64,000 bases of DNA, taken from Candidatus Nomurabacteria bacterium (GTDB lineage Bacteria; Patescibacteriota; Minisyncoccia; Phycocordibacterales; UBA918). Positions within the stretch are counted from its first letter, which is position 1; each line of letters begins with the position of its first letter. Position numbers and translations under genes: made by a program. Below, piece after piece: positions 1 through 64,000 of this stretch. Under the pieces are notes generated by a model. That model saw nothing but the letters and a program-made list of their open reading frames with translations, was not told where the DNA came from and did no database searches. Location of the stretch: contig CP060229.1 in the NCBI GenBank assembly GCA_023898585.1, positions 462,763 to 526,762 on the forward strand. Reading direction: 5' to 3'.

Positions 1-2
1 GT

Positions 3-500
3 ACGGTAAAAGCGGAGGCAAAGTATTCTTCAAACATAAGTGTCGGTAGTCAAGCGGGAAGAAATTCGGGAAGTTTTTCGGACAGTGGCCCAGTTCCGCC
101 CAAGGTGGGACAAACCACCACCTACACTCTCATTTTGGTGGCGGAAGCAGGGGCTAATGACATAACTGACGCTGTCGTTGAAACTTCACTCCCGCTACAC
201 GCTAATTGGAACGATGAATACGAGGCTGAAGGCGCTATTACCTACAACTCGGTTTCGAAAAAAATTAAATGGGAAGTTGGTGAAATCCCCACCGGTCAAA
301 GAAAAGAATTTTCCTTCCAAGTCAATATTTTACCCAGCACTTCTCAAGTCGGATCCTCACCGGTTTTGTTGAACACCCAACAAATGCGGGCAAAAGACCG
401 CTTTACAGGAGCACTCTTGCAAGAAAGCGCCTCAGCTGTTACAACTGAGCTCTCGACCGAGATGGGATTCTCAGAAGGTAACGGGGCTGTCGAACGATAA
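3..500 (+). CDS. 3' fragment of a large surface protein with a DUF11-like conserved repeat domain; the reading frame is open to the window start
   Basis: No stop codon in frame from nt 3. Contains a GxTTTYTLILV..AGANDITDAVVETSLP pattern typical of DUF11 repeat domains. Confidence 0.4.
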   Translation, partial: TVKAEAKYSSNISVGSQAGRNSGSFSDSGPVPPKVGQTTTYTLILVAEAGANDITDAVVETSLPLHANWNDEYEAEGAITYNSVSKKIKWEVGEIPTGQRKEFSFQVNILPSTSQVGSSPVLLNTQQMRAKDRFTGALLQESASAVTTELSTEMGFSEGNGAVER

Positions 501-509
501 AAAATAATT

Positions 510-1913
510 ATGGAAAAAATTTCAGACAAGATGGAAAAGGTGGTTTCGCTTTGTAAGCGAAGAGGATTTGTGTTTCAGGGGAGTGAAATATACGGTGGCC
601 TGGCGGGAGTCTTTGACTTCGGGCCGATGGGAGTTGAACTTTTAAATAATCTGAAGCGAGCGTGGTGGAAGGCTAATGTCTACGATAAAGAAAACTACTA
701 CGGTCTGGACTCCGGCATGTTTAAACACCCTAAAGTATGGGAAGCTAGTGGCCACACCTCTGGTTTTTCCGACCCGCTTGCGGAGTGTCGCGAGTGTAAT
801 ACACGGATTCGGGTCGATAAAGAGCTCGATGCGCTTGGAGTATCGGCTGATGAAAAAATGTCCGAAACCGAAATCAATCGACTTTTTGATGAGTATCGAG
901 AAAAAATCTCGTGCCCCAAGTGTGGTCAGAAAAATTTCACCTCAGCTCACGCGTTTAATTTGTTGGTGAAGTCAAACCTTGGTGATTTTACATCGGAAGG
1001 CAACGACCCTGTTTATTTGCCCGGCGAAGCCTGTCAGGGAATTTATCTTAATTACAAAAATATACTAAACTCAATGTCGCCGAAACTGCCGTTTGGTACG
1101 GCTCAAATTGGTAAGGCGTTTCGTAATGAAATTTCACCGCGCAATTTCCTCTTCCGGACCCGTGAAATAGAGCAGGCCGACACGCAGTATTTTGTAAAGC
1201 CTAATGAAAATAAAGAGGCTTACGAGAAGATCAAACAAGACCGCTTTAATTGGTATTTGTCGCTCGGTATAAAGGAAGAAAATTTGCGATTCAAACAACA
1301 CGAGAACTTGGTTTTCTATGCCTCAGATGCTTGGGACATTGAGTACAATTATCCTTGGGGTTTCGATGAACTTGAGGGTGTTCATGATCGTACCGATTAT
1401 GATTTGACGCAACACATGAAATTCTCCGGTACTGATCTTAGTTACACTGATGGAGAGACCGGAGAAAAATACATTCCGTGGATATTAGAAACGTCAGTTG
1501 GTCTCGGTCGGATGTTTCTCGCTGTTATGTGTGATGCTTATCACGAAGAAGAAATGGACGGAAGCAAACGCACCGTACTCAAGTTGCATCCAGACTTGGC
1601 GCCGTACCGCGTGGCGGTATCACCGCTTCTTAGAAACAAGCCACAATTGGTTGAAAAAGCAAGGGAAGTTTTTGTGTCCCTTAAAAAAGAATTTGGAAAC
1701 GTTGCATGGGACGACAATGGAAACGTCGGCAAGCGCTATCGCCGGCAGGATGAGATTGGCACGCCACATTGTGTGGTCATCGACTTCGACACCCTCGGCG
1801 AAGAAAAACCGGAACTGAAGGATACGGTAACGGTGCGTGATCGGGACACCGGAGAGCAGGAGCGGGTGCCAGTTGAGAAGTTGGTGGAGTTATTTGAGGT
1901 AAGGTGTAGATGA
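510..1913 (+). CDS. glyQS: glycyl-tRNA synthetase, class II, dimeric archaeal/eukaryotic-like type
   Basis: N-terminus GFVFQGSEIYGGLAGVFDFGPMGVELLNNLKRAWW and overall 467 aa architecture of alpha2 GlyRS. Confidence 0.9.
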   Translation: MEKISDKMEKVVSLCKRRGFVFQGSEIYGGLAGVFDFGPMGVELLNNLKRAWWKANVYDKENYYGLDSGMFKHPKVWEASGHTSGFSDPLAECRECNTRIRVDKELDALGVSADEKMSETEINRLFDEYREKISCPKCGQKNFTSAHAFNLLVKSNLGDFTSEGNDPVYLPGEACQGIYLNYKNILNSMSPKLPFGTAQIGKAFRNEISPRNFLFRTREIEQADTQYFVKPNENKEAYEKIKQDRFNWYLSLGIKEENLRFKQHENLVFYASDAWDIEYNYPWGFDELEGVHDRTDYDLTQHMKFSGTDLSYTDGETGEKYIPWILETSVGLGRMFLAVMCDAYHEEEMDGSKRTVLKLHPDLAPYRVAVSPLLRNKPQLVEKAREVFVSLKKEFGNVAWDDNGNVGKRYRRQDEIGTPHCVVIDFDTLGEEKPELKDTVTVRDRDTGEQERVPVEKLVELFEVRCR

Positions 1914-1987
1914 ATATTAAGAAAAGGCCGGCAAGCTTCGCTCATCGGCCTTTTCTTTAGGTCTATTCATGGTACTGTATTCTAACT

Positions 1988-3427
1988 ATGAACCAAAAGC
2001 GGTCTCAATACATCACAACTACGTTGCCCTACGTGAACGCGTCTCCTCACATGGGCCACGCACTTGAGTTTGTGCAAGCCGACACCTTGGCGCGTTATCG
2101 ACGTTTGTTGGGGGAAGAAGTTTTTTTGAATATGGGAGTTGATGAACATGGTCAAAAGGTGTCAAAAAAAGCGGATGAAGCTGGTGTTGATAGGCAAGAG
2201 TATGTCGACAAATACGCTACTGAATTTAACAAACTAAAAGAAGCTCTCGATCTTTCTTACGATAACTTTATCCGCACTTCGAGTGATCCTCATAAGGTGG
2301 CAGCGCAAGAGATGTGGCGTCGGTGCGAGGCGACCGGTGATATCTACAAAAAGAAATACAAAGGCCTTTACTGTGTTGGTTGCGAAGCCTTCAAGGTAGA
2401 CTCTGATCTCATTGATGGTAAGTGCCCCGACCATCAGGTAGAGCCGGAAGAAATTGAGGAGGAAAATTATTTTTTCAAACTTTCGAACTATCAGGATTAC
2501 TTAATTGAGTATCTATCTAAGGAAGAATCAGTTCTGCCGGACTGGCGTCGCGAAGAAGCGCTAAAATTTGTCCAAAGTGGCCTAGATGACCTTAGTATTT
2601 CCAGAGAAAAGTCACGCATGGACTGGGGAATTGACGTGCCGGGAGATGATGGCCATGTGATGTATGTGTGGTTTGATGCGCTCACGAACTACATTTCTAC
2701 GCTGGGTTGGCCGGAAGACAAGACCGGCCAGTTTGAACGGTTTTGGGTAAAAGGAAACACCCTGCAATTGGCCGGTAAAGATCAAGTAAGATTCCAGTCT
2801 ATTATCTGGCAGGCAATGCTCAAAAGTGCGGGAATAAAAGCGACCGACACGGTCTTTTATCATGGCTTTATAAATAGTGGTGGACATAAGATGAGTAAGT
2901 CGCTTGGAAATACAATTAACCCGTATGATCTCGTTGCACGCTATGGTACCGACGCGACACGCTATATCATGCTTCGACATGTGCATCCAACCGATGATTC
3001 TGATCTGACTTGGGAAAAAATGGATGAGTACTATACTGCCAATCTTGTGAACGGTCTTGGTAACTTGACTGCTAGAATTATGAAGATGGCGGAGACTCAT
3101 CTTGATGGTCCAATTGAACGGCCGGAGGTATCCGGTTTTGATTCCGTCTACACTGATGCTCTTGATCGTTATGATTTTCAGAGAGCTTGTGATTTTGTCT
3201 GGGAGAAGGTGGGGGAGATGGACGAAAAAATCACTGAGACCGAGCCATTTAAACTGGTCAAGACAGATAGAGAGAGTGCGATAAAAATAATCAAGGGGTT
3301 GGTCCATGATCTGTATATAGTCGGTCGAATGCTAAATCCGCTAATGCCGGAGACAAACAAGATCATCAAACAAGCAGTATTAGACAACAAAAAGCCGGAT
3401 AATTTGTTTAGTCGTCTAGAGTCATAA
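1988..3427 (+). CDS. metG: methionyl-tRNA synthetase
   Basis: HMGH (HIGH-type) motif in PYVNASPHMGHALE, KMSKS motif, zinc knuckle CVGCEAF..CPDH. Confidence 0.9.
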   Translation: MNQKRSQYITTTLPYVNASPHMGHALEFVQADTLARYRRLLGEEVFLNMGVDEHGQKVSKKADEAGVDRQEYVDKYATEFNKLKEALDLSYDNFIRTSSDPHKVAAQEMWRRCEATGDIYKKKYKGLYCVGCEAFKVDSDLIDGKCPDHQVEPEEIEEENYFFKLSNYQDYLIEYLSKEESVLPDWRREEALKFVQSGLDDLSISREKSRMDWGIDVPGDDGHVMYVWFDALTNYISTLGWPEDKTGQFERFWVKGNTLQLAGKDQVRFQSIIWQAMLKSAGIKATDTVFYHGFINSGGHKMSKSLGNTINPYDLVARYGTDATRYIMLRHVHPTDDSDLTWEKMDEYYTANLVNGLGNLTARIMKMAETHLDGPIERPEVSGFDSVYTDALDRYDFQRACDFVWEKVGEMDEKITETEPFKLVKTDRESAIKIIKGLVHDLYIVGRMLNPLMPETNKIIKQAVLDNKKPDNLFSRLES

Positions 3428-3437
3428 AATCTAATCT

Positions 3438-3971
3438 ATGAAAAAACTCCTCATCTTGCCGGGCAATAGTAAACTAAACGAGATCTGGGGTGAGGCGTGC
3501 GCGAGATTTTTTCATAAGGATTTTGCTTACATTTATCTGATGCGTTATGAGCACTGGATAACCGAGGGGCCGATCAATATTCCGCTGGAGATCGAGAAAA
3601 TCGCTAATACGGTAAAAGACGGTGAAGCAGATGATGAGTGGTACGTCTGTGCCAAGTCAATTGGCTCGATAGTCACACTCTTAGCGACAAAGGAAAAAGC
3701 GATTGAGCCTAAAAAATGCATATTCTTCGGCATGCCACTAGATATCGCGGATGAGGAAGCTTTTAATGATGACTGGTCTCCTTTGTCTGATTTTTCTGTA
3801 CCGATGTTGGTTTTTCATAATGACGAAGATCCGGTTGCTTCCAACGAGTTTACCAAAACCAAACTCGAAGAGATGGGTCAGAACGTGAAGTTTATACAAT
3901 TGTCTGGAACGGATCATACCTACCGAGATTTTTCTTCCTATCAAATGGAGATAGATAAATTCCTTAAGTGA
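3438..3971 (+). CDS. alpha/beta-fold serine hydrolase, RBBP9/YdeN-like
   Basis: AKSIG nucleophile elbow, later Asp and GTDHTY His; 177 aa. Confidence 0.4.
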   Translation: MKKLLILPGNSKLNEIWGEACARFFHKDFAYIYLMRYEHWITEGPINIPLEIEKIANTVKDGEADDEWYVCAKSIGSIVTLLATKEKAIEPKKCIFFGMPLDIADEEAFNDDWSPLSDFSVPMLVFHNDEDPVASNEFTKTKLEEMGQNVKFIQLSGTDHTYRDFSSYQMEIDKFLK

Positions 3972-3972
3972 T

Positions 3973-4263
3973 ATGGAGCAGTTAACAGAAATACAGGAAC
4001 GAAACAAACGAGTCGAGCTGGATAAAGCCTGGGAGACGAGTATAGCTAGGCGGGGTATTATCGCTAGTCTTACGTATTTAGTGGCAGTCATATTCATGTA
4101 TCGGATCGGTGTGTCAGATGCCTATCTCAATGCTCTAGTGCCAACCGGTGGCTATTTGCTCTCAACTCTCTCGCTCCGAGTGGTTAAAAGACGGTGGATC
4201 AAAAATCGGATTGTCAAGGACCCTGTCGACAGAGTAAAGCGCGACCAAAGACCTTTCGATTAA
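3973..4263 (+). CDS. small hypothetical membrane protein
   Basis: ORF with a central hydrophobic helix; its C-terminal residues are encoded by the palindrome. Confidence 0.3.
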   Translation: MEQLTEIQERNKRVELDKAWETSIARRGIIASLTYLVAVIFMYRIGVSDAYLNALVPTGGYLLSTLSLRVVKRRWIKNRIVKDPVDRVKRDQRPFD

Positions 4264-4287
4264 TCGAAAGGTCTTTGGTCGCGCTTG
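4236..4287. repeat. perfect 52-bp palindrome AAGCGCGACCAAAGACCTTTCGAT|TAATCGAAAGGTCTTTGGTCGCGCTT between convergent genes; acts as a bidirectional terminator or operator
   Basis: Read directly from the sequence; core CCTTTCGATTAATCGAAAGG recurs at 4707-4726. Confidence 0.8.
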
Positions 4288-4688
4288 AAAGCTTCAGACC
4301 GATGAGTTTGACCGTAGTGGGGCAAAACCCCTCCCAAGTGTAATATTGAATCAATGGTGTCAATTAGCTCAAGAAACTTATTTTTGTCTCTGGCTAGAAC
4401 TTTTAACAATCGATCATAAGCACTGCTATCAAGCCGTGATTTGAAACCCTTTGCGGTTGAAGTGCTGATTTTTAGCGTTCCTGATACTTTGTAAATTGAC
4501 TGACCTTGGTTAAGCATGATGATGGCGGCTAAACGTTTAGCTAGAAGGATCTTTTCTTCAGTGCCCAAAAAATCCTCCAAAAACAAAGAAGATTGTTTTG
4601 CGTTCAAACTACCTAGGGTGGAGTTGAGCTGGTTGAATAGTTCATTTAAAGTGGTCTTGCTTAGTTTGTGTCGCGATACATGAACCAT
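4260..4688 (-). CDS. TrpR-like YerC/YecD family helix-turn-helix protein
   Basis: LFLEDFLGTEEKILLAKRLAAIIMLNQGQSIYKVSGTLKISTSTAKGFKSRL matches the YerC pattern FFDDL..E...LAQRL.VA.ML..G.SY..I....G.STATISRV.RSL. Internal start MVHVSRHK chosen because the longer ORF starts inside the upstream palindrome. Confidence 0.65.
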   Translation of the reverse strand: MVHVSRHKLSKTTLNELFNQLNSTLGSLNAKQSSLFLEDFLGTEEKILLAKRLAAIIMLNQGQSIYKVSGTLKISTSTAKGFKSRLDSSAYDRLLKVLARDKNKFLELIDTIDSILHLGGVLPHYGQTHRSEAFKRDQRPFD

Positions 4689-4700
4689 ACAAACAATCGT

Positions 4701-4732
4701 ACCAAACCTTTCGATTAATCGAAAGGTTTTAT
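4701..4732. promoter_or_regulatory. second copy of palindrome core (AAACCTTTCGATTAATCGAAAGGTTT) immediately upstream of the YerC-like gene; candidate operator
   Basis: Sequence identity of the 20-bp core with the 4236-4287 palindrome. Confidence 0.5.
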
Positions 4733-4750
4733 TGTGGTAAGATAACGACA

Positions 4751-5602
4751 ATGGATTACAAATTTTTTGACACCCACGCGCATTTGAACTTATCGGCTTT
4801 CAAGGAGGATGTTGATGTGGCGGCGGAAAAATGTGCCAAGGAAGACGTGGCGGTAATCAATGTTGGAACGACAGAAAAATCTAGCAAGCGAGCGGTTGAA
4901 TTAGCGCAGAAACACGACAACCTATACGCCATCATTGGTTTACATCCCATTCATACCGTTCCTGGTAATCATGACGAGGATGAAATCGGTGAAGGTGGCA
5001 AACCGTTTGTAAGCAAAGGAGAGATTTTTGATAAGGAATACTACCGGGAGCTGGCGAAGGGTGAAAAGGTGGTGGGGGTTGGAGAGTGTGGTTTTGACTA
5101 TTGGCACTGTCCTTCAGAAAGCCACGAGACGCAGGAACAGGCCTTTGTTGCTCAGGTAGAATTGGCAAACGAGCTGAATCTGCCACTCATGATCCACACT
5201 CGTGGCCCCAAGCCGGGGGAGAAAAGTCCGACCGGGCGCAGTGTTTACACTGACGTTTATGAAGTGCTTAAGCAGTATGCTAAGGTGCCGTTCAATGTAC
5301 ATTTCTATGTCGGTACCTATGAAGAAGCGGTGCGCTTTTTCGAGCTCGGAGGCACCATTTCTTTCACCGGTGTCATCACTTTCGCCAAGGACTACGAAGA
5401 GGTTGTTAAAAACGCGCCACTTAACCGCATACATGCCGAGACGGATTGTCCGTTTGTTGCTCCCTTGCCTTATCGTGGAAAAAGATGTGAGCCGTGGATG
5501 GTGAAAGAGGTTTATAAAAAAATCTCCACGATAAAAAACGAAGATGAAGAAAGGGTGAGAATTCAGTTACTGGAAAATGCAAATAACTTCTATTCCGTAT
5601 AG
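4751..5602 (+). CDS. tatD: TatD-family metal-dependent hydrolase/DNase
   Basis: N-terminal FFDTHAHLN motif and TatD-length TIM-barrel (283 aa). Confidence 0.85.
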   Translation: MDYKFFDTHAHLNLSAFKEDVDVAAEKCAKEDVAVINVGTTEKSSKRAVELAQKHDNLYAIIGLHPIHTVPGNHDEDEIGEGGKPFVSKGEIFDKEYYRELAKGEKVVGVGECGFDYWHCPSESHETQEQAFVAQVELANELNLPLMIHTRGPKPGEKSPTGRSVYTDVYEVLKQYAKVPFNVHFYVGTYEEAVRFFELGGTISFTGVITFAKDYEEVVKNAPLNRIHAETDCPFVAPLPYRGKRCEPWMVKEVYKKISTIKNEDEERVRIQLLENANNFYSV

Positions 5603-5725
5603 CATGGTGACAGTTTCATGAAGGTTTTTCAGAATTTACGCTTTGTTTTTGGGTTTTTCGGGACTATAATTCATTGCAGACGAATCAAGTAATATTGAAT
5701 ATTAAATAATGTCTAAAGAAAAACT

Positions 5726-7735
5726 ATGTATAGAAAGATTTTAGTGTTGTCGTTTCTAGTGTTTGCGTTGTCCGGGGTTAACTCAGTGTACGCAGTCAGT
5801 AGTCAAGGCAATGATCTCGGAGAGCTCAAGGCCTGTTACTACAAAAGCGCTACTGACTTTTGTGCCAAAGCTGATTTTAATGGTGACGGTACCGTAAATG
5901 CCGGTGATCTCGGTTTGTTAAAATTAGCAACCGGCTATGACACTAACAGTGACGGCATTGTAGACCTGAATCCAAGTGGAGACGAAGTAGTATTCATTAA
6001 AAAAGAATGTGTCTTGGACGGAAAGACTTGTGATCTGAAGTGGGATTTAAATAGCGATGGTTCGGTTACAAACACTGATGCTGTGATGCTGTCTCGTATG
6101 ATACTAGGTCTTAGTCCTTATGAAGGGAAGAGTCTCACCCGGTTCGACCTCAATGGTGATGGCGTTATCGACGTTAATTCACCATATGTCAAAGTTAAAT
6201 CACCAAACGGTGGGGAAGAATTCAAATACGGTGAAGCCACCAAAATCACCTGGGATTCAGTAGGTGTTGACAAGGTGAGTATCGGTTGGTCGGTAGGCCA
6301 AGGATCACTCAATTGGATTGCTACAAATATTCCCAATTCTGGTTCATACGACTGGGAAGTCATTCCGGGCAATATGCTCGATGGACAGAGCAAGGAAGTC
6401 AAGATTCAAATTATTGGTTACATGACTGGTACTGGATCAAAGACCGATGATTCAGATGGTTACTTTACGGTCAAGAAGGCGAATGAATCTGTTGAATCGA
6501 CGACAAATCTTGAGTTACGTGTAGATCCCAATAAGGTTTTAAGTGGAGGGATGTTAAAAATACGTTGGAATAATACTAGCGCAGACTATTATATGCTAGG
6601 AGTAGGCAATTGTGATTCCGGAGAGTATACAGGCGGTAAGGCACGACCGAATTTGTGTACAGAATCAGAGAGAATACCTGGTGATGGTAAAGATGTAATG
6701 ATGATCGAAGACATTATTTTCTACAACACGTCAAATAAAACCGGTACAGTTCAACTCAAATTAGTATCTTACAAAGATGATCAAAAAGTACAAACAGACA
6801 GTGTCGATGTCACCATTGTTCCTGACAACGAGGATTCGACGGAACCAATAAAAGTGATTTTACCAAATGCGGGTGGAGTATATGAAATAGGAGATAAGGT
6901 AAAGATTAGATGGAAGGGAAAAATGCAAGCTATTCGCATTTTTGAAGTGGACTCAAGGGGCGAATTTATAGTTGATGGTTACAGTAAGAATATCGTTGAA
7001 CATTACAACATCGTTGATGATTCCGGTGTGTATTATTGGGTGATTGATGAAGATATTCCAGCCGGTTCGTATAAAATTCAAGTTGAGGGTTGTTGTGGCG
7101 AGATTGGAGGTTTTGATGACAGTGATCGTCCAATCAATATCGTCGAAAATGCTCACGAGGTTAATGACGGCTTACCAGCAGGAATAAAGGCAGATTCTGA
7201 CATTGTGAAATATTGTGATGTCAAAGATAGTATTTCAGACGCCTGTGCTGGTGTCGATTTTGACGGAGATGGTCAATTTTCAAACAAAGATTTACGGATG
7301 TTTAATGATGTTGCGAGATATGACACCAACGGCGACGGTGTGGTAGACCTTAATCCCAAAGGAGACGAAGTAACATTCATTAAAAAAGAATGTGTCTTAG
7401 GAGGAAAGACTTGTGATCTGAAATGGGATTTAAATGGCGACGGCAAAGTGACTAATTCTGACGCTGTCCTACTTTCTCGTATGATGATGGGTCTTAGTCC
7501 TTATGAAGGGAAAGGTCTGAAAAGATTTGACTTGAATGGAGACGGGGTGGTAGACCACTTTGGTAAAACCGAGGTCCAGGAAGAGAGAGGCAATCCCATT
7601 CCATCGAAGTATCAAGATTATGGTAAAACCACTGATCAAGCGGAATTGCAAAGGCAGATTCAAGAACTACTCCAACTGATTATTCAGTTGTTGAGCAAGA
7701 AGATTGTCATGATAACAAGCTCGCCCCAGGTGTAA
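5726..7735 (+). CDS. secreted protein with paired dockerin-like Ca-binding repeats at both N- and C-terminal ends and a beta-rich middle
   Basis: Signal peptide MYRKILVLSFLVFALSGVNSVYA; DxNxDGxVxxxD repeats (DFNGDGTVNAGDLGLL, DLNSDGSVTNTDAVMLSRMILG, DLNGDGVIDVN) duplicated near the C-terminus. Confidence 0.5.
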   Translation: MYRKILVLSFLVFALSGVNSVYAVSSQGNDLGELKACYYKSATDFCAKADFNGDGTVNAGDLGLLKLATGYDTNSDGIVDLNPSGDEVVFIKKECVLDGKTCDLKWDLNSDGSVTNTDAVMLSRMILGLSPYEGKSLTRFDLNGDGVIDVNSPYVKVKSPNGGEEFKYGEATKITWDSVGVDKVSIGWSVGQGSLNWIATNIPNSGSYDWEVIPGNMLDGQSKEVKIQIIGYMTGTGSKTDDSDGYFTVKKANESVESTTNLELRVDPNKVLSGGMLKIRWNNTSADYYMLGVGNCDSGEYTGGKARPNLCTESERIPGDGKDVMMIEDIIFYNTSNKTGTVQLKLVSYKDDQKVQTDSVDVTIVPDNEDSTEPIKVILPNAGGVYEIGDKVKIRWKGKMQAIRIFEVDSRGEFIVDGYSKNIVEHYNIVDDSGVYYWVIDEDIPAGSYKIQVEGCCGEIGGFDDSDRPINIVENAHEVNDGLPAGIKADSDIVKYCDVKDSISDACAGVDFDGDGQFSNKDLRMFNDVARYDTNGDGVVDLNPKGDEVTFIKKECVLGGKTCDLKWDLNGDGKVTNSDAVLLSRMMMGLSPYEGKGLKRFDLNGDGVVDHFGKTEVQEERGNPIPSKYQDYGKTTDQAELQRQIQELLQLIIQLLSKKIVMITSSPQV

Positions 7736-7788
7736 TAAAAATTAAGATAGTCAAAAAAGTCTCCCGTAAGGGAGACTTTTTACTTGCT

Positions 7789-8718
7789 CTAGTCAAACAG
7801 CTTTATGAGATATTCGTTTATTTCGCGTTGGTCCATGGTGTAGAAGGTCTCATCAGACCGGTTTAGATGGCGAGCCAATTCGACGCCGACGAAACGCCAG
7901 TGCCATGGTTCATAAACATAAAAACCATTATCTTTGGGGTAGGAAAGGATAAAACCGTATTTATAAGCGTTATCAAGTAGCCACTGGTATTCTTTAGTTT
8001 CGGCAAAACTAGTGTAAGCACCACCCACCCCAGGAGTGGTAAGATCAAGGGTGGTTCCAAGTTGGTGTTCCGAATAACCTTGATCGGCGGAAAAAGCGTT
8101 GGCGCCGGTGCCGTAGACTTGAGTAAACTGACCTTTCAGATCCACCTGCTCATCAAATGAACGATAGGCGGAAACGATCTTCAGATCTAAATCGTCTTTA
8201 GAAGAAGCTTTTAGCATATCTTCCAGATGATCGATGGCTTCTGCGTTAAAATATTGGTCTTTCTTTCCTTCGAGTATGTATTTGTCATCTATTTGTTTGA
8301 GTTTTTTCGGCACATAGTTTTCGTTGAGGAAATAAACCTTAGAATATTTTGCAAGCAACTCTTTGTCGATTTTGGCCAATTTATCAAGGTCATCGAGTGT
8401 GCCAGAAAGGTTGCGGATTTGGCTTTCAAAATCTTCGTTGCGATTTTTCTCATTACGGTAGTTGTCTGCCAAATCATCGAGATCGTCTTTGATTTTTTCC
8501 AAATCGACCTGCAGTTCTGCTATGGTGGTGCTGGCGATTATTAAATCAGCGTCTTTCTGGTTGTTCTTTTGCAGTAGGGTGTTGCGCTCTTGAAGAAGAT
8601 TCTCAATCTTGACGTCCTTGTCTTCTCCTTCTAGATAGAGGTAGCTGGCGGAAATAATACCTATGACAGCAATCAGTCCACATATGTAAACTACGACATC
8701 GTGAGAATTTTTCATCAA
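7789..8718 (-). CDS. VanY-type D-alanyl-D-alanine carboxypeptidase (peptidase M15B) with N-terminal TM anchor and coiled coil
   Basis: SEHQLGTTLD and EPWHWRFVG motifs; N-terminal hydrophobic helix. Confidence 0.65.
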   Translation of the reverse strand: MMKNSHDVVVYICGLIAVIGIISASYLYLEGEDKDVKIENLLQERNTLLQKNNQKDADLIIASTTIAELQVDLEKIKDDLDDLADNYRNEKNRNEDFESQIRNLSGTLDDLDKLAKIDKELLAKYSKVYFLNENYVPKKLKQIDDKYILEGKKDQYFNAEAIDHLEDMLKASSKDDLDLKIVSAYRSFDEQVDLKGQFTQVYGTGANAFSADQGYSEHQLGTTLDLTTPGVGGAYTSFAETKEYQWLLDNAYKYGFILSYPKDNGFYVYEPWHWRFVGVELARHLNRSDETFYTMDQREINEYLIKLFD

Positions 8719-8801
8719 ATTATTCTAGCATGCGTTATATATTGAAGCTAAACTTTATTTGTGGTACTGTTCTCCCGTTATTAGATTAAGACATTAATAT
8801 T

Positions 8802-9323
8802 GTGTCTGAACAAAAAATGCCAGTAGCCGAAGCGGGCTCATACGAACTTGCTTTCCACGTACTTCCAACGGTTGCTGAAGGGGAAGTGGCTAATGTTTTT
8901 CAGAGTTTGAAAGACATGATCACCAAAAAAGGTGGCGAAATTACAATTGAAGAGGCACCGTCTCGGTTTGATTTGGCTTATGAGATAATCAAATATCTCG
9001 AAGGTCGTAATCGAAAGTTCACCAGCTCATATTTTGGTTGGGTTCGATTCACAATCAGCCCCGATAAAATTGAGGAGATTGACGCCAAAGCGGAAGGAAT
9101 GAACGAGCTGTTGCGACACATTCTCATCAAATTAACCAAGATTGAAGAAGAAAATCCATTCATGTTCCATGAGTCACTGGATAAACATAAGACAGAGACT
9201 ATCAATCTAGACGAGGAAGATTCGGAAGAGGAGAGTAGTGAAAACGAAGATAGTGATGAAGAGGCTCCCGACCCGGAAGAAGATTCAGTTGAAGATGGAG
9301 AAGAATCAGAAGAAAAGGTATAA
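8802..9323 (+). CDS. rpsF: ribosomal protein S6 with long acidic C-terminal tail
   Basis: YELAFHVLP...RFDLAYEI pattern; sits directly upstream of ssb and rpsR (conserved rpsF-ssb-rpsR order). Confidence 0.65.
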   Translation: MSEQKMPVAEAGSYELAFHVLPTVAEGEVANVFQSLKDMITKKGGEITIEEAPSRFDLAYEIIKYLEGRNRKFTSSYFGWVRFTISPDKIEEIDAKAEGMNELLRHILIKLTKIEEENPFMFHESLDKHKTETINLDEEDSEEESSENEDSDEEAPDPEEDSVEDGEESEEKV

Positions 9324-9365
9324 TTCGTATATCTATTATTCGTAAGAAGATTCTAACTGAAAATT

Positions 9366-9818
9366 ATGTATCTTAACAAAGCAATGATTTACGGAAATCT
9401 GACCCGAGATCCGGAACTTAAAGTTCTACCAAGCGGAATCAACGTCTGCTCTATGGCGATTGCTACGAATCGTGTCTACAAGGACAGAGACGGCAACAGA
9501 CAAGAAAGTGTTGATTATCACAACGTGGTGGTATTTGGAAACCAAGCGGAGAATAGTGCCAAGTATCTGGCAAAAGGTAATGCCGTGTATGTTGAAGGAC
9601 GACTACAGACCCGTAGTTGGGACAAGGACGGACAAAAACAGTACCGGACAGAAATCATAGCAGAGCGCGTTCAATTTGGCCCCAAGAATAGCGGTGGAGG
9701 AGGGATTTCGTCCGGAGGCGATACTCCTTCCCAGACGAAAGGATCAATTGAAAACAAAGCTCCCGCGGTGCCGGATTATCCGGAGGAAGAAATCAATCCT
9801 GAAGATATTCCTTTTTAA
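9366..9818 (+). CDS. ssb: single-stranded DNA-binding protein
   Basis: OB-fold N-terminus MIYGNLTRDPEL..., Gly-rich linker, C-terminal acidic DIPF tail. Confidence 0.9.
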   Translation: MYLNKAMIYGNLTRDPELKVLPSGINVCSMAIATNRVYKDRDGNRQESVDYHNVVVFGNQAENSAKYLAKGNAVYVEGRLQTRSWDKDGQKQYRTEIIAERVQFGPKNSGGGGISSGGDTPSQTKGSIENKAPAVPDYPEEEINPEDIPF

Positions 9819-9987
9819 AAAAAACATGGCAACCTACTAGCTTCGTTGGTCTGCGATAATTTTTCTTTCATCGTACGTCCAGTACGGCTCAAGAAAAATT
9901 TCTTGACCGCCTCGCTATCAAGTCACCCTGTTTTTTAAAAAGACTTGGAATTCTTGAGATTTGCTTTGAAACTAAATTATTAAATTT

Positions 9988-10194
9988 ATGACTGAAAATA
10001 AAGAACAAACTATCAACCCACCAGCCCATCATATTGATTACAAAGACATCAATCGTCTCAGGAATCATATCAATCCTCACGCCAGGATGATGGGGCGACG
10101 CCGTACCGGCATGACGGCGAAGGGACAACGTAATTTCGCGCGTGCAATTAAACGGGCGAGGTTCATGGCCTTGTTGCCCTATATCCAGCACTAG
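9988..10194 (+). CDS. rpsR: ribosomal protein S18
   Basis: IDYKDINRLRNHINPHARMMGRRRTGMTAKGQRNFARAIKRARFMALLPY. Confidence 0.85.
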   Translation: MTENKEQTINPPAHHIDYKDINRLRNHINPHARMMGRRRTGMTAKGQRNFARAIKRARFMALLPYIQH

Positions 10195-10200
10195 AAGTAA

Positions 10201-10233
10201 AAGAGCCGGGCACCGAAGGTGCCCGGCTCTTTA
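10201..10233. terminator. bidirectional hairpin AAAGAGCCGGGCACC-GAAG-GTGCCCGGCTCTTT between rpsR and efp
   Basis: Perfect inverted repeat flanked by A/T runs. Confidence 0.7.
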
Positions 10234-10312
10234 ACTTTACCTCTCCCCAAGCCTTAGACTCAATCAATAAAACCTTGCGTATCACGCTCGGACACATTTA
10301 GGTAATCACTTG

Positions 10313-10888
10313 CTAAGCCTTATCCACTCGCGCGGAATATTCACCCGTGTCAGTATTAACGGCTATTACATCACCCTTATTGATAAACTGGGGTACTTGG
10401 AGGACAAATCCGGTACTGAGGGTGACTTCCTTAGTTGCGCCACTTGAAGTATTGCCCTTAACCGCATCCGGAGACTCCACCACCTTGAGTTCCACCTTGA
10501 TCGGAGTGGTTATGCTCATGATTTTATCGTTAAATACTACAGCTTCAACCAGGCTGTTTTCCGGCACAAAGTTATTCAAGTGACCAACCACTTCGCTACT
10601 GAGATGAAATCTCGCGCTTGGGTTGTTTGGTTCACAAAACCAATATTCACCCCTGTTTTCATAGAGGTATTTAACTTCCTTTTTGGAAATGTCAGCCTCT
10701 TCCAAAACATCAGACTGGTGCAGAGTCTTCTCTATTACTTGGCCGGTGCGTAGGTTCTTCATCCGCACGTTGTTACTGGCCTTTTGACGGTCTTTTTTAG
10801 CTATGTTTGAGGAAAGGACAAGATAGGGGTCACCGTTCATAGTGACTGTTTTTTTGGGAGTGACGTTGCTGTATTCGATCTTGGCCAT
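10313..10888 (-). CDS. efp: elongation factor P
   Basis: 191 aa from MAKIEYSNVTPKK...; three-domain EF-P architecture, KNLRTGQVIEKT loop region. Confidence 0.85.
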   Translation of the reverse strand: MAKIEYSNVTPKKTVTMNGDPYLVLSSNIAKKDRQKASNNVRMKNLRTGQVIEKTLHQSDVLEEADISKKEVKYLYENRGEYWFCEPNNPSARFHLSSEVVGHLNNFVPENSLVEAVVFNDKIMSITTPIKVELKVVESPDAVKGNTSSGATKEVTLSTGFVLQVPQFINKGDVIAVNTDTGEYSARVDKA

Positions 10889-10998
10889 GGGAATTGAATA
10901 AAATATTATTTGTAATTGTGGCATATCCTAGCAAATTCACCCTAAAAAGAAAATTGCGCAACTACTGGTTATTATGGATAGTGATAATATAGGAGAAT

Positions 10999-11592
10999 AT
11001 GCTCGGAATAACTACGACAGACGATGCTTCAGAATGGGAAGACGAGGAAATTCTGATCAAATCACAATCTTCACCTTGGTTGTATACAATCCTGGTTAAA
11101 CGCTACCAAGACCCGTTTATGCGTAAGACCCGCTCAATTATCCATAATCCGCTCGACGCGGAAGAAGTGGTGCAGGACGCTTTTACTAAAATCTACATTA
11201 ATGCCGACAAGTTTGAACCGCAGGCCGGAGCCAAATTCTCTTCCTGGGCTTACCGTATTCTCCTTAATACCGCGTTTACCAGGTATCAGAAAGTCGTTAA
11301 GGAAGGACAAAGGTTCACTAATATTGACCCCGAATACGAACACCTTTTCGGAGAAGAAAGTGAACACAGGGGTTTTGAGGAAAAACGCGACGGCATAGAA
11401 AGAATTTTGGAAAGAATGCCGGGACATTTTGCTTTGGTACTACGATTGCATTACTTGGAAAGGTGGTCACATCAAGATATTGCCGACAAAACCGGGGAGA
11501 ATGTCGGTACCATAAAAGCTCGTATTCATAGAGCGAAAGTAGCCTTCAGAAAAGAGGGAAAAGATGGAGAGGTGGAGGTTTTGATTGACTGA
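10999..11592 (+). CDS. RNA polymerase sigma factor, sigma-70/ECF-like
   Basis: Region 2 QDAFTKIYINADKFEP..FSSWAYRILLNTAF and region 4 HTH IADKTGENVGTIKARIHRAKVAFRKE. Confidence 0.75.
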   Translation: MLGITTTDDASEWEDEEILIKSQSSPWLYTILVKRYQDPFMRKTRSIIHNPLDAEEVVQDAFTKIYINADKFEPQAGAKFSSWAYRILLNTAFTRYQKVVKEGQRFTNIDPEYEHLFGEESEHRGFEEKRDGIERILERMPGHFALVLRLHYLERWSHQDIADKTGENVGTIKARIHRAKVAFRKEGKDGEVEVLID

Positions 11593-11636
11593 TGTTGGAT
11601 AAGGTGTTTTATTTATATGAGATTGAGTAAAATCAT

Positions 11637-12392
11637 GTGTTCTGTCAACAATGGAGAGCGGTCAAGATGAGAACTAGCACGTACGGTGATAGCGGATTCT
11701 TCAGCAGAGATATAACTTGGATTGAAACATTGCCATCTATTAAGAAATTGATGGCTATAAGATACAGTTCTGAAAAATGCTTAAACGCGGCCGGAAGAGC
11801 ATTGGTGCGAAGATGCTTTAGTAGCAAGGACGGTTTACAGACTTTTCGTGACGAAGGTTGTATGGAGCCTTTGCTCGAAGGCTTCACCCATCAGACCTGG
11901 AAAGATTTGGAAAAAGTGCAAATGTATTTACAACCAGATGAACTGGTCGTCATGTTGATCAAAGCTTTAAGAGCCCGGAAGTCGGGACTTGCGAGTATTT
12001 GTGCCGAAATTGAAGAGGTTTTTCAAAACCATCGTGATGTCGAGGTCAAACATATCTTTCAAGTGATGGAAGCTGTTCCTTCCGTCCGCAAAAGCTATTT
12101 TTGGTGGCTTCGAGGTAAGGGGCATGATATTGGTTTCCTGATATCGTGTCTTAGATTCGGTGAAGTAGCTTCAGTCACAGTTGGGGAATTGATCAAACAA
12201 AATGTTCCTCATTACCGAAAAGAATCGGTCAAAACCGAAGTGCTGGATGTTTTTAGGAATATTCCTAGGCTATCCCAAAGTACGGTTTTGATGTGGCTAC
12301 ACAATGAGAAAGTGGTTAGTCATGCGGATGTCGTAGCTTTGAAAAAGAGGTTTCATCTTACCCCACAGACCACTCGGTCGGCCGTCGCTTGA
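11637..12392 (+). CDS. hypothetical Cys-rich cytoplasmic protein immediately downstream of the sigma factor; candidate cognate regulator
   Basis: ORF only; position after an ECF-like sigma gene. Confidence 0.3.
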   Translation: MFCQQWRAVKMRTSTYGDSGFFSRDITWIETLPSIKKLMAIRYSSEKCLNAAGRALVRRCFSSKDGLQTFRDEGCMEPLLEGFTHQTWKDLEKVQMYLQPDELVVMLIKALRARKSGLASICAEIEEVFQNHRDVEVKHIFQVMEAVPSVRKSYFWWLRGKGHDIGFLISCLRFGEVASVTVGELIKQNVPHYRKESVKTEVLDVFRNIPRLSQSTVLMWLHNEKVVSHADVVALKKRFHLTPQTTRSAVA

Positions 12393-12462
12393 TAATTAAG
12401 CAAATAACCCTAAATTTTATTCCAAACTGCCCTGGCGCGTATGCTAGGGCTCTTTTTTAATC

Positions 12463-12843
12463 ATGCAACTTTTTTTACAATCGAAAAGTAATAGTAGGAG
12501 TATGGATACAAAAATAATGCAAAAGCAAATCATGCGTCGCGTGTATTATAGTTACCTGATCAGTATCGGTACACACTCGATGTTGTGGAGAGGTGTCTTT
12601 TTAGGAGCAACGGCCGTGCTCTTGGCTAAATGGTTGCACGTCGCCAGTATTTTCAATAATTTTCTTTCCGTACCGGTCGGAGCGGTGCCAAAGTATGTCG
12701 CGAATTCTTTTGTCAACGCCGCCACCCACGGGGAGATAATGACGGTTGTGACAATAGTTGCTTCGGGAATAATCGCTCTCTCGTCCGGTTTTCAGATTGT
12801 GAGGAGTCTGAATTGGCGGGGTGCGTCCATACAAGTCGCGTAA
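12463..12843 (+). CDS. hypothetical membrane protein
   Basis: Two to three hydrophobic helices; ORF ends at a strong terminator. Confidence 0.3.
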   Translation: MQLFLQSKSNSRSMDTKIMQKQIMRRVYYSYLISIGTHSMLWRGVFLGATAVLLAKWLHVASIFNNFLSVPVGAVPKYVANSFVNAATHGEIMTVVTIVASGIIALSSGFQIVRSLNWRGASIQVA

Positions 12844-12863
12844 TTCGTGGTACTTTGCGGTTT

Positions 12864-12895
12864 AAAAGAAGCCGGCCTTTAGGCCGGCTTCTTTT
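12864..12895. terminator. bidirectional hairpin AAAAGAAGCCGGCC-TTTA-GGCCGGCTTCTTTT
   Basis: Perfect inverted repeat between convergent genes. Confidence 0.75.
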
Positions 12896-12912
12896 AAACT
12901 TTTTCCCGCACT

Positions 12913-14130
12913 TTACTTCAAAGCCTCTTCCCGCATTCCTTTTCTGATGTTTTTCAACAGCTCATTTTTTAGCTTCTTGTCAGCCTGTAGTGTTTTACGC
13001 GCCGCGTCGTAACCTCGACCCAGTTTTACCATGGCTGATTCGTCCCCTCCCGGCGGAGTGTATGAGTAGGAAGAACCCGCCTTGGTGACCATCTTATACT
13101 TCTCACCAAGAGCTAACAATTCACCTTCGCCACTGATTCCTTCTCCGTAAATCAAGTCGAATTCAGTGGTGCGGAATGGGGAAGCGACTTTGTTCTTAAC
13201 CACTTTGACTCTATGTCGGCCACCTACCACCTCATCACCCTTTTTGATCTGGGCGATACGGCGAATGTCCAGTCGAACGGAAGTGTAGAATTTAAGGGCT
13301 TTTCCACCCGGAGTGGTTTCCGGATTACCGAACATAACACCGATTTGCATACGAATTTGGTTGATAAATATCACCACGGTTTTGCTTTTTGACACGATAC
13401 CAGTCAGTTTACGTAACGCCTGGCTCATTAGGCGCGCTTGCTTTCCGACGTGATGTGCTCCCATTTCGCCCTCGATTTCATCTCGTGGGGTGAGGGCAGC
13501 GACTGAATCAATTACCACCACATCAAGTTTTCCCGAGCGCACCAAGGATTCAACGATCTCCAAGGCCTGTTCCCCGTTGTCCGGCTGGGAAATCAGTAGC
13601 TCATCCAGCTTCACGCCCAAATTGCCGGCATAAACCGGGTCCATTGCGTGTTCAGCGTCAATAAAGGCACAGATACCGCCTCCTTTTTGCGCTTCAGCGA
13701 TGGCATGGAGGGCCAATGTTGTCTTACCGGAAGATTCTGGTCCGTAAATCTCTATAATCCTCCCCCTTGGGTAACCGCCGATACCGAGAGCGTCGTCCAG
13801 TCCGATAGAACCGGTTGATATTGCTTCCACGTCGACTTTTCTACTTTCGTCCAGAGTCATAATGGCGTCGTCGCCAAACTTAGTTTTTATACTGCGTAAG
13901 GTCTCTATTATTTCTTTGGAAGATTCTTTGGTGCCTTTTTTCTCGGACGGGGAAGAGGCTACCTCCTTGGTGCTTTTTCGGTCATCTTTTTCAACCTCCT
14001 TGGTGCTTTTTCGGTCATCTTTTTCAACCTCAGCTTCTTTATCTTCCTTGGTGGTTTTTTTAGGTTTTGCTGGCATATTTTTTGTTTGTGAGTGCTTATT
14101 TGGTCGGAATATATTATTCCCAATATTCAA
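12913..14130 (-). CDS. recA: RecA recombinase with a Lys/Glu-rich N-terminal extension
   Basis: [24 protein letters not shown] Walker A, full RecA core; the N-terminal extension contains a tandem repeat [11 protein letters not shown] x2. Confidence 0.9.
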
Positions 14131-14311
14131 TACTTAAAATACTTAATTTTGAAGCATATCTTATATCTATTGTGGGTATAAGTCGTCCGACCTCCAACAC
14201 TGACTGGCTAACTGATAATATTTCATTGATTATACAGGCTTTACTCGTCCCTCGCTATATGAGATATGAATGTTCTGTAATGTCACCTGATTTTCTCATG
14301 TTGACTTAATC

Positions 14312-14692
14312 TCATTTTATTTCACCGGCAAAACTGACTGGGGCGTAGACGAAACCTCTTGTCACTTTGGTTTCTCGTCCGTACCTGTCCTTGGCTCGCA
14401 AAGTGGCTACAGTGTATCCGTTTTCCAGCACCAATGCTTCATTGAATTTACCTTGAGCGTCGGTATATATCGGTCGATCATTCAGCCACAGGTGAGAAAT
14501 ATTATGAGTCCTGCCACTTAAAAAGATTTGTCGTTCATTATGCAGTAGACCGGCCTCATCGGTTAGATTGATTTGTGGCCCGATGATGATAAATCTGGCC
14601 TGGAAGGTTATGTACGTCAAGATACACAGAAAACCGATTGTTAACAAAATGAATCTGATAAAAGATTTAAAGTGGATGTTTTCTTCTATCAT
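14312..14692 (-). CDS. hypothetical membrane-anchored protein downstream of ftsK
   Basis: N-terminal TM helix followed by a beta-rich domain. Confidence 0.3.
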   Translation of the reverse strand: MIEENIHFKSFIRFILLTIGFLCILTYITFQARFIIIGPQINLTDEAGLLHNERQIFLSGRTHNISHLWLNDRPIYTDAQGKFNEALVLENGYTVATLRAKDRYGRETKVTRGFVYAPVSFAGEIK

Positions 14693-14710
14693 GCTGATCT
14701 GGTGTTTGGC

Positions 14711-16933
14711 TTAAAATCTCCGCTCAGAGGCATTTTCTTCAAAGTCGTCTTCGTCATCACCGTCTGAGTCGTGACCTCCTGCTTGTCCGCCTGTGAGAAT
14801 TTCACGAGCTTTCGAACCATCCGCTGGTCCGATCACGCCATTTTCTTCCAACAGATCCATGAGACGAGCAGCTCTTGAATACCCAACTCTCAGTTTTCGC
14901 TGTATGTATGAGGTCGAGGCCTTACCAGCTTCTATAACAGCCATTTTTGCGTCGTCATACAATTCGTCATCGCTATCGTCGTTGCCACCGATCATGGCGT
15001 TGAAGACGGAATCATTGCTGCTACCAGATTGTTCATCGAAGTTGATAGTGTCGAGCTCTTGGGCGTCTTGGTTTTTGAGGTACTCAACCACTTTCTTGAT
15101 TTCTTCTTCCGTTACATAAGCCGATTGCAGGCGAACTGGCTTGGGGCTGTCAGAAGAAAGATAGAGCATGTCACCCGCTCCAAGAAGTTTTTCGGCCCCT
15201 ACTGTATCAATGATCGTTCTGGAATCTATTTGGGAAGCAACCGCCATCGCGATACGAGTCGGCACGTTGGCTTTAATTGTACCGGTGATGACGTTAACTG
15301 ACGGTCGTTGGGTTGCCAGAACAAGGTGAATACCGACGGCTCTACTCATTTGCGCTAGTCGCACAATACAAGCCTCCAGCTCGCGGGGGTAGGCTTGCAT
15401 CAGGTCATTGAGCTCGTCAAGAATAATTACTATATATGGTAAAGCCTCAGGTAAGTTGACTCGCTCTTCCTCGCTCGACCCAGCCTCCTCCCAAGCTTTT
15501 TTAGCCGGCTGATAGGTGTTTTTGTGGTAGGAAGTGATGTTTTGCACTTGTTCAGCTTCCAGTATATCGTAACGCCTCTCCATTTCTTTTACCGCCCACG
15601 AAAGAGCCTGGATGGCTTTTTTAGCTTGAGTGATAACCGGAGTCAACAGATGGGGAATGTTGTTGTAGAGGGTGAGTTCAACTCTTTTGGGGTCAACCAA
15701 AATGAATCTGAGTTGGTCCGGGGAATTACGATAGAGGAGTGAGATGATTATGTTTTGAATAGCAACCGATTTTCCGGAACCGGTGGTACCGGCAATCAGT
15801 CCGTGAGGCATGCGAGCGATATTGGCGAAATGAACATGACCGGTCACATCTTTACCAAGAGCAACGATCAATGGGTGTGGCGAGTCAGTATACTCCGGGG
15901 TAGACAGCATAGAGGCCAGCCCGACGGTGGCGCGAGTTTGATTCGGCACCTCGATACCGACCAGTGATTTGCCGGGGATCGGAGCCTCGATTCGAATCGA
16001 GCTGGCTTTCAGTGCGAGTTGGAGCTCTTGTTGTAGTCCGGCGATTTTGGCAATTCTGACTCCTTGCGCGGGTTTTAGGGCGTAGCGGGTTATAGTTGGA
16101 CCGCTCTCGACCGCATCCATCTCCACGCTGATTCCGAATTCCCGCAAAGTTCGTTTAATGGTGTTGGCGTTAGCCTTGACATCACCAATTTGGGCCTTGC
16201 CTTTTTCCTTGTTCAGGAGATTGAGGGAAGGAGCGACGTAAGTGCCACTGAAGTTTTTAATGAAAATTTCCCCCGTTTTTGATTTGCCGAAATTGGATAT
16301 TTTTTGTGTCACGGAAGCTAGTCCGGAAGTTTCTTCATCGCTCTCTTCGTTTTCGGTATTGTCAGTGATGTCGACTGCCTTAACACCATCGCTCAGTATG
16401 TCAATAGATTCTATATCGGCGTCAACCTGCACCTCTTTCTTTTTACCAAGGAAGGGCACTTTTAAGCCGGTGTTGAAAAGGAGAAAGAGTGATATGAGAA
16501 ATAGTCCGAATATCAAAGTTCCGGTAACAGGACCACCGAGCATGGTTGAGAGTGGGGTGGAGATTATCCAGCCGACGTAACCCCCAAGATCGGGACCCTT
16601 GAGTTCGAGTGCTCCGAGCAGGGAAACGAAAAGCAGTACAGTACCGGTCACCTTTGCTCCACTTACCTCCTGGTCTTCCTCTCTCGGGTTTAATAATACA
16701 TATATGTAGAGTGCACAGATGACGGGAGCCAGCCAAGCTCCAAATCCAAAAAGTGCCACCAAGACTTTACCCATCAAGACACCGGCCGGACCAGCATAAT
16801 CGAGCAGTGAAAAAATAAAAAAAATCGCAATCACCCCCATTACCACGGCCCAAATCGCTTGTTTGGCATGAGGAGACAAATCCGCAAAGATCGGTCTTTT
16901 TTCAGTTTTGTTGTTTTGTTTCTTTCGAGCCAT
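14711..16933 (-). CDS. ftsK: DNA translocase FtsK
   Basis: N-terminal TM helices, motor domain GLIAGTTGSGKSVAIQNII, C-terminal winged-helix gamma domain; start taken at MARKKQ. Confidence 0.9.
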   Translation of the reverse strand: MARKKQNNKTEKRPIFADLSPHAKQAIWAVVMGVIAIFFIFSLLDYAGPAGVLMGKVLVALFGFGAWLAPVICALYIYVLLNPREEDQEVSGAKVTGTVLLFVSLLGALELKGPDLGGYVGWIISTPLSTMLGGPVTGTLIFGLFLISLFLLFNTGLKVPFLGKKKEVQVDADIESIDILSDGVKAVDITDNTENEESDEETSGLASVTQKISNFGKSKTGEIFIKNFSGTYVAPSLNLLNKEKGKAQIGDVKANANTIKRTLREFGISVEMDAVESGPTITRYALKPAQGVRIAKIAGLQQELQLALKASSIRIEAPIPGKSLVGIEVPNQTRATVGLASMLSTPEYTDSPHPLIVALGKDVTGHVHFANIARMPHGLIAGTTGSGKSVAIQNIIISLLYRNSPDQLRFILVDPKRVELTLYNNIPHLLTPVITQAKKAIQALSWAVKEMERRYDILEAEQVQNITSYHKNTYQPAKKAWEEAGSSEEERVNLPEALPYIVIILDELNDLMQAYPRELEACIVRLAQMSRAVGIHLVLATQRPSVNVITGTIKANVPTRIAMAVASQIDSRTIIDTVGAEKLLGAGDMLYLSSDSPKPVRLQSAYVTEEEIKKVVEYLKNQDAQELDTINFDEQSGSSNDSVFNAMIGGNDDSDDELYDDAKMAVIEAGKASTSYIQRKLRVGYSRAARLMDLLEENGVIGPADGSKAREILTGGQAGGHDSDGDDEDDFEENASERRF

Positions 16934-17125
16934 AAAATGAATTAATACCAAGGTAAAAACATACCAATAATAGCACGTGAATCGGCGCATTTCCTCTCTA
17001 CTGGAACATCAAATCGCAAAGGACAGTATTTCGGACAATACTTGCAAAGTTCAAAAATGTCTCTATAGTTATATTTACGGGACAAAGACAAAGTCTTTGA
17101 ATTTCTGTAAAGAACAAAATACAGT

Positions 17126-17866
17126 ATGCAAACAGAAAAAGACAAAGTAATACAGCTTAAAAGACTATCAGGCAATACAGACTACTATAATAATGTCTTT
17201 AAAAAGACTGAGAAAATAGTGTCCGTTATTTTTTATATTCTGTCCGAAATAAAAACAGTACCGGCAACAGAGACACACACGCAAATAATAAGAGACAGAG
17301 CATTAAAGACACACGAGCTGTCCCTTGAGACACTGACCTTTCAACCACACGAACAACATGAAGGACTGCTCCGTTTTCAATATGGTCTTGTTGGCCTTGA
17401 GAGTACGCTTCGGGTCGCTAAGACGGCCGGGGTCATACCGGAAGATATATTCATGTTGCTGGCTGATCAGACGGACTCAGTACTGCGATACATCAATAAT
17501 CATTTTTTGCAAAACGAAGGGATACCAACCGAAGAACTAACTGGCAATTTGGTAGTCGGGAGTGTCTCCAAGTCAACTCCAAAATCATCTACAGTGGCTA
17601 CTGCCAACAGACAAAGAAGGGTAAATATTCCAGCTGGGGACATAAGTACAGATGCTTACTTGGTCTATAGCCAACTGACGGACAGGGCAGAGAGAATAAA
17701 GACAGTCCTTGAAGCCAAACCTGAAGCTTCCATTAAAGACATCGCGGAGGTGATAACAGACGTGAGTGAAAAGACAATCCAGAGGGAACTAAATAGTCTT
17801 ATAGAAAAAGGACAAGTTTTGCGTGAGGGGGAGAGACGCTGGTCAAAGTATTCAGTTGTTAAGTAA
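17126..17866 (+). CDS. hypothetical protein with C-terminal winged-helix DNA-binding-like segment
   Basis: C-terminus IKDIAEVITDVSEKTIQRELNSLIEKGQVLREGERRWSKY resembles a wHTH. Confidence 0.3.
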   Translation: MQTEKDKVIQLKRLSGNTDYYNNVFKKTEKIVSVIFYILSEIKTVPATETHTQIIRDRALKTHELSLETLTFQPHEQHEGLLRFQYGLVGLESTLRVAKTAGVIPEDIFMLLADQTDSVLRYINNHFLQNEGIPTEELTGNLVVGSVSKSTPKSSTVATANRQRRVNIPAGDISTDAYLVYSQLTDRAERIKTVLEAKPEASIKDIAEVITDVSEKTIQRELNSLIEKGQVLREGERRWSKYSVVK

Positions 17867-17873
17867 TCTTACT

Positions 17874-18203
17874 TTAAGAGTCGTATGTCTCATAGATAGT
17901 GACTCTGAGAATTCTTTTTACAGACAGAAAAGTTTTGCTGAGATTTTTATAGTACAGTGTTGTCTCAAGAAAAAATGGTGCCTTGAGCCTGTCTAATCCA
18001 TCTGGCTGAAGGACGTTCCTATAAACTTGGTCATCGTTCAAGTTTTTTGCTGATTCCTCCGTTTGCAAAATTGTTTTTTTTGTTACATAGTTTGCAGTGG
18101 CTCGTAAGAAGAGGCAGGGCTTATCGTCATCAATGAGAGACAGGAGATAGTGTATTTTTTGGCCTATAATTCTCACGGAAATTTTGGATAGTTGCGTGTT
18201 CAT
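17874..18203 (-). CDS. hypothetical protein
   Basis: ORF only. Confidence 0.25.
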   Translation of the reverse strand: MNTQLSKISVRIIGQKIHYLLSLIDDDKPCLFLRATANYVTKKTILQTEESAKNLNDDQVYRNVLQPDGLDRLKAPFFLETTLYYKNLSKTFLSVKRILRVTIYETYDS

Positions 18204-18650
18204 AACACCACGTATCCACAACCTGTGAACTCCACGAATTACCAAAAGATGTTATTATCTTCATGTGCGCTGGTGCGCTTTTTTTCTAAGTCTTTTCCAT
18301 GCTTTGTGCGGAACACAAGTGCGCGTGAGGACAGCAGAAATGCACCGGAGTTATGAATGTTCTTTGACAACCTTACGAATGTAAGAATCACATGGCAGAG
18401 TGACTATGTGATCATATTTGAAAAATTACCGCCTGACCTTATCCTTTTTATTTTTCTGATAATTCAAGATACTCGGATGGAATTCGCAGCTAACCTCCAC
18501 ATCTTCGGATGTGAAGTTAGTGATATTCGGTAAGTGACTTGATAACTCACTTACTAAATATGAATTAATTCATATTATTAGATATATCAAGTAACGCCTC
18601 TCAAAAGAGGCACGCGTAGTAATTACGCACAATTACAGTTAATTTTAGTT

Positions 18651-20693
18651 ATGACTCAAACAAACAGTATTGTCTCAAAGCTCGTTGTAGCTTTTGTGGC
18701 AGTTGCTATGGTCTTCTCGTCTTTCGCTGCATCAGCAAGCGCACAGACCACAGAAGAATTGCAACAAATGATCAATGACTTGCTGGCACAAGTTGCAGCC
18801 CTCCAAACACAAGCTGGACAGGGTTCAATGTCTTCAGCCAGCGTATGTCCTTACACTTGGACACGTGACCTTACACAAGGTGCAAGTGGAGCAGATGTAA
18901 AGATGCTTCAACAGTTCCTAAACGCTGACGCTGATACACGAGTAGCAGCCGAAGGTGCAGGTTCAGTTGGAATGGAAACAGAATTTTACGGTCCTGCAAC
19001 AGCAGCCGCTGTTTCTAAACTACAAGTAAAGTATCGTTCAGATATTCTTTCACCAGCTAACTTGGTTAATCCAACCGGTTACTTCGGTCCTTCATCACGA
19101 GCTAAGGCAAACATGCTTTGCGCAAGCGCTCCTTCAGTTGATGACGAAGAAGAAATGACTGACGATGAGGAAGAAGAACAGGATGACTCATCAGTGACTC
19201 TCGGTGGCGAAGCTTCACTCAACAAGTTTGAAGTGGCTGACGCTGACGATGACACCGTTCAGGAAGGCGACGAGGACGTTGCTATCGGTATCTTCACCGT
19301 AGAATTCAAAGATGGAGATGCTGAGATTTCACGTATTGACATCGCTCTTGAATCAGCTGGAGGTGGAACTGACGATGAGCAAGATCCGTGGGACACTTTT
19401 GACACCGTTTCACTTTGGGTAGATGGTGACAAAGTTGCTGAAGAAGATGCTAATAGCCGTCGTAGTGACTACCTAGATGACGCTGATGGTTCAATCCGTT
19501 TCTCCGGTCTTGACATCGTAGCAATGGAAGACGAAGAAGTAGAAATCACCGTAGCTGCTTCATTGCAGACCGGTATGGATGACGGATCTGACGGTGAGGA
19601 TTGGAAGCTTCGCGCTGGTGCTCTTCGTTACTTCGACGCCGATGGTGTAGCTACTACCGAAGGTTCACAAGGTGATCTAGAAGATGATTACTCAGGTCCT
19701 TCAGCAGACTTCACTATCAACGAAGCTGGTTCTGATGATGAGCTTATTGCTAAGACTTCATCAAACGACCCAGATTCAGATACCTTCAAAACTGAAACTG
19801 ACAAGAAGTCAGACTGGTACACAGTATTCGTGTTTGACCTTGATACCGACGATTCAGCTAACGACATCACTATTAACGAGATCGTGCTTAACGTAGCTAC
19901 CACCGGTACTACTTATTCAAATCTTGTTGATGATGCTGAACTCGTGATTGATGGTACTACCATTGACGACGTAGACGTTGTTGCAACCGGCAATGAAGCA
20001 GTGCTCACCTTCAATGTTGATGGTGATGTAACTATCGACGCTGGTGACCGTGTTGAAGCAGAACTTATGCTTCGATTCAAGTCAATGTCAAACTCAGCTT
20101 ACGAAGGTTCAACTGTTCAAGGTTCTATCGACTCTCTAACTACATCAATTGTAGACGCTGAGGGTGCTGATGACCTTGGAAATGGTCAACTTTCAGGTGC
20201 TGCTACTGGTGAAGTACACACTCTCCGAACCTCTGGTATCGAAGTGTCTGTTGACTCAACCAGCGCAGAAGTTACTGTAGTAACCGATCCTGACAACGAC
20301 TATGGTACATTCGAGATCAGTCTTGATGTAACAGCGTTTGAACAGGATGTCTTCATTCCAATCAGCTCAGCTTCAACTTCATGGAAGTTGGTTGACGCTA
20401 ATGGAGCAACCATCTTGTCTACCGATACTGCATCTACTACTGTAGTTATCTCTTCATCAGCTGAAGAAGGTGGCGCAGGTGATGCTTTCTACCAAATCAA
20501 TGATGGTGAGACTGAAACAGTCACAATTACTGTTACCTACACACCAGGAAATGTGACTCCAAAGTCAGCTCGCTTGCAACTCGTATCACTCGTATTTGAC
20601 GAGACCGGTACAGCTGTGAAGACTGATGACAGTACTTGGAACGCACTTCCAGCTAACACCTTCCGTACTGACGTTAAGACCATCCAAGACTAA
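18651..20693 (+). CDS. abundant-looking secreted cell-surface protein with a PG_binding_1-like peptidoglycan-binding domain, acidic linker and Thr/Ser/Asp-rich beta region; S-layer-like candidate
   Basis: Signal peptide; CPYTWTRDLTQGASGADVKMLQQFLNADADTR...YGPATAAAVSKLQ (PG-binding fold); DDEEEMTDDEEEEQDD; codon usage biased to GCT/GGT/GAC/TTC; 400-bp hairpin-rich leader; strong terminator. Confidence 0.55.
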   Translation: MTQTNSIVSKLVVAFVAVAMVFSSFAASASAQTTEELQQMINDLLAQVAALQTQAGQGSMSSASVCPYTWTRDLTQGASGADVKMLQQFLNADADTRVAAEGAGSVGMETEFYGPATAAAVSKLQVKYRSDILSPANLVNPTGYFGPSSRAKANMLCASAPSVDDEEEMTDDEEEEQDDSSVTLGGEASLNKFEVADADDDTVQEGDEDVAIGIFTVEFKDGDAEISRIDIALESAGGGTDDEQDPWDTFDTVSLWVDGDKVAEEDANSRRSDYLDDADGSIRFSGLDIVAMEDEEVEITVAASLQTGMDDGSDGEDWKLRAGALRYFDADGVATTEGSQGDLEDDYSGPSADFTINEAGSDDELIAKTSSNDPDSDTFKTETDKKSDWYTVFVFDLDTDDSANDITINEIVLNVATTGTTYSNLVDDAELVIDGTTIDDVDVVATGNEAVLTFNVDGDVTIDAGDRVEAELMLRFKSMSNSAYEGSTVQGSIDSLTTSIVDAEGADDLGNGQLSGAATGEVHTLRTSGIEVSVDSTSAEVTVVTDPDNDYGTFEISLDVTAFEQDVFIPISSASTSWKLVDANGATILSTDTASTTVVISSSAEEGGAGDAFYQINDGETETVTITVTYTPGNVTPKSARLQLVSLVFDETGTAVKTDDSTWNALPANTFRTDVKTIQD

Positions 20694-20742
20694 TCTCTTG
20701 GTAGGTAAGAGACCAGAACGGCTAGCTTAGCTATAAGACAGA

Positions 20743-20768
20743 CAAAACCCCGCTTCGGCGGGGTTTTG
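20743..20768. terminator. hairpin AAAACCCCGC-TTCG-GCGGGGTTTT after the surface protein gene
   Basis: Perfect inverted repeat with U-tract. Confidence 0.75.
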
Positions 20769-20793
20769 TCGTCTCTGAAAAAAGAAAACACCT

Positions 20794-20871
20794 CCAGCCC
20801 TAGGTCTTGCCTAGGGCTGGTAGCGGTTAATCATGAAAATACCAACAAGACTCCCTAGGCAAGACCTGGGG
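20794..20871. repeat. pair of REP-like hairpins in inverted orientation (CCAGCCCTAGG-TCTTG-CCTAGGGCTGG and CCCTAGG-CAAGA-CCTGGGG) directly upstream of the RAYT-like gene
   Basis: Both hairpins read from the sequence; loop TCTTG in one and its complement CAAGA in the other. Confidence 0.5.
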
Positions 20872-20876
20872 TTTTT

Positions 20877-21617
20877 GTGTTAATACGAATTCAGTGTCAC
20901 AAAGAAGTTACAATTTTGTACCCGGTGAATTCTACCACTTGTATAATCAGTGGTACTGATAAAAGAACCATCTTTCAGAGTTCTGATGATTATAAAAGAT
21001 TTCAGGACTCGCTTTATTTATCGAACACGCGTGAGAATATTAACGTTAGAGACAGGTTAAAGGGAGTTTGTAATCCTTACAGCATAGAGCGTAACAATCC
21101 GCTTGTTGCGATCGGTACGTATTGTTTAATGCCTAATCATTTTCATTTACTAGCAACACCACTTTATGAAAATGGGGTAAGTTTGTTTTTACAAAAGCTA
21201 TTAACGAGCTACTCAATGTATTTCAATCAAAAGTACGAAAGAACCGGAGGATTGTTTGAGGGAAAATTCAAATCACAATTAGCTGATGATGGGTACTTAA
21301 AATATTTATTTTCATATATCCATCTTAATCCCGTGAAACTGATCCAGTCCGATTGGAAAGAACGAGGTGTCGAATATGTTGATGTTTCTTATGATTTTGT
21401 TTCTGACTACCAACATTCAAGCTTGCCAGCTTATTTGGGGGTGGACAGACCCGAAAATAAAATTTTGGACAAGCAAGCTTTTCCAAATTATTCCAATGAT
21501 TACGAAGACATAAAAACCGAACTATTTGAGTGGTTGAAGTATAAAAACAATGAAAATGACTTGTTGGGGGCAAATGTTCCAAGGGTTGCTATTGGAGCAT
21601 ACTACTCGGTAGCTTGA
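20877..21617 (+). mobile_element. REP-associated tyrosine transposase (RAYT) / IS200-like Y1 transposase homologue
   Basis: HxH motif in CLMPNHFHLLATP; catalytic Tyr context YIHLNPVKL; N-terminal IFQSSDDYKRFQDSL resembles the IFxDDEDRxRFLELL region of Y1 transposases. Confidence 0.6.
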
Positions 21618-21672
21618 GAGAGCATATCATTTTGATTTTGTCTGGTATAATATTCATATAAGCATTCACGAC

Positions 21673-21828
21673 ATGAATCAAAAGGAGCATTATTCACAAC
21701 CGAAAATACCGGTACCGATTTCGCAAAAAATTCTCAACAAGACTTTTTACCGTTTTTTCTTTAGTTTCATTGCAGTTATTGCCGGAGTGCTCTTGCTTAT
21801 TCTGGTCGTCGGGGTAGGAGGTGGGTTA
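21673..21828 (+). CDS. possible 51-aa small membrane protein (not in the supplied ORF track)
   Basis: ATG preceded by AAGGAG-like purine tract is part of the ORF itself; translates to MNQKEHYSQPKIPVPISQKILNKTFYRFFFSFIAVIAGVLLLILVVGVGGGL; TTGATT-17-TATAAT promoter-like at 21632-21660. Confidence 0.25.
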
Positions 21829-22327
21829 TAATTGGTTTGTTATGTTGCGTATCACGGATCAGTATTTTTGGAATTTATTTTTCCTGATCTTTTTCTTAGT
21901 CCTTGTAGTGATGGGTTCTATTATACTAGAGACAGAAGCCAGGATTCCTCTCGCCGATTTGGGTTTGACCGATTATGTCCTCATAACTCTCGCTTCTTGG
22001 CGACTTACACGACTTTTTGTCTATGATGTCGTCACAAGATGGTTCCGGGAGCAATTTTGGGACGTGAAGAAGATAGGTAAGGGTCACCGTCTTGAAAAAC
22101 CAAAAACTGGACCGCGTCGCACCTTGGCGGACTTGCTCGATTGTCCTTGGTGCTTTGGTGTTTGGGCAACAGCAACGGTTGTCTTTTTCTATCTTATAAC
22201 TCCCTATGCGGTATTCCCGGTAATCGTTTTAGCGTTGTCTAGTGTGGCAACTTTCCTACAGCTTGTAGCCAATATGGTTGGACATAAAGCAGAACAACTG
22301 AAAAATCAAAATGAATCAATAACATAA
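21821..22327 (+). CDS. integral membrane protein, DUF1360-like (CPWC motif)
   Basis: Four predicted TM helices; DLLDCPWCFGVWATA motif. Confidence 0.4.
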   Translation: MGYNWFVMLRITDQYFWNLFFLIFFLVLVVMGSIILETEARIPLADLGLTDYVLITLASWRLTRLFVYDVVTRWFREQFWDVKKIGKGHRLEKPKTGPRRTLADLLDCPWCFGVWATATVVFFYLITPYAVFPVIVLALSSVATFLQLVANMVGHKAEQLKNQNESIT

Positions 22328-22711
22328 GAGATCTGGCTACTTGTGCACACAGTAAGTGTGGTTTTGCCGGGAAATATATTTTGTCGGGATGCAGAGTGAG
22401 AAAATGCGGGGCATTTTCGCAAGACTCATTGAGAATTTTTGCAAAGATATGAGCAAAAATCCAATGAGTGGACAGCCTCTGTAAGAGGGCGAACTCGGGC
22501 CACACCCCTTAGGGTCTCGAATGTCTCCAAGACATCCGGTAAAAAACAGAGTCGGGCTAGGTAGTTGTAACTGTCTGGGAGACAGTTACAAAACTGCCAG
22601 CACATTCTTTCAGGTCGACAGTCTCCCAGACTTCAAGGAAATTCTGGTAGTGGTAACCGGAATTGAAAAATCATTTATAAAAAGTCTCCCAGAAGTTCGA
22701 AAAATCCAAAG

Positions 22712-22782
22712 TCGGGCCGCCGAGAATCGAACTCGGACCACACCCACCCCATGGGCGCACACTACCACTATGCTACGGCCCG
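22712..22782 (-). tRNA. tRNA-Pro (anticodon GGG)
   Basis: Folds as acceptor CGGGCCG/CGGCCCG (C1-G72, as in bacterial tRNA-Pro), D-arm GCAT..GTGT, anticodon stem CGCCC/GGGTG, loop AUGGGGU (U33, anticodon GGG, G37), T-arm CCGAG-TTCGATT-CTCGG, discriminator A. Confidence 0.7.
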
Positions 22783-22899
22783 ACTTTGTATTTTTCCCAA
22801 CAGGGCAAATACTACCACTACACCCCGAATAATCACAGTATAAACAATCTAAATCAGCTTGAAAAGGTTGTATGCTGAGATCACAAACAGCCTTTACTT

Positions 22900-23105
22900 T
22901 TCCCGACCATCTGTTAAATTATTCTCCAACAGGCTCATGACAGCTGGTTTCTGAACGTAAAGGTTCAGAAGTAATGAATCGTTTGATTCGCCCGCCGAGG
23001 TCCACTATCTATTTTTGATACTGGAGGTCGAAGCCTAGGGTGGGAAAAACACTTCGTGTTTTTCCCACCGTGGGCCTGTAAATTTAATCACGTAAACAAA
23101 TAACA
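22900..23105 (+). promoter_or_regulatory. probable L10 (rplJ) leader / autoregulatory 5' UTR
   Basis: Structured region with hairpin GGGAAAAACAC-TTCG-GTGTTTTTCCC directly upstream of rplJ. Confidence 0.35.
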
Positions 23106-23107
23106 AC

Positions 23108-23596
23108 GTGGCAATTACAAAAACAAAAAAGGAGTCAATTCTCACTAAACTAGATGGCGTAAAAAACGACTCGGAGTCAATCGTGTTTGTTAAATTCAAC
23201 GGCATGACTGTTGATAACACGACAGCTATGCGGTCGGAGTTGAGAAGCAATGGTGTAGGTTTTTATGTCGCCAAGAAAACCCTCATGAAGCGCACCTTCG
23301 GAGGAGTGTTTGAAGGGAAAATGCCAGAGCTTGAAGGTGAGATTGCGTTAGCGTACAGTAAAGACGCAATTGCTCCTGCGCAGAAGATAAAAGAATTCGC
23401 AGGCAAATACAAAGATAATTTGGAGATTGTCGGTGGCGTATTCCAAGGTGTCTTTAAAAATGCCGGGGAAATGACCGAAATCGCTTTGATTCCACCATTG
23501 CCGGTACTAAGAGGTATGTTTGTAAACGTTATCAATTCACCAATCCAAGGTTTGGTATTGGGGCTAAATGCTATCGCCGACAAGAAGTCTGCATAG
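23108..23596 (+). CDS. rplJ: ribosomal protein L10
   Basis: N-terminus AITKTKKESILTKLDGV..., L10 length, followed by rplL. Confidence 0.9.
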   Translation: MAITKTKKESILTKLDGVKNDSESIVFVKFNGMTVDNTTAMRSELRSNGVGFYVAKKTLMKRTFGGVFEGKMPELEGEIALAYSKDAIAPAQKIKEFAGKYKDNLEIVGGVFQGVFKNAGEMTEIALIPPLPVLRGMFVNVINSPIQGLVLGLNAIADKKSA

Positions 23597-23612
23597 TTAA
23601 TTAAAAAATATC

Positions 23613-24137
23613 ATGAGTGATGAAAAAGAAACAAAGGTAGCGGATACTACCGAAGAAACTGCAGCTCAAGAAGTGGCAGAAGAAACCAAAGAAGAGAAGA
23701 AAGAAGAAGCGAAAATAGAAGAGAAGGCAGAGGAGAAAGCTTCTGACGTTGACGAATCAATTGAGGTGCCGGAACAATTTAAGGCGCTCATTGATCAAGT
23801 AGAGAAAATGTCAGTACTTGAACTACATGAACTCGTCAAGGTTTTGGAAAAAAGATTCGGAGTATCAGCTTCAGCTGTGGCTGTCGCTGCTCCGGCCGGT
23901 GGAGCTGATGCTTCCGCCGAAGAACAATCAGAGTTTACCGTTGAGCTGACTGAAGCCGGAGGACAGAAAATCGCCGTCATTAAGGCTGTGAAAGAAATTC
24001 TCGGACTGGGTCTTAAAGAAGCAAAAGACATGGTAGACGGAGCTCCTGCTATCTTGAAGGAGAATGTGAAGAAAGAAGACGCGGAGGCCATGAAGGCAAA
24101 GTTTGAAGAGGCTGGCGCTACCGTAACTTTGAAATAA
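23613..24137 (+). CDS. rplL: ribosomal protein L7/L12 with a roughly 50-aa acidic/Lys-rich N-terminal extension (alternative start at 23809)
   Basis: [32 protein letters not shown] hinge and C-terminal domain [32 protein letters not shown]. Confidence 0.9.
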
Positions 24138-24149
24138 GTTTTGTAGACC

Positions 24150-24190
24150 ATAAACAAAAAGCGCAGGCTTGTCCTGGCGCTTTTTGTTTT
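24150..24190 (+). terminator. rho-independent terminator after rplL
   Basis: AAAAAGCGCAGG..CCTGGCGCTTTTTGTTTT. Confidence 0.6.
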
Positions 24191-24577
24191 GGCAAAAAAC
24201 TTTCAAAGTTACGGTAGAGGCGCAGCGATGTGAGGAGTGGCTTTAGCCCGCCACGACGAACCAGTGGTAAAACAGTCTGGGAGACTGCTTTACGGCCCGC
24301 GAGCACTTAGTAGAATTGGAGCGAAGCGAACGATTATACTTAGTGACTTGTGGGACTGTTACGATCTCTGATATGAACTCGATGTCCATAATCAGAGGTA
24401 TTAAAAAGGAGGACTTGTGACGGAGCGAAAGTGCTTTCAAATTATTTATTCACACACTTTTTTCGATGTCTGCTTTGCGCCCCGTGTCAATCTTAAAACA
24501 TTTGCAGTTAAGTTGATTATGCTTTATAAATGAGCGGGCGAGTTTTTTTGTGTAAGTCAATCTGGAGCTGATTATTA

Positions 24578-24985
24578 ATGATAATTCGGGCAACAAATCA
24601 TTTTCAGGAAAAAGTGAAAATAGCGGTCAATGAATCTTTGGGGTGCTACGGGTACGTTTCTATAGATTGTGGAGATAATATTAGATGGAGTCTAGTGGGA
24701 GTAGGACTCGGAACCAATCCCAGGCTGGCGACACTTTACTACCAACCATCTTCAGACGAAGATTGTGTCAATCTTACCTTCAGTATCGGGTTGGACGGAA
24801 AAACTTACAGCGTCTTTTTACAAGGTCAGGAGAAGATGCCGAAGTTACTCAATTTGTTTAAGGAACTGGGCGCTGAAGAGACTGAAACGGAGTTACACAC
24901 CAACATTTTTAACTGGAAGATACACATGCCTTTCGGAAGTATAAGTGAGGTCTTCGACAAAATTTGCCTAGTGTTGTCAGGGTAA
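24578..24985 (+). CDS. hypothetical protein
   Basis: ORF followed by terminator hairpin CCCGCCA..TGGCGGG + T-run. Confidence 0.3.
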   Translation: MIIRATNHFQEKVKIAVNESLGCYGYVSIDCGDNIRWSLVGVGLGTNPRLATLYYQPSSDEDCVNLTFSIGLDGKTYSVFLQGQEKMPKLLNLFKELGAEETETELHTNIFNWKIHMPFGSISEVFDKICLVLSG

Positions 24986-25010
24986 ACTTCATTACCGACA
25001 ATCGGCAATC

Positions 25011-25230
25011 ATCTTTAATCACCCGCCACTTCGAACATGGCGGGCTTTTCTTTACTAGTTTGTCGCAGAACGCCCCGAGCTCTTAGCTCGGGGATGAATG
25101 CGACGTTAAACTAGTGCCGGCGGAGCCGGCTCCATAGCTAGCAAAAATCCCCGTGAAAAGTAACCCCGTTACTTTTCACCTATGCCGAAGGCACAGTGGC
25201 AAACGCCCTGTGCTCTTGGCACAGGGATTT
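25011..25230. repeat. cluster of five distinct perfect hairpins in one intergenic region (stems 6-12 bp)
   Basis: CCCGCCA/TGGCGGG; CCCCGAGC-TCTTA-GCTCGGGG; GCCGGC-GGA-GCCGGC; GTGAAAAGTAAC-CCC-GTTACTTTTCAC; CCCTGTGC-TCTTG-GCACAGGG. Confidence 0.6.
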
Positions 25231-25304
25231 TTACCTCAATCACGACATTTGGCGCTCACACTGTCTACTGAAATCTCATGCTATAATCTCGACACATTTT
25301 CAGT

Positions 25305-25940
25305 ATGTCAGATCCACTTTCTATTCTGTTTGGGAGCGCTTCCAGAGTTAAATTACTTCGCTTTTTCTTGTTTAATCCGTCCAAGGAATTTCTGTTTGAT
25401 GATATTAGTCGGCGCGCTAAATTGGTTCGCAGAACAGCTCGCACGGAAATGTCGGCTTTAGAAAAGGCTGGAGTGATCAAGCAAAAAAGCATGTATATGG
25501 AGGTGGAAGGAAAATCTAAAAAGCTGAAAGCCGTTGGGTATATCCTCAACAAGGACTTTCCAGAACTACAGGCACTGCAGACTTTTTTGTTCGAAACGGC
25601 GCCGATAGACGGCAAAAATCTGCTCAAACATTTGCGTCAGGCCGGAGTTTTGGATTTTGTCGGAGTGGCGGGAGTGTTTGTGCGGGATTTTGAACAACAA
25701 CTCGATGTGCTTTTGGCGATGAAGAAATTTTCCCAAAATAAAGTCGAAAAGGCCATTCGTTCGCTCGAAGCGGAAATTGGTGTGGAAATTCGTTTTGCCG
25801 CTATGTCTTCGGAGGATCTTATGTATCGAGTGGGGATGTATGACAAATTAACGCGTGATTTCTTTGATTACCCACATCAAGTATTGGTCGACCGGATTGG
25901 AGTGAAAGATGAGGTGACTTCGGGGTCGTATAGGATGTAG
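25305..25940 (+). CDS. hypothetical protein with N-terminal winged-helix (MarR/ArsR-like) segment
   Basis: SASRVKLLRFFLFNPSKEFLFDDISRRAKLVRRTARTEMSALEKAGVI. Confidence 0.35.
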   Translation: MSDPLSILFGSASRVKLLRFFLFNPSKEFLFDDISRRAKLVRRTARTEMSALEKAGVIKQKSMYMEVEGKSKKLKAVGYILNKDFPELQALQTFLFETAPIDGKNLLKHLRQAGVLDFVGVAGVFVRDFEQQLDVLLAMKKFSQNKVEKAIRSLEAEIGVEIRFAAMSSEDLMYRVGMYDKLTRDFFDYPHQVLVDRIGVKDEVTSGSYRM

Positions 25941-26133
25941 GGTCATGGGATGAATGATAATCATAAATATTTTTGCTTGCATTCCAAAACTTTCCCCGAC
26001 CAGTTTCTAAGGCATAAGAACGTCTTTAAGTGATTAAGTACATAATTTTCTACCCAAGATGAATCAAACATTGTGAAAATATGGTATAATATCGGGGTAA
26101 GAGGTTTTACAAACCTAATAATTTAATTAACCT

Positions 26134-26805
26134 ATGGACTACAATTTGTATGGTTCTATTGAACATTCAGTAACATCTTTGTGGGTTGATATGGTGCAGT
26201 TTGCCCCACAATTGGTCGTCGCTATTCTCGTTCTTATTGTTGGTTGGATAATCGGCGGTGTCTTTTCCGGTATTATCCGAAGAGGATTCAAGACTTTACA
26301 TATTGACGACGCTCTTGATAAAGCCGGTGTGGACAATCTCTCAAAGAAAGCCGGCTATGACTTTAAGCCGGGATATTTCGCCGGAAGTCTTGTTAAGTGG
26401 TTCGTTTTCCTCGCCTTCGCCGTGGTGGCTTTTGACATTCTTGGTTTGGGAGAAGTGAATATCTTCATGAGGGAAGTGGTGCTCGGATATTTGCCACAAG
26501 TATTTGTCGCAGTATTGATTCTGTTCGCCGCGATGTTGATTGCAGATGTTGCCAGTAAAGCGCTAGTCGCAGCTTTGCGCACCAGCGGAGCTGGTAACCC
26601 GGAATTTTTCGGCAAAGTAGCCTACTATCTGGTCATTGTGTTTGCCGTTTTGGCGGTATTGAATCAGTTGCAAATCGCTGACGAACTCGTTCAGACTCTG
26701 TTTACTGGTGTTGTCTTCGCACTTTCTTTGGCCGGCGGTCTAGCCTTTGGTCTCGGAGGTAAAGAAGCAGCTGGTAGATATATTGACCGAATGACACGTC
26801 AGTAA
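26134..26805 (+). CDS. membrane protein with repeated conserved TM-helix units (MscS-N-terminal-like TM_helix repeats)
   Basis: Four similar hydrophobic helix units each followed by a short polar segment. Confidence 0.45.
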   Translation: MDYNLYGSIEHSVTSLWVDMVQFAPQLVVAILVLIVGWIIGGVFSGIIRRGFKTLHIDDALDKAGVDNLSKKAGYDFKPGYFAGSLVKWFVFLAFAVVAFDILGLGEVNIFMREVVLGYLPQVFVAVLILFAAMLIADVASKALVAALRTSGAGNPEFFGKVAYYLVIVFAVLAVLNQLQIADELVQTLFTGVVFALSLAGGLAFGLGGKEAAGRYIDRMTRQ

Positions 26806-26825
26806 ACATCAATAACGGTGACCCT

Positions 26826-26862
26826 AAAAATCCACTCGTTTCACGCAAAGAGTGGATTTTTA
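26826..26862. terminator. bidirectional hairpin AAAAATCCACTC...GAGTGGATTTTT
   Basis: Perfect 12-bp inverted repeat with flanking T-run. Confidence 0.7.
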
Positions 26863-26869
26863 CTTTTTT

Positions 26870-27445
26870 TCAAGGATTTGAAAAACAATCTCCGTGGTTG
26901 AAAGTAGTGTTGGCAAGTTGACCAAGTGTTCCAGCATGGACACCCCTGTCGACTCCCACGCAGTACCATTGGCCGGAATTTAACATGACCATGATAGCGT
27001 AGTATCGAGCCGGGTCAGGACGGGGCGTAGGTCCATTCTGGTGTATCCCCCAAATCATATATAGTCCACTCCCAAACAAACCATCGTGGTTTATGTTCTC
27101 CTCTATGCTGTAGCACAATTTTCTAAGTTCTGTTGCTTGAGGGCCGGTGAAACTCTTATCGGCACAACTCTCGCCTGGGGAGGTTGTGGGCGGTAAACGG
27201 AACCATTGTAAATCATTGTGAGCATAAGTGCCGGTCATGCCATAATCGAGCTCTATCGCGGTTACTATTGATCTTATTTGTTGTTTAATCAAAGTGTCCT
27301 TAGCTGTCATTCGCATATCTTTTAATGAAGACAAGACCACCGCAGATAAGATGCCAACAATAGTTATGACCACTAACAGTTCAATCAACGTAAAACCATC
27401 TTGTCTCAAGTGTTCATAAATGCTCTTGTCTCTGTCTATAGGCAT
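26870..27445 (-). CDS. type IV pilin / pseudopilin with prepilin N-terminal cleavage-methylation motif
   Basis: Leader MPIDRDKSIYEHLRQDG|FTLIELLVVITIVGILSAVV (G-F cleavage site, E+5), Cys pair in the C-terminal domain. Confidence 0.7.
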   Translation of the reverse strand: MPIDRDKSIYEHLRQDGFTLIELLVVITIVGILSAVVLSSLKDMRMTAKDTLIKQQIRSIVTAIELDYGMTGTYAHNDLQWFRLPPTTSPGESCADKSFTGPQATELRKLCYSIEENINHDGLFGSGLYMIWGIHQNGPTPRPDPARYYAIMVMLNSGQWYCVGVDRGVHAGTLGQLANTTFNHGDCFSNP

Positions 27446-27453
27446 GGTTGTGT

Positions 27454-27723
27454 TTACGAATCTAGGCCAGATACATCTATGCCCATAGACTCCAGATCGC
27501 GTAGCATTGATGGAGTCAGTTCATGGTTGTTGTTATTTTCAAAAAATAGCTCCTTATAAATAAAAATAGTAATAATTATTAATACTATCGATATGGAAAG
27601 CACGACGACAGTTGCTTGACCTTCTGTTTTAGCTCCACATTTCAAAGCGAGCTTAATCGGCCATGATTTATATCTCGTTTTATCTGTGTTGGGGTGCAGT
27701 TCTGCGTACATAGTACATACCAT
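27454..27723 (-). CDS. hypothetical small membrane protein
   Basis: Single TM helix; immediately upstream of the pilin gene on the same strand. Confidence 0.3.
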   Translation of the reverse strand: MVCTMYAELHPNTDKTRYKSWPIKLALKCGAKTEGQATVVVLSISIVLIIITIFIYKELFFENNNNHELTPSMLRDLESMGIDVSGLDS

Positions 27724-29138
27724 ATTACCATCTTTACCCGAGGTAATAGTGATAATTTAATCTAAATCTGTTAGTCTCCAATGACCAACTTACTTATCCG
27801 GAACTGGTGCTTGACTTTAATTTCTTTTTCTATAGAATAGCCATCACGTATTTATGAGTTTTGAGAAAAGAACACTTTCGTAGCAAGAAATTTCGCAGAT
27901 TGCGATTTAACTTGCCGCGAGATTGCGGTTTTTTCTTTCAAAATTCAAAGGGATGCGGGTTGTTTGACAATTCCCATGACCGAGCGTCACGCGACCAAAT
28001 GTGCGAACACTTTGTGTTCATTATTTGGTTGCATGACCGAGCGAATGGGGATTGTATGGCTTGACCATACAATCGCATATTCATTAAGGACAGGTTGATA
28101 AGACCTGTCCCAAAAAGTCCTACGGCGACATTGTTTTCTTGTGAGCGAATGCGAACTAGAAAACGAGAAGTGCCTTGTGGTAAATCGACGTCGTCGTAGG
28201 CAACCCCCGCATAAAGCTAGAATCGACGCTAGCGCGGGGGAGTAGGTAAAAAAGTGTGTCGGGTTAAGAGTTTGTCCAATCGGACAGGTCTTTTCGTCCT
28301 CGACACGCTAAACACAAAGATCGTAGATTTTCCTAAGGAAAAATCTACGATCAGTCCGGAGTATGTATCTCCGGACAACACTCAAAAAATTGTGCAGCGG
28401 TGCACAGCGTTTTTGTGAGGAGCATGTCATCAGCGAAATCTGGCGACGGACCTTACTTTCGAGCGAGCGAGTGAAATGGAAGTAGCCATCAGGCCATTTA
28501 CATTTCCGAGCGAGCGAAGAAAGCAAGGAACGTTATACAGAAACGCAGTTGATGTATAACGTTCCTTACAGGAACAAAGGGTGTATGGTGGATGCCTTGG
28601 CTTCAAGAAGCGATGAAGGACGTGATATGGCTGCGATAAGTTTCGGGGAGGTGCCAAATAACCTTTGATCCGGAAATGTCCCAATGGGGAAACCCTACTA
28701 CTTTCAGTAGTAACCCTTGTATGAGGGGGCGTACCTAGGGAAGTGAAACATCTCAGTACCTAGAGGAATAGAAAGCAATAGACGGAAATTTCTTTTTGAG
28801 CGGATGCTTTGCATCAGCTCATTGAGCATGGTGCTTTGCGCCATTACGCTCAAGAAGAAGGTTCTTGCGATTCCCGGAGTAGCGGCGAGCGAAAGGGGAA
28901 TAGCCCAAATCCTGCACCTTTTAAGGTGCAGGAGGTTGTAGGGCGGAATCTGCATTTAGTTGCAGAGAGTTACAAAACAGATATATAGGAAAACACGTTG
29001 GGAAGCGTGACCCCAGTAGGTAATAGTCCTGTATTCGAAATGTATCTGACTCTCTTGGTTCCGTTCCTGAGTAGCGCGGGACATGAATAGCCCGTGTGAA
29101 TCCACCAGTACTAACTGGTAAGGCTAAATATTCTTGAA

Positions 29139-29184
<46 letters not shown>

Positions 29185-29949
29185 GGAGAGGGGAGTGAAA
29201 TAGATCTGAAACCATACATCTACAAGGAGTCGGACCCAGCTCCAGATTCGTAATCTGAATCAACGGGCTTTATAAGATCAACCGCAGTTGTTTTATAGAG
29301 CAAAGTTGTGAAAATCGTGAATCTGGAGCTGGGGACGGCGTGCCTATTGAAGAATGAGCCGGCGAGTGTATATCTATGCTTTGTCTAAGTGGCAATCCCA
29401 CGGAGGCACAGTGAAAGCGAGCGTGAATAGCGCGAATATAGCGTAGGTATACGACCCGAAGCGGGAAGAGCTTGCCATGAGCAGGGTGAAGCGACTGTAA
29501 TAGGTCGTGGAGGCCCGAACCGGTTGGCCGTACAAAACCATCGGATGACTTGTGGTAAGGAGTGAAAAGCTAATCGATTTCCGTAATAGCTGGTTCTCTC
29601 CGAAACAGCTTTAGGGTTGGCGTCGTGTGTTTCCTACGGGGGTAGAGCACTGGAAGGTCAAAATAGGGGGAAACTTCGTTTGACCTATCAAACTCCGAAT
29701 ACCGTTAGGCCACAGCACGGCAGTTAGACTACGGGGGAGAAGCTCCGTTGGTCAAAAGGGAAACAGCCCAGATCGCCAGTTAAGGTCCCAAAATATATGC
29801 TCAGTGCAAAATGAGGAGGTGAGGATTCACAAACAGTGAGGAGGTTGGCTTAGAAGCAGCCATCCTTTAAAGATAGCGTAATAGCTCACTCATCGAGAGT
29901 CCTTGCGCCGAAAATGATCGGGGCTCAAGCATATTACCGAAACTGCGGA

Positions 29950-30332
29950 TTCGTAGGCTTCATTTAGGAAAAGTTTATGTCCAAGGGGACAGTTTGATGG
30001 TCGTCAGAGTCCGCTCGCGCAGCGGAACAGCGTACGACCACAGCTGCCCACCAAGCATGCAAAAACAGTAAAGATGTCTCCTGAGGCGAGCGCCACCTGG
30101 CGCGTTAGTGACGGGCACTGCGCAGACTGTTAACATTGCATACTTTTCGTCGGGAGTGTTCGAAAGAACCCCCTTGGACTCCCGTTCTTTTACGTCGAGA
30201 CAATTTTGGTCCCCGGTAGCTTAGTTGGCAGAGTAGCTGAATGCAAATCAGTGAACACTGGTTCGACTACAGTCCGGGGAACCAAAATTGTCTCACGTAC
30301 CATTTCAAACAAGCGTTTGAATCCTAAATGAA
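29950..30332 (+). other. intervening sequence (about 345 nt) inserted in the apical loop of 23S helix 45, closed by a 20-bp stem (UUCGUAGGCUUCAUUUAGGA / UCCUAAAUGAAGCCUACGAG)
   Basis: Flanks align to E. coli H45 (GCGGCAGCGACGC..GCGUUGUUGGGUAGGGGAGCGU); the interior has no 23S homology. Confidence 0.7.
30210..30284 (+). ncRNA. tRNA-like cloverleaf (anticodon-loop GCA, encoded ACCA 3' end) embedded inside the helix-45 insertion, carried on a 21-bp extended stem
   Basis: UCCCCGG acceptor/CCGGGGA, D-arm GCUU..AGUUGGCAGAGU, anticodon stem GCUGA/UCAGU with loop AUGCAAA, T-loop UUCGACU but G53-A61 mismatch; flanked by GAGACAAUUUUGG / CCAAAAUUGUCUC. Confidence 0.45.
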
Positions 30333-30865
30333 GCCTACGAGTGGTAGGAGAGCGTCCATCTCTGCGATGAATCCAAGGCGGGAGCCGCGGTGGAGCGAGG
30401 TGGAGTGAGAATGCCGGCACAAGTAACCGCAAGGCAGGTGAGAACCCTGCCCGCCGAAATACCAAGGTTTCCTTTGCGATGGTGATCATCGAAGGGTTAG
30501 TCGGTCCTAAGGGAATCCCGAATGGGGGACCCGATGGAGAGCAGGTTAATATTCCTGCACACTGTTATGTTCCTATGGAGGGACGGAGCGTTGTACCCAA
30601 AGCTTCTTATTGGATTGGAGCTGGAGCTATGAGCGTGTTACTTAGGTAAATCCGGGTAGCAATAGCGCGAGTAGGGTCTGAATGTGAGCCTTCGGGTGAG
30701 CAAATAAGGGGAGCACGCTTCCGAGAAAAACTTCGTTTGGGTTAAGCATAATGGTTCCGTACCGCAAACCGACACAGGTGGTAGAGTCGAGAAGACTAAG
30801 GCGAACGAGTGAGAGGTCCTCAAGGAACTCGGCAAAATAGCGGCCGTAACTTCGGGATAAGGCCC

Positions 30866-31174
30866 GCCAGCCCTAGATTTGGGGTATGATAGTTGAATGC
30901 ACGCTGTGTACGTGATTCAAAACAATGAGACTAAAGAAGTCTATATTGGTCGTACTGCCAATCTCAAAACAAGACTGGTTGAACACAATTCGCGCGGTAA
31001 GAAAAGCACCACGCGCAATAGTGGCAGCTGGAAGTATATTTATGTTGAACTTTTTCGAAGTACTGATGATGCTATTGAGCGCGAAAAGAAGCTCAAAGCG
31101 CACGGTAGTGGTAAACAAAAGTTGATGTCACGACTTCGAAAAAGCTTGTTTTGAGCCCCAAATCTAGGGCTGGC
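30866..31174 (+). other. 23S helix (E. coli about 1710-1750 region) expanded by a 271-nt loop that consists almost exactly of a GIY-YIG ORF
   Basis: Stem GCCAGCCCUAGAUUUGGGG / CCCCAAAUCUAGGGCUGGC; the ORF starts 12 nt after the stem and stops 1 nt before it. Confidence 0.65.
30897..31154 (+). CDS. small GIY-YIG nuclease-domain protein encoded inside 23S rRNA
   Basis: VYVIQNNETKEVYIGRTANLKTRLVEHN (GIY..YIG, Arg, Glu); 85 aa; paralogue at 54231-54500. Confidence 0.6.
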   Translation: MHAVYVIQNNETKEVYIGRTANLKTRLVEHNSRGKKSTTRNSGSWKYIYVELFRSTDDAIEREKKLKAHGSGKQKLMSRLRKSLF

Positions 31175-31366
31175 CGCAGCGAAAGATTTCCTGCCGACTG
31201 TTTAACAAAAACACAGCTCTCTGCTAACACGAAAGTGGATGTATAGAGGGTGACGCCTGACCTATGCCGGAAGGTTAAGTACGGATGGTGATATGAGATT
31301 CGTCTTGTATTGCTGGGCTGTATAAGCCCCGGTAAATGTCAGCGATAACTATAATCGTTCTAAGGT

Positions 31367-31599
31367 CGAGTGCGTGATTTATTCGTGCATTCGACGGATT
31401 GGGACGATTGTAGAGTTAAATAGCCTAGCCATAGTTACCTTGCGACACAGAAATGTGGCGCATAATCCAAACCAAGCCGTCAAGAGACCAGATGCTTGGC
31501 ACCGCAGCACACGGATCATTGATCTGGGGTGGTGGTGAAGATAGAGTCCAATTGTGAAATGTCCCCGCTACGTTTGTGGTGGAGGAGAAGGAAAAATTG
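31367..31599 (+). other. 233-nt ORF-less intervening sequence at the conserved CUAAGGU|AGCGAAAUUCC site (E. coli about 1917); probable minimal group I intron
   Basis: Exons rejoin to CUAAGGU+AGCGUAUUUCCUUGUCGGGUAAGUUCCGAC; the insert follows a U and ends in G. Confidence 0.55.
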
Positions 31600-32202
31600 A
31601 GCGTATTTCCTTGTCGGGTAAGTTCCGACGTGCACGAATGGCGTAACGAGTGGGAAACTGTCTCGAGGACCTGCTCGGTGAAAATACAATCCCGGTAAAG
31701 ATGCCGGGTACCTGCAGTTAGACGAAAAGACCCCAGGAGCTTTACTGTAATTTCGTATTGGGGCTGTTGAGTTAATGCGTAGCATAGGAAGGAGACTTTG
31801 AAGCGAGCTTTCGGGTATCGTGGAGTCACCAGTGAAATACTTCCCTTTATTTTGGCAGTCTCTAACCGGTGTGGCAAAACCACATCGAGACAGTGCGTGA
31901 TAGGCAGTTTTAGTGGGGCGCTACCCTCCCAAATCGTAACGGAGGGGTCTCAAGGTTGGTTAGGCGCGAATGGAAACCGTGCCGATAGTGTAATGGCATA
32001 AACCAGCTTGACTGTGAGGAGTAGATTCCGAACAGATACGAAAGTAGAGCATAGTGAACCGATGGTTGGCTTTAGACGCCGCCGGAGATTACCCGATAAA
32101 AGTTACCCTGGGGATAACAGGCTAGTTGTGCCCAAGCGTCCATAGCGACGGCACAGTTCGGCACCTCGATGTCGGCTCATCTTATCCTGGGGCTGGAGCA
32201 AA

Positions 32203-33024
32203 CCATATCTGCTCTCCTTGCTGGAAACAGCAAGGTAATCGGTTGGTGGATTTTGTCTTTGGCATAATCCACCAACCGGACTGTAACAATGCGGTACCCT
32301 CCGCGGTACAGGAAACAAGCTCAAAACGGAGAAGGCTGACTCATGCGGTCTAGGGAAGACAAATGACCTGCAGTTTCGCAGGTCCCAGGTGTGCTACACT
32401 TGGAGTATGAGAGCTAATTCCGTAGGAAAGATGTGTTCTGAAGTCGATCTGGCATATGTTGCTGGTTTGGTTGATGGAGATGGCGCTATCATGGCGTGTA
32501 TCGAACCACACCAAGAAAAGAAGTTTCGGTTCAGAGTAAGGGTTGTTTTCAAAGTCACTCAAAAACACAAGGAAGACTTAATATTTCTTGAAAAATTGTT
32601 TGAGTGTGGCTTAATAAGACAAAACGGATCAACATACGATTGGATAGTGCGCGATCAACAATCGCTCGCTACCATACTTGGTATGTTACTCCCTTACTCC
32701 CGCTCGAAACAGCAGCAAATTAAGCTTGCGTTAGATATTCTTCATACTGAAATAGTAACCAAAGAAGACCTACTGCGAGTTGCCACATTGGCGGATGCAT
32801 TGTCACGGTTTAACGTTCGGTCCAACAACCGACGAAAAAACCATGTGACAATGATCCAAGAACACATTTCCTCTAACGACTGATCGCTACTGGTTGGCAG
32901 TAGCGTGAGATATACCCGCTTTGTGGGGTATCACACGGCTTGCACCTACGGTGCGTGTGGTGACACGCGTACTACGGTGATGGAATAGTCTGATCTATGC
33001 GGGAACGCATAGTTAACAGCAAAA
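32203..33024 (+). other. about 820-nt group I-type intron in the peptidyl-transferase region (GGGGCUG.AG | .AGGUCCCAAGGG), carrying a LAGLIDADG ORF
   Basis: Exons align to E. coli GGGGCUGAAGUAGGUCCCAAGGGUAUGGCUGUUCGCC; exact boundaries are ambiguous by ±3 nt (AGCAAA repeated at both junctions). Confidence 0.65.
32389..32883 (+). CDS. LAGLIDADG homing endonuclease (single-motif), intron-encoded
   Basis: DLAYVAGLVDGDGAIMA motif; 164 aa. Confidence 0.75.
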   Translation: MCYTWSMRANSVGKMCSEVDLAYVAGLVDGDGAIMACIEPHQEKKFRFRVRVVFKVTQKHKEDLIFLEKLFECGLIRQNGSTYDWIVRDQQSLATILGMLLPYSRSKQQQIKLALDILHTEIVTKEDLLRVATLADALSRFNVRSNNRRKNHVTMIQEHISSND

Positions 33025-33068
33025 TGAGGTCCCAAGGGTTTGGCTGTTCGCCAATTAAAAAGATACGC

Positions 33069-33102
<34 letters not shown>

Positions 33103-33150
33103 CTCCTATCTACTGCAGGCGTCGATTCTTGAGGAGAGTTGTCCGTAGTA

Positions 33151-33938
33151 AGTAATTGCTACTTCAAGGAGAGATCCTTGATGACAATACGGCTTATAAC
33201 GGTGAAGTCTAAGTCAAATCTGGTTTTAGAGAATGATTGACCAAGGTCCAGTGTCAATCAAACTCGCTTGAGGACCGGAATCTTGATATGATAATACCGT
33301 GGGAAGTCGATCCGACACAGATTTAGCATACATTGCGGGTTTCCTTGATGGAGACGGAAGCATTATGTTGCAGGTAAAGTCGCGTAGCGATACAAATCGC
33401 GGAGTGCGCTTTATGGCAACTATCTGCCTCTATCAAGATACTCGTCACGAGAGTCCACTGTTGTGGATGCGTGAAATCTTTGGTATCGGGTACATATCAC
33501 ACCGTAAGGATAGTATTACCGAACTGAGAGTTAATGGTTTTGCTTCGGTAAGAAGAATACTCATTTTGCTCCAGCCTTACATTAGGTTCAAACAAGTACA
33601 AGTAACAGCATTGTTGAATGCTTGCGAAATACTTGGTGGCCGCAGGGTTGGTGATCTGAATGAAGTCCAGCTGAAAGAGTTGGTTGATCTGGTTTTTTTG
33701 ATCAGGGAAAACAACTATAAAAGCAGGCAGACGCTTACCAAAGAAACATTGCTACTGCGTTTGGGTTTGACCCCGTAACGACTTGCACTGAAATATGTGC
33801 AGACCGCATGTTGATGAATCATTTCTTTGAAAATGACTGACCATGCAGGTAACATGCCGTCGCCCTCGCCCTTTGCCTTTCAAGGTGCAGGGACGGGTGA
33901 AGATATAGTCTGTGCTCCTAGAAATAGGGGAATCCACG
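33151..33938 (+). other. about 788-nt group I-type intron inserted within the sarcin-ricin loop (…UCCGUAGUA | CGAGAGGACC…), carrying a LAGLIDADG ORF
   Basis: Joined exons give UUGAGGAGAGUUGUCCGUAGUACGAGAGGACCCGG, which aligns to E. coli CUGAGGGGGGCUGCUCCUAGUACGAGAGGACCGG; the intron ends in G. Confidence 0.6.
33299..33778 (+). CDS. LAGLIDADG homing endonuclease (single-motif), intron-encoded
   Basis: DLAYIAGFLDGDGSIML motif; 159 aa. Confidence 0.75.
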   Translation: MGSRSDTDLAYIAGFLDGDGSIMLQVKSRSDTNRGVRFMATICLYQDTRHESPLLWMREIFGIGYISHRKDSITELRVNGFASVRRILILLQPYIRFKQVQVTALLNACEILGGRRVGDLNEVQLKELVDLVFLIRENNYKSRQTLTKETLLLRLGLTP

Positions 33939-34017
33939 ACGAGAGGACCCGGATGAACGAACCTCTGGTCTATCGGCTGTCACGCCAGTGGCATTGCCGA
34001 GTAGCTATGTTCGGAAC

Positions 34018-34050
<33 letters not shown>

Positions 34051-34430
34051 GCCTCCAAGATAAGGAATCATTAAGTCCCCAGAGAGATGATCTGGTTGAT
34101 AGGCACTAGGTAGAAGTACAGCAATGTATGGAGCCGAGGTGTACTAATAGGACGTAGTTTCCTGTAAGGAACGTTGTACATCAACTGAAACTTACATAAT
34201 TGTCGTACTGCCGCGTTGTGCATCGGTAAAATAATTCTCTCTGGACGTCTAGTCCCGTTCGAATTATTTTCCTCGCACGCCTTGCATTACAAACAATTTT
34301 GAGAATTTTCAGCCGGTTGTATAACTTTTTACAAACGTTGACACCGTTGCACAATTTTTTGAGAAGAGGTGTTTTACCTACAAAAACAAACCAACTTACC
34401 ACTTTGTCTTCAACATAAGGGAGACAAGTA

Positions 34431-34715
34431 ATGGAAAATAGAAATCCGAACGTATACGAAGGTGTTTTTTCTAAAGTTACATTTCGTAGGGTGTCTGGAA
34501 TGTCAAAAGATGATTCTCGGCGGGTTGAATCATTCATTGTTACTATTTTCGATAGTAACGGTAATGAATTTGATGTTGTAACAATCACACCTGAAGAATT
34601 ACGTCAATGGACGGGTTTTGTTATGACTCCGGGCAGTGACAGTTTAAAAAGTGTCAACAAAAAAGAACCTTTGATCTTGAGAGTTAAAAACTCCAGTGAG
34701 GAGTATTTATATTGA
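34431..34715 (+). CDS. possible 94-aa protein gene inside the 23S-5S spacer
   Basis: AAGGGAGA purine tract 7 nt before the ATG; ORF MENRNPNVYEGVFSKVTFRR...; no recognisable family. Confidence 0.25.
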   Translation: MENRNPNVYEGVFSKVTFRRVSGMSKDDSRRVESFIVTIFDSNGNEFDVVTITPEELRQWTGFVMTPGSDSLKSVNKKEPLILRVKNSSEEYLY

Positions 34716-35005
34716 TTGTTCTTTAGCCCACATGGACGTTGAGGCTAAAGTGGTGTGTTGGTTAAATAAAACATGAATATGCGAATTCAATCGCGTGAAA
34801 TGGTTCACGGATTGTGAAACTGTAGCCATTTGACCACCGATCTCTTGGTGTTTCGTAACTCTGTACCATTACGGGGGTGGTCTAGTCTCAGACTAGACCA
34901 TCCCTACCATTTTACGAGGTGTTCTGGCATTACAAAGCCAATGGGTCCGACTCCCAACACCCCACCATTTCACGCGATTGAAGAAAAGTTAAATTTGAAA
35001 GTTTT

Positions 35006-35230
35006 AAGTTGGTGTTTTGGGATTGAAATTGTCTGGGTGAGAAAGCGTGGGACGCTTTCGCAAGACCTTTTGAGAAAATTTATTTTCCAAAAGGTATACA
35101 GCTTCTGTAAGAAGACAATTTCAAGGGTACACAACTTAAAAAATAAAAAATCAAATCGAGCCTTTCAAGTTGGTGCTTTGGGGGAAGGGGTGAGATAGCG
35201 TGGGGCGCTTTCACCACAAGGGTACTTCTT
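35006..35230 (+). repeat. two tandem degenerate copies of the 5S rRNA 5' end (AAGUUGGUG[U/C]UUUGGG…GUGAGA[A/U]AGCGUGGG[A/G]CGCUUUC), each preceded by an A-rich AAAUUGAAAGUU motif that also precedes the real 5S gene
   Basis: Direct comparison with the 5S 5' end CAAGUUGGUGAUUUGGGGAGAGGGG at 35372. Confidence 0.6.
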
Positions 35231-35371
35231 GTTTGATAAATCAAACAATGTCGCGCAGACCTTGCCAGATATTTCTGGAGTTTACGAACAGAAATATCGA
35301 CAAGGTGTACAGCATCTGTTAAGATGCACCCGTTCTCAAGAAGAAAATTGAAAATGAAATAAATTGAAAGT

Positions 35372-35484
35372 TGCAAGTTGGTGATTTGGGGAGAGGGGTA
35401 CACCCGTTCTCATTCCGAACACGGAAGTAAAGTCTCTTACCACCGATGGTACTGCGCAAGCGGAAGAGTAGGTAGTCGCCAACT
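35372..35484 (+). rRNA. rrf: 5S rRNA
   Basis: Helix I CAAGUUGGUG / CGCCAACUUG; CCGAACACGGAAGUAAAG; GAGUAGGUAGUCGCC. Confidence 0.85.
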
Positions 35485-35573
35485 TGGAGCTTTCAATTTT
35501 CTTTTTAAAAATAAGCCGTCTAGGCTTGTTTTTGTATTCCGAGCCCTAAAGGACTAGGAAAATATGTTCCTTC

Positions 35574-35754
35574 CAGTCACTATTTTCCTGAGCACGAAGT
35601 AAAGTCTCTTACCACCGACAAAATCATCTCCCAGATAATTTTGTCCCATTAATTTGGGAAGAGTAAGCAGAGCTTTCTAACTCGTCGCTCGCATCATGGA
35701 TGTAAGTAGACTTCCATCAGGATACCCGCTAGAGTTAGTAGGTAGGCGCCAACT
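35574..35754 (+). pseudogene. fragmented second 5S copy: internal 5S segment (CACGAAGUAAAGUCUCUUACCACCGA) and 3' end (GAGUUAGUAGGUAGGCGCCAACUU) separated by about 130 nt of unrelated sequence, with no 5S 5' part
   Basis: Sequence identity to 35417-35444 and 35464-35485. Confidence 0.5.
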
Positions 35755-35919
35755 TTAAGTGCTCGATTTTTTTTGTGAAAACTTACCTAGAACTTTATTT
35801 TCACCATATCTGTCAACCTCCACACTCTCTGTCTTATCCCCACCAACCACTCCACTCGTTTTTTTTTACACCCGCCGGTTGATACAATGACGTCAAGTAT
35901 TAAAAATTAATCTTTTTGT

Positions 35920-38900
35920 ATGTTACGTATCAAACAGTTTATTGGCTTATTCATAGTGACGTTATTTGTGGTTCCGGTTATCTCCTTGGCTCAGAGCGAA
36001 ACTGGCGCGTCCCCGGAGCAAGGATTAGAGGAAATGCCACCAGCTCCTGAGCTATACGAAGGACCAACAGCCAGACCGGCTTTTCTCGATGATTTAGAGA
36101 CTCCGGAAGACTACGACGCTCTCACTCCGGAACAAAAAGCCGAAGCCGAAGCCTACTTCATGTCTGTTTCTGATGTGATCATCATCGCTACCACTGAACT
36201 ATATAACGCAAAGATCAATAGTCAGAACAACAACCAAGTCGAGATCATATTCGATATAGCGAATGGGAAAGGCGCACAGCCCGGAGTTAAGTATCGAGTT
36301 GACTTGATGAAAGAAACAGCAGATGGTCAAGAGATAGTTGATACTAAGGTCTTCGACGAAGTATTGAGTATTCGTGAAAATGAAACCATCAACAAAAGTA
36401 TTACCTATTCGGCTCCCAAATATCTCTCAGGCGAATACACCATCTTCATGACCTTAGAAAATAACAGTGGCTTAACCTTGGCTCTTGGTCCGGTTGAAGG
36501 CACGGTTACTCTAACCGGCGATGGATCCGGCTACGTGGAGCTGAAAGAAAGTAGCTGTCACCTAACCATACCGGGAGATACGACCGAATACCTACCGGCC
36601 CAAGGAGTTGATATTACCTCGGAAGAATCGCTGAACGTAACCTGCGAGATCACCCACACTTTCACTGAAGCAACCACTGTATTTCCCGTCATGGCTATCT
36701 TTGAGCGAAGTCTAACCGGAAAGCTGATACGTGGAGCAGAAACTCTAACCGAAAACGAAGTCACACTAAAGCCAAACACACCAGCTACCATCACTCTACC
36801 TCTCTCTCTAGCTACCGCTCCACAATCCTACGACACCACTCTGTCCTTTGTGATTTCCGGTGGACAAAGTGTTTCTCAAACCATCCCTCTGCACTACGTG
36901 ATACGCGGTCTTAGCGGTACCATTCAGAATGTCCTGCTCGATAAAGACTTTTATAAAAAGGGAGAAAACGCGGAAATATCTTTCACCTGGACGGGAAGCG
37001 CTGATGGTTTTCCTGACTCACGTTATGGTGAAGAAAGCGAAGTGGAAGAACCCATGGCGGTAGTATCAGTGGTTGATGGCAAAGGGGTAGCTTGTTCCGA
37101 TGAAAAGAGGGTTCCTTTGGAAGACATACAGACGAGCATTTCTCTACCTATTACGTCCGATTGTTTAAATCCGGTAGTTTCCGCTTTTCTCTACGACGGA
37201 CAGACTATGCTTGATGAAAAGACATACGACATCAACTCTAAAGAAGGAGCTGTCACTGTCGAACCACCAGTAACAGAAGAACCTAAAAGCCAACCATCGC
37301 CTTTGATTATCGTCACCATAATCATCTTAATCCTGATTATCGCTACCGTCCTTTATATTATAAAGAAAAAACAAAACGGTGATGATAGTAATGATTCGGT
37401 CAATGATGACTTGGGTGGCACCGGCAAAGGTGTACCAACCGCCATGTTGTTCTTCATTGCCACTGCTATAGTCGGAGCTGGGTTGTTTGTACCGAATGAT
37501 AGGGAGGTGGAGGCGATGACGTATACACTTAAGTGTGCGACTGCTAAAGATCATAAATGTGCCAAAATAAGGAGAAGTTCCGCGACCACCATCAGTCTTA
37601 ATAAGGGTGGTAATTCTCCCAAATACAATCAGGGTGACACAATAACAGCTAGTGCTTCGGTTAATATGTGGCAGTGTGCCAATGGTGGTTATTATCTAGC
37701 TGTTTACGCCAGAACAGCTGGATCATCATTTAAAAAACTAGCCTCTTCGTATTATGGTAGCGATGCCGGTTCCGCGAATTTCAAAGCTCCGAATGTATCA
37801 GGTTCCAACCACGTTACTTTCTGGTTCCATACAGCCCATGAAAATGGAAGTGAGAATGAATACTACAACTATCCCTACACCGTCCTTCCTCCACCAAATA
37901 CCGATCCAACCTTCAGCTTCACTCCGAAATCAGGAAACTCACACTTGGCCGGTGAATCGCAGAAATTTACCGCCAAAGGTAATGATGGTGACGGAGATGA
38001 TTTAAAATACAAAGTCGAATGGAACGATGGCGATCAATGGTTGCCTGCTTCTGGTCGTGTCGCTCAAGGTACTTCACTGGAAGCTTCTAAAATATGGAAT
38101 TCTGGAGGTAACTATTCCTACCGAGCCCGTGCAGTAGATACCAGTAACGCTGTTTCCGGTTGGGTAAACGGGAGTATTGAAATCTGCTCACAATACCAAT
38201 TCTGGAACAGCACTAACTGTGAGAATTATGTCTGTCAGGGCACACTCCCTACTCTTACCGCCTTCCACGGGAGTGCTGGTACAAACCTAACAAACGGTAC
38301 AACTCCAATTTCATACACCTCCACCCCAACCGGAGCCAAATGTGAATACGGCTGTACTACTGGCTCTAATCGAGATCTTGTTAACAATAAATGTATAGGA
38401 GTCACTCTCAATCCTTCAGATTGTCAGATTCCTATTGGTGATAGTGTTTGCAAAGCTAATGTCTCTTGGGCAACATCTAACATTATCAGTCCACAAATTC
38501 TCCTTGACGGTGGATCATTTTCTTCCTCTCCAAATGGAACGAATGTTCAAACTCCGGACTTAGATTTTGGTAATCATAAAGTAGAAATTGAGGATGATGG
38601 GGGAATGGTGCAGATAGTCAAAGAATTCGAAGCTAGGTGTGTTGGAGGCGCAGCTTGGAATATCTTGACAACTCCACCGCAATGCACCGTAGCTCTCCAA
38701 CCTCTGGAACCGGGTGTTAAGATTGAAGCGAACCCTAGTATTGTTCGTAAAGGAGACACAGCGGTAATAATAGTTGATGTTACCTCAGACGCTGACGTAA
38801 CTTGTGAGTTGATCAATGCTCAAAACAATGCGGTTCCAATTAAACACATCGCCAATACACCTACTCACAAAGAAATAACTACCAAAAACCTTACCTCAGC

Positions 38901-39003
38901 TCAGATAGTACAATTAACTTGTTCCTTTGACGCCTTTCCAAGTTTGGGAGAAGTTGTTAAACAAACTAGAATAGAAATTATCCCGGTTCCGGAAGAGATA
39001 TAG
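35920..39003 (+). CDS. large (1027 aa) cell-surface protein: signal peptide, extracellular domain, central TM segment, Cys-rich C-terminal beta region
   Basis: MLRIKQFIGLFIVTLFVVPVISLAQS signal; PLIIVTIIILILIIATVLYIIKKKQ TM; many Cys pairs later. Confidence 0.55.
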   Translation: MLRIKQFIGLFIVTLFVVPVISLAQSETGASPEQGLEEMPPAPELYEGPTARPAFLDDLETPEDYDALTPEQKAEAEAYFMSVSDVIIIATTELYNAKINSQNNNQVEIIFDIANGKGAQPGVKYRVDLMKETADGQEIVDTKVFDEVLSIRENETINKSITYSAPKYLSGEYTIFMTLENNSGLTLALGPVEGTVTLTGDGSGYVELKESSCHLTIPGDTTEYLPAQGVDITSEESLNVTCEITHTFTEATTVFPVMAIFERSLTGKLIRGAETLTENEVTLKPNTPATITLPLSLATAPQSYDTTLSFVISGGQSVSQTIPLHYVIRGLSGTIQNVLLDKDFYKKGENAEISFTWTGSADGFPDSRYGEESEVEEPMAVVSVVDGKGVACSDEKRVPLEDIQTSISLPITSDCLNPVVSAFLYDGQTMLDEKTYDINSKEGAVTVEPPVTEEPKSQPSPLIIVTIIILILIIATVLYIIKKKQNGDDSNDSVNDDLGGTGKGVPTAMLFFIATAIVGAGLFVPNDREVEAMTYTLKCATAKDHKCAKIRRSSATTISLNKGGNSPKYNQGDTITASASVNMWQCANGGYYLAVYARTAGSSFKKLASSYYGSDAGSANFKAPNVSGSNHVTFWFHTAHENGSENEYYNYPYTVLPPPNTDPTFSFTPKSGNSHLAGESQKFTAKGNDGDGDDLKYKVEWNDGDQWLPASGRVAQGTSLEASKIWNSGGNYSYRARAVDTSNAVSGWVNGSIEICSQYQFWNSTNCENYVCQGTLPTLTAFHGSAGTNLTNGTTPISYTSTPTGAKCEYGCTTGSNRDLVNNKCIGVTLNPSDCQIPIGDSVCKANVSWATSNIISPQILLDGGSFSSSPNGTNVQTPDLDFGNHKVEIEDDGGMVQIVKEFEARCVGGAAWNILTTPPQCTVALQPLEPGVKIEANPSIVRKGDTAVIIVDVTSDADVTCELINAQNNAVPIKHIANTPTHKEITTKNLTSAQIVQLTCSFDAFPSLGEVVKQTRIEIIPVPEEI

Positions 39004-39135
39004 TAACGACTCTTTCTGTTTGATCTCTCTTAAGACAAGCAGGCCAAACAAAACACCACGCTCATGATCTGCGTGGTGTTTTGTTGGATATGTAACCGCC
39101 AAAATTTTCAATGACCTGATACAATAAGAAGCATC

Positions 39136-40524
39136 ATGAGCAACAAATCATTCCGCCCTTGGGCCATGTGGCGACGTATTCAGTATGGAACCGGGTTTTT
39201 CTCCGTCTGCGGAATGATCGGTGTTTTGATCTATTTTGTGAATTTTTATGAGCCGGCTAACTGTTTTGATGAATTGCTTAATGGTGACGAAACGGGGATT
39301 GATTGCGGGGGGAGTTGCGTGCGAATTTGCTCGGCCGACGTGTTGCCACCGCGGGTGATGTGGGCGAAGAGTTTTGAAATAACTGAAGGTCAATACAATG
39401 CAGTCGCCTATGTCGAGAATCCGAACCAAACTGCAGGTGCTCCGGTCTTAAAATTCACTTTTGAGTTGTTAAACGAGGGGGTGGTGGTTGTAGAGCACTC
39501 CGGCACCACTGTTCTACCGCCGAACAGCGCTTATCCGGTTTTTGAGGGTAAGATTGCGGTTGATAAAAATATCAAAATAACCGAGACGCGATTGGTTTTG
39601 GAACCGGTTGATCTATGGCTACCGGCTTCAGTCGGGCGCGATCAGTTTCGTTCGACTGATATAAATCTAACCGGAGTGGACGCGCGCCCTCGACTTGACG
39701 TGAAAATAGAAAATACGGAATTGAGAGATGCGGAAGATGTGGAAGTGGTGGCTACTGTCTACAATGAAGATGGTGCTCCGGCTACCGCTTCCCAGACTTT
39801 CATCGAGAGAATAGAAGCTCGTTCCACAAAAGATATTGTTTTCACCTGGCCGAATTCAATTGCCAAAACGGTGAAGAGTTGCGAAGTGCCGACCGATGTG
39901 GCGGTAGCTATTGACCTCTCCGGCAGTATGAATAACGACGGTGGAAACCCTCCGCAACCGATAACCGACGCGCTTGAAGCGGCCGGACAATTTGTCGGTT
40001 CACTTCAAGATAAAGATCAAGTGGCGGTTGTTACTTTTGCGACCAAGGCGTCGGTTGTAAATGAGCTAACTACTGGTCACAGGGCGGTTGCCGGCTCCAT
40101 CTCAAGTTTAACTATTGATCCGAGAGAAGAGTCTGGTTATACCAACACCGTGGAAGCATTATTAACTGCCAAGTCGGAACTCAATTCCGAGCGTCACAAC
40201 CCCAATGCCAGGCGAGTACTGGTGCTTCTCACTGACGGTCTCCCTACTGTAGCCGGGAAAGAAGATATCGTTTCTGTTGCCGAAGCTACGGCGCTCGAAA
40301 TGAGTAAAGGTAGTATTGAAATTTACGCCATTGGTCTCGGTCATAATGTAGATCAGGAATTCATCCAAAAAATTGCTTCAGATGCAGGAAATGCCTATTT
40401 CGCTCCCAGTGTCGCTGATTTGGAGAAAATCTACGCGGAAATAACCTCGTCTCTCTGTGAGGTAGGTCCGACAAAAATCGAAGTTTTTGCCAAAACCAAA
40501 ACCAATTTTGAGCCACTTCGCTGA
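39136..40524 (+). CDS. membrane-anchored von Willebrand factor A (vWA) domain protein
   Basis: N-terminal TM helix; MIDAS motif AVAIDLSGSMNNDGG; vWA-length C-terminal domain. Confidence 0.7.
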   Translation: MSNKSFRPWAMWRRIQYGTGFFSVCGMIGVLIYFVNFYEPANCFDELLNGDETGIDCGGSCVRICSADVLPPRVMWAKSFEITEGQYNAVAYVENPNQTAGAPVLKFTFELLNEGVVVVEHSGTTVLPPNSAYPVFEGKIAVDKNIKITETRLVLEPVDLWLPASVGRDQFRSTDINLTGVDARPRLDVKIENTELRDAEDVEVVATVYNEDGAPATASQTFIERIEARSTKDIVFTWPNSIAKTVKSCEVPTDVAVAIDLSGSMNNDGGNPPQPITDALEAAGQFVGSLQDKDQVAVVTFATKASVVNELTTGHRAVAGSISSLTIDPREESGYTNTVEALLTAKSELNSERHNPNARRVLVLLTDGLPTVAGKEDIVSVAEATALEMSKGSIEIYAIGLGHNVDQEFIQKIASDAGNAYFAPSVADLEKIYAEITSSLCEVGPTKIEVFAKTKTNFEPLR

Positions 40525-40570
40525 GTCTTTCACAAGTCGACTGGTGGTTTAAGTAGAGTACAATACAAGA

Positions 40571-41689
40571 ATGAGTCAGCTTAGAACATTATTCGGCGGT
40601 TTTGACGTGGTGTTGTTTTCCTGCGTTTTCGGTCTTTCCTTGATGGGGTTGGTCACTATGTATTCTCACGTGGGCGATAACGTTTTTTTTAACCGTCAGA
40701 TTATCTGGATAGCGATAGCTTCATTGGCCTTATTTTTAGCCATAATTCCCGACTATCGGTTTTTGAGAACGGGGAACGTGGCCTTCTTCTCTTTTCTTTT
40801 CATTGTTTTTTTTCTGGTCTTAGTTTTGATTATTGGTGAGGTTACGCTGGGCGCGCAAAGTCGTTTTGACTTCGGTTTTTTCTCTTTACAACCTTCCGAC
40901 CCGGCCAAGCTTGTTTTGATCATAGTGTTGTCGAAATATTTTGCCAAACGTCATGAGATGATTGGTGATTTTTCGCATATATTCATTTCGGGAATATACG
41001 CCATTACTATTTTCGGGCTGGTCTTTATTCAACCGGATTTTGGGTCCGCCATAATTTTGTTTTTTGTCTGGCTCGGAATGATTCTTGTCTCGGGAATCAA
41101 ATTTCGTCATCTTTTGACTGTGTTTCTATTGGGAGCGGTGGCACTCGGCTTGATGTGGCAGTTTGTTTTCTTTGATTACCAGAAAGAAAGAATAATGACT
41201 TTTATCGATCCTTTGTCCGATATTCAAGGGGCCGGTTACAATGCTTACCAGTCGACGGTGGCAATTGGTTCAGGTGAATTGTTCGGAAAGGGGATCGGTT
41301 ATGGGACACAGTCAAAATTGTTATTTCTGCCGGAGTACGAAACAGATTTTATCTTTGCCGCCTTTGCCGAAGAGTGGGGTGTGGTCGGGGTCGTGCTTTT
41401 GTTTGTCTTGTTTGCTGTGGTTGTGTGGCGTTTGCTTCATCATGCTGTTGGTGGTGCGACAAATTTTGAGAGATTGTTTGCTTCCGGTGTGTGTATTTTG
41501 TTCATAGCGCACTTCTTTGTACACATTGGCATGAACATCGGTTTGTTGCCGGTTACCGGGACCACCATTCCTTTTCTCAGTTACGGCGGTTCACATCTGG
41601 TAACCGAGTTTTTGGCGGTCGGTATGGTAATGGGGATGTGTCGCTACACTAAGACGAAGTATCAGGCTAGGGAAATTTTAGAAGCGTAG
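40571..41689 (+). CDS. SEDS-family peptidoglycan glycosyltransferase (FtsW/RodA)
   Basis: 10 TM helices; GSGELFGKGIGYGTQSKLLFLPEYETDFIFAAFAEEWGVVG. Confidence 0.85.
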   Translation: MSQLRTLFGGFDVVLFSCVFGLSLMGLVTMYSHVGDNVFFNRQIIWIAIASLALFLAIIPDYRFLRTGNVAFFSFLFIVFFLVLVLIIGEVTLGAQSRFDFGFFSLQPSDPAKLVLIIVLSKYFAKRHEMIGDFSHIFISGIYAITIFGLVFIQPDFGSAIILFFVWLGMILVSGIKFRHLLTVFLLGAVALGLMWQFVFFDYQKERIMTFIDPLSDIQGAGYNAYQSTVAIGSGELFGKGIGYGTQSKLLFLPEYETDFIFAAFAEEWGVVGVVLLFVLFAVVVWRLLHHAVGGATNFERLFASGVCILFIAHFFVHIGMNIGLLPVTGTTIPFLSYGGSHLVTEFLAVGMVMGMCRYTKTKYQAREILEA

Positions 41690-42822
41690 ACGGATAGCGT
41701 TTCCGAAAACATCTTTTCCAGGGAAAAATTATTTTGTATCGATGCTTGCAGATTGCATCCGAGTCGTTTACGCATGCTTTCGTCACGAATTAGCATCTCT
41801 AATGAAGTGGCGATGAGTCTCGCTGTCGGTTCCACCAAAAGGCCAGTTTCGCCGGTTTCAATTATGTCTTTATTGCCGGGTAGTTGGCCGGCGACCGTTG
41901 GTAGTGTTGCGAGACCGGCTTCAAGTAACACATAAGGAAGACCCTCCTTTTTTGAAGGTAAGATAAAAATATCAAAGGCTTTTAAGTAGACTGAAGCGTT
42001 GTCAATGAAGCCGAGCAGGTGAACACGGTCTTGCAATTTTTGCATAGTTATAAGATTTTGTAGTTTAGTTCTTTCTTCACCTTCTCCGATAATAAGCAAA
42101 TGTACGTGGTCGGGAAGCGCCTTTACAGCATCAATGGCGACTGACCAATTCTTGTTCGGATGAAGCTCGCCGATACCGCCAATCCAGAGTGATTTCTGGG
42201 GGGTGTGTGGCGCGAGCTTCGCTCGCGCCACCTTTTTTTCAAGGAAAGCAATCGGCGCAATACCGTTTTTTATCAATGAAACGCGATTTTTAAGGCCGGG
42301 CATTTTTCTCGCTCGGTCAAAGGTCTCGGTCGAAATCATTATGTTGTGGTGAGACAAGAGCATTGTTAACCAGGTACTGATGTAGATAAGAAATCTCTGC
42401 CACTTCGGTCGCCACACTTCGTCTACAGTGAGACCATGTGAGGTAAAAATTATTCCAGGCACAAAAGCCAGCCGGCCAGCCAACGCTCCGATTCCTCCGG
42501 CTTTTGAGCTGGTGACGTGAAGGATATTAGGTTTTTCTTGACGGATGACTCTCCAGATCTCAAAAAACGACTTAATATCGTTTAACAGCGACACATTTCT
42601 CATGAAGTTTTTAATCGGATGGACGGTGATTTCAGCTTCTGACAATTTTTCTCCCAAGAGGCCTGTGGGGGCACCAGGCTTGCCCGTGCCCCCACAAGCA
42701 ACCGACACAACATAACCCCTTTCTTTCGCCATCTTTGCCAGCTCCAAGACGTACTTTTGCGCTCCGCCGTAGTTGCTTTTAGTGACAATGTACAGGATTC
42801 TGAGGGGAATTTTTTCGGACAT
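41662..42822 (-). CDS. glycosyltransferase family 4 (GT-B)
   Basis: C-terminal EGLPYVLLEAGLATLPTVAGQLPGNKDII...GLLVEP motif; start at MSEKIPLRILYIV. Confidence 0.8.
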   Translation of the reverse strand: MSEKIPLRILYIVTKSNYGGAQKYVLELAKMAKERGYVVSVACGGTGKPGAPTGLLGEKLSEAEITVHPIKNFMRNVSLLNDIKSFFEIWRVIRQEKPNILHVTSSKAGGIGALAGRLAFVPGIIFTSHGLTVDEVWRPKWQRFLIYISTWLTMLLSHHNIMISTETFDRARKMPGLKNRVSLIKNGIAPIAFLEKKVARAKLAPHTPQKSLWIGGIGELHPNKNWSVAIDAVKALPDHVHLLIIGEGEERTKLQNLITMQKLQDRVHLLGFIDNASVYLKAFDIFILPSKKEGLPYVLLEAGLATLPTVAGQLPGNKDIIETGETGLLVEPTARLIATSLEMLIRDESMRKRLGCNLQASIQNNFSLEKMFSETLSVYASKISLA

Positions 42823-42880
42823 AACTCTATTTTGTAGTCTAAGCATACTTCTCAGGCATTAATTCGTCCAGTTTATAAAT

Positions 42881-43077
42881 CTAGAGCATGTCCAAAAACC
42901 CTCCGAGCTCCAAAGGTTTGCAAAATTTGAGACAAAAAATTGATAGAATTTCGAGCCATACTGATGTACGGTAAGAAATTATAGCGGTTTTTTGACCAAA
43001 TTTTGCAAACCGACGAGCCGGAACAAAATATTAGAGAAGAATTTACTCTTTTGTGTAGGGTTTTGGACATGCTCTAG
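42881..43077 (-). mobile_element. MITE-like element, long form (197 bp) with about 22-bp terminal inverted repeats CTAGAGCATGTCCAAAAACCCT … AGGGTTTTGGACATGCTCTAG
   Basis: Its reverse complement aligns end-to-end with the short copies at 45527 and 63075 and has about 105 extra internal bp. Confidence 0.7.
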
Positions 43078-43201
43078 CCTCAAAGCACAAAACGACCTTC
43101 TTTACCTGCATTCGTACATAATCATCAAAAACAAAATAACAACCTTTTTAAATCCATTTACTCAATTGCAGATATTAGGTAGGATAGGGGATTGTAAGAT
43201 T

Positions 43202-44554
43202 ATGGGTGAAAGAACTAGAGAACTATTTGTCCTGATAGCGGGTGATATTTTGGTGTTTAATATAGCTTTATGGGTCACTCTTTTCGTGCGTTATCTTGAA
43301 GTGCCAAGTTTTCAACTACTGGCGTCGCATTTTCCACCGTTTCTCACTTTTTCGGGAGTTTGGCTGGTAGTTTTCTTTATCCTTGGTTTGTACGATAAAC
43401 ATACAAATCTACTGAAGAAACTGTTAGTAAACAGAATTATCTACGCCCAAGCTATCAACGTGGTGGTGGCTGGAATTTTGTTTTTTGTTGTTCCGTTTGG
43501 TATTACCCCGAAAACAAATTTGGTTTTATACTTAATTATCTCCACCATCCTGCTCAGTTTGTGGCGAATTAAAATAATACCCAGTCTGTCTCCCAAACAA
43601 AGGCACAAAGCAGTTTTAATTGCCGACGGTCATAACGCCGTCGAGCTGGCTGACGAAATCAACAACAACGATCGGTATAACTACTATTTCATCAGAATTA
43701 TCGATGAGGAAACTCTATCTAACACCAAAGATTTTGAATCTAAAATTCTTTCACTGATGGAAAAAGAAAAAATTGAATTGATTGTGGCTGATTCACAAGG
43801 AGACTCGATCAAGGCGTTTCTGCCAGTCTTGTTTGATCTTTCTTTCTTAAAGTTTGAATTCACTTTCCTCGATTTTAATCGTCTTTACGAAGACACCTTC
43901 GATCGAGTGCCTATCAGTATGTTGGAGTACGATTGGTTTATTAATAACATCTCACAATCAAAAAGCGCCATTTATGACGCTATCAAGAGATTGATAGACA
44001 TCGTGGGCTCTTTGGCTTTACTATTGCCTGCGGTTGCCATTTTTCCTTTGGTCGCGATTGCGATAAAGTTGGAAGATAAAGGTGGGATTTTCTACACCAC
44101 CACTCGAGTAGGACAGTTTAACAAACCGATCACGATTTATAAATTACGGACTAAAAACGGTGTGGACTCAGGATCCTCGGCGTTGAACAGTACTCTCGTC
44201 GATACCAAGGTCGGTACTTTTTTGCGTAAAACCAGGATTGATGAGTTGCCCCAGTTAATAAACGTCTTGAGAGGAGACCTTTCTTTTATCGGACCGAGAC
44301 CGGAGATGCCGGCCCTCGCTTCCGTCTACGCGGAAAAAATTCCGTACTACAACACGAGGCATTTCATAAAACCGGGTCTATCTGGTTGGGCACAGATAAA
44401 TAATTTTGACGTCCCTCGGGGAGGAGTTGATGTCGAACGAACAATCACCAAATTGTCTTACGATCTGTTCTATTTAGAAAGAAGATCACTTCTCCTTGAT
44501 GTGCAGATTACATTTAAGACCTTAGCGACAATCATAATGAGAACCGGAACTTAA
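43202..44554 (+). CDS. polyprenyl-phosphate glycosyl-1-phosphate transferase (bacterial sugar transferase, WbaP/CpsE-like)
   Basis: Four to five N-terminal TM helices; C-terminal DELPQLINVLRGDLSFIGPRPEMP motif. Start moved to MGERTRELF because the longer ORF starts inside the MITE. Confidence 0.8.
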   Translation: MGERTRELFVLIAGDILVFNIALWVTLFVRYLEVPSFQLLASHFPPFLTFSGVWLVVFFILGLYDKHTNLLKKLLVNRIIYAQAINVVVAGILFFVVPFGITPKTNLVLYLIISTILLSLWRIKIIPSLSPKQRHKAVLIADGHNAVELADEINNNDRYNYYFIRIIDEETLSNTKDFESKILSLMEKEKIELIVADSQGDSIKAFLPVLFDLSFLKFEFTFLDFNRLYEDTFDRVPISMLEYDWFINNISQSKSAIYDAIKRLIDIVGSLALLLPAVAIFPLVAIAIKLEDKGGIFYTTTRVGQFNKPITIYKLRTKNGVDSGSSALNSTLVDTKVGTFLRKTRIDELPQLINVLRGDLSFIGPRPEMPALASVYAEKIPYYNTRHFIKPGLSGWAQINNFDVPRGGVDVERTITKLSYDLFYLERRSLLLDVQITFKTLATIIMRTGT

Positions 44555-44583
44555 TCGTGTTTGGATTGGTTTAGTATAGATGT

Positions 44584-45525
44584 ATGGATACTAAAAAATC
44601 TTTCTTGGTTACCGGAGGAGCTGGTTTTATCGGTTCTCACGTGGTCGATGCTCTAATTGCTTCCGGAGCCAAAGTCACTGTTGTCGATGTAAAAGCTGAA
44701 GCGGAAGCGAAAAATATCGCCCACCAAACAGGGAAAATTATCTATGTGCAAGGCAATATCTGCAATGAGAGTTTAGTGGATGATTTGTGTCAAGGTAAAG
44801 ATTACATAATTCACTTAGCAGCCGTGGTTTCTGTCCCACTTTCGATTGAGAAGCCGGTATTTTCTCATAATACAAATGTAAACGGCACATTAAACGTGTT
44901 TAATTCGGCGGAGAAGAATGGGGTTAAGAAGGTGGTTTACGCTTCATCGGCTGCTGTTTATGGCAATTCCGATAAACTGCCGGTCGCGGAAGATTTTCCT
45001 CTAAGTCCTCTTTCTCCCTACGCCATTCATAAAGTAAACAATGAAATGTACGGCAAGTACTACAGCGAGCGAGGGCGATTGGAAACAGTCGGACTGCGTT
45101 ACTTCAATGTTTTTGGTTTACGTCAAGACCCGGGCTCACCATATTCGGGCGTGGTCTCTTTATTGCTAGATCATTACATTAAAGGCAGTAAACCGACTAT
45201 TTTTGGTACCGGTGAGCAGACAAGAGATTTTGTTTCGGTAAAAGACGTGGCGTTAGCCAACTTGCTTGCGGTTGAAAATGGTAAATCTGGCTCGGTTTAT
45301 AATATTGCTTCAGGGAAGGAGACTTCCATCAATGACCTCGTTGGTGTCATAGAAAAGATTTCAAACTCACCGTTTTTGACACTGAAAGCTCCCGCTCGAG
45401 ACGGAGACATAAAAAGGAGTTGCGCGACAATAGATAGGGCGAAAAGGGAACTCAATTTCGAACCCCTATTTTCACTAGCAACGGAACTGGAGAATTTGTT
45501 GGTAGGCAATAAGCCAGTAGCGTAA
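44584..45525 (+). CDS. NAD-dependent sugar epimerase/dehydratase (SDR, GalE/WbpP-like)
   Basis: VTGGAGFIGSHVVD Rossmann motif, YASSAAVYG, catalytic Y..K in SPYAIHK. Confidence 0.85.
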   Translation: MDTKKSFLVTGGAGFIGSHVVDALIASGAKVTVVDVKAEAEAKNIAHQTGKIIYVQGNICNESLVDDLCQGKDYIIHLAAVVSVPLSIEKPVFSHNTNVNGTLNVFNSAEKNGVKKVVYASSAAVYGNSDKLPVAEDFPLSPLSPYAIHKVNNEMYGKYYSERGRLETVGLRYFNVFGLRQDPGSPYSGVVSLLLDHYIKGSKPTIFGTGEQTRDFVSVKDVALANLLAVENGKSGSVYNIASGKETSINDLVGVIEKISNSPFLTLKAPARDGDIKRSCATIDRAKRELNFEPLFSLATELENLLVGNKPVA

Positions 45526-45526
45526 C

Positions 45527-45620
45527 TCTAGAGCATGTTTCCAAACCCTACACAAAAGAATAAATAGTTGTCTCAAATTCTGCAAACCTTTGGAGCTCGG
45601 AAGGTTTTCGGACATGCTTT
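45527..45620 (+). mobile_element. MITE-like element, short form (about 94 bp)
   Basis: CTAGAGCATGTTTCCAAACCCTACACAAAAGA…TTGCAAACCTTTGGAGCTCGGAAGGTTTTCGGACATGCT. Confidence 0.65.
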
Positions 45621-45665
45621 AATTCCGATTCGACAAAGCAGATTATTTGTTATACTGTCGTCACT

Positions 45666-46457
45666 ATGATAGTAGAAGGAAGCGTAATCGCCGAAGACAT
45701 TTTAAAGTCGGTTGCGAAGGTTGTGGCCGAACGGTCATCGGTAATTCGTCTGTCTGCTATTACTTGTGCGCCCAATTTTGAGACTAGGAAATATCTTGAG
45801 AGGAAGAAGAAAAAAGCAATCTCGGTCGGCATTGCACTGAATGTGGTGGAGTTACCGGTTGATGCGACGACAGACGATGTGGTGTCAAGTGTCTTAGAAG
45901 TGGCGAAGACGGTTGATGGGATAGTGGTACAGTTGCCATTACCGACGCAGATTGATCGTGAAGCGGTGTTGACGGCAGTGCCGGTTGGAAAGGATCCCGA
46001 TGGTTTTAAGTACGGCAAAGACAATTCTGCCTGTCTACCACCGGTCGTCGGAGCTATAGACGAAATCAGCCACAGGCATAATGTTTCTTGGCAGGGGAAA
46101 CGGGTGGTTGTTCTTGGGCAAGGGAGATTGGTCGGAGCTCCGGTTGCCGAATATGCTCGTCGCCTTGGTGTGCTTGTCACTATTCTGAACAGAGATAGTT
46201 TTGATGAGAATGTCTTACAATCGGCAGATATTATTGTGAGTGGGGTGGGTCAACCTCATTTTATTAAGCCGGCCATGGTAAAAGAAGGGGTGGTAATTTT
46301 TGACGCTGGCACGTCTGAGGAAAAGGGGCTGTTGGCCGGTGATGCGGATCCGGGACTGGGGTCAAAAGCGAAGCTTTTGACCCCAGTCCCCGGAGGCATC
46401 GGACCTATCACCATCGCTTATTTATTGAAGAACCTGGTACGGTTGGCTAGTCAATAG
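45666..46457 (+). CDS. folD: bifunctional methylenetetrahydrofolate dehydrogenase/cyclohydrolase
   Basis: VVLGQGRLVGAPV, DIIVSGVGQPHFIKP, PVPGGIGPITIAYLLKN. Confidence 0.85.
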   Translation: MIVEGSVIAEDILKSVAKVVAERSSVIRLSAITCAPNFETRKYLERKKKKAISVGIALNVVELPVDATTDDVVSSVLEVAKTVDGIVVQLPLPTQIDREAVLTAVPVGKDPDGFKYGKDNSACLPPVVGAIDEISHRHNVSWQGKRVVVLGQGRLVGAPVAEYARRLGVLVTILNRDSFDENVLQSADIIVSGVGQPHFIKPAMVKEGVVIFDAGTSEEKGLLAGDADPGLGSKAKLLTPVPGGIGPITIAYLLKNLVRLASQ

Positions 46458-46486
46458 TGCAAAGACCCATGTTTATGGTATAAAAA

Positions 46487-47956
46487 ATGCCTAGTTTAAA
46501 CATCATGTCCGAATCAGAAAAACAATCAGAACAGTCAATGGCGTTTCTTCGTTGGTTCAGAGTCGTTGTCGTCCTTTGTATTATTGGTTGGTTAGCGTTT
46601 TCGGTTTATCAGAATGTAGTAAATAAAGAAGCTGAACATCCTTTCAAGCTCGGTCTCGATTTGGCCGGGGGTTCACACTTGGTCTATGAAGCGGACGTCT
46701 CGGGAATTGACCCGTTAGAGGTTCCTGAACTCATGAACGTACTACGCGATGTTATAGAAAGACGGGTGAATATTTTTGGTGTTTCGGAACCGATAGTCCA
46801 AGTCGAAAGTAGTAGCTTTGTGACGGAAGAACAAATTGAGCGATTGGTCGTCGAGTTGCCGGGAGTGACCGATGTTAGCGAAGCGGTGGCGGAAATTGGT
46901 CGTACCCCTCTGCTTGAATTTAAATTATATGACGAGGAATTGGCAGTCAAACAAGAGACTCTGCAAAATCTCAGTTCCTTAACCGAGTCTTCTAGTAGCT
47001 CGGGTGCGATAATCGGAAATGTCAAAATAGACGGAGAAGAGATCAAAGAAGAAATTTTACCGTTTTCCGACACCGGTCTTACCGGCCGTTACCTTGAGAC
47101 CGCCAAACTCGAATTTGCCGGTTCCCAGTCTGGTCAATTATCTAACGAACCACTGGTGTCGGTTCGTTTCACTGAAGAAGGGGGAGACTTGTTTGCGGAG
47201 ATAACCAGAGAACACGTTGGAGAACAACTGGGTATCTTCTTGGACGGAGAGCTACTTTCAGCACCGGTTATCAATGAAGCTATTACCGGTGGCACGGCTA
47301 TTATTTCAGGTAGTTTCACTCCCGATGAAGCTCGCGATTTGGCGCAAAATCTGAGCTTCGGTGCACTTCCAGTACCGATTGAATTGCAGAGTACCCAGAC
47401 GGTGGGTGCTTCCTTGGGATCTGAAGTGTTGGAAAAAGGCATTGAAGCCGGATTGTTCGGATTTGGACTGGTCCTTCTATTTATGGTTGTTTGGTATCGA
47501 CTGCCCGGTTTGGTGGCTGGTTTGGCTTTGTTCTCTTACCTTGTAATAATGCTAACTCTCTTTCAATTGGTACCTGTCACTCTAACCGCTGCCGGTTTGG
47601 CTGGATTTGTTCTCTCACTCGGAATGGCAGTTGATGCCAACGTCTTAGTTTTCGAACGTATGAAAGAGGAATATAAGTCAGGAATCGGAAGTCGTGAGTC
47701 GGCACGAGCTGGTTTTTCGAGAGCTTGGAGCGCCATTCGTGACGGCAATATAACCAGCTTGCTGTCAGCTATTATTCTCTTCTGGTTTGGGACTTCGATG
47801 GTGAAGGGTTTTGCTTTGGTGTTTGGGATGGGGATAGTGGTTTCTATGCTTTCCGCTCTAGTCATAACTCGCACTTTCCTCATCGCTCTGCCGGATGTAA
47901 AAAAGACTAATGAAAGTGTAATGTCGTTTTTGCTTGGTAACGGTCTAAACAAATAG
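46487..47956 (+). CDS. secD: protein-export membrane protein SecD
   Basis: LGLDLAGGSHLVYEA motif, periplasmic domain, six C-terminal TM helices. Confidence 0.85.
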   Translation: MPSLNIMSESEKQSEQSMAFLRWFRVVVVLCIIGWLAFSVYQNVVNKEAEHPFKLGLDLAGGSHLVYEADVSGIDPLEVPELMNVLRDVIERRVNIFGVSEPIVQVESSSFVTEEQIERLVVELPGVTDVSEAVAEIGRTPLLEFKLYDEELAVKQETLQNLSSLTESSSSSGAIIGNVKIDGEEIKEEILPFSDTGLTGRYLETAKLEFAGSQSGQLSNEPLVSVRFTEEGGDLFAEITREHVGEQLGIFLDGELLSAPVINEAITGGTAIISGSFTPDEARDLAQNLSFGALPVPIELQSTQTVGASLGSEVLEKGIEAGLFGFGLVLLFMVVWYRLPGLVAGLALFSYLVIMLTLFQLVPVTLTAAGLAGFVLSLGMAVDANVLVFERMKEEYKSGIGSRESARAGFSRAWSAIRDGNITSLLSAIILFWFGTSMVKGFALVFGMGIVVSMLSALVITRTFLIALPDVKKTNESVMSFLLGNGLNK

Positions 47957-47957
47957 T

Positions 47958-48941
47958 ATGTTTGCAATTATCAATAGAAAAATACTGTTAGCCATCGCTG
48001 GAGTAATAATGATCGGTAGTTCTTTGCTGATTGGCTTCTTGGGACTGAATCTGGGTATTGATTTTACCGGCGGTTCACTGACCGAGGTATCGTATAAAGA
48101 AGCGCCAACAAAAGAGAGATTGGAAAAGGTGGTGGCCGAGGCAGTGTCTGATTTGGGAGGTTTTTCAGTGCGAGCATCGGAAGTTGATTCCGGTGACACC
48201 ACCTATCTCATTCGCACTCGTGACCTTTCCGAAGAGGAGCGTCATCTGTTGCACGAGGCGGTTATTGCGGAAGGTTTTGGTACTATCGAACGCTTTACTT
48301 CGATCGGTCCGGTGATTGGGGAAGAACTGAAAGACAAGGCCGGTTGGGCAATATTCGGGGTAGTGATGATTATTGTTTTTTATGTAGCTTTTGCCTTTTC
48401 CGGAATTGGAGTGCCTGTCAGTTCTTGGGTTTACGGTGGGATTACAATTTTCGTGCTTGTGCATGATGTGTTGGTGCCTACTGCCTTGATGAGCCTACTT
48501 GGACATTTTGCTGGTATGGAAGTGGATGTGCTTTTTGTCACGGCTTTACTTGCCGTACTTGGATATTCTGTCAATGACACAATTGTCGTCTTTGACCGAG
48601 TCCGTGAAAACTTAGTAAAGAACCGTACCGAGCACCGTAAAAAACACAAAGAACCAGGTGGCGTAGAGCATGAAATCGTGACTTACAAACTAACGGCTCC
48701 TTACGATGAAATCGTGGGTTCCGCCGTTTCCGAAACTCTTTCACGATCTATCAATACTTCTTTCACAACACTGATCGCTTTGACCGCACTTTATTTTTTC
48801 GGTGGAGCCGTGACTCAAACTTTCGCCCTGGTACTTATCGCCGGAGTTTTGGCAGGTACTTATTCCTCAATTTGTATCGCGAGTCCGCTGGTCGTAGCTT
48901 ACTCAAAGTACAAAGAATCTAAGAAAAAAGAGATAAATTAA
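47958..48941 (+). CDS. secF: protein-export membrane protein SecF
   Basis: GIDFTGGSLTEV motif, follows secD with 1-nt spacing. Confidence 0.85.
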   Translation: MFAIINRKILLAIAGVIMIGSSLLIGFLGLNLGIDFTGGSLTEVSYKEAPTKERLEKVVAEAVSDLGGFSVRASEVDSGDTTYLIRTRDLSEEERHLLHEAVIAEGFGTIERFTSIGPVIGEELKDKAGWAIFGVVMIIVFYVAFAFSGIGVPVSSWVYGGITIFVLVHDVLVPTALMSLLGHFAGMEVDVLFVTALLAVLGYSVNDTIVVFDRVRENLVKNRTEHRKKHKEPGGVEHEIVTYKLTAPYDEIVGSAVSETLSRSINTSFTTLIALTALYFFGGAVTQTFALVLIAGVLAGTYSSICIASPLVVAYSKYKESKKKEIN

Positions 48942-48943
48942 TT

Positions 48944-49501
48944 ATGATAATCGGTATTGCAGGGACAATCGGAGCAGGTAAGGGGACAGTGGTTGATTTT
49001 CTAGTTAAAGAGAAAGGCTTTACGCATGTTTCCGCGAGAATGATATGGACACGTGAACTTGAAGCAAGAGGACTGCCTGTCAACAGAGACAGTATGACAA
49101 AATTAGCTAATGAATTACGGGCCGAACACGGACCAGCCTATTTTATGGAGCAGGCTTTGTCTGTAAAAAGTGATAACTCCTCAGTGGTTATAGAATCAGT
49201 CAGAACTGTTGGTGAAGTTGAGTTACTTAGAAGAAATGGCGGTGTCCTTTTGGCTGTAGATGCAGATCAAAAAGTCAGATTTGAAAGAATAACCAAAAGG
49301 GGTAGTTCTTTAGACGACGTAACCTTTGAAGATTTTATACGTCAAGAAGAAACTGAGATGAAAAATGATGACCCGGCAAAACAAAACATTTCAAAAGTAA
49401 TGCAGATGGCTGATTTCGTTATAGACAATGTGGGTTCTGTTAGTGAACTTGAAGAGAGGGTCGAAGCTTTTTTAGACCGGTACAAAGACAAAAGCCAGTA
49501 G
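48944..49501 (+). CDS. P-loop nucleotide kinase-like protein (AAA_17/dephospho-CoA-kinase-like); exact substrate unclear
   Basis: Walker A IGIAGTIGAGKGTV; lid-like RFERITKRG. Confidence 0.4.
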   Translation: MIIGIAGTIGAGKGTVVDFLVKEKGFTHVSARMIWTRELEARGLPVNRDSMTKLANELRAEHGPAYFMEQALSVKSDNSSVVIESVRTVGEVELLRRNGGVLLAVDADQKVRFERITKRGSSLDDVTFEDFIRQEETEMKNDDPAKQNISKVMQMADFVIDNVGSVSELEERVEAFLDRYKDKSQ

Positions 49502-49561
49502 ACATCAACATCTGTTTGGTAAGTGGGTAAATATCAGTTGGCGATCTGATATACTTTTGTT

Positions 49562-49936
49562 ATGAGAAATTCAATCAGGAGAATAGCTTCTTTGCTGGGA
49601 ATCATTGGTTTATTGGCCTTTAGCGTGGTTACACTTCAACAAATATCACAATATTGTTCAAGCGGGCAGGTCTCGTGTTTAACAGCGGCGGTTACTTTCG
49701 GTGTCCCTAACACTCAATTGCTAGGGGTAGATGCTCCCACCTACCATGCTTTGCCGACTTCAACCTACGCGGAAGATGTCCCTTCTATCAGTGAATTCAT
49801 ATATTCCATCATCCATGCCACCAGCGTCTATTTGATCCTAGTAAGTGTTATGGTTTTGGTCGTTTTGGAATTGTTTGAACTGCGTTACCTACGCCGGCTA
49901 CTGAATAGTAGAAAATCATTCAGAACTGCGTCTTGA
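49562..49936 (+). CDS. hypothetical membrane protein
   Basis: Two hydrophobic helices. Confidence 0.3.
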   Translation: MRNSIRRIASLLGIIGLLAFSVVTLQQISQYCSSGQVSCLTAAVTFGVPNTQLLGVDAPTYHALPTSTYAEDVPSISEFIYSIIHATSVYLILVSVMVLVVLELFELRYLRRLLNSRKSFRTAS

Positions 49937-49988
49937 TCGATGTTTAGAGAGCAAAAACGCTAAAATTTACAATGAATACATTAATAAT

Positions 49989-51848
49989 ATGCAACCCGAA
50001 TTAGTAAACGCCATCAAAGAACGAGTGAAGCTTGGCTATAGCGAAGAACTGATAATCAGAGAATTAGTTTCCGCCGGTTACGAAAAGGCAGACGCTGAGT
50101 CTATCTATGATGAAGTGACGGGTGTAAAAAAAGTGGCTCCCATACCTCAATCACCCACAAACCCGCCCGAAAAAAGTGTGTCGACGGGAAGTAGTCAAGT
50201 AATTAACGTGACTGATGACTCCGAATTAAGCAGGCCTCACAAAAGCCACGTACCCTTGATTGTCGGTATCATACTGCTCTTGTTAATAGCCGGTGCAGTT
50301 GCTGGAGCTTTCTACTTTAAGCCGTTTGATTTTAATTTTGGAACATCAGCGCCGTACATGACGGAGAGGGAGATGATGGAAGGAATGATTACCAACAACC
50401 AGACTTTGACTGCACATGGTTTCAATCTAGGTCTACTTTTTGCTGTAGAAAAACGTGAGGAAAATGTTCGTTTACTTGATAAAAACGCTTTACCAGAGGA
50501 GGTTAGAGGTGATTTTGACCAAAACCTTTCAGAAATCATAAAATTTGGTGGAATGCCGGCGGAAGCGGAGATGAAAATTGACGCTTCAGGATTGGTGGAC
50601 GGTAGAAATACCGGACAGCCTGAGCTTGATATTTCGGTGAACGTAAGCGCTAAAGCCGAGCCGTTTTTCATCAATACTTCCGGTAGCTTGCGACTGGCTG
50701 ATGGTAAGTTGTATGGAAAAATCGATCGTATACCGGCTAATTTCGAAATGTATATGGGAGGAATTCCGACCGAGACATGGATCATACTGGAAGACGGAGC
50801 GGGTTTTGATTTACCGATTAAACCAACTGTGCCAATTAAAGCTAAACAGGTTCTCAATGTACTGCCACCCGAGGTATTGAATTTACTAACCAATGAAATT
50901 GGACGTCTGGTAACGAGTCCGGTCAAGTTAGCAACGCGTTCCAAAAATTTTCTCTCGGGACAAGTTGCTCAGCTTAGCGCGGTTCCTCTACTAGACACCA
51001 ATATGAGCGAGGAAGAGGTGTTGCTCTTGGAGCGTTCGCTTGAATTGTTGAAAGAATATCCGGTGATAAAAATAGTTGGCGAGCCGGAGCGAATAAAGAA
51101 TGAAGATGGGGTTGTATACAAATACGAATTAGATATAGATTTTGATAATTTGCAAACATATCTACTTAAGCTGATAAGTGAAGGGGAAGCGATAACGGGT
51201 GAAACCATACCGGTGACTGAAACTGAAATAAGAGCTTCGATTGGTGCTATTCGACCAATGTTGGATGAAGTCAATCGGTTGACGGATATCATCTATACCT
51301 TCCGGCAGGACGGGACTCTTGCCGGAGCAACTGTTAAAAGTGTATTTTCCTTTGACCATCCGGATATGAAACAACAGTTTCGCTTTGAGTTTGACATGAC
51401 CACTACCAGACAAAATGATGCTCTTGATATAACCGCGCCGGAAGATGTACATCCGGAGACACTTGAGGAAATAATCATGGGTCATGTTGAAGAGGCGAGG
51501 CAAAAAGGTTCGGAAGCATCTATTAAACAAAGTATGCACAATATTCGAGCTCAGGCAGAACTAGTTTATAATCAGGATAGTTTTAGTTACAGTGAAGTGT
51601 GTGCTAATGAAACAGTACAAGCGCTCCTTTTCGCAATAGTTGATAATTACCCTTACTCCCCTGATACAGAGAGGGATGGGGTCTCTGCTCCAGGAAAGAT
51701 CGTGTGTAATGACACGGACAATGCTTATGCGATCATTACTCCTTTGGCCTCGGATCAGTCTATCTCCTACTGTATAGATAGCACAGGGTTCGCTGATGAA
51801 GTGTCACCTGTTGTGCTTAGTTCTGGGACTGACTACGAATGTAGGTAG
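49989..51848 (+). CDS. large membrane protein: conserved 45-aa N-terminal cytoplasmic module, TM helix, extracellular region ending in a pilin-like Cys-containing domain
   Basis: N-terminus PELVNAIKERVKLGYSEELIIRELVSAGYEKADAESIYDEV (paralogue in 52691 gene); C-terminus NIRAQAELVYNQDSFSYSEVC. Confidence 0.45.
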   Translation: MQPELVNAIKERVKLGYSEELIIRELVSAGYEKADAESIYDEVTGVKKVAPIPQSPTNPPEKSVSTGSSQVINVTDDSELSRPHKSHVPLIVGIILLLLIAGAVAGAFYFKPFDFNFGTSAPYMTEREMMEGMITNNQTLTAHGFNLGLLFAVEKREENVRLLDKNALPEEVRGDFDQNLSEIIKFGGMPAEAEMKIDASGLVDGRNTGQPELDISVNVSAKAEPFFINTSGSLRLADGKLYGKIDRIPANFEMYMGGIPTETWIILEDGAGFDLPIKPTVPIKAKQVLNVLPPEVLNLLTNEIGRLVTSPVKLATRSKNFLSGQVAQLSAVPLLDTNMSEEEVLLLERSLELLKEYPVIKIVGEPERIKNEDGVVYKYELDIDFDNLQTYLLKLISEGEAITGETIPVTETEIRASIGAIRPMLDEVNRLTDIIYTFRQDGTLAGATVKSVFSFDHPDMKQQFRFEFDMTTTRQNDALDITAPEDVHPETLEEIIMGHVEEARQKGSEASIKQSMHNIRAQAELVYNQDSFSYSEVCANETVQALLFAIVDNYPYSPDTERDGVSAPGKIVCNDTDNAYAIITPLASDQSISYCIDSTGFADEVSPVVLSSGTDYECR

Positions 51849-51867
51849 AACGTGCGTGTGTGGTGGA

Positions 51868-51897
51868 AAGTGGCGAGCCCTTCGGGCTCGCCACTTT
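51868..51897. terminator. bidirectional hairpin GUGGCGAGCCC-UUCG-GGCUCGCCAC
   Basis: Perfect 11-bp stem with UUCG loop, between convergent genes. Confidence 0.8.
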
Positions 51898-51914
51898 CAT
51901 GAAATGTTAAAAAG

Positions 51915-52619
51915 TTAAGAAATCTTCGTCCCGATAAATTCTTCATTATGAAGATAATTTTTCAGAGCATCCGGTCTTGCACCGTTGATGATAGCCACTT
52001 CGATACCTTTTTCATCAGCCACTTTGGCCGCTATCGGATCAAATGGGGTGGACAGACCGGGGTCCCATTCAGTCGGTATAAGGGCTCTAAAATCAGTCCA
52101 TGTGATATTTTCTATTTTTTTTGCGTCAGGATTGGTGCGTGGGTCGTCAGTGTAGACAAAGTCTATGTTGGACAAGTTGATCACTTTCTTAGCGCCGACG
52201 TGTTCGGCAATTTGAATCGCTCTTAGGTCGGTTGAACAACCCGGCCGGTAGCCGGAGGCGATAATAACCTTTTCTCCGCTCGGAACATCGAGAATATCAT
52301 CGGGATTGGTGATCATTTCTCGGTGCGCGATATCTCGGAAAATGGTTCGAAGCAGGTGTCCATTGAGTCTCGTTGCGTGAATACCCATCCAATCGAGATC
52401 ATCTCTTGTTAGGTCTGTAACTTCGCCCGCCGCGTCCTGATACCTTCTTGCTGTCCGGCCCCCGCCGGCAATAATAATAAAACGACGGTCATCAGCCGTT
52501 TCTTCATCAACAAATTTTTTTAGGGTTATTAAAAAACCGGTGTCTATCTGGTCCGGCACAATCAAAGAGCCACCGACCGACATCACTATTGTTTCGTGTG
52601 TATCCATATCGTTGTGCAT
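51915..52619 (-). CDS. pyrH: UMP kinase, archaeal-type amino-acid-kinase fold
   Basis: IVMSVGGSLIV and IIIAGGGRTARRY motifs; 234 aa. Confidence 0.6.
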   Translation of the reverse strand: MHNDMDTHETIVMSVGGSLIVPDQIDTGFLITLKKFVDEETADDRRFIIIAGGGRTARRYQDAAGEVTDLTRDDLDWMGIHATRLNGHLLRTIFRDIAHREMITNPDDILDVPSGEKVIIASGYRPGCSTDLRAIQIAEHVGAKKVINLSNIDFVYTDDPRTNPDAKKIENITWTDFRALIPTEWDPGLSTPFDPIAAKVADEKGIEVAIINGARPDALKNYLHNEEFIGTKIS

Positions 52620-52690
52620 TGTACGCTAAACGAACGTACCTGCAAATGATATGCTACGTATAACTTAATTGTAATTAAATTGCCAATTTT

Positions 52691-54196
52691 ATGTCACCAG
52701 AATTAATAGCTTCCGTTAAAGAACGTCTCGGACTGAAGTACCAAGAAGATGCTATCAAGGAAGAGCTGAGAGAGGCTGGTTATGATGAGTCGATCATAGA
52801 GCAAGTCTTGATTGAGGCGCGGTCCGAATTGGGTTTGATTGCAAGGCCGGTACCGGTTCCTTCGCCAGAAAACAGATCGTCGTATAGAGGGTTGGGTGAG
52901 ACGTTTGTCTCAGGAGTTGTTCTCCCTCCGGTTTGGGATTTTGTCAACGATTCATACCAGAAGGCCTTTAGTAACTGGAATCTAATCCTTTTGCTTTTAT
53001 TGATGCAGATATTGAATATATTGGCCATCGGTTATTTTGTTTTTCAGTTTTTTGCCGAAATGCTTGGTGGAGGTGGCGCCGGTGTCTTGCTATTCTTTCC
53101 GGTTTTTATATTTCTGGGGTTGTTGTCAATGGTGGTAACGCTTACCGTACTTAGGTTTATCGCCAAGGAAAGAGAATTAGAGAGTATCGGGGGAGCATTC
53201 AAGTGGTCTTTGAGAAACTTCCTTCCTTTTCTCTGGGTGATGATACTAATGGCTTGTGTTGTTTACGGTGGCACAATACTGCTGGTCATACCGGGGATAA
53301 TAGTCATGGTTCTGCTTATTCCGGCCGTTTATGTTTTTGTTTGTGAGGGTATTAGGGGTCTTGATGTGTTGATGCGTAGCAGACAACTGGTGCTTGGCTA
53401 CTGGTGGCCGGTCGCTGGTCGGCTATTCGCATTGTTGATAAGTGTGTATGTAATACTTTTCGCCTTGATGTTCATGATTGAGTTATCTATTGATCCTCTA
53501 ACTACTTCTACTTCACCGACGTTATCTCTTATTCTACCCATGGTACTGCCTCAGCTCATAATGACCGCAGTCTTTTTGGTGTTTTACTTCGGTATACATC
53601 AGATATATGTTGCTTTGGCCAAGGCTCGACCTCTTTCCACATTTGATCCAAAAGAATCCCGCGGTAGATACAAAGTGTTGGCAGGTTTAGGATTATTTTT
53701 CCCGGTTATAGCTATACTCAGTTCCGTGGTGTTGGCTTCTTTAAATTCCGCCAGAAACGAGGCTAAAGAAGCTTCTTTTCTACATAATTTGAATTCAGTC
53801 CGGCCGGTAGCCGAGATTTACTACAATAATAATGGTTTTTCTTATGACGGTGTGTGTGGGGAGATAAAACCTTTGGTTCAGAGCAGGAACTCCGAGTGTA
53901 TTGATGCTGATGACTCTTGGGCTATGACGGCGACTCCTAACGATAGACCAATGGCTGAGAGATACTGCGTCGATGATCTTTCCAGTCCCCAAAAAGGATA
54001 TTTAGATTACGATCGAGCAAAGTGTTCAGCCGGGAGCAGGCCTGTAAATTACGAAAATGATTACGATGATAATGAAGGACTTATGGACGCGAAAAGTCGA
54101 GCCACAGATTTGCGTTCTAATCAGAAAGAAAACGACGCAAATGAGCGCGTACCGAAACAAGACCTCATCGACAGTGAGTCGTTTTTTGATAACTAA
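52691..54196 (+). CDS. membrane protein paralogous in its N-terminal module to the 49989 gene; six to seven TM helices; C-terminal pilin-like segment
   Basis: N-terminus PELIASVKERLGLKYQEDAIKEELREAGYDESIIEQVLIEA; C-terminus LNSARNEAKEASFLHNLNSVRPVAEIYYNNNGFSYDGVC. Confidence 0.45.
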   Translation: MSPELIASVKERLGLKYQEDAIKEELREAGYDESIIEQVLIEARSELGLIARPVPVPSPENRSSYRGLGETFVSGVVLPPVWDFVNDSYQKAFSNWNLILLLLLMQILNILAIGYFVFQFFAEMLGGGGAGVLLFFPVFIFLGLLSMVVTLTVLRFIAKERELESIGGAFKWSLRNFLPFLWVMILMACVVYGGTILLVIPGIIVMVLLIPAVYVFVCEGIRGLDVLMRSRQLVLGYWWPVAGRLFALLISVYVILFALMFMIELSIDPLTTSTSPTLSLILPMVLPQLIMTAVFLVFYFGIHQIYVALAKARPLSTFDPKESRGRYKVLAGLGLFFPVIAILSSVVLASLNSARNEAKEASFLHNLNSVRPVAEIYYNNNGFSYDGVCGEIKPLVQSRNSECIDADDSWAMTATPNDRPMAERYCVDDLSSPQKGYLDYDRAKCSAGSRPVNYENDYDDNEGLMDAKSRATDLRSNQKENDANERVPKQDLIDSESFFDN

Positions 54197-54230
54197 AAAG
54201 TATAAGTGAAGAAGTACATTCTCTGTCAAT

Positions 54231-54500
54231 GTGGTAATTTCAATGTTCTACTTCTATGTAATAGAAAATTATTTAGGTGAGCTGTATTTTGGGAGCACCA
54301 ATGATTTGAAACGTCGTTTTATAGAGCATAAAACTGGCAAATGCTTTTCTACTAAGGGCAGTGATTGGAAATTGATTTATTACGAGGCGTACAGGGACGA
54401 ATCTGATGCAAGTCGGAGGGAACAGAGAATAAAAGATCATGGTCAAGCGGTAAGACACTTAAAGGAGAGATTGAAAAATTGCAGAAGGAGTAAAGATTGA
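54231..54500 (+). CDS. standalone small GIY-YIG nuclease-domain protein (paralogue of the 23S-embedded one)
   Basis: FYVIEN..GELYFGSTNDLKRRFIEHKTG. Confidence 0.6.
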   Translation: MVISMFYFYVIENYLGELYFGSTNDLKRRFIEHKTGKCFSTKGSDWKLIYYEAYRDESDASRREQRIKDHGQAVRHLKERLKNCRRSKD

Positions 54501-54511
54501 ATGGGGGTTTA

Positions 54512-54569
54512 CCCCGCACTCAGTTTTTCCTATGGAGTATCAACTCCATAGGAAAAACTGAGTGCGGGG
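54512..54569. terminator. exceptionally long perfect hairpin (27-bp stem: CCCCGCACUCAGUUUUUCCUAUGGAGU-AUCA-ACUCCAUAGGAAAAACUGAGUGCGGGG)
   Basis: Read directly from the sequence; lies between the GIY-YIG gene and the SD-bearing island. Confidence 0.7.
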
Positions 54570-54752
54570 TTGACAATTCTCCAAAGTATGCTAGCTTATC
54601 AGTGTCTTCACGACGCGCGACAGATGTGGTGTAATCTTTTTTAAAGAAATTGCCACTTCTGCCTCGCGTACGCGAGGCAGAACCTGCTGACACAGCGTCA
54701 GCAGAACCTGTCGGCGTCGCCGACTTACGCTTTATCCTAGGAGGGATAAGTG

Positions 54753-55169
54753 ATGAAAAAGATCTTCAAAACAATGACCGCCGTCGCTCTGACCACTATC
54801 GCCTTGAGCTTTCCCGTCGGTGGGGTCGCAGGTGAAGTTTGTATCACCTGCGACAATCCGACCACTCTGGTCGACCGTGTTTCCTTTGGCGGGAAGACTT
54901 CGGCCAAAGGTCGTTCGACCTTCACCGCCGACGGAAACCACTCGGAATTCGAGACTGTCGGTCTCACCGACGGGTATGGAATGATCGAGGGTAAGATCGG
55001 ATTGGCTGGGGGCTGTGATACCCCCGAGTGTGCCCGGCGCACATGGGAGGGTGTTGCTAAAGCTGGTCAAATCCAGAGTTCGACGACAACCGTTAAGTTT
55101 AACGGTCACGGCTCGTTTGGGTCTACCAATCGTGCCAGTGCGAGAGCTTTACTCGAGGTCCGAAAGTGA
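54753..55169 (+). CDS. small secreted Cys-containing protein
   Basis: SD AGGAGGG 6 nt upstream; signal peptide MKKIFKTMTAVALTTIALSFPVGGVAG. Confidence 0.45.
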   Translation: MKKIFKTMTAVALTTIALSFPVGGVAGEVCITCDNPTTLVDRVSFGGKTSAKGRSTFTADGNHSEFETVGLTDGYGMIEGKIGLAGGCDTPECARRTWEGVAKAGQIQSSTTTVKFNGHGSFGSTNRASARALLEVRK

Positions 55170-55191
55170 CCTGACGTCCGGTGCATTATCG

Positions 55192-55228
55192 CCGAGCATC
55201 CTTTTTCCTCCGGAAAAAGGATGCTCGG
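55192..55228 (+). terminator. hairpin CCGAGCAUCCUUUUUCC-UCC-GGAAAAAGGAUGCUCGG
   Basis: Perfect 17-bp stem. Confidence 0.7.
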
Positions 55229-55462
55229 CACCCACCACCAATCTATATTTGTAATTGTAAAATTTTACACCACAGATACTAGAGAGGTGGTTTTTTAATA
55301 TTAAAAAATCCCACAAATTAAGACTTTTTCACATAAAACACTTGCTTTTTTGTCAAAAGTATGATATACATTGCTCCAAATATAAGGACTTGACATACAT
55401 TGAGGTACGTTGTGTCCAAGTTATTTGACAACAGAATATAAATTGAAAAGGAGAAACAAAGA

Positions 55463-56104
55463 ATGAAAATTTCAGTCCAGTGGCTTATCGTAGTGCTCGT
55501 GTACTGTGGTACCAGCGTTGCTGGTGCCAATGAAGAACCATTTTTTTGGAAAAAGATGGTAAGCAGATTTGCTACAGACTTTTCGGAGTCTGAAGTGTCC
55601 TGCCGGGTGTTGGCTAAAGGAAACAGCCTTGACAAGTTCACAGAAGAACTTGCCAACACTATATGCCCGGAGTTGCAACGACAGTTGCAGGCCGGGGAAT
55701 GTAAAAAAGTCACTATTGACATGCGTGGTATACAACACGCACTCATGGCAGAACGAACAGGAAAGAAGGGAAATGAAATTACGGCACGTCAAAATGCCGT
55801 GGTGAACTTACCTTTCCGACCGGAGGCACTGGAGTGTCACATTGGCGAAACGAAAGAGTTTCGATTTGTGTCTACAGTGTATGTGGGCAAACAACCTAAC
55901 GGTGAGCAGGCCTGCTACAACGTAACCATTGATATGTTACCGGTTGTTCCGGTGCTACCTGAAGTCTCAACAGTGAGAGCGATTCCTTACGAATTCAGTA
56001 CCCAAGGGACATCATCAAGCAATTGGTGGACACCGAGATCTGAATTGCCTCTCGACTATTGCGTGCCCGATGTGGTGCGTGACATGGTGAATCGCAGACG
56101 TTAA
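55463..56104 (+). CDS. secreted hypothetical protein
   Basis: SD AAGGAG; signal peptide MKISVQWLIVVLVYCGTSVAGA. Confidence 0.45.
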   Translation: MKISVQWLIVVLVYCGTSVAGANEEPFFWKKMVSRFATDFSESEVSCRVLAKGNSLDKFTEELANTICPELQRQLQAGECKKVTIDMRGIQHALMAERTGKKGNEITARQNAVVNLPFRPEALECHIGETKEFRFVSTVYVGKQPNGEQACYNVTIDMLPVVPVLPEVSTVRAIPYEFSTQGTSSSNWWTPRSELPLDYCVPDVVRDMVNRRR

Positions 56105-56149
56105 ACAATTTCAAATTTCAACTTTCAACTTCTTAAAGAGGAATTGTAG

Positions 56150-56662
56150 ATGAACACTAAAACGATATCAACATTGCTTCTTGTTGTCGTCTTCTTGATT
56201 TCCGGGTGTTCCAGCTCGAGATCAATGACGCTACCGGATGGAGCTCAATTTTCCAACAATTTTATTTCGTCACCAGGTCTGGTCGACGGATTAAACGGCA
56301 CGCTATTTCGTGTAGCAATACCACAACTCGACGAGTTTGGTAGACCGATCATGAAGAAAGATAGCGAGACCGGCGAAATGTTACCAACCTACGCAGATGT
56401 TAAATACCACCTTGTGCCAGATGAGCCAATTGCTGGAGAGGCGACTAAAATCATCTTGCAGGGTGTTATCGACATTGGAGTCGGCGCAGCTCTGACTAAA
56501 ATCGCTGATAACATCAGCGGTGGAGGCTGTAAAGGTCCTAGCTGTCCTTCATCAGGGGTGCAGGTGCTTAACGTCAACGAGAATTTCGTTCACGGCGAAG
56601 CCTCTGTCAAATCTGTTTGCGGTACCGCCGGATGTGGGGGGGCGTTTAGTCCCGCTCCATAG
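56150..56662 (+). CDS. lipoprotein (lipobox LISGC)
   Basis: SD AGAGGA; MNTKTISTLLLVVVFLISGCSSS. Confidence 0.5.
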   Translation: MNTKTISTLLLVVVFLISGCSSSRSMTLPDGAQFSNNFISSPGLVDGLNGTLFRVAIPQLDEFGRPIMKKDSETGEMLPTYADVKYHLVPDEPIAGEATKIILQGVIDIGVGAALTKIADNISGGGCKGPSCPSSGVQVLNVNENFVHGEASVKSVCGTAGCGGAFSPAP

Positions 56663-56734
56663 AAGGCTTTCTCAAACATGGAGAGGGTGTAAAAACCCTC
56701 TCCTTCTTCAACAAAATTGTAAAAGGAGGTCGTC

Positions 56735-58006
56735 ATGACCACAAAAATCAAGTTTTACTTTTTGGCGGTTGTCGTCGGCCTCATAGTGTCGACCGCTGTC
56801 AATGCCGATGCTAATACCGGAAAATATTCCTGCACGAAAGTGTGGGGTAATCCGGTAACTCTGGAAAGTGATGAGAAAGGGGTGGTAGCCGGGACAACAA
56901 CCGGTGTTACCGCAGAGGGAAAAATCTCCATGAACCAATTGAACAGTCTATTGGTTCACGGATATGTTCAGAGCTACTGTTCAACTGAGTACGGCTTTAT
57001 GACGGAAGAGCAGAAAAACAACTTCCTCAATGAACGTCTCGCCAAGTTGGGATACAAGGTCGAAGGCGACCTGGTCGGTATAGGATGGGTGAGAAATCAT
57101 CTCATGATTCCCGGCTTTCAGCTGAATCTTCCAACAAAAAAGGTGGAGGAGGTTGTAACGCCGGCCGAGGTTGATGTTAAGAAAAACGTGACAGAGCTGA
57201 AACAACTTCAGCGACAGGTGGTGGCGGGTGAAGTGCCAGCTGATCTAAAGGATCAGCTGAAAAAGCTTCGCTCGGAAAACGCCAGGCTCGCTAAAGTGGC
57301 AAAAAACACGAAAGGCGATCTCGCCGAGCATGTCACCAAAACGAACGACGCTCTGAACAAGCTTGAAATTCTGGCTAAGGGAAACCTGACGCCGGAACTG
57401 AAAGCCGTGTTCGAAAGGATGGTCGAGGATCAGGTAGCCGGTATTGAATCCGGTTTAACTGATCTCCGATCAGAAGTGGCGGACGGCTTCACCTCCCTCA
57501 AGAGTGTTCAGGAAGAACAGGGGGGAAGGATCGAAGGAGTGCAGACGAGTCTCGAAATACTCCAGCAACACGCAAGCGTTGCTTCGGAAGAACGTGAGGA
57601 GTTGAGGGGCTTCGATCAGGCTTTCCTTAAGAGGCTCGATAAGCTCGGTCTGAAGGTGGGAGATCTGGAGGAGAAAGTCGATGAGAAAGTGCAAAAAGTT
57701 GAGAAAAGAGTCGACGAACTGGAGCGTGCGAAAAACGTCACCAACAGCCGGTTGGCTGAGAATGAAAGTCAGACCTCATACCTACAAATAAGCATTGGAT
57801 TCTTGGGTTTGGGTGTCTTGTCCTTCATAGCCTACTTTTTTGTTAAGTTAAGAAGGCAGGACAAACGGATGGTGGGGTTGGTTGGAAAAAAGAATACAAC
57901 ACCCGACATCAGGATCATCGCCCCTTCCAATAACCCCACAAGAATCAGGGAGGAAGAGATTGTTGAAGGGGAGATTGTTTCGGAAAGGAAACTCCGAATT
58001 GTGTGA
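56735..58006 (+). CDS. secreted coiled-coil protein with C-terminal TM anchor
   Basis: SD AAGGAGG; signal peptide; long heptad-like region (LKQLQRQVVAGEVPADLKDQLKKLRSENARLAKVAK…); C-terminal LQISIGFLGLGVLSFIAYFFVKLRRQ. Confidence 0.5.
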   Translation: MTTKIKFYFLAVVVGLIVSTAVNADANTGKYSCTKVWGNPVTLESDEKGVVAGTTTGVTAEGKISMNQLNSLLVHGYVQSYCSTEYGFMTEEQKNNFLNERLAKLGYKVEGDLVGIGWVRNHLMIPGFQLNLPTKKVEEVVTPAEVDVKKNVTELKQLQRQVVAGEVPADLKDQLKKLRSENARLAKVAKNTKGDLAEHVTKTNDALNKLEILAKGNLTPELKAVFERMVEDQVAGIESGLTDLRSEVADGFTSLKSVQEEQGGRIEGVQTSLEILQQHASVASEEREELRGFDQAFLKRLDKLGLKVGDLEEKVDEKVQKVEKRVDELERAKNVTNSRLAENESQTSYLQISIGFLGLGVLSFIAYFFVKLRRQDKRMVGLVGKKNTTPDIRIIAPSNNPTRIREEEIVEGEIVSERKLRIV

Positions 58007-58014
58007 CAGGAGAC

Positions 58015-58043
58015 GGAAGGTCGGCGCTCTGCGCCGACCTTCC
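58015..58043 (+). terminator. hairpin GGAAGGUCGGCGC-UCU-GCGCCGACCUUCC
   Basis: Perfect stem; the same stem sequence recurs at 59670. Confidence 0.7.
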
Positions 58044-58160
58044 AAGGAGTAAGTCTTGATTTATTCAAGATTTGTAGTATTATGTTCTTAGAAGATGATA
58101 GGCCAAGGGTACGTTACCTTTGGCTTTTTGTATATTTTGACAACAAAAGGAGATTTCCTA

Positions 58161-59663
58161 ATGAACAAAATTTTCACCAAACTTTTCCTCATGATTATTG
58201 GTGCTGTGTTGATGGTTGCGAACGCAAACGCCATCGCTCCGTCGAACAGTTGCGACATCTGGGACGATCCGGATTTGAGAAAATCCAATCACCCCAACTC
58301 GTACTTGAAAACAGCCGAGAAAGAGCTTCAGGAAAACAAGGCCGGACTTTTTCCGGTTTCCGCCCTTGGTGCCTACTGGAAGAAGGAGGTGTTGGGTCGA
58401 CCGAAGTGTAAAGAGCGCTTCTCACTTCTTACTCTGGAGAAACAGACCGACGACGGCTTCTTCAAGCATATACTTGAGGTGAATGGTAAACAGTACCCTA
58501 GCAAAGTGATGCGTTTTGTTTACCTGGAGCGCAACTTTCTCAACGGTCCGGCTCTCGAAACGCATTTGCCGATGAAGTTTTCGGTAATAGCGTCTAGGAA
58601 AGATAAGCCGAGTTCAGGCGCGGCGCAGAAAGCAAAATCAGGGAAAGTGGTAGTCTCGAAATCTTCAGAACCAACGGCCGATTCCAGAGTATGGAAGGAG
58701 TTGGAAGGTGTGAAGAAAGACATCGCCGACATAAACCATATGGTTGGCGGTGACGCGAGATTGCTTCCGCTTCTCAAGGAAGATATGAAGAGAGTGCAGA
58801 CCAAGTTGGCCGAGATTAGTGGCCTTACTGAAGGTTTTGCGAATCTCAAAGATGTGGTTCTCTTACAACAGAAGCAACTGGATTTGCTTAAGATCGGTGG
58901 CCCGGACATTGAGGCGAAGATCGATAAGATAAACCAGTCGATAGATGTTTTGTTCGGGAAGCATACCGAACAAATAAGTGCCTTACAATCAGAAACTCGT
59001 GCTCTGAGAGGGATATCGGAAAAGCATCAAGACGAAATACAAACTCTCAGGGAGGACTTTAACAGGCTAGGAACAAGCAGTAACGAACTAAGTGTGGTCA
59101 ATTCGATTGTTGGCAAGCTCGACAGAACCACTATTAGCTACATCTTTATTGGAGCTGTGGTCGTCTTGGTTTGGTTCCTTGCTTACGGGTCAAAGAGAAA
59201 TGATTTACTTGCCCGTTTGACAAGAGTGGAAATAGATCTTAATGGAGGCCGTAACCAGGAGAAGGGATATGGTCTGATGAAAAAAGTTTCACATCTCATG
59301 GAAGATTGCAAAATCCATTTTGGCTTGACGTCGAGCATGAGAACCATTCTCGAAAGTCAGATTGCCTGGGAGCACTCTGTATCAATCAACAGTCTGTATA
59401 AGTTGCCTGTTGGCATGAATCACATGGTGATGTGGGGTTTTGTCTACAACGGTAATTTTTACCTTGTTAAATTCTGGAGAAAGGCAGATACACCATTCGG
59501 GTATATCTGTACCAGTATCCTGCGTAATCCGAGGCAAGCCCATCCTAATCCGGCTGACCCGGTGCCGATCAAAGATCTACTTATGGTGTTATTGGAGGCG
59601 GTAGCTAAAGGTACGCTTCCGCCGTCACAGAGAAGTCAGAGAAGACAGTCGAACGGAGGGTGA
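58161..59663 (+). CDS. secreted coiled-coil protein with internal TM segment
   Basis: SD AAGGAG 8 nt upstream; signal peptide MNKIFTKLFLMIIGAVLMVANANA; coiled-coil centre; TM ISYIFIGAVVVLVWFLAYGS. Confidence 0.5.
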   Translation: MNKIFTKLFLMIIGAVLMVANANAIAPSNSCDIWDDPDLRKSNHPNSYLKTAEKELQENKAGLFPVSALGAYWKKEVLGRPKCKERFSLLTLEKQTDDGFFKHILEVNGKQYPSKVMRFVYLERNFLNGPALETHLPMKFSVIASRKDKPSSGAAQKAKSGKVVVSKSSEPTADSRVWKELEGVKKDIADINHMVGGDARLLPLLKEDMKRVQTKLAEISGLTEGFANLKDVVLLQQKQLDLLKIGGPDIEAKIDKINQSIDVLFGKHTEQISALQSETRALRGISEKHQDEIQTLREDFNRLGTSSNELSVVNSIVGKLDRTTISYIFIGAVVVLVWFLAYGSKRNDLLARLTRVEIDLNGGRNQEKGYGLMKKVSHLMEDCKIHFGLTSSMRTILESQIAWEHSVSINSLYKLPVGMNHMVMWGFVYNGNFYLVKFWRKADTPFGYICTSILRNPRQAHPNPADPVPIKDLLMVLLEAVAKGTLPPSQRSQRRQSNGG

Positions 59664-59669
59664 GGTGAA

Positions 59670-59694
59670 GGGGTCGGCGCAGAGCGCCGACCCC
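59670..59694 (+). terminator. hairpin GGGGUCGGCGC-AGA-GCGCCGACCCC (reverse-complement copy of the 58015 hairpin)
   Basis: Identical stem, complementary loop. Confidence 0.7.
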
Positions 59695-59837
59695 AGGAAG
59701 TTTTTCTCAATCAGGAGAAAAGGAAGTCAATTTTTGTTGTTGTTGCTTTGCAAATTCAATTTTACAAAGCTTTTCACCCCTCAGGCCATAGTGCACTGAG
59801 GGTTTTGCTATTTCAATAAAAATACTCACACAAAACG

Positions 59838-59870
59838 CTTGCACTTTCTTTATGTATCTGTATAATAGCG
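59838..59870 (+). promoter_or_regulatory. sigma-70-like promoter candidate for the 16S gene (TTGCAC-N18-TATAAT)
   Basis: CTTGCACTTTCTTTATGTATCTGTATAATAGCG, about 550 nt upstream of the 16S 5' end. Confidence 0.45.
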
Positions 59871-60415
59871 CCACTGTTCATCGGGGGTAATAAGGGTGCG
59901 TTGGTGTGACTCGGAATTTAGGCAGATTAAACTCTATCTAATAAAATCAAAAGCGCGCCTCGTACCGTTTTCTACAAAACATTTTTGTAGAATAGCTTTC
60001 GAAGCGGAACAGCGTAAATTGACAGTTCTTGCTAACAAATTTCTCAACACGCATTTCTTGGTGTTAAGAAATTTGTTGGCAAGGGTTGAGTGAATTTTCA
60101 CTCAATTTCATAACTCTCATTCGCATTCCCAAAATGCGGATGAGCGAAGTATACAATTTTGATTGTTTCTATTTAATTTTAATTAATGACAATCAAGATG
60201 GTATGCATCACAGCAATACATAATATTTTTTACAAAAATATTATGTATACAAAAAGACAAAAGAGCGTTCACTTAATTGAGTCGCATATTCTTTTGTCTT
60301 ATCCTTTAGGTAAAATTGTTAGTTGAACGCGTGCGTATGTAGTACAGGCACGCCACATAATTTATTATGTAGTTCACTAACGCAGAAGTACGAAGATTTA
60401 TCATCGTACCCTGTC

Positions 60416-62009
<1,594 letters not shown>

Positions 62010-62224
62010 TGGACACGTTGTCGGTGTTTGGTAACAAATGCCATATGACGACTAATTGGTCGATGTTATATGCCTCAATTGAGCATATAACGAGAGATAA
62101 TACTCATTCTCTGAAATGGTATTGGACTCCAGGGAAAGACCGGACCAAAGGATAAGGCAAAAGAGCTTGTGAACTCAATTTCTCGCTATTTTGTTGAGCT
62201 GAAGTGTGAGAGGTTTTATGTAAA

Positions 62225-62270
62225 AACAAACAAAGAAAACCATCGGCATGCCGATGGTTTTCTTTGTTTG
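62225..62270. terminator. bidirectional hairpin AAACAAAGAAAACCAUCGGCAUGCCGAUGGUUUUCUUUGUUU
   Basis: Perfect 19-bp stem between the 16S 3' flank and the reverse-strand gene. Confidence 0.75.
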
Positions 62271-62292
62271 TACGCTCGACTGAATCACTTTT

Positions 62293-62721
62293 TTACTTAC
62301 ACTTACAAATAGTAACTCCCATAACATCTTCACATACAGAAGTTTGGCCGGGGCACGTAGGATTGTTGAATGCCCTTTCTTCTATATAGTCTGGAGTCGG
62401 AGAGTTTTTTCCGCCCAACCCGAAACTGCTACTTAATAAATTAATTATTCCCCAAAATATGACCATCATAACAAAGGCAAATACTCCATAAACCGCCAAA
62501 GCTTTCGCCTTGTCCCGGCCTTCCTCATTGGTACTGCCAAAAACAAAAAAACGAATAACGTTAATGATAAAGAAGAGAAAGGCGACCGCCATTAAAAACG
62601 GTATCACAACATCGCTAAGGAATTTCACGAAACTGACTAAAAAAGTCTGTAGACTATCAGTTGCCCCCAAGGCGGGAAGAGGAGCTAATATTAAAAGCAA
62701 AACGAGATAGTTTATTTTCAT
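62293..62721 (-). CDS. small secreted two-TM protein, VirB2/TrbC-pilin-like or competence-pilin-like (tentative)
   Basis: Signal peptide MKINYLVLLLILAPLPALGA, two hydrophobic helices, Cys-rich C-terminal tail. Confidence 0.35.
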   Translation of the reverse strand: MKINYLVLLLILAPLPALGATDSLQTFLVSFVKFLSDVVIPFLMAVAFLFFIINVIRFFVFGSTNEEGRDKAKALAVYGVFAFVMMVIFWGIINLLSSSFGLGGKNSPTPDYIEERAFNNPTCPGQTSVCEDVMGVTICKCK

Positions 62722-62966
62722 ATTTTTTATTATACCGTATATAATGTTGTGAAAAGAAGTTTATAAGTGTAATTTCGCTTCCATATATTTAAAAAATTTG
62801 TTATAGTTTTGGCCACTGTTAGAGTCCGTTCGGGCTGAAAAACTTAAACTTCTTTAAGTTTTTCCCGGTCGCGTAGCGGATCACCGATGTTTACGAGGTG
62901 ATAGGGTCGGCTAGAGCTTATCCTAACTTCTTACAGAAGCTGTAAATTTTTCCGATATTTTGTTTG

Positions 62967-63040
62967 TTTGATTTGTCCGTGCTTAGCTCAGTTGGCTAGA
63001 GCATTCGACTGATACTCGAAAGGCCCTAGGTTCGAATCCT
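62967..63040 (+). tRNA. tRNA-Ile (anticodon GAU), flanked by an about 30-bp extended processing stem
   Basis: Acceptor CCGUGCU/AGCACGG, U8, D-arm GCUC-AGUUGGCUA-GAGC, anticodon loop CUGAUAC, T-arm CUAGG-UUCGAAU-CCUAG; flanks GAUAUUUUGUUUGUUUGAUUUGUCCGUGC / GCACGGACAAAUCACGCAAACAGCAAAAUAUC. Confidence 0.85.
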
Positions 63041-63074
63041 AGAGCACGGACAAATCACGCAAACAGCAAAATAT

Positions 63075-63167
63075 CTAGAGCATGTCCGAAAACCCTACAC
63101 AAAAGAATAAAAGTTGTCTGATATTTTGCAAACCTTTGGAACTCGGAGGGTTTTTGGACATGCTCCA
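63075..63167 (+). mobile_element. MITE-like element, short form (about 93 bp), immediately after tRNA-Ile
   Basis: CTAGAGCATGTCCGAAAACCCTACACAAAAGA…TTGCAAACCTTTGGAACTCGGAGGGTTTTTGGACATGCTCCAG. Confidence 0.65.
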
Positions 63168-63214
63168 GATAAGTCTTGCAAGGAGACGATAACCTACGCT
63201 AAGACCAACAATCT

Positions 63215-63236
63215 TAAAAACCGCCATAGGCGGTTT
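63215..63236. terminator. hairpin AAAACCGCC-AUAG-GCGGUUUU
   Basis: Perfect stem. Confidence 0.6.
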
Positions 63237-63597
63237 TCTCTCCACAAATTAAACCTCAAAATCAGTGATTTCACCGACGGGAGTATTCACTTTTTCTTGT
63301 AACCACTGGGTTTGGGTTTGTAAGTCGCGTGTTACAGCTTGTAGTTCAAGTGTTATGTTGTATACAAAGGCTGCAAAAGAGAGAGTGAGAATCCAAGCAA
63401 CATAAGGGAATATCTTGTATGATTCCAGAGCCTTATCGTTTCCGTTTGTTTTCATATCATAAATGATACCACCTCGTCATCAAATTTTTTATCAGACAAG
63501 TGCATATTTGGTGAAAAGCTATGATGTTGAGGCTGGCTTTTTGCAGGAATTACACTATTATTCATTTATGTTAATTCTTCATATCTGAATTAGAAAA

Positions 63598-64000
63598 TGA
63601 TAGATTTCAAAAATAAAAAAGTTGTCGTCGTCCGTATCGGTCTTTTGGGTAGAGGAGTGGGGGATGCTAAATGGCTGGCTAAAAACGGGGCGGAAGTGCT
63701 GGTTGTCGACGATGCGCCAAAGGAAGTCATGCAACCATCGGTGGATGCTTTGAAAGATTATTCTAATGTTAAATTCAAGTTTGGCCAATATGATTTTGCT
63801 GATTTCAAGAATGCGGATTTTGTTTTAGTGGGGGCGGGAGCCCCGCTTGATTTACCAGTGTTGAAAGCCTGTAGAGAGGCGAAAATGGTTCTGAAACAGT
63901 CTGCTGTGTGGTTTGCCGAGTTGTCCAGTATTCCTATCATCGGAGTGACCGGGACAAGAGGTAAGTCCACTGTAACGCACATGATACATCATGTGATTTC
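63598..64000 (+). CDS. murD: UDP-N-acetylmuramoylalanine--D-glutamate ligase, N-terminal part (runs off the window end)
   Basis: KKVVVVRIGLLGRGVGDAKWLAKNGAEVLVVDD Rossmann-like start and GVTGTRGKST P-loop. Confidence 0.75.

Follow-up and report, generated by a model that had tools for sequence, protein, structure and literature searches.

A gene for a predicted TrpR-fold regulator in CPR bacteria is bracketed by two copies of its candidate operator

Introduction

The Trp repressor of E. coli, TrpR, autoregulates trpR. YerC of B. subtilis is HisR, a histidine-dependent repressor of the TrpR family that uses 20-bp palindromic operators; their consensus is lineage-specific and about half of the hisR genes are preceded by a site of their own (PMC9413887, which also quotes the trpO consensus GTACTAGTTAACTAGTAC). 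The statement, in a first-pass annotation of the DNA described here, that the function of the YerC/YecD family is essentially unknown is therefore outdated.

We describe a gene in a 64-kb stretch of DNA from a Candidatus Nomurabacteria bacterium (below, the window) that encodes a helix-turn-helix (HTH) protein and is bracketed by two copies of one palindrome. The system resembles that of TrpR in pairing a small all-helical HTH protein, as modelled, with a predicted operator of about 20 bp that has dyad symmetry and often a central TTAA. It differs in that the protein falls below the Pfam threshold and possesses an additional 40 conserved C-terminal residues and a conserved N-terminal arm, in that the conserved half-site positions are TnCnnTn, a second site is placed on the stop codon and the operators lie within longer hairpins, and in that there are no trp genes near the HTH gene. 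With HisR it has in common membership of the TrpR family and 20-bp palindromic sites that are lineage-specific, and the closest solved structures (3G1C, 3KOR and 3FRW) belong to the HisR group. HisR, however, has fewer than 100 residues, binds cacTTTAnnnnnnTAAAgtg and sits with his or transporter genes (PMC9413887), whereas the proteins considered here have 130-150 residues, a different motif, metG and tatD as neighbours and a site that is duplicated at the 3' end. A literature search found no description of this self-bracketing arrangement.

Results

The locus and its two palindromes

The features of the locus, in window coordinates, are the following.

1988..3971, plus strand: metG (1988-3427) and a gene for an alpha/beta-hydrolase (3438-3971), both conserved and upstream in the row of co-directional genes from metG to tatD
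3973..4263, plus strand: convergent gene for a small membrane protein of 96 aa, which stops at the central TAA of the 3' palindrome
4237..4286, no strand: 3' palindrome, perfect, 50 bp, 25-nt arms, zero-loop; family core at 4252-4271
4260..4688, minus strand: HTH gene (142-aa protein with predicted TrpR fold); ORF 4751..4260, likely start ATG 4688
4700..4739, no strand: extended quasi-palindrome round the 5' copy, in which TACCA (4700-4704) pairs with TGGTA (4735-4739)
4704..4729, no strand: 5' palindrome, perfect, 26 bp, zero-loop; family core at 4707-4726
4739..4744, minus strand: putative -10-like hexamer TATCTT for the HTH gene, which would place the start of the transcript a few nucleotides before the palindrome
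4751..5602, plus strand: tatD (TatD-family hydrolase), a conserved divergent neighbour, separated from the HTH gene by a 62-bp intergenic region

The HTH gene sits antisense within the metG...tatD row. ATG 4688 is its likely start because the N-terminus MVHVS is conserved in all homologues, and this reduces the length of the protein from the 143 aa first reported to 142. A sigma-70 promoter scan of the 62-bp spacer between the HTH gene and tatD gave no match and no Shine-Dalgarno sequence is evident. In 40 non-redundant upstream regions a TAnnnT-like signal is present at -29 to -24 from the centre of the palindrome.

The first-pass annotation had reported that a 20-bp core occurs twice, and this is borne out. 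The two sites of the 20-mer CCTTTCGATTAATCGAAAGG, 4252-4271 and 4707-4726, are its only ones in the window even when up to 3 mismatches are allowed; its chance expectation in the window is 0.01, and none of 100 shuffles gave two matches. The 26-bp upstream palindrome had been placed correctly at 4704-4729 and has 13-nt arms, but the downstream one, which had been described as perfect over 52 bp, spans 50 bp, with A and G unpaired at 4236 and 4287. The TTAA at the centre of the 3' palindrome reads TAA on both strands and is the stop codon of both convergent genes, which overlap by 4 nt. The peptide RDQRPFD noted earlier at the end of both products is indeed present. It is trivial rather than an independent observation, because a perfect palindrome is here translated in the same phase on both strands. 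In 12 related loci about 77 aa of the convergent gene are conserved, and it is the unconserved tail that enters the palindrome. The centre of the 5' palindrome is 28 nt upstream of the HTH-gene ATG and 34 nt upstream of the ATG of tatD. The quasi-palindrome that extends it carries a 6-nt bulge on one side, and its equivalent in relatives is perfect (TACCAAACC...GGTTTGGTA).

Folded as RNA, the 3' palindrome yields -44 or -46 kcal/mol depending on the strand (z about -10) and the 5' stem -18 kcal/mol (z -5). A terminator scan flagged the 3' palindrome as terminator-like on the minus strand, where the tail is TTTACTCTGT; the tail that follows it on the plus strand, TTGAAAGCTT, is poor as a T-run. 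An Rfam search returned nothing above threshold, only sub-threshold matches to miRNA hairpins. Further long hairpins are present at gene ends in the window.

These stabilities, the terminator-like flag and the occurrence of other such hairpins favour a reading in which the palindromes are mainly RNA hairpins, a stabilizing stem-loop at the 5' end of the transcript and a bidirectional intrinsic terminator at its 3' end, kept identical by gene conversion, with the HTH protein binding neither of them, or binding RNA. We consider this reading unlikely. The 5' copy in the window is flanked by divergent genes, which leaves nothing to terminate, and T-runs are missing at many of the 3' copies across the homologous loci. 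Further evidence on both sides is presented below.

The HTH protein is predicted to have a TrpR-like fold

The protein scores 19.7 bits with the Trp repressor family PF01371 (E 9e-4), below the gathering threshold of 27; precomputed PF01371 matches exist for several of its homologues. A profile made from the alignment matches 3G1C, 3FRW and 3KOR with E-values of 3.5e-5 to 5e-4. An AlphaFold (AF2) model is all-helical with a pLDDT of 82, and the top Foldseek matches to it are 3KOR, 3G1C, 3FRW and the TrpR-operator complexes 1TRR and 1TRO, with probabilities of 0.95-1.0 and target TM-scores of 0.6-0.7, but E-values of 0.15-1.5. Profile and model support an all-helical, TrpR-like fold in which the HTH occupies the corresponding position. 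This is the fold of a repressor that binds duplex DNA, which argues against the RNA-hairpin reading.

With TIGR02531, which describes YerC/YecD (HisR), the score is 14.5 bits (E 0.037), far from the cut-off of 42.2. To YerC/HisR the protein is related only remotely. The operator and gene linkage of HisR are also lacking: the half-site skeleton is TnCnnTn-nAnnGnA (the hyphen marks the centre of symmetry) and the neighbours are metG, tatD and the hydrolase gene, or recJ and rnhA on either side of the HTH gene in Saccharibacteria (locus L101).

The family comprises 832 clusters at 50% identity (E <= 1e-10), mostly from CPR bacteria, and its members have 130-150 aa. The protein from the window is marked by the N-terminal arm MVHVS, the recognition helix ...KISTSTAK... 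and, at the C-terminus, the conserved extension DSILHLGGxLPHY. Searches with its 142 aa gave no more than weak matches to TrpR and HTH domains and none to a nuclease or transposase, and there is no second paralogue in the window or in any homologous locus examined.

The bracket recurs with lineage-specific palindromes

The palindrome-gene-palindrome bracket is seen again in some 80 homologous loci, most of them CPR (80 loci of metagenomic homologues, plus others). In the majority of these the ATG is preceded, at 26-33 nt, by the centre of a zero-loop palindrome, and in nearly all of them a second one lies at the stop codon or within about 20 nt of it. Of the loci listed, 54 (the window and one other locus, L009, among them) have two perfect palindromes with arms of 7 nt or more, and 44 of these 54 carry identical 20-mers at the two ends. 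At least 25 different 20-mers were found in different lineages, so that the two sites vary in concert. In the half-site skeleton, T(-7) and T(-2) are nearly invariant and C(-5) is invariant in the initial set, with T at -5 in a locus added later (L121); the other positions vary. These three positions are conserved throughout the family whatever the stability of the stem, which an RNA hairpin would not explain. The central 4 nt are self-complementary in every case (TTAA, TCGA, TATA and CCGG among at least 5 different centres). In an RNA hairpin these nucleotides would form an unpaired loop, and their self-complementarity instead fits a two-fold symmetric dimer on duplex DNA.

The gene order metG-(hydrolase/TM)-yerC-tatD, in which yerC is the HTH gene, is present in 48-49 of the 80 loci, and this conserved synteny indicates that the HTH gene is not mobile. 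Family-type palindromes number 118 within 1.2 kb of the locus against 1 in the 193 kb farther away, and in 17.5 kb round an orthologue with 61% identity there are none elsewhere. At three loci with a long tatD-yerC spacer (L020, L036 and L088) tatD has a separate copy of the palindrome, and in some loci the next gene on the metG side is preceded by one more copy, at a distance of 27 nt. The spacing between the two palindromes, 422-518 bp, was examined for helical phasing as a sign of looping and gave p 0.2 at 10.5 bp and p 0.0035 at 10.0 bp, with sequences that are related and several periods tried.

That the repeat is due to chance, or to unrelated terminators that happen to have a stem in common, might be entertained in that long hairpins are common in the genome and the same 20-mer turns up in a few unrelated organisms, namely at an ANME archaeal locus and in one genome each from Chloroflexi and Bacteroidetes. 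It is refuted by the chance expectation given above and by the recurrence of the bracket in about 80 loci with lineage-specific sequences, and we regard it as vanishingly improbable.

Residues of the protein covary with bases of the palindrome

In explicit contingency tables the covariation runs in both directions. Asn3 pairs with G at -3 (GTT-AAC) in 19/19 sequences, with 6-7 independent changes counted by parsimony on a tree built without the covarying residues. Ala77, in the recognition helix, pairs with T-C-A at -6 to -4 in 14/14 (6 changes), and Gln76 with TAC at -10 to -8 in 10/10. Pairings were also predicted ahead for new loci, where Asn3 proteins had G at -3 in 3/3 cases and proteins with Q3 and R3 had ATT-AAT. 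An unbiased scan of mutual information between protein columns and half-site positions was dominated by clade markers, that is, by phylogenetic signal. The fact that the sequence of the palindrome changes in step with residues of the protein makes it very probably the protein's own (predicted) binding site. Covariation of residues 3, 76 and 77 with specific bases also weighs against the RNA-hairpin reading.

By analogy, this assignment resembles what is known in general of lambda-type repressors, which belong to another fold family: a helix would read the outer half-site and a flexible N-terminal arm the central pairs, as suggested here by residue 3 and ±3.

Extended symmetry, exchange between sites and ectopic copies

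Three sets of observations go beyond a repressor that binds two 20-bp sites. First, symmetry runs about 5 bp past the part common to both copies. Positions ±14-18 are complementary in 50-70% of cases, compared with a background of about 30%, and identity between the two copies at these positions is at the background level. This extended symmetry is not accounted for by a 20-bp operator and, being built from sequence that differs between the copies, it favours the RNA-hairpin reading. Second, in at least 5 lineages asymmetric deviations are common to both copies in the same orientation, which points to copying between the sites and not to selection by a symmetric dimer alone; such conversion is part of the RNA-hairpin reading.

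Third, palindromes occur outside the bracket. Elsewhere in CPR genomes the core of the window type was located at 10 sites, most of them at the 3' ends of genes. In some genomes ectopic copies lie between convergent genes or inside coding regions (RsmI, MutY, PrmC and UppP), and those within RsmI and MutY cause no change of length, which resembles conversion in place. The copy within mutY is degraded in a strain with 97% identity, while all yerC loci recovered for that species keep the core unchanged. Many ectopic copies at gene 3' ends are flanked by A-runs and T-runs, again as expected of terminator hairpins. Two or three different family-type palindromes may be clustered (L007 and L011), with up to three types within 110 bp; several types are present together in Kaiserbacteria S40-12 (JANLIJ01) and in RIFOXYB1_FULL_46_14 (MFMS01). 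The genes beside ectopic copies (NUDIX twice, HIT, KhpA, MBL-fold, GyrB, HU, RNase Y-like and peptidase S9) do not suggest a coherent regulon, and the segments of about 145 bp between tandem 3' copies contain no tRNA. Ectopic and multi-type copies are not what a simple one-gene autoregulator predicts.

These features invite comparison with REP/RAYT systems, which have in common with the present one the cognate palindromes on both sides of a gene, their variation between lineages, the extra copies at gene 3' ends and the clusters of mixed type. Inspection of the two systems side by side also reveals differences: there is no HUH/Y1 transposase here, the locus is syntenic and, counting the window and homologous loci, copies are few per genome compared with tens to hundreds. 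A self-propagating palindrome system analogous to REP/RAYT, in which the factor encoded by the flanked gene recognizes the palindrome and helps to spread or homogenize it, draws on this bracketing, on the asymmetric variants common to both copies, on the window-type cores and mixed clusters elsewhere and on the intragenic copies. We judge it quite improbable. The protein is all-helical and TrpR-like with no nuclease or transposase domain, copies are very scarce (2 in the 64 kb of the window, and a single one in the 193 kb beyond the locus), the position of the gene is conserved by synteny, and neither HTH homologues nor the palindrome core were found in viral contigs. Moreover, template-switch mutagenesis at quasi-palindromes could mimic conversion with no dedicated machinery. 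An insertion sequence or MITE was also considered and rejected, given the synteny in 48-49 of the 80 loci and the presence of a single gene copy per locus and in the window. The "small palindromic mobile unit" proposed at first is not supported as far as the gene cassette is concerned, in view of the synteny, the confinement of the palindromes to the locus and the lack of relatives in the viral contigs searched; what survives of it is that the short palindrome itself shows exchange and rare ectopic copies.

In ParB/parS systems, too, a few perfect palindromes per genome are concentrated near the gene whose product binds them, and some fall inside coding regions. The protein families are unrelated, however, and parS is conserved across phyla whereas the present sites diversify fast. 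There is no sign of a segregation role, and the GC skew gives no origin or terminus signal near the locus.

Discussion

We propose, with a probability of roughly 70%, that both palindromes are operators, predicted from sequence, of a dimeric TrpR-fold HTH repressor that is encoded between them and is autoregulated. One suggestion of the first-pass annotation was a repressor that controls its own gene and has operator-like sites at either end of it, and comparison now strongly supports this, because the bracket is present in about 80 loci, the pairs are matched and lineage-specific, and residues covary with bases. Binding and repression by the protein, the position of the promoter and the role of the 3' site are what we infer from these observations.

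In the proposed mechanism, each monomer would read a half-site of 10 bp, the recognition helix (near residues 75-80) contacting its outer part, including the near-invariant T(-7) and C(-5), and the conserved N-terminal arm, M-[VTPA]-[NHR]-h-[SN]-[KR], reaching the central base pairs. The 5' site would be placed immediately after the likely promoter, at a fixed spacing of some 28 nt from the ATG. Its occupancy would shut off transcription of the gene, a case of negative autoregulation, and in the window the effect may extend to the divergent tatD, 34 nt from the site. The 3' site, on the stop codon, would form the apex of a longer hairpin that terminates transcription in both directions, for each of the convergent genes. 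With protein bound, it would probably act in addition as a roadblock or insulator against transcription that enters the antisense gene from the metG side or, alternatively, as a second anchor for a repression loop. The operator would thus be embedded in longer hairpins, a hairpin in the 5' leader and the bidirectional terminator at the 3' end.

A further reading, which we think rather unlikely, is that the operator is a short self-homogenizing palindromic element tied to the HTH protein, REP/RAYT-like with no transposase, or else that the protein bridges the two sites and may in this way insulate the antisense gene inside the metG-tatD row. If the element homogenizes itself, copies would exchange sequence, as the asymmetric variants common to both flanking sites suggest, and conversion in place would generate new ones at terminators and even within the housekeeping genes mutY, rsmI, prmC and uppP. 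Intergenic regions in which palindromes of several types are clustered may then preserve fossils of earlier specificities.

To our knowledge, few regulators are recognizable in CPR bacteria and almost none of their regulatory sites have been defined experimentally. If the proposed repressor-operator relationship holds, this is a large family in which the DNA on either side of each gene directly reveals the predicted cognate site. Natural variation within it suggests a recognition code, in which residue 3 would correspond to ±3, residue 77 to ±4-6 and residue 76 to the outer triplet, and it supplies repressor-operator pairs that are predicted to be orthogonal. Three traits of the layout are out of the ordinary: the operator on a stop codon, the embedding of operators in longer hairpins and the antisense gene that interrupts the metG-tatD row. 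Should the 3' site be functional, it would represent a new arrangement among the ways in which bacteria insulate or autoregulate a gene, and the family as a whole would be a ready-made natural experiment in the co-evolution of transcription factors and their operators.

Two copies of one palindrome flank the gene of a TrpR-like protein

The 20-mer CCTTTCGATTAATCGAAAGG occurs exactly twice in the 64-kb window (4252-4271 and 4707-4726; up to three mismatches allowed), where the chance expectation is 0.01 matches. As the first-pass annotation had it, the two occurrences flank the HTH gene, and each is the core of a perfect palindrome:

4237-4286: 3' copy, perfect zero-loop palindrome of 50 bp, core at its centre
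4704-4729: 5' copy, perfect palindrome of 26 bp, core at its centre

The extent of the upstream palindrome is as first described; the downstream one, put at 52 bp, is actually 50 bp long, since positions 4236 and 4287 are A and G. The centre of the 5' copy lies 28 nt from the ATG of the HTH gene (4688) and 34 nt from that of the divergent tatD (4751). At the other end, the central TTAA of the 3' copy forms the stop of both the HTH gene and a convergent 96-aa ORF (3973-4263), and the identical C-terminal tails noticed in these two ORFs, while real, are a trivial outcome of the symmetry. The convergent ORF encodes a genuine, conserved small membrane protein. In 12 loci ~77 aa of it align at 51-69% identity, and its last ~19 residues, which are unconserved, represent read-through into the palindrome.

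The minus-strand ORF spans 4751..4260, and because the N-terminus MVHVS… is common to all homologues, the ATG at 4688 is its likeliest start, giving a protein of 142 aa. Matches to the Pfam Trp_repressor model (19.7 bits vs a threshold of 27) and to the NCBIfam YerC/YecD model (14.5 vs a cut-off of 42.2) are insufficient for assignment. A profile of 34 homologues matches the TrpR-like/YerC-group structures 3G1C, 3FRW and 3KOR (E 3.5e-5 to 5e-4), and in a Foldseek search with an AlphaFold model (pLDDT 82, eight helices) the same three structures rank at the top together with TrpR-operator complexes (probability ~1, target TM 0.6-0.7). The protein thus has a TrpR-like fold, yet belongs to a separate family. 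This family comprises 832 representatives of 50%-identity clusters (E ≤ 1e-10) and is distinguished by an N-terminal arm of the conserved form M-[VTPA]-[NHR]-h-[SN]-[KR] and by a C-terminal extension of ~40 residues in which DSILHLGGxLPHY is invariant. The function of YerC/YecD proteins had been called essentially unknown, which no longer holds: B. subtilis YerC is HisR, a histidine-dependent, often autoregulated TrpR-family repressor with 20-bp palindromic operators (PMC9413887).

Bracketing is shared across the family

Scanning metagenomes with an alignment of the protein yielded 80 loci. In nearly all of those with enough flank, a zero-loop palindrome is centred 26-33 nt before the ATG, and a second lies on the stop codon or at most ~20 nt away. 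Among the 54 listed loci (the window and L009 counted in) that have a perfect palindrome with arms of ≥7 nt at each end, 44 carry the same 20-mer twice. At least 25 distinct 20-mers are represented in the various lineages, among them CCTTTCGGTTAACCGAAAGG, CCTTTCAGTTAACTGAAAGG, TACTCCAATCGATTGGAGTA, CCTTTCTACCGGTAGAAAGG and TACTACGATATATCGTAGTA. In L009, from Saccharibacteria, a 43%-identical orthologue is bracketed by the very core found in the window; the same layout recurs on a 100%-identical contig from the window organism and around a 61%-identical orthologue. Counting half-site positions from the centre (-10 to -1), C at -5 was invariant in the first conservation set (a later locus, L121, has T there), T at -7 and at -2 are nearly so, and the remaining positions vary. 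The resulting skeleton is TnCnnTn|nAnnGnA. Palindromes of the family type are confined to the locus, with 118 within 1.2 kb of the gene vs 1 in 193 kb of farther flank.

Several loci have two copies on the downstream side of the HTH gene at a spacing of ~145-150 bp (L020:4441-4586, L080:4439-4580, L085:4487-4637, L088:4439-4589), with no tRNA and no conserved ORF in the intervening segments. The window holds other long, mostly perfect hairpins, one of them a 46-bp perfect palindrome (62226-62271, 54657-54682, 10195-10237, 12860-12899, 55191-55229, 46352-46390); these do not fit the skeleton and are presumably terminators. Intergenic perfect palindromes of 44-60 bp and unrelated sequence are also found in other CPR loci (L101:726-785, L024:1202-1251, L121:1064-1107), and CPR genomes appear to tolerate such structures.

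Protein and palindrome covary

Covariation was analyzed in 61 non-redundant protein/half-site pairs. Asn3 accompanies G at -3 (GTT|AAC) in 19 of 19 cases, with exceptions in neither direction, and on neighbour-joining trees computed after removal of the N-terminal arm, alone or together with the recognition helix, each character must have changed independently 6-7 times. Ala77, in the recognition helix, is found where positions -6 to -4 are TCA and nowhere else (14/14, six changes), and Gln76 is always paired with TAC at the outer triplet (10/10). Six more family members served as a prospective check: G stood at -3 in the palindromes of all three that have Asn3 (TATTCCGGTTAACCGGAATA, TAGTACGGTTAACCGTACTA, CCTTTTAGTCGACTAAAAGG), and ATT|AAT in those of the Gln3 and Arg3 proteins. 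Furthermore, the central four bases are self-complementary in every palindrome type (TTAA, TCGA, TATA, CCGG). Any hairpin would leave these bases unpaired, and their symmetry thus points to a two-fold symmetric dimer that recognizes duplex DNA. These comparisons make a strong, though indirect, case that the palindrome is the cognate site of the protein encoded between its copies. In this model the outer half-site would be contacted by the recognition helix, and the central bases by the N-terminal arm.

Symmetry extends beyond the shared sequence

The sequence common to both copies of a locus reaches only ±12-13, and palindromic symmetry runs on to about ±18 (50-70% complementary positions vs ~30% background), each copy using outer sequence of its own. 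The 3' copy of the window, with arms of 25 nt, has an RNA fold of about -45 kcal/mol on either strand; the 5' copy, with a TACCA/TGGTA extension, folds at -18 kcal/mol. By this extended symmetry and these folds, the putative operator forms the tip of longer hairpins, which plausibly serve as a stem in the 5' leader and as a bidirectional terminator at the 3' end. Alternatively, a mutational bias which perfects and extends quasi-palindromes may explain the extended symmetry.

Genomic setting

The order metG, α/β-hydrolase and small membrane protein genes, convergent HTH gene, divergent tatD is kept in 48-49 of the 80 loci, with the HTH gene antisense in an otherwise co-directional row. This conserved order implies vertical inheritance, and the cassette is not mobile, contrary to the earlier suggestion of a mobile unit. 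Typically 55-90 bp separate tatD from the HTH gene; within this spacer the palindrome holds a steady distance to the HTH ATG (26-33 nt) and a variable one to the tatD ATG (26 to 80 nt). Long spacers have extra palindrome copies beside tatD; others sit in the gap after metG, 27 nt from the ATG of the next gene, or adjoin the 3' end of the convergent gene. Forty non-redundant upstream regions share a weak TAnnnT signal at -29 to -24 from the centre, followed by a CA-rich stretch. Such a signal would have transcripts start a few nt before the palindrome, although a σ70 scan found no promoter upstream of the HTH gene.

At one locus (L032:92-1365) the HTH gene is co-directional with a downstream tatD, elsewhere divergent from it, a layout that inversion of a palindrome-bracketed cassette would produce. 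Adjoining tatD in the window (5726-7735), and also present on the 100%-identical contig L124, is the gene of a 669-aa secreted protein with repeated dockerin/EF-hand-like segments.

Ectopic copies and probable sequence exchange

In at least five lineages two copies share one asymmetric departure from the perfect palindrome, identically oriented: the two flanking copies in L048/53, L094, L097 and L119, and two upstream copies in L088. This implies copying between sites and suggests short-patch sequence exchange. When 185,579 species genomes were scanned for exact matches, the window core turned up in 19 stretches: six from one ANME archaeal locus, one each from Chloroflexi and Bacteroidetes, and 11 from CPR, of which one is the bracketed orthologue and ten are ectopic, mostly at gene 3' ends with A/T-run flanks. 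Three ectopic window-core copies lie inside coding regions, and a different family type lies within uppP on the contig of the prmC copy:

L019:2609-2632: perfect family-type palindrome in rsmI
L008:1814-1841: the same, in mutY
L014:1154-1193: the same, in prmC
L014:5321-5344: perfect palindrome of the different family type, in uppP

The intragenic palindromes are translated as NLSINRKV, TFRLIERF or TSPIDWTS. RsmI and MutY show no length change against solved homologues or 14 close homologues, which indicates that native codons were overwritten by in-place conversion rather than interrupted by insertion; a 97%-identical mutY has a degraded version of the palindrome. In Kaiserbacteria S40-12 two or three types (window type, TATTCCCATTAATGGGAATA, TATTCCATTCGAATGGAATA) are stacked within 60-110 bp beside NUDIX genes (L011:7254-7393 and L007:482-574); the L011 stack, with three types in 110 bp, separates convergent genes. 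The 8 kb examined around the stacks contained no YerC-like gene, and no HTH-gene paralogue was found in any locus sequence examined.

The ANME-2/Methanosarcinales contigs (L001, L003, L006, L010, L012, L018) share the identical 20-mer in an orthologous locus, where its flanks are conserved too (gtacttaaa-core-tgttgtga). Some of these contigs have been assigned to Bacteroidetes or Proteobacteria bins, and no YerC-like gene was detected in them.

On the family-wide evidence, a repressor with putative operators at both ends of its own gene, one of the readings first proposed, is the best-supported; that the protein binds and represses, where the promoter lies and what the 3' site does we infer. 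The asymmetric deviations, ectopic copies and mixed-type clusters keep a more unusual reading alive. In the searchable literature we found no description of this HTH family or of the bracket architecture. What emerges is a putative repressor/operator system of the TrpR family, in which two operators, embedded in hairpins, would bracket the repressor's own gene and the recognition code is unusually easy to read.

Follow-up and report, generated by a model that had tools for sequence, protein, structure and literature searches.

A probable REPtron-like locus in a Nomurabacteria genome: a frameshifted RAYT-like Y1 gene beside cognate REP-like hairpins

A 64-kb stretch of a Candidatus Nomurabacteria genome (contig CP060229.1; the window below means all 64,000 nucleotides of it) carries a gene for a Y1 transposase with two GC-rich hairpins directly upstream. 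Do gene and hairpins form a REP/RAYT-type system, and is it still at work? Our analysis suggests that this is probably a REPtron-like locus of CPR bacteria, made up of a single-copy, fixed RAYT-like Y1 gene and cognate REP-like hairpins, and that it is inactive or decaying here. The features on which the argument turns are these:

20794..20820, plus strand: hairpin H1, REP-like, CCAGCCCTAGG-TCTTG-CCTAGGGCTGG, a perfect 11-bp stem with its core at 20798-20816
20853..20871, minus strand: hairpin H2, an inverted copy of the core, CCCTAGG-CAAGA-CCTGGGG on the plus strand and CCCCAGGTCTTGCCTAGGG on the minus strand, with a T.G / C.A stem mismatch
20794..20871, no strand assigned: REPIN-like inverted doublet of H1, a 32-nt spacer and H2, from ssDNA folding
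20894..20950, plus strand: 5' segment of the Y1 gene, the GTG and codons 1-19 (VSQRSYNFVPGEFYHLYNQ), in a frame that differs from the remainder (three-frame translation)
20949..20949, plus strand: extra A by which CGT, the codon of the invariant Arg19 in YNRG, becomes CAGT, a +1 frameshift; its removal restores ...YHLYNRGTDKRTIF..., the family consensus
20952..21617, plus strand: rest of the Y1 gene, residues 20-240 and stop, with NHFH, YIHLNP (21315-21332) and a C-terminal extension with the YSSL serine motif (Pfam Y1_Tnp, alignment A1)
21561..21600, plus strand: possible decayed relic of a downstream hairpin doublet, weakly suggested by the alignment of the window tail LLGANVPRVAIGAYYSVA to the tail of a related locus, L206
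25073..25093, plus strand: loosely similar hairpin CCCCGAGC-TCTTA-GCTCGGGG, without the AGG/CCT stem top, membership uncertain
25206..25226, plus strand: loosely similar hairpin CCCTGTGC-TCTTG-GCACAGGG, then ATTTTT, terminator-like, membership uncertain

The open reading frame at 20877..21617 on the plus strand contains both motifs that the first-pass annotation had reported for it, the HxH motif in MPNHFHLL (HFH at 21138-21146) and the tyrosine motif YIHLNPVKL (Y at 21315). The gene is frameshifted and not intact: the frame as read starts wrongly, and the true start is the GTG at 20894. In homologs the N-terminus has the consensus MSQRxYNFVxGEFYHxYNRGTDKR / MSQRKYNFVEGEFYHIYNRG, and the frameshift removes the invariant H15, Y17, N18 and R19 of its YHxYNRG motif. 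With the repaired protein as query, tblastn gives two matches in the window, in separate frames. GenBank annotates an intact 230-aa 'transposase' that begins at the false start codon. The same frameshift is present in the NCBI contig JAGQMH010000054.1, which gives no independent support because it is 100% identical to positions 12382-24156 of the window (11.8 kb). The frameshift therefore rests on one assembly, and a sequencing error may be its source instead; that the long reading frames nearby are unbroken speaks against an assembly with errors throughout. Programmed frameshifting was considered and rejected: there is no slippery sequence, and a change of frame at the TGA further on would put other residues in place of the invariant Arg-Gly. 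The copy number of the gene in the window is one; tblastn found no second Y1 gene or relic in the 64 kb, including the region after rplL, where a Nomurabacteria genome has an IS200.

The evidence supports the assignment of the protein to the Y1/HUH enzymes of RAYT type (class 2, Y---NP). The reading frame matches the Pfam profile PF01797 (Y1_Tnp), the check that had been proposed for it, at 27.3 and 27.6 bits against a gathering cut-off of 23. The HUH motif NHFH (residues 81-84) and the catalytic tyrosine motif YIHLNP (141-146) are invariant in alignments A1 and A2, with H82, H84, Y141, N145 and P146 invariant in A1. More than 7,900 homologs were scored, and those with names are 'transposase' or 'RayT' proteins of Kaiserbacteria, Nomurabacteria or Paceibacterota; a profile search returned 1,061 clusters (50% identity) at E<=1e-30. 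An AF2 model of the closest intact homolog, P0002, which is 60% identical and stands in for the window protein, has a pLDDT of 88.6. Its top PDB match in Foldseek is 4er8_A, a REP-associated tyrosine transposase with its REP hairpin (E = 1.8e-6), followed by the TnpA proteins of IS608, ISDra2 and IS200 at ~1e-3; 4er8, 2a6m, 2xma and 2f4f each have a probability of 1.00. This supports a predicted fold nearest to that of E. coli TnpA-REP bound to a REP hairpin. At the sequence level the family profile found in the PDB only ISDra2 TnpA at E ~0.9 and nothing significant to 4ER8, and no Bac_DnaA_C or HTH domain was detected by the Pfam search. The RAYT identity proposed by the first-pass annotation thus stands as to the Y1/HUH class, the Y---NP motif and the fold nearest to 4ER8, but not as to the NCBIfam RAYT equivalog NF047646 (REP_Tyr_transpos), for which the score of 30.5 bits is far under the cut-off of 80.

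The two hairpins in opposite orientation that had been described directly upstream are indeed there, at 20794-20820 (H1) and 20853-20871 (H2). The 19-nt GC hairpin core occurs as two inverted copies 23-100 nt upstream of the Y1 gene, H2 matching the opposite strand of the H1 core at all but one position. At up to 3 mismatches this 19-mer has exactly 2 occurrences in 64 kb, where shuffles give 0.01. When 20780-20895 is folded as single-stranded DNA, H1 pairs with H2 into one long hairpin (-22.4 kcal/mol, z = -4.8, 0/200 shuffles as good). The hairpin that precedes the gene of the closest homolog (L206) has a core identical to that of H1, as do multi-copy hairpins of other Patescibacteria. The H2 variant, with the same mismatch, makes up one arm of a doublet that follows the L206 gene. 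In UBA661 (L079, L017) and in L206 this core also forms head-to-head doublets. The outer stem differs from copy to copy among H1, H2 and the L206 and L079 copies, and no 5' GT[AG]G foot (GTAG or GTGG) flanks any of them. H2 has TTTTTGTG after it and resembles a terminator on the plus strand. Downstream of the gene the hairpin is missing or degenerate, and only the upstream side is intact: the tail SLGKTWGRVALGLA of the L206 reading frame is encoded by an inverted hairpin doublet, and the DNA of the window tail no longer forms hairpins. In predicted proteins, such hairpins add spurious C-terminal tails.

Elsewhere in the window no further cognate copy was found, even at 3 mismatches or 1 stem mismatch, nor a further REPIN doublet or single copy that would point to a replicating population. 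Hairpins of the same style were also noted near 25 kb in the first reading; they exist, at 25073-25093 and 25206-25226, but their membership of the same family is uncertain. They have in common with H1 and H2 only the loop and the CCC/GGG ends, and both lack the family-conserved AGG/CCT stem top. Hairpins with a TCTTR/TCTTT loop or its complement number 4 in the window against 0.6 in shuffles (maximum 3). Rfam, with gathering and E-value thresholds, assigned no family to any hairpin or to 24.1-25.3 kb. A pair at 58015 and 59670, considered as another inverted REP pair, consists of the terminators of two paralogous genes.

The pairing of gene and hairpin is best seen in the relatives. Of 71 related metagenome loci, 43 have one and the same locus-specific hairpin on either side of the gene, against 0/138 displaced control positions. 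This supports the view that the upstream hairpins of the window are cognate REP-like elements of the Y1 protein, since the genes of its relatives have hairpins of this kind beside them. The two flanking copies are inverted in 25 loci, in the same orientation in 14 and different in the loop in 7 (46 loci). Between the end of the upstream hairpin and the start codon are 10-45 nt, and in L102 and L105 the hairpin lies directly before a TGGTATAAT-type -10 box. Locus-specific copies also lie inside the gene in 10/48 loci (for example L015), in frame and mostly before the HUH motif, at residues 52-68, and 12 more were found in 211 kb of flanking DNA. By this flank survey there is about one extra copy per 18 kb, which extrapolates to tens per genome, not hundreds. 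Some loci (L079, L048) have hairpins but no Y1 gene. Some Patescibacteria genomes contain multiple copies of the exact core CCCNAGG-TCTTK-CCTNGGG: among the matches listed there are 9 copies in 8 kb in UBA661, copies on at least 8 contigs of Paceibacterota GL93_UP_metabat_156, which also carries the Y1 gene, and several copies in a Nomurabacteria MAG. Of the core copies checked, 38/42 are intergenic. A copying process is needed to explain identical hairpins at unrelated intergenic sites, in clusters (tandem or inverted) and within the reading frames of genes. Co-variation of protein and hairpin is modest (56% identity between proteins that share a hairpin, 49% for other pairs). In DPANN archaea the same core lies 37-44 nt before classical IS200 TnpA genes, as the subterminal hairpin of the left end. 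Among the matches listed, ~55 single ones fall in unrelated phyla and are consistent with chance.

The Y1 gene has a low copy number and is inherited vertically. Its neighbourhood (a 680-aa protein, DUF1360 and rplJ-rplL) is kept across 42-60% protein identity at L006, L107, L126, L127, L133, L141, L146, L156, L172, L178, L181 and L206. The L130 and L132 loci remain collinear for 10 kb, with Y1 genes that have diverged about as much as the neighbouring genes. Some genomes have a second paralog (L174), and L006 has a genuine IS200 at 9127-9588, whose two end hairpins are in direct orientation.

Among known systems the locus is close to E. coli TnpA-REP (RayT/YafM; REP/BIME; PDB 4ER8), with which it shares the Y1/HUH fold, as best structural match, the Y---NP motif that is the signature of class 2 TnpAY1 (PMC6006769), a single-copy gene between cognate palindromic hairpins that are often inverted (a REPtron), and, in relatives, hairpins that are extragenic and repeated. 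Unlike E. coli TnpA-REP, to which identity in the structural alignment is 16% with no significant sequence match to 4ER8, the family protein is ~220 aa long with a conserved C-terminal extension of ~70 aa, and its hairpins lack the foot that defines canonical REPs (PMC6006769) and by extrapolation number tens, not hundreds. By inspection of alignment A1 against Table 1 of PMC6006769, the window protein fits, on its motifs, TnpAY1 subclass 2.1 (Quentin et al. 2018), which is Bertels group 1 and probably corresponds to the TIRYTs. It has NHFH for NH[YF]H, LFEG or LFQG for FQ/WE and YIHLNP for Y[IV]HLNP, a proximal tail domain with the conserved SS (here YSSL), a similar length (median 238 aa) and a low intragenomic copy number. 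For subclass 2.1, automatic and manual searches alike are reported to have found no REP-like sequences (PMC6006769), and the hairpins that flank the gene in most loci are the main departure from its published description. In-frame REP copies inside tnpA (here at the 10 loci given above) recall subclass 2.4 (Bertels group 4; Cyanobacteria, Bacteroidetes), which differs in its motifs (NH[IFV]H / WQ / YIxNNP) and in having REPs with GT[AG]G feet. As in the REPIN/RAYT system of Pseudomonas fluorescens (Bertels and Rainey), the gene is single-copy and vertically inherited, and two inverted REPs form one long hairpin (H1 with H2; L079, L017, L206); unlike in that system, there is no REPIN population in the window, the doublet spacers vary from 4 to 32 nt, and a single REP already makes a perfect palindrome.

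The gene product is probably a RAYT-like Y1/HUH single-strand DNA nuclease-ligase of class 2 TnpAY1, with motifs nearest to subclass 2.1. Two copies of a GC-rich hairpin appear to bracket the gene across the family, their stem top (..RGG / CCY..) and short loop apparently constant within a genome and varying between genomes, with additional copies in intergenic DNA and at times within the reading frame of the Y1 gene. If E. coli TnpA-REP and IS608 TnpA are a guide, the folded single-stranded hairpin would be bound by the protein, which would cut beside it through a 5'-phosphotyrosine intermediate formed on the tyrosine of YIHLNP, with NHFH holding the metal, and the ends would be rejoined. In this way hairpins may be copied or moved while the gene is not; for this family both cleavage and mobilisation are inferred only, from these analogies. 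In the window the system looks decayed rather than active, because the gene is frameshifted, only two cognate copies are present in 64 kb and on the downstream side the hairpin is absent or degenerate. The earlier suggestion of an active REP-proliferating system is thus not borne out here, given the loss of H15, Y17, N18 and R19, the lack of more cognate copies in the 64 kb and the missing GT[AG]G foot.

That the hairpins are ordinary terminators of neighbouring genes, unrelated to the Y1 gene, is barely credible. The upstream gene does end nearby and H1 and H2 fit the terminator consensus, but that gene has its own terminator at 20741-20770, and coincidence is contradicted both by the shuffles, in which such a 19-mer pair is expected 0.01 times, and by the flanking hairpins of the relatives against none at the control positions. 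The locus could also be an old, dead copy of an autonomous IS200/IS605-like insertion sequence, in which the gene and two hairpins (~0.8 kb) move as a unit. Known elements of this kind (IS200, IS608, ISDra2) likewise have a Y1/HUH enzyme, which recognises hairpins in single-stranded DNA close to the element ends. A gene set between two hairpins recalls the two ends of an IS200, DPANN archaea have the same core as the left end of true IS200 elements, both hairpins have the same orientation in 14/46 loci, and a second paralog exists in some genomes. We nevertheless consider this improbable. The flanking hairpins are inverted in 25/46 loci and so lie on opposite strands, which is incompatible with single-strand excision of the IS200 type, whereas the real IS200 of L006 has its end hairpins in direct orientation. 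Gene neighbourhoods persist even where protein identity is down to 42-60%, closely related pairs keep a collinear arrangement, the window has a single copy, and hairpins occur without the gene. With Y---NP in place of Y---Q as its tyrosine motif and ~220 aa in place of ~150, the protein also departs from the IS200 type (PMC6006769, Table 1). The syntenic chromosomal position and the absence of a tnpB partner also set the family apart from IS200/IS605, whose members have several near-identical copies and both end hairpins on the same strand.

A domesticated host protein that binds the hairpins and does not mobilise them is unlikely, though less so than an insertion sequence. Here the Y1 protein might, for example, control the transcription of its own gene or act on single-stranded DNA or RNA at the hairpins, and would not copy them, and the hairpins would mainly be terminators, mRNA-stabilising structures or an operator. 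Such a role would suit a long-lived, syntenic gene with few hairpins per genome, the position of the hairpin just before the start codon and the -10 box, and the terminator-like character of H1, H2 and the hairpin at 25206. Against it, the HUH and tyrosine residues are invariant over more than 100 sequences, which argues for retained nuclease chemistry, and identical hairpins lie at unrelated intergenic sites, in clusters and in frame inside genes. A REPtron-like locus that has decayed in this genome is therefore the reading we prefer.

Non-IS Y1 genes, the RAYTs and their relatives, were reported to be enriched in large genomes (PMC6006769), and in our searches of the literature no paper connected REP or RAYT with CPR bacteria. 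The pairing of gene and hairpin shows what appears, from sequence comparison, to be a widespread REP-like system in ultra-small genomes. With small, countable hairpin populations, in-frame insertions and a conserved chromosomal position, this consistent unit of many ultra-small genomes is a compact natural system for testing the role of RAYT-like enzymes and the reason hosts keep them. More tentatively, and with some doubt, we speculate that this large Paceibacteria/Patescibacteria family (at least 1,000 clusters at 50% identity) may be a domesticated, vertically inherited Y1 nuclease kept together with its hairpins in the smallest genomes, from a TnpAY1 subclass thought to be REP-less and with a hairpin type common to the IS200 of DPANN. 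If so, REP/RAYT-like symbioses would not be confined to large genomes, the hairpin in common would hint at exchange between CPR and DPANN lineages, and persistence under extreme genome reduction would imply a benefit to the host, for example in making terminators or in handling single-stranded DNA at replication forks.

The inverted pair of REP-like hairpins that the first-pass annotation placed upstream of a RAYT-like (REP-associated tyrosine transposase) Y1 gene is real, as is the ORF with its two motifs:

20794-20820: hairpin H1, CCAGCCCTAGG-TCTTG-CCTAGGGCTGG, upstream of the Y1 ORF
20853-20871: hairpin H2, CCCTAGG-CAAGA-CCTGGGG, upstream of the Y1 ORF
20877..21617, plus strand: Y1 ORF as read, 246-aa product with MPNHFHLL and YIHLNPVKL
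20894..21617, plus strand: Y1 gene in its real extent, GTG start, +1 frameshift
25073-25093 and 25206-25226: further hairpins, TCTTR loop and CCC/GGG ends as in H1 and H2, different inner stem

H2 is the H1 core reverse-complemented with one mismatch, and in a fold computation the two, as single-stranded DNA, pair into one long REPIN-like hairpin (a REPIN being two inverted REPs; -22.4 kcal/mol, z = -4.8). The 19-mer core (up to three mismatches) occurs exactly twice in the 64-kb window against 0.01 expected, and hairpins of the TCTTR-loop kind number four against 0.6 in shuffles; the description is therefore correct and not a product of chance. The likeness proposed for the hairpins near 25 kb holds for the loop and the ends but not for the inner stem, and these may be diverged relatives of H1 and H2 or unrelated terminators.

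Other structured or repeated sequence is present in the window. Neither the non-coding DNA (about 400 nt) that follows the rplL terminator (24160-24570) nor a 300-nt intergenic stretch dense with six hairpins (24990-25300) matches an Rfam family. Two terminators (58015-58043, 59670-59694), each after one of two paralogous genes in tandem on the same strand (56735-58006, 58095-59663), are exact reverse complements over 21 nt, sharing the stem but with the loop flipped (GGTCGGCGC-TCT-GCGCCGACC versus AGA). The most abundant repeat is a palindromic MITE-like element of ~100 nt in three intergenic copies (42877-43063, 45524-45621, 63071-63171), with arms TCTAGAGCATGTCCGAAAACCCT / AGGGTTTTTGGACATGCTCCAGA and without similarity to the Y1 hairpins; one copy directly follows tRNA-Ile, and two, inverted relative to each other, flank 2.6 kb holding two genes. 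Within ORF 12913..14130 on the minus strand, a 33-nt unit (ACCTCCTTGGTGCTTTTTCGGTCATCTTTTTCA) is repeated exactly in tandem, in two copies (13961-14026). The 23S rRNA match (28565-32289) spans 3.7 kb where the model has 2.9 kb, includes a sequence resembling tRNA-Cys(GCA) (30210-30284) with a 29-nt inverted repeat on its flanks (30197-30225 / 30266-30294), and is followed by two LAGLIDADG endonuclease ORFs (32389-32883, 33299-33778); a 29-nt stem, 97% complementary (28546-28574 / 34159-34187), encloses the whole 28546-34187 region. The arrangement suggests that the 23S is interrupted by intron sequence and that its actual 3' end lies near 34.16 kb. It is not linked to the 16S gene (60416-62009), which lies about 26 kb off.

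The ORF product scores above the Pfam Y1_Tnp cut-off (27.3 against 23 bits), in agreement with its assignment to the Y1 transposases. The RAYT/REP reading stands in part: on the NCBI REP_Tyr_transpos equivalog the product reaches only 30.5 bits, below the cut-off of 80, whereas cognate hairpins flank the gene in relatives and the predicted fold resembles 4er8_A, the E. coli REP-associated tyrosine transposase with its REP hairpin bound. This entry is the top PDB match (E = 1.8e-6, TM 0.65 on target) of the AF2 model of P0002, the closest intact homolog (60% identical; pLDDT 88.6, pTM 0.87); the IS608, ISDra2 and IS200 TnpA come next at E ~1e-3, and searching PDB by sequence alone was uninformative for the family. 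Scores were obtained for over 7,900 homologs, mostly about 220 aa long; those named by source are from Kaiserbacteria, Nomurabacteria or Paceibacterota, and some members already carry an automated 'RayT' label. Searched by profile, 1.84 billion representatives gave 1,061 50%-identity clusters at E<=1e-30, a number that rises to 14,152 at E<=1e-10. In the family alignments H15, Y17, N18, R19, G20, N81, H82, H84, Y141, N145 and P146 are invariant, and a C-terminal extension of ~70 aa with Y-S-S-L is conserved. The locus L174 has, ~6 kb from its first copy, a diverged second paralog (9986-10240).

In the window the gene is broken. Three-frame translation gives VSQRSYNFVPGEFYHLYNQWY* in one frame and the remainder, GTDKRTIFQ, in the next, while the N-terminus of intact homologs reads MSQRKYNFVEGEFYHIYNRGTDKRTIFQ. 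Deleting a single A at 20949 (CAGT to CGT) gives back YNRGTDKR, including the invariant Arg19 and Gly20, and the real gene therefore starts at the GTG at 20894 and carries a +1 frameshift. The GenBank version, P0001, a 230-aa 'transposase [Candidatus Kaiserbacteria bacterium]', begins beyond the shift, at a GTG that is not the true start. Its NCBI contig matches window 12382-24156 at 100% identity and thus brings no independent confirmation; since long ORFs neighbouring the gene, of up to 1,027 aa, are unbroken, indels are not a general fault of the assembly. Programmed frameshifting appears unlikely, since there is no slippery site and a change of frame at the stop codon further on would put other residues in place of invariant ones. 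Another family member (L105, 1458-2115) is likewise in two reading frames, split near residue 36, and disrupted copies may be common in the family.

Relatives carry hairpins on both sides of the gene. In a complete Nomurabacteria genome with a syntenic locus (L006, 54% identity), CAAACCTACCCCGAGG-TCTTT-CCTCGGGGTAGGTTTG ends ~25 nt before the start codon and a second GC hairpin lies 3' of the stop codon; in L002-L005 the hairpin GACCTAGGG-TTA-CCCTAGGTC is identical on either side. At L206, the locus of P0002, the upstream core is exactly that of the window, and an inverted doublet forms the downstream end, its first arm repeating H2 down to the mismatch. A metagenome survey yielded 80 loci (35-56% identity), 71 of them testable for flanks. 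Matching hairpins, defined by an equal top 6 bp of stem, stand on both flanks in 43/71, against 0/138 displaced control positions at the same loci. Their orientation is inverted at 25 loci and the same at 14, and the loop differs at 7; protein identity is somewhat higher for loci with a common hairpin (56% versus 49%). The hairpin sequence varies by locus, with the stem top ..RGG(N) / (N)CCY.. and a 3-5 nt loop kept, and the stems are perfectly complementary throughout; the structure is therefore the conserved feature. The C-terminal tails predicted for many members (LGKT, SLGKTWG, PRQDL) are translated downstream hairpin.

The hairpins also occur away from the gene. Scanning CCCNAGGTCTTKCCTNGGG across 185,579 species genomes gave at least 119 stretches; among the matches listed, about 55 stand alone in genomes of unrelated phyla, roughly at chance level, and the remainder cluster in a few genomes. 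Patescibacteria UBA661 has at least 9 copies in 8 kb, several in head-to-head doublets. Paceibacterota GL93_UP_metabat_156 has the core on at least 8 contigs, and its Y1 gene is preceded by 2 copies and followed by a cluster of at least 4. Among the matches listed, a Nomurabacteria MAG has at least 4 copies, the core directly brackets the Y1 gene in Zambryskibacteria, Minisyncoccia and other Paceibacterota genomes, and 38/42 copies in CPR loci are intergenic. Beyond 200 nt from the gene, the metagenome loci hold 12 locus-specific extra copies over 211 kb, and 10/48 have an in-frame copy within the gene. Such in-gene insertions fall mostly at residues 52-68 (L133, L164, L184, L195 and others); in L015 one (1221-1239) lies just past the HUH motif. 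The inner core is constant and the outer stem varies copy by copy with complementarity retained; none of the core copies has a GT[AG]G foot.

In its genomic context, the Y1 gene does not behave like an insertion sequence. Its neighbours (a 680-aa surface-type protein, DUF1360, rplJ-rplL) are common to at least 12 loci at 42-60% identity, two close locus pairs are collinear end to end with the Y1 gene about as diverged as its neighbours, and hairpins remain without the gene in UBA661 L079 and L048. In contrast, the classical IS200 of L006 encodes a 153-aa TnpA with DHVH and YVKNQ motifs between two end hairpins in direct orientation. That element (9080-9630; end hairpins CCCCGYATGCTTGTCATCGGGG) sits after rplL, and the window holds no trace of it.

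The core is also found with distant Y1 enzymes. In DPANN archaea it lies within AATAC-CCCAAGGTCTTGCCTTGGG-GATAAAGC, 37-44 nt ahead of classical IS200 TnpA ORFs (109 bits against Pfam Y1_Tnp), and is therefore their left-end subterminal hairpin. As CCCRAGGTCTTGCCTYGGG it forms the IS200-type left end in Pacearchaeota, Woesearchaeota and Nanoarchaeota, often at contig ends (L040, L070 and about 20 other loci). In the Bacillota MAG Emb289P3bin92 (WQYM01 loci) it lies at the right end of an element present in 13 or more copies. Y1 enzymes as distant as those of CPR bacteria, DPANN archaea and Bacillota therefore use one hairpin type, and these sequence associations point to it as a Y1 substrate.

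The Y1/HUH catalytic set is conserved and cognate hairpins flank the gene; the hairpins have been copied to other intergenic sites, while the position of the gene is fixed. By analogy with E. coli TnpA-REP and IS608 TnpA, the enzyme would bind the folded hairpin on single-stranded DNA, cut beside it through a 5'-phosphotyrosine link at Tyr141 with a metal on His82 and His84, and rejoin the ends, so that hairpins but not the gene would be multiplied or moved. A regulatory role, alone or in addition, is possible, because H1 resembles an intrinsic terminator when read on the minus strand, as does H2 on the plus strand, and the upstream hairpin adjoins a TGGTATAAT -10 box in some relatives. The proposal of an active REP-proliferating system finds no support in the window, where the reading frame of the gene is broken, the upstream doublet alone is intact and the 64 kb hold no further cognate copy. 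The ORF tail (LLGANVPRVAIGAYYSVA) aligns with the hairpin-encoded tail of P0002 (SLGKTWGRVALGLA), and the DNA there no longer folds; this tail may perhaps be a decayed downstream doublet. The system is probably inactive in this genome.

The family fits TnpAY1 subclass 2.1 (Bertels group 1) by NHFH, LFE/QG, YIHLNP and the SS tail, and also by length (about 220-240 aa) and low copy number. For that subclass, Quentin et al. (PMC6006769) report that REP-like sequences were not found by automatic or manual search; they also report a predominance of non-IS tnpAY1 genes in larger genomes. The in-gene hairpins resemble the in-frame REP insertions of subclass 2.4 (Quentin et al., PMC6006769). In the literature searched, we found nothing linking REP or RAYT with Patescibacteria/CPR; a 2026 preprint notes only K07491 hits, in Nanobdellota. 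The locus belongs to a RAYT/REP-like system that ultra-small genomes carry; its REPs are atypical, and its protein fits a subclass described as REP-free.

Follow-up and report, generated by a model that had tools for sequence, protein, structure and literature searches.

What is a tRNA-like cloverleaf doing inside a 23S rRNA gene? This question is posed by a ~370-nt insertion at positions 29949–30342 of a 64,000-nt stretch of DNA (referred to as the window; all features described below lie on its plus strand) from an uncultured Candidatus Nomurabacteria bacterium of the candidate phyla radiation (CPR); the insertion occupies the loop of 23S rRNA helix 45. For decades, the intervening sequences (IVSs) of 23S rRNA have been regarded as apparently selfish elements, excised by RNase III, that at times bear an ORF. 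We begin with the insert as an IVS and then turn to the origin, distribution and possible role of the tRNA-like unit that it contains.

A helix-45 intervening sequence

The host gene is matched by the Rfam LSU model at 28565–32289, and blastn against E. coli rrlH adds matches further downstream (E. coli 2534–2617 to 33027–33111 and E. coli 2657–2760 to 33939–34042). As rrlH matches extend up to 34042, the 23S gene runs on to about 34190, and its true extent is thus 28565–34190, with the end extrapolated. The Rfam LSU alignment places the insert in the helix-45 loop, between model positions 1218 and 1219. In the blastn comparison, E. coli 1163 corresponds to window position 29948 and E. coli 1247 to position 30404, with ~372 extra nt in between. 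The insert therefore resides in the loop capping helix 45 (E. coli ~1164–1185), the location that defines a helix-45 IVS.

As in other IVSs, helix 45 is extended by a long helix in which the two termini of the insert pair with each other. Residues 29949–29969 (ATTCGTAGGCTTCATTTAGGA) and 30322–30342 engage in 21 of 21 consecutive Watson-Crick pairs and enclose ~352 nt. The 5' strand of this closing helix combines the basal stem of helix 45 (29949–29958) with the IVS terminal repeat CTTCATTTAGGA, and its 3' strand is made up of TCCTAAATGAAG and GCCTACGAGT, supported both by the pairing and by covariation in the family (see below). Placement by Rfam LSU and blastn, together with the 21 Watson-Crick pairs, bears out the original prediction of an IVS in helix 45 with a long closing stem; the lengths given there (a 20-bp stem and a ~345-nt insert) have to be corrected to 21 bp and ~352 nt inside the stem. 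The insert is not an assembly artefact, because an independent assembly (L002, ERZ27309291), whose 23S gene departs from that of the window at other positions, contains the identical IVS sequence.

An intron, an ORF-bearing IVS or another known RNA was considered for the window IVS and rejected, as nothing of this kind gave an Rfam match at E ≤ 1. Specifically, 29949–30342 produced no group I or group II intron match at this threshold, and the sole ORF in the IVS comprises six codons (ATGTCCAAGGGGACAGTTTGA). Outside the insert, weak group I matches are located at 31374–31561 and 33785–33931, and the 23S gene of the window also holds LAGLIDADG-bearing inserts typical of CPR.

Three elements besides the closing helix and the tRNA-like unit can be distinguished. 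A structured 5' module of ~208 nt (29976–30183) is variable and belongs to no known family; it gave no Rfam match at E ≤ 1 and resembles neither the other IVSs of the family nor phage records. A second, decayed tRNA in this module was also considered and rejected, since ARAGORN detected nothing there even at a relaxed threshold. In short family members, closure-AAAAGTTCTTTG is directly followed by the tRNA unit. The second element is a conserved GTTCTTT motif (30184–30190). The form GTTCT[TG]T is found in 16 of the 25 distinct IVSs among the matches listed, with 0.9 occurrences expected from shuffled sequences (maximum 4 in 500). Finally, a hairpin seen in the minimum free energy structure (TTCAAAC-AAGC-GTTTGAA, 30304–30321) directly precedes the 3' strand of the closing helix and recurs at the same position in all family members inspected, including two close relatives whose IVSs lack a tRNA unit (L155 and L157).

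The tRNA-like unit and its origin

The tRNA-derived cloverleaf covers 72 nt (30210–30281) and is followed by an encoded CCA, so that the complete unit spans 30210–30284, a region labeled tRNA-Cys(GCA) by ARAGORN. A covariance-model search had been proposed with the original prediction as a check of the cloverleaf. This search indeed recovered it: the unit scores 50.5 bits with Rfam RF00005 (E = 7e-8 for the 64-kb window), above the gathering score of 29, and is thus a structural member of the tRNA family, in agreement with ARAGORN. The window's own tRNA-Pro and tRNA-Ile genes score 54.9 and 72.1 bits, respectively. The loops named at the outset are all found in the sequence, i.e. the D-loop (AGUUGGCA), an anticodon loop AUGCAAA with GCA at 30243–30245, and the T-loop UUCGACU.

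The acceptor stem is prolonged by a helix formed between a leader strand (GAGACAATTTTGG, 30197–30209), which lies 3' of the GTTCTTT motif, and a trailer strand (CCAAAATTGTCTC, 30282–30294) that starts with the encoded CCA (30282–30284). This leader/trailer duplex comprises 13 bp and has a computed energy of −23.8 kcal/mol (z = −7.6 versus shuffles). Together with the 7-bp acceptor stem it amounts to 20 bp, in which only the discriminator, A30281 (A73), is bulged. An extended acceptor stem and an ACCA end had both been anticipated and are both present, the stem with 20 rather than 21 bp and the ACCA at 30281–30284, its CCA paired to UGG of the leader.

Despite the ARAGORN label, the body of the unit is of the Asn type. 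Its closest database matches, in annotated phage tRNA sets, are annotated tRNA-Asn genes at 79% identity, and none is a tRNA-Cys. These matches confirm that the element is tRNA-derived, as originally proposed; a phage origin was rejected, because the similarity is a generic one to tRNA-Asn. The unit retains U1-A72, an Asn hallmark, while its anticodon loop reads ATGCAAA versus CTGTTAA in the Asn genes, its discriminator is A73 versus their G73, and its GCA is two substitutions away from GUU. Identity as tRNA-Cys requires U73, and identity as tRNA-Asn requires G73 plus GUU (PMC9976931). The window unit displays GCA without U73 and on a body unrelated to tRNA-Cys, and it has neither GUU nor G73. 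Comparison with the genomic tRNA-Cys, as suggested earlier, would therefore involve the wrong partner, given the Asn-type body and A73 in place of U73. Moreover, the conserved G53-C61 pair expected of a functional elongator tRNA is replaced by a G53:A61 mismatch (30261/30269), the sole mismatch at 53:61 among 15 aligned IVS units. Judged by its sequence, the unit is a former tRNA-Asn that would no longer be able to decode.

Distribution and decay of tRNA-derived units

Six syntenic relatives have flanks that are 89–99% identical to those of the window (contigs L156, L158, L160–L162 and L166–L169 end before helix 45 and were left out of this comparison). Two of them, L155 and L157, carry an IVS that is devoid of a tRNA unit, and four (L159, L163, L164 and L165) lack an IVS and exhibit a plain 12-bp UUCG hairpin in its place. 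The IVS interiors of L155, L157 and the window are wholly non-homologous; sporadic presence with unrelated interiors, another trait of IVSs, is therefore evident among these relatives. The IVS of L157 contains a Shine-Dalgarno sequence and a 45-codon ORF. As L155 and L157 maintain the same IVS frame without the tRNA unit, any benefit of the unit would be modest. In a further relative, L029, whose 23S flanks are 92% identical to those of the window, the IVS frame is homologous, and leader, trailer and GTTCTTT are conserved. The tRNA units of L029 and the window are 57% identical, a value that does not exceed the 64% between the window unit and the window's tRNA-Ile and gives no grounds for calling the two units orthologous. 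L029 has GTA at the same place, a class-I body and T73.

The window IVS belongs to a wider family, as its conserved closing helix (TTCATTGAGGA/TCCTCAATGAA) is common to many CPR/Patescibacteria 23S IVSs. Contigs were first scanned with the pattern GGTTCRA N{60,90} GGTAGGNGAGCGT; ~110 of the matches listed are chance occurrences outside 23S genes. The comparative IVS set was gathered from part of the collection with a T-loop-containing pattern and, for this reason, provides no estimate of how frequent tRNA units are in the family. With 5' closing strands located by complementarity search, 99.8% of the closing-helix cells are paired in 25 sequences among the matches listed, 13 of 20 pairs are changed on both sides, and none of 500 shuffles reached covariation as high. 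Homologous closing helices extend to distant CPR lineages, among them Saccharibacteria, Nomurabacteria, Parcubacteria, Paceibacterota and UBA2103.

At least 20 other distinct IVSs of this family contain one or two tRNA-derived units in sense orientation, most of the metagenome units being ARAGORN calls without an Rfam score. Among the matches listed, 21 of 25 distinct IVSs contain units recognized by ARAGORN, without exception on the sense strand, and tandem pairs of units are found in six IVSs. A canonical anticodon arm has been kept by only 9 of the 30 units among these matches, and at least 11 distinct units show anticodon-arm insertions of 15–90 nt or a 6- or 8-nt loop. By comparison, all 30 units have at least six of seven acceptor pairs and at least four of five T-stem pairs; the search pattern demanded only the T-loop hexamer, and the unit finder would overlook units with decayed acceptor stems. 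Across the family, 93% of acceptor, 97% of T and 100% of D cells are paired, and the leader/trailer helix ranges from 0 to 19 bp. CCA is encoded in 14 of 21 IVS units among the matches listed versus one of five ordinary tRNA genes of the same loci, a baseline of five genes; both of the ordinary tRNA genes in the window lack it.

Some units look intact, namely those of L068 (Ala-UGC with G3:U70 and A73, 74 bits), L152 (Pro-CGG with C1-G72 and A73, 61 bits) and L153 (Arg-ACG with A20). Others have decayed in a selective manner. In a tRNA-Phe-derived subgroup, L134a and L139 have the 5' strand of the acceptor stem and the D arm in common, and their T stems differ by three compensated pairs, while their anticodon arms gather mismatches and lose U33. 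This sequence pattern points to selection acting on the subgroup in place.

We suggest, with a probability that we put at roughly 45%, that the insert is an RNase III-type helix-45 IVS whose non-decoding, tRNA-derived module would offer tRNA end-processing enzymes a handle. The main rival, which we consider possible yet doubtful, holds that a helix-45 IVS, itself mobile or often lost, once acquired or carried a tRNA-Asn gene that is now a decaying pseudogene without a role; RNase III would remove the IVS regardless, and the RNA of the window copy may fold as a long, rod-like hairpin. Such neutral decay would account for the close relatives whose IVS has no tRNA unit or that lack the IVS altogether, for the wrecked anticodon arms of many family members and for lesions at otherwise invariant or identity positions of the window unit (C61 to A, G73 to A, the anticodon and D-stem G:U pairs). 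Indeed, decay has reached the top half of this unit, where the G53:A61 mismatch is accompanied by two G:U pairs in the D stem. In addition, folding of the 75-mer in isolation favors a rod (−29.5 kcal/mol) over the cloverleaf, which lies 8.8 kcal/mol higher (−20.7 kcal/mol), while the window's tRNA-Ile and tRNA-Pro come out near the cloverleaf in the same type of folding. However, a sequence drifting without function would not be expected to keep its acceptor, T and D arms paired across the family, nor to accumulate compensated changes between the clearly orthologous L134a and L139 units while their anticodon arms decay. Likewise, the 13-bp leader/trailer helix of the window is perfect, leader, trailer and GTTCTTT motif have been conserved with L029, and CCA is present far above the 1 in 64 for drifted sequence.

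Possible roles of the unit in 23S rRNA processing

In our proposal, the two IVS ends pair into the perfect 21-bp helix in the pre-23S transcript, and RNase III, by analogy with classical helix-45 IVSs, would cut this helix. The insert would thereby be removed, leaving the 23S rRNA in two pieces that would not be religated. The retained top half and elbow (acceptor stem, T arm, D arm and CCA), presented on the 13-bp leader/trailer helix, would then serve as the handle. As drawn, with the leader fully paired to the trailer and the CCA sequestered, the unit is an unfavorable RNase P substrate; a paired leader and a sequestered CCA impede the enzyme until the helix has been cleaved or opened. The double-stranded parts would thus first have to be opened by RNase III or by breathing, upon which RNase P might cut at 30209/30210 and 3' trimming might halt at ACCA. 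Such processing would punctuate and clear the excised IVS RNA and might release a ~75-nt tRNA-like RNA without a decoding role. We infer excision, the nucleases involved and small-RNA release from the anatomy of the insert and from precedent: RNase III cuts out classical helix-45 IVSs, and the rRNA ends are not rejoined (PMC11270868, PMC4990558, PMC2801512), and CPR genomes generally retain rnc (PMC12641178). Of the roles initially envisaged, a processing-signal mimic or a releasable tRNA-like RNA would be compatible with the data and is the reading we prefer; the term mobile insertion suits the whole IVS better than the tRNA unit.

The insert resembles the helix-45 IVSs of Salmonella, Campylobacter, Leptospira and Coxiella in its site, its long end helix and its sporadic distribution, and these likewise have a variable interior and sometimes an ORF (as seen here in L157). 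Unlike them, the CPR family possesses its own terminal repeat (TTCATTGAGGA/TCCTCAATGAA), the GTTCTTT motif and the 3' hairpin, and for this family excision is our deduction. Inserts in CPR rRNAs, including sites 23IS2 and 23IS4, have been described in the organism group to which the window belongs (Tsurumaki et al. 2024, PMC11270868), and many short, ORF-less, non-intron inserts at classical IVS sites of CPR 23S rRNA were suspected to be RNase III IVSs in that work. The main text of this paper contains no occurrence of the term tRNA, and the tRNA-derived content of CPR IVS inserts thus appears to have gone unnoticed there. Similarly, our literature search returned no report of tRNA-like elements within rRNA IVSs and no tRNA-like cloverleaf in any described rRNA IVS.

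Precedents for tRNA-shaped processing signals exist elsewhere. Plant mitochondrial t-elements and mitochondrial tRNA punctuation present RNase P and RNase Z with tRNA-shaped signals that are read through the acceptor stem, T arm and elbow. mascRNA, from MALAT1/MEN-beta, is a non-decoding, tRNA-shaped element within a longer transcript (PMC11693755). As proposed for the window unit, these signals do not decode, and their anticodon arm is free to change; they are, however, eukaryotic or organellar, and the paired leader and trailer of the window unit constitute an unusual geometry for an RNase P substrate. We know of no example of a tRNA-like processing signal in a bacterial rRNA IVS.

Could the unit instead be a working gene? 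In rRNA operons, tRNAs located between 16S and 23S rRNA (tRNA-Ile/Ala) or after 5S rRNA are co-transcribed with the rRNAs; RNase P and 3' nucleases release the tRNAs, and RNase III frees the flanking rRNAs at long leader/trailer helices. By this reasoning, a functional tRNA-Cys(GCA) would be transcribed from the rRNA promoter and freed upon IVS processing in the manner of a spacer tRNA, an explanation we deem improbable for the window copy. The 7-nt anticodon loop is canonical, with U33, A37 and a 5-bp anticodon stem, the unit is in sense orientation with an encoded CCA, its Rfam score is comparable to that of the window's tRNA-Pro, and the units of L068, L152 and L153 look functional, like spacer or distal tRNAs, with matching identity elements. 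Nevertheless, unlike spacer and distal tRNAs, the IVS units lie inside the 23S coding region, and the window copy and most others would be unable to decode. The neighboring relative L029 carries GTA on a class-I body with T73, a combination that, to our knowledge, matches no bacterial Tyr identity. The discriminator A73 instead of U73, the major Cys determinant (PMC9976931), the Asn-type body, the G53:A61 mismatch and the complete absence of the unit from the syntenic relatives all speak against a decoding tRNA.

Retention of the insert as a ribosomal expansion segment, with a tRNA-shaped tip on the solvent side of the 50S subunit that might bind, for instance, a tRNA-binding factor, seems less probable still. 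Helix 45 is surface-exposed, and the distal TTCATTGAGGA/TCCTCAATGAA portion is conserved in sequence besides its pairing, which could mark a protein site. However, the insert comes and goes among organisms with 93–99% identical flanks, the unrelated interiors of L155, L157 and the window are IVS behavior, and a tRNA-like fold with a 5' leader would lie open to RNase P.

We give the least credence to a Y-RNA-like or other protein-binding small RNA that, after excision, would serve in rRNA quality control by tethering an Rsr/Ro-type protein or an exonuclease: the architecture recalls YrlA, an independent gene beside rsr with tRNA-like T and D arms and an acceptor-like stem continuous with a helix made from its flanks, and the anticodon arm, not needed in YrlA, is dispensable or replaced in many family members, but no Y-RNA/YrlA match was found by Rfam at E ≤ 1 anywhere in 28500–35500, the window unit differs from YrlA in genomic context and in its encoded CCA, and the leader/trailer helix varies greatly in length across the family. 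In the same searches, Rfam gave no tmRNA match at E ≤ 1, and ARAGORN reported no tmRNA.

The IVS units also bear on annotation. tRNA finders report them as ordinary tRNA genes, here as a spurious tRNA-Cys, and such calls affect estimates of tRNA-set completeness for CPR genomes. In addition, covariance-model-based rRNA annotation misplaces the ends of heavily interrupted 23S genes.

More broadly, and tentatively, helix-45 IVSs of CPR bacteria might represent an unrecognized home for tRNA genes and tRNA-shaped processing modules, with 23S fragmentation tied to tRNA processing. Were this so, some lineages would express bona fide tRNAs (Ala-UGC, Pro-CGG, Arg-ACG) from within the 23S gene, and others would retain only the top half that RNase P and CCA-directed enzymes can recognize; breakage of the 23S rRNA and removal of the IVS would thereby be coupled to tRNA processing, a bacterial counterpart of mitochondrial tRNA punctuation. 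tRNA genes and tRNA-shaped relics as recurrent sense-strand content of one IVS family would represent a novel form of gene nesting, with a tRNA placed within an rRNA gene, and would link rRNA fragmentation with RNase P and CCA-type processing in bacteria that have minimal ribosome-biogenesis toolkits.

Anatomy of the helix-45 insert and its host gene

The original prediction placed an insert in 23S rRNA helix 45, closed by a long stem. A focused Rfam alignment and a blastn comparison with E. coli rrlH both confirmed the site: extra sequence lies in the helix 45 terminal loop (model positions 1218/1219), and E. coli positions 1163 and 1247 correspond to window positions 29948 and 30404, respectively, leaving ~372 extra nucleotides. 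The closing helix of the intervening sequence (IVS) runs for 21 uninterrupted Watson-Crick pairs (29949–29969 with 30322–30342). Its tRNA-like cloverleaf (30210–30281), also predicted, was recovered by the Rfam tRNA covariance model with 50.5 bits (gathering score 29), and ARAGORN agrees, calling a tRNA-Cys(GCA) at 30210–30284. CCA is encoded directly 3' of the cloverleaf. The extended acceptor stem and ACCA end are likewise present, the extension being a perfect 13-bp helix of a leader (30197–30209) and a trailer (30282–30294) strand, beyond a single bulged discriminator A. As the acceptor stem continues into this leader/trailer helix, the CCA is base-paired, and the two together constitute a second helix of ~20 bp in the IVS.

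An exactly equal IVS occurs in an independent metagenome assembly (L002), the 23S gene of which differs elsewhere, ruling out an assembly artefact. The 43 differences between the two 23S genes are concentrated in two short variable helices (28901–28960 and 29621–29760) and include compensating changes, a pattern pointing to recombination, a mosaic of strains or chimerism in the metagenome assembly.

The host 23S gene is heavily interrupted, with extra segments beyond helix 45, as is typical for the candidate phyla radiation (CPR; PMC11270868). Tested for tRNA-like elements, segments of ~88 nt (28779–28866; E. coli ~230), ~83 nt (29240–29322; around helix 25, like helix 45 a classical IVS site), ~265 nt (30868–31196; between E. 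coli 1708 and 1773) and 233 nt (31367–31599; E. coli 1931/1932) contained none; the last gave a very weak group I match (E = 0.98). Two ~0.8-kb insertions, at 32198–33027 (~E. coli 2533) and 33111–33939 (within E. coli 2617–2657), carry LAGLIDADG endonuclease ORFs (32389–32883, Pfam E = 4.6e-8, and 33299–33778, Pfam E = 6.4e-10), and a weak group I intron match is seen at 33785–33931 (E = 0.057). Because these insertions interrupt the 3' part of the gene, the Rfam bacterial LSU alignment, which starts at 28565, stops prematurely at 32289; E. coli 2534–2760 aligned to 33027–34042, and the true 23S end lies near 34190.

The rRNA genes are unlinked and on the same strand in an unusual order, 23S being followed by 5S (Rfam, 35377–35484, ~1.2 kb past the 23S end), ~25 kb of protein genes and 16S (Rfam, 60416–62009). 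Rfam yielded three tRNA matches in the window, one of them within the 23S gene; tRNA-Pro(GGG) (22711–22782, minus strand) and tRNA-Ile(GAU) (62977–63051, plus strand, ~970 nt downstream of 16S) are ordinary tRNA genes. At 1.8 kb upstream lies the gene for a protein whose sequence equals an NCBI entry under 'Candidatus Kaiserbacteria bacterium', and the closest 23S flanks among the pattern-fetched loci are those of L029, a Candidatus Nomurabacteria locus (~92% identity). The host of the window is a member of the CPR/Patescibacteria.

An IVS family in CPR 23S rRNA genes

In a first pattern scan, which covered a single genome of each species, most matches were due to chance, and the true 23S matches came mainly from CPR. 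Among the matches listed, Rfam detected helix-45 tRNA matches in at least four loci, from Parcubacteria (L068; 74 and 46.9 bits), Nomurabacteria (L029; 65.6 bits), Paceibacterota (L074; 53.8 bits) and a UBA2103 complete genome (L060; 42 bits). In these four and in two Saccharibacteria loci, the distal part of the shared closing helix is conserved (TTCATTGAGGA/TCCTCAATGAA). A second scan of metagenome contigs with a more specific pattern added 23 loci. Across 25 non-identical sequences, 99.8% of closing-helix cells are paired and both sides have changed in 13 of 20 pairs, which none of 500 shuffles matched, the 5' arm having been found via complementarity and the 3' motif AYGAAR having belonged to the second search pattern.

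Family members follow a common frame, in which the closing helix leads into a variable 5' module (in long versions), a GTTCTTT motif and the leader strand, followed by one or two tRNA-derived units, the trailer strand, a 3' hairpin and the closing helix again. Of the 25 distinct IVSs, 16 have GTTCT[TG]T shortly before the leader strand (0.9 expected), namely that of the window (30184–30190) and 15 others (e.g. L029, L060, L074 and L154); the motif is missing in the TTCATAGAGGG closure subfamily. Judged by sequence, the 5' module of the window IVS (208 nt) seems to have been inserted into this motif, between AAAAGTT and GTTCTTTT.

At default settings, ARAGORN recognized units in 15 of the 28 IVSs, and the count rose to 23 once insertions were allowed; all units lie on the rRNA sense strand, and six IVSs contain two in tandem. 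Their anticodons vary widely (GCA, GTA, TGC, CCA, TAA, AAC, GAA, AAG, GGC, CGG, GCG, ACG, TTT). Identity elements fit the anticodon in a few units, L068b (6060–6136, minus strand; Ala-UGC, 74 bits with Rfam, with G3:U70 and A73 and followed by CCA), L152a (4380–4456, minus strand; Pro-CGG with C1-G72 and A73; 61 bits) and L153 (4961–5037, plus strand; Arg-ACG with A20), which look fully functional and are candidates for real tRNA genes nested within 23S rRNA genes. The identity rules behind these matches come in part from the identity review cited below.

Most units, judging by their sequences, would be unable to decode. The anticodon arm is canonical in only nine of the 30 units; in at least 11 distinct units, it bears an insertion of 15–90 nt or a loop of 6 or 8 nt, and in some U33 is replaced by C33, G33 or A33. 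Anticodon and body are mismatched in several units, the 'Leu-TAA' units L133, L134a and L139 having a tRNA-Phe body (81%, full length), while their sister L140 still reads GAA. L060 (5806–5909, plus strand), L063, L135/L142 and unit a of L068 are class-II-like or bear a 20–90-nt insertion at the anticodon-loop site. In L060, a 7-bp stem capped by four loop nucleotides takes the position of the anticodon arm, which hence has no anticodon; acceptor, D and T arms and CCA are intact.

All 30 units retain at least six of seven acceptor pairs and at least four of five T-stem pairs, and D stems in the aligned set are 100% paired. L134a and L139, which are clearly orthologous, differ on both sides of three T-stem pairs, and the anticodon stem has gained mismatches. 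CCA is encoded after 14 of 21 IVS units versus one of five ordinary tRNA genes in the same loci, a small baseline; both ordinary tRNA genes of the window lack it. With a baseline of five genes, this excess could be due either to selection on recognition by RNase P or to descent from processed tRNA.

Ancestry of the window unit and its occurrence in relatives

When compared with public phage records holding many annotated tRNA genes, the tRNA unit was the sole part of the window IVS to give a match. The best was an annotated tRNA-Asn of Pseudomonas phage phiPMW (79% identity over 76 nt), followed by an annotated tRNA-Asn of a Microbacterium phage group (78.6%). In the alignment, the window unit and the tRNA-Asn genes share the acceptor stem TCCCCGG/CCGGGGA, including U1-A72, the anticodon stem and the T arm. 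The window unit differs from the Asn genes in its anticodon loop (ATGCAAA vs CTGTTAA), discriminator (A vs G) and position 61 (A vs C), and its variable loop is 1 nt shorter. The C61-to-A change breaks the G53-C61 pair, a non-pair seen only in the window unit among 15 aligned class-I units of the family, and T in place of C13 and C25 leaves the D stem with two G:U pairs.

The major determinants of cysteine identity are U73 and GCA and those of asparagine the anticodon and G73, while U1-A72 is an amidotransferase mark on tRNA-Asn (PMC9976931). With A73 and a GCA anticodon, the window unit thus has neither identity set, and A73 and the Asn-type body speak against the tRNA-Cys identity assigned by ARAGORN. 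As judged from the alignment, the 'Cys' label is the product of two point changes in a former tRNA-Asn. For the isolated 75-mer, a rod (−29.5 kcal/mol) is predicted over a cloverleaf (−20.7 kcal/mol); predictions for tRNA-Ile and tRNA-Pro, the genuine tRNAs of the window, come close to cloverleaves.

Syntenic loci were fetched via homologues of the upstream membrane protein, and six relatives extended to helix 45. In this unbiased sample of seven, including the window, three have an IVS and one a tRNA unit. In L155, the IVS frame encloses an unrelated interior that lacks a tRNA unit, and L157 (Nomurabacteria GCA_020632035.1, ~13470–13620) has an ORF in place of such a unit; L159, L163, L164 and L165 are without an IVS and show only a UUCG-capped hairpin of 12 bp. 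The tRNA unit is therefore not needed for the existence of the IVS. This distribution matches the sporadic presence described for classical IVSs (PMC11270868). The L157 interior consists of a Shine-Dalgarno-like AAAGAGG and a 45-codon ORF (MSKLRSKFNKWVSTHPWLGAFIFVPGIPMLFFLILFSLPKV), the product of which looks like a small hydrophobic peptide. In L029, leader, trailer and 3' hairpin are homologous to those of the window; the two units are 57% identical, no higher than unrelated tRNAs.

Possible role and relation to known systems

By site and architecture, the window element is a member of the helix-45 IVS class, with putative excision. Its counterparts are the short non-intron inserts reported by Tsurumaki et al. 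at classical IVS sites of CPR 23S genes, in a study whose main text does not use the word tRNA (PMC11270868). No account of tRNA-like elements within rRNA IVSs turned up in the literature searched. What the analysis shows for the window IVS is its anatomy, family relationship, Asn ancestry and lost decoding features.

By analogy to classical IVSs, RNase III would cut the 21-bp closing helix, the IVS would exit the precursor and the 23S rRNA would remain fragmented; we infer this cleavage from those systems and from the fact that CPR bacteria retain rnc (PMC12641178). Conservation across the family covers acceptor stem, T arm, D arm/elbow and CCA, whereas the anticodon arm drifts. The part kept is the one recognized by RNase P, 3' trimming enzymes and the CCA-adding enzyme, which favors a punctuation or clearance signal. 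Cleavage at 30209/30210 and trimming to ACCA would then release a non-decoding tRNA-like RNA of ~75 nt. The leader/trailer helix sequesters both this cleavage site and the CCA, a complication for the proposed processing; RNase III may need to act first on the ~20-bp acceptor/leader-trailer helix. We tentatively suggest, with a probability of about 0.45, that the window unit is such a signal within an RNase III-excised IVS, yielding the ~75-nt RNA.

The main rival, that the unit is a decaying passenger without a role, draws on the lesions in the window copy and on the relatives that do without a tRNA unit, and is less likely because pairing is maintained, changes are compensated, the leader/trailer helix is perfect and CCA is frequent. 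A functional nested tRNA-Cys, as the ARAGORN label would have it, is improbable in view of A73 and the Asn-type body, and an expansion segment that is not excised is about as improbable. A protein handle resembling Y RNA is likewise improbable: the tRNA-like module of bacterial YrlA resembles the architecture of the window unit, and Rfam covariance models gave no support for YrlA membership.

Among the closest functional analogues of a punctuation or clearance signal of this kind are the spacer tRNAs of rRNA operons and eukaryotic or organellar tRNA-like processing signals, such as mascRNA, t-elements and mitochondrial punctuation. The window copy is a degenerate example that points to a recurrent, apparently undescribed class.

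Follow-up and report, generated by a model that had tools for sequence, protein, structure and literature searches.

What is a GIY-YIG gene doing inside a helix of 23S rRNA, and what kind of element is it, given that nothing resembling an intron surrounds it? We addressed this question for a locus on contig CP060229.1 of a Candidatus Nomurabacteria bacterium, using a stretch of 64,000 nucleotides (the window, to which all coordinates refer; all features described lie on its plus strand). Rfam placed region 30866 to 31174 within a bacterial 23S rRNA gene, which extends from 28565 to 34155 after correction of its 3′ end. The outer 12 bp of the stem that bounds the insert align to the 12-bp helix of the Rfam bacterial LSU model itself (model positions 1751 to 1776), and the insertion at the tip of this helix amounts to 283 nt in the local Rfam alignment. 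Based on the E. coli structure, we take the model helix, which follows the GUAACUUCGGGAGAAGG hairpin, to be helix 63 (H63). Eukaryotic ES27L also grows from helix 63. In CPR 23S rRNAs, H63 is reduced (PMC9297842). The host gene contains two further insertions with LAGLIDADG ORFs (32389 to 32883 and 33299 to 33778), as well as insertions at helix 25-like and helix 45 positions. In the source DNA, rRNA genes are unlinked and rRNA insertions are numerous; together with the titles of the related genomes given below, this indicates a CPR affiliation.

The stem, S1, was defined by complementarity, Rfam, and alignment. Its strands (GCCAGCCCTAGATTTGGGG, 30866 to 30884, and CCCCAAATCTAGGGCTGGC, 31156 to 31174) are 19 nt each, 100% complementary, and free of bulges, and they are separated by 271 nt. 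By our own arithmetic, about 1e-4 perfect 19-bp inverted repeats less than 300 nt apart would be expected by chance per 64 kb. The original prediction of a 19-bp stem enclosing 271 nt held at every coordinate. So did the predicted 258-nt ORF, which begins 12 nt after the 5′ strand (ATG at 30897), ends 1 nt before the 3′ strand (TGA at 31152 to 31154), and is the only long sense ORF within the stem. The 271-nt interval includes 13 noncoding nucleotides, 12 of which form an A/U-rich leader with no Shine-Dalgarno (SD) motif (TATGATAGTTGA, 30885 to 30896).

Fifteen distinct 23S genes from Paceibacteria/CPR lineages, collected by a genome scan and by contig look-ups, have this element, always at this one site. 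Carriers from the genome scan are MAGs titled Candidatus Nomurabacteria, Kaiserbacteria, and Paceibacterota; most carriers lie on contigs shorter than 3 kb. Contigs with an intact insert came from, among others, the Logan runs SRR14493005, SRR9330155, SRR29060565, SRR15359044, and SRR12463116. The enclosed loop is 264 to 277 nt long in all 15 inserts, including the pseudogene copy L009, and in every one, a single nucleotide separates the stop codon from the 3′ strand. The first three bases of the leader (TAT) are invariant, while the remainder varies in sequence and length (11 to 15 nt). Positions 30867 to 30884 of S1 (CCAGCCCTAGATTTGGGG, 5′ strand) are invariant at 15 of 15 loci, and the outermost base, 30866, covaries with 31174. 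At the protein level, the family comprises 21 close clusters with 67 to 100% identity; two longer clusters are read-through artifacts whose extensions are translated rRNA.

As predicted, the ORF fills the interval between the S1 strands, but this interval is not a free loop, as the ORF contains another two conserved helices. S2 (11 bp) is formed by CTCAAAACAAG in codons 23 to 26 (30963 to 30973) and CTTGTTTTGAG (31145 to 31155), which directly abuts S1 and comprises the last codons and the stop, so that the stop codon of the ORF is itself paired. S3 (12 bp) is formed by CTTTTTCGAAGT in codons 52 to 55 (31050 to 31061), where synonymous sites are frozen, and by ACTTCGAAAAAG in codons 79 to 83 (31133 to 31144). 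The 3′ strands of all three helices are contiguous. A single 42-nt strand (31133 to 31174) therefore pairs with three separate 5′ segments over 19, 11, and 12 bp. This composite helix was the point of agreement of a single-sequence fold (minimum free energy, −126 kcal/mol; z = −7.4), a repeat finder, and RNAalifold on the 15 sequences.

Sequence variation among the 15 loci was then compared with the predicted pairing. Over the 42 pairs, 98.4% of 630 cells are standard pairs, versus 24 to 59% with partners slid. The basal pair of S1 is GC at seven loci, CG at five, UA at two, and AU at one, and one pair of S2 is GC at 11 loci and AU at 4; both are compensatory. All pure one-sided changes in the composite helix lead to G·U, a pair that RNA tolerates and DNA does not. 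The double change in S2 corresponds to Thr25/Phe85 in 4 of the 21 protein clusters versus Ala25/Leu85 in the other 17, with perfect linkage, and the four Thr25/Phe85 clusters are not mutual closest relatives. Fourteen of the 86 codons lie wholly inside an RNA helix and two more lie partly inside; normalized codon entropy is 0.076 for paired codons versus 0.635 elsewhere (Mann-Whitney P = 1e-6). Covariation is thin (two pairs), and the alignments argue for S2 and S3 mainly through frozen synonymous sites and wobble-only changes. In the decayed copy L009, several S3 pairs are lost.

The ORF (30897 to 31154, 85 amino acids) is intact. Pairwise dN/dS values are 0.06 to 0.30, with dS near 1 or saturated, which identifies the ORF, as judged from the alignments, as a real gene under purifying selection. 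Residues Y5, Y16, R26, H30, and E63 are invariant across the 21 protein clusters; we take them to be the putative catalytic residues of the domain. Two of the 15 inserts are decaying copies. L008 has an in-frame TGA stop and has kept the stem, and L009 has a frameshift and several stops but has kept both the stem and the insert length. The SD motif is uninformative as a test of translation here, because CCUCC is missing from the 16S 3′ end of the source DNA and an SD is absent upstream of 27 of the window's 29 long ORFs.

The protein matches Pfam GIY-YIG (PF01541) with an E value of 5.9e-17. The domain spans the whole protein, and family members are 82 to 87 amino acids long (most are 85), with no separate DNA-binding domain or linker. 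The AlphaFold model has a GIY-YIG fold (pLDDT, 84.7). A profile search of the PDB returned only UPF0213 proteins, BH0048 (1zg2; 2.8e-7) and EF2693 (1ywl; 6.9e-4), and Foldseek ranked 1zg2 first, followed by Slx1 nuclease domains (TM scores of 0.58 to 0.67, 24 to 28% identity), with I-TevI lower. The NCBIfam model for group I intron endonucleases, TIGR01453, scored 24.8 bits against a cutoff of 56. These sequence and model comparisons place the protein among the minimal GIY-YIG domains of the Slx1/UPF0213 type and not among the I-TevI-type homing endonucleases. The label "homing-endonuclease-type" in the original prediction is not supported. Both 1zg2 and 1ywl belong to the Slx1 family as a minimal stand-alone domain, and that family is paralogous to the lineage of UvrC and homing endonucleases (Dunin-Horkawicz 2006, PMC1564403).

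The protein shares with 1zg2 and 1ywl a single GIY-YIG domain of 85 to 100 amino acids and the lack of an auxiliary domain. Those proteins, however, are encoded by ordinary free-standing genes, whereas this ORF lies within an rRNA helix, and its codons are also constrained by RNA structure. An exhaustive profile search found 9,900 family representatives at E < 1e-3, mostly 80 to 115 amino acids long and mostly free-standing. One of them lies in the window, outside the element, at 54243 to 54500 (85 amino acids from its ATG, no enclosing stem). It had been described as a near-paralogue at 54231 to 54500, but its identity to the ORF product is only 42%, and it is better regarded as a free-standing member of the same family. 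A literature search on UPF0213/YhbQ function found nothing.

Taking together the anatomy, the site, the constraints on both coding and RNA pairing, the protein family, and the patchy distribution described below, we propose that helix 63 of the 23S rRNA bears at its tip an intervening sequence (IVS) with an ORF, which RNase III probably removes with no religation of the ends. We consider this proposal about evenly poised between right and wrong. The element would be transcribed within pre-23S rRNA, and the 42-nt 3′ strand (31133 to 31174) would zip up S3 (12 bp), S2 (11 bp), and S1 (19 bp) in turn. Zipping would close the 271-nt insert into a compact rod and bring the halves of helix 63 together, and folding of 23S rRNA could proceed. 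The long double-stranded RNA would be an RNase III-type substrate, and the insert would most likely be cut out with no religation, leaving a 23S rRNA broken at a surface helix, like those with classical IVSs. Translation of the ORF probably takes place on the nascent or excised RNA and uses no SD, which is normal for this organism, and the predicted GIY-YIG nuclease most likely maintains the element in populations via DNA cleavage and recombination. Excision by RNase III, the point at which the ORF is translated, and any homing-like activity are inferred. According to Brown 2015 (as cited in PMC11270868 and PMC9297842), insertions in CPR rRNA are removed from the transcripts, and rnc is kept in CPR genomes (PMC12641178). 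Against the IVS proposal stand the nonclassical site and the invariance of the stem sequence (see below), and simple excision and degradation give no obvious need for selection on S2 and S3. The lack of a DNA-binding domain would also make site-specific homing doubtful.

Classical IVS sites are helices 25 and 45 of 23S rRNA, and in this respect the element, in helix 63, differs from them. In other respects, it is like the ORF-containing 23S IVSs of Coxiella (S23p), Leptospira, and Salmonella, which also sit at the tip of a surface helix, have a long perfect or near-perfect terminal stem, contain one small ORF that fills the loop, lack an intron core, and are distributed sporadically (PMC4990558). 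The helix 45 IVS of Coxiella burnetii is 428 nt long, with a terminal stem of 28 bp that encloses an ORF; RNase III cuts this IVS out, and the ends are not religated (PMC4990558). The cargo of the Coxiella IVS is a four-helix S23p protein, whereas that of the element is a GIY-YIG nuclease. The Coxiella ORF is decaying and apparently unexpressed, while the ORF of the element is under strong purifying selection. The inner helices of the element overlap coding sequence, in contrast with those IVSs. Finally, RNase III excision has been reported for the Coxiella IVS (PMC4990558), whereas for the element it is a proposal.

The element also resembles I-TevI-type and LAGLIDADG rRNA intron endonuclease genes in being a nuclease gene inside an rRNA gene, in its patchy distribution, and in having decaying copies. 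Unlike them, it has no intron and encodes no DNA-binding domain, and it occupies a variable helix, whereas intron endonucleases use conserved core sequence as their insertion site.

Could the insert instead be retained in the mature ribosome? It would then be an expansion segment, with the 42-bp composite helix and its three branches forming a long, ES27L-like arm on the mature 50S subunit and the ORF translated only from nascent or free precursor RNA. The compact, conserved, and strong fold is what a retained rRNA segment needs. The tight insert length, kept even in pseudogene L009, fits as well, and helix 63 is surface exposed and is shortened in CPR (PMC9297842). However, CPR insertions are reported absent from transcripts (Brown 2015, as cited in PMC11270868), S3 in decayed L009 is short of several pairs, and a perfect double-stranded RNA of at least 19 bp is unlikely to evade the RNase III that CPR bacteria keep (PMC12641178). 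Insert-less relatives also bear on this question. When metagenomes were scanned for these flanks around a short H63, at least 120 insert-less matches were obtained. Insert-less relatives with approximately 85 to 90% flank identity to the window have variable hairpins of 7 to 12 bp with GNRA or UUCG loops, for example, GCCCCTA-GCAA-TAGGGGC and GCCCAAACCC-TTCG-GGGTAAGGGC, in line with the reduced H63 published for CPR (PMC9297842). Because close relatives do well with a 7- to 12-bp hairpin, the arm would be dispensable. We consider retention unlikely. No empty site with the same 19-bp stem and a short loop was present among the 120 insert-less matches listed.

The relationship of carriers to these relatives addresses whether the element moves. 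In a neighbor-joining tree from 431 flank columns, carriers are interleaved with noncarriers, and the nearest neighbor by insert is not the nearest by flank for 14 of 15 carriers. As far as sequence comparison goes, the interleaving and the nearest-neighbor mismatches suggest horizontal transfer. Insert and flank distances nevertheless correlate moderately (Mantel r = 0.44, P = 0.02; 310 flank nt), which leaves room for vertical descent with repeated loss. Such descent is the core of a second alternative to the IVS proposal: a cellular minimal GIY-YIG gene would have lodged in helix 63 of an ancestor as an immobile, domesticated passenger, the host would use the protein, e.g., for DNA repair or recombination, under the strong rRNA promoter, and the patchiness would reflect repeated loss only. 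Long-term purifying selection, the moderate agreement between insert and host rRNA distances, and a huge, mostly free-standing family, including a paralogue in this genome, are consistent with a passenger. The scattering of carriers among insert-less relatives and the discordant nearest neighbors at 14 loci argue against one, as do the two pseudogenes that have kept their stems, the further subfamilies at the same site, and the relatives beside tRNA genes (see below). On balance, domestication seems to us rather improbable. The patchy distribution and the decaying copies at the variable tip of a surface helix fit a selfish element, and to this extent the original view of a gene parasitizing an rRNA expansion loop finds support, with the homing-endonuclease label removed.

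Further GIY-YIG subfamilies were found at the same helix 63 site. In the distant subfamily represented by L148 (read-through protein P0043), the outer CCAGCCC/GGGCTGG is common to both elements, while the distal stem differs from that of the main element, with compensated pairing; the inner pairing of L148, a single sequence, allows alternatives. Stems guessed for distant subfamilies from read-through peptides proved partly wrong when the L148 DNA revealed its different distal stem. In other phyla, relatives adjoin tRNA genes with a duplicated part of the tRNA, and such a duplication is a mark of insertion events. A literature search on tRNA genes nested in 23S rRNA found nothing.

These observations raise a broader possibility: the minimal GIY-YIG proteins of this clade may be selfish nucleases guided by structure and not by sequence, which target the DNA of stable-RNA hairpins (rRNA helix tips and tRNA genes), each as a cassette of the ORF and its own invariant stem, with the 42-bp fold-back sparing the host rRNA. 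In its favor, the invariant stem travels with the ORF, other subfamilies share the helix 63 site with a different but compensated distal stem, relatives adjoin tRNA genes with a duplicated tRNA part, and the protein has the fold of Slx1, a nuclease that acts on branched DNA. We put it forward tentatively, as a conjecture with an outside chance of being correct.

The stem sequence itself calls for an explanation. Eighteen base pairs of S1 are invariant in carriers even though synonymous sites are saturated, while H63 varies freely in noncarriers. Neither pairing alone nor recognition by RNase III explains an invariant stem sequence, as far as the alignments can tell, and invariance at saturated dS points to a sequence-specific reader. 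One candidate is the GIY-YIG protein itself, acting on RNA: it would recognize the invariant stem in pre-rRNA and cut it or help to cut it, much like a maturase. The co-inherited protein is the obvious reader, and processing of its own RNA would account for the conservation of both stem sequence and protein. Against this, L008 and L009 persist with pseudogenes, although the loss could be made good by a paralogue acting in trans, and we know of no GIY-YIG enzyme that cleaves double-stranded RNA. We regard RNA-level self-processing as very improbable. The stem motif was also sought in viral contigs, where the one 18-nt match lies in an unrelated intergenic region and is at chance level.

A true intron (group I, group II, or bulge-helix-bulge), religated and with boundaries outside the stem, can be set aside almost completely and is refuted as far as sequence analysis goes: the L008 and L009 23S genes do have group I introns as other insertions, but no group I or II intron reached the gathering score in the whole window, the only Rfam match at E ≤ 10 in 30860 to 31180 was to an sRNA at chance level (E = 5.5) and neither to an intron nor to a ribozyme, the 13 noncoding nucleotides leave no room for a group I core, as originally predicted, and published counts, as far as the accessible text gives them, put all CPR GIY-YIG ORFs in nonintron insertions (PMC11270868). 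A bulge-helix-bulge intron was considered separately and ruled out, since it would need two 3-nt bulges around a 4-bp helix and the 19-bp stem is perfect and bulge free.

The IVS proposal also has to be placed beside earlier work on CPR rRNA. GIY-YIG ORFs in nonintron CPR rRNA insertions have already been published (Brown 2015; Tsurumaki 2024, PMC11270868). According to the accessible part of Tsurumaki 2024, 15 such ORFs occur among the 23S insertions of CPR bacteria and another 15 among the 16S insertions, none of them in an insertion with intron features, and the authors doubt GIY-YIG homing on the grounds of low incidence and poorly conserved sites (PMC11270868). The element matches these insertions in its CPR 23S host, its length of at least 100 nt, its lack of group I/II features, and its Pfam GIY-YIG ORF. 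That report, in the same part, gives counts only and is silent on H63 as the site, on the invariant stem and the composite helix, on selection acting on the ORF, and on the Slx1 type (PMC11270868). To our knowledge, and within the accessible text of these sources, five features are new: the location in H63, the invariance of the stem, the composite helix embedded in codons, how strongly the ORF is selected, and the Slx1-type assignment.

CPR rRNA insertions of this class have so far only been counted, and these results give them an anatomy that is concrete and can be tested. If RNase III does excise the element, helix 63 would join helices 25 and 45 as harmless break sites in 23S rRNA. If the nuclease acts on hairpin-forming rDNA or tDNA, this would explain how GIY-YIG proteins without a DNA-binding module can behave as mobile elements. 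Should the structure-guided reading be true, it would describe how a nuclease gene can live in an essential RNA gene with no intron, and such elements would form a new class of mobile element. Such inserts also distort rRNA gene calling and fragment assemblies. At this locus, the whole-window Rfam match to the 23S gene ended at 32289, while model positions 2655 to 2912 aligned to 33122 to 34155, placing the true end at approximately 34155 and the miscall at approximately 1.9 kb.

The 23S rRNA gene is longer than a single covariance model match implies. The whole-window Rfam match ended at 32289, while model positions 2655 to 2912 mapped to 33122-34155; therefore, the gene extends to about 34155 and occupies 28565-34155. 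Its 3′ part (32269-34155) holds two more large insertions, the first with a LAGLIDADG_1 ORF at 32389-32883 and the second with another at 33299-33778. Neither of these insertions matched a group I intron at an E value of ≤0.01. Three shorter insertions were found in the 5′ part of the gene: 88 nt near model position 228 (about 28780-28867), 17 nt near model position 315 (about 29050), and 83 nt at model position 583 (about 29240-29323). The last of these probably corresponds to helix 25, the second classical site for intervening sequences (IVSs). The helices with short insertions, together with helices 45 and 63, are those that bear the eukaryotic expansion segments ES7L, ES15L, and ES27L.

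LAGLIDADG ORFs usually accompany the helix 63 GIY-YIG element in the same 23S rRNA gene at other loci as well, lying a few hundred nucleotides downstream (L133, 5372-6007; L137, 1858-2367; L138, 1184-1735; L141, 784-1338; and L148, a locus with a distant subfamily at the helix 63 site, 1406-1858). Since the GIY-YIG element and LAGLIDADG ORFs occur in the same gene, several unrelated nuclease genes can be housed in one rRNA gene.

The helix 45 insertion (about 30108-30334) contains a tRNA gene. Both Rfam (50.5 bits) and ARAGORN called a tRNA-Cys(GCA) at 30210-30284, and a 13-bp inverted repeat (gagacaattttgg and ccaaaattgtctc) lies on either side of it. RNase P and RNase Z, in maturing this nested tRNA, would fragment the 23S rRNA at a classical IVS site. 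Different tRNAs were seen at helix 45 in other patescibacterial loci (L009, 818-894, in a carrier locus with a frameshifted GIY-YIG ORF; L105; L131; L037; and L025), namely Pro(TGG), Lys(CTT), a Leu-like tRNA, an odd tRNA whose anticodon was called as 4 bases, and, on the opposite strand, a Trp tRNA. A literature search found no published account of tRNA genes nested in the 23S helix 45 insertion.

Relatives of the helix 63 ORF with 44 to 52% identity were also found beside tRNA genes in Peribacteria, Verrucomicrobia, and Terrimicrobiaceae genomes (L010, 3905-4300; L011, 3842-4330; and L012, 283-460). These ORFs begin 13 to 82 nt downstream of a tRNA gene (Val, Met, or Asn). Downstream of the ORF in L010 and L011 lies another copy of the same tRNA, partial or degenerate, and in L010 the ORF reads into this pseudo-tRNA. 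The tRNA-adjacent relatives, with second tRNA copies at two of the three loci, suggest that the GIY-YIG family tends to lodge adjacent to or within stable-RNA genes.

Many GIY-YIG relatives of 220 to 370 amino acids are apparent in-frame fusions in which a prepilin-type N-terminal motif (KSGAGFTLIELL...) and then a pilin-like body come after the GIY-YIG domain (P0070, P0082, P0091, P0115, P0120, P0126, P0130, P0134, P0136, P0140, P0164, and P0171). In these predicted proteins, which may be real fusions or gene-calling artifacts, the nuclease gene seems to occupy the position of the leader peptide in type IV pilin genes.

The rRNA genes in this window are unlinked. The 16S rRNA gene (60416-62009), followed by tRNA-Ile (62977-63051), is located some 25 kb downstream from the pair formed by 23S and 5S (35377-35484). 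The 3′ end of the 16S rRNA (61990-62009) reads GGATTAATTCC and does not contain the anti-Shine-Dalgarno sequence CCUCC; across the window, 27 of 29 long ORFs had no Shine-Dalgarno-like motif upstream of their starts.

Ten nucleotides past the stop codon of the free-standing GIY-YIG paralogue (54243-54500) is a perfect hairpin (54511-54570) whose 28-bp stem closes a 4-nt loop and which has no T-run; beyond it lies a 26-nt palindrome (54657-54682).
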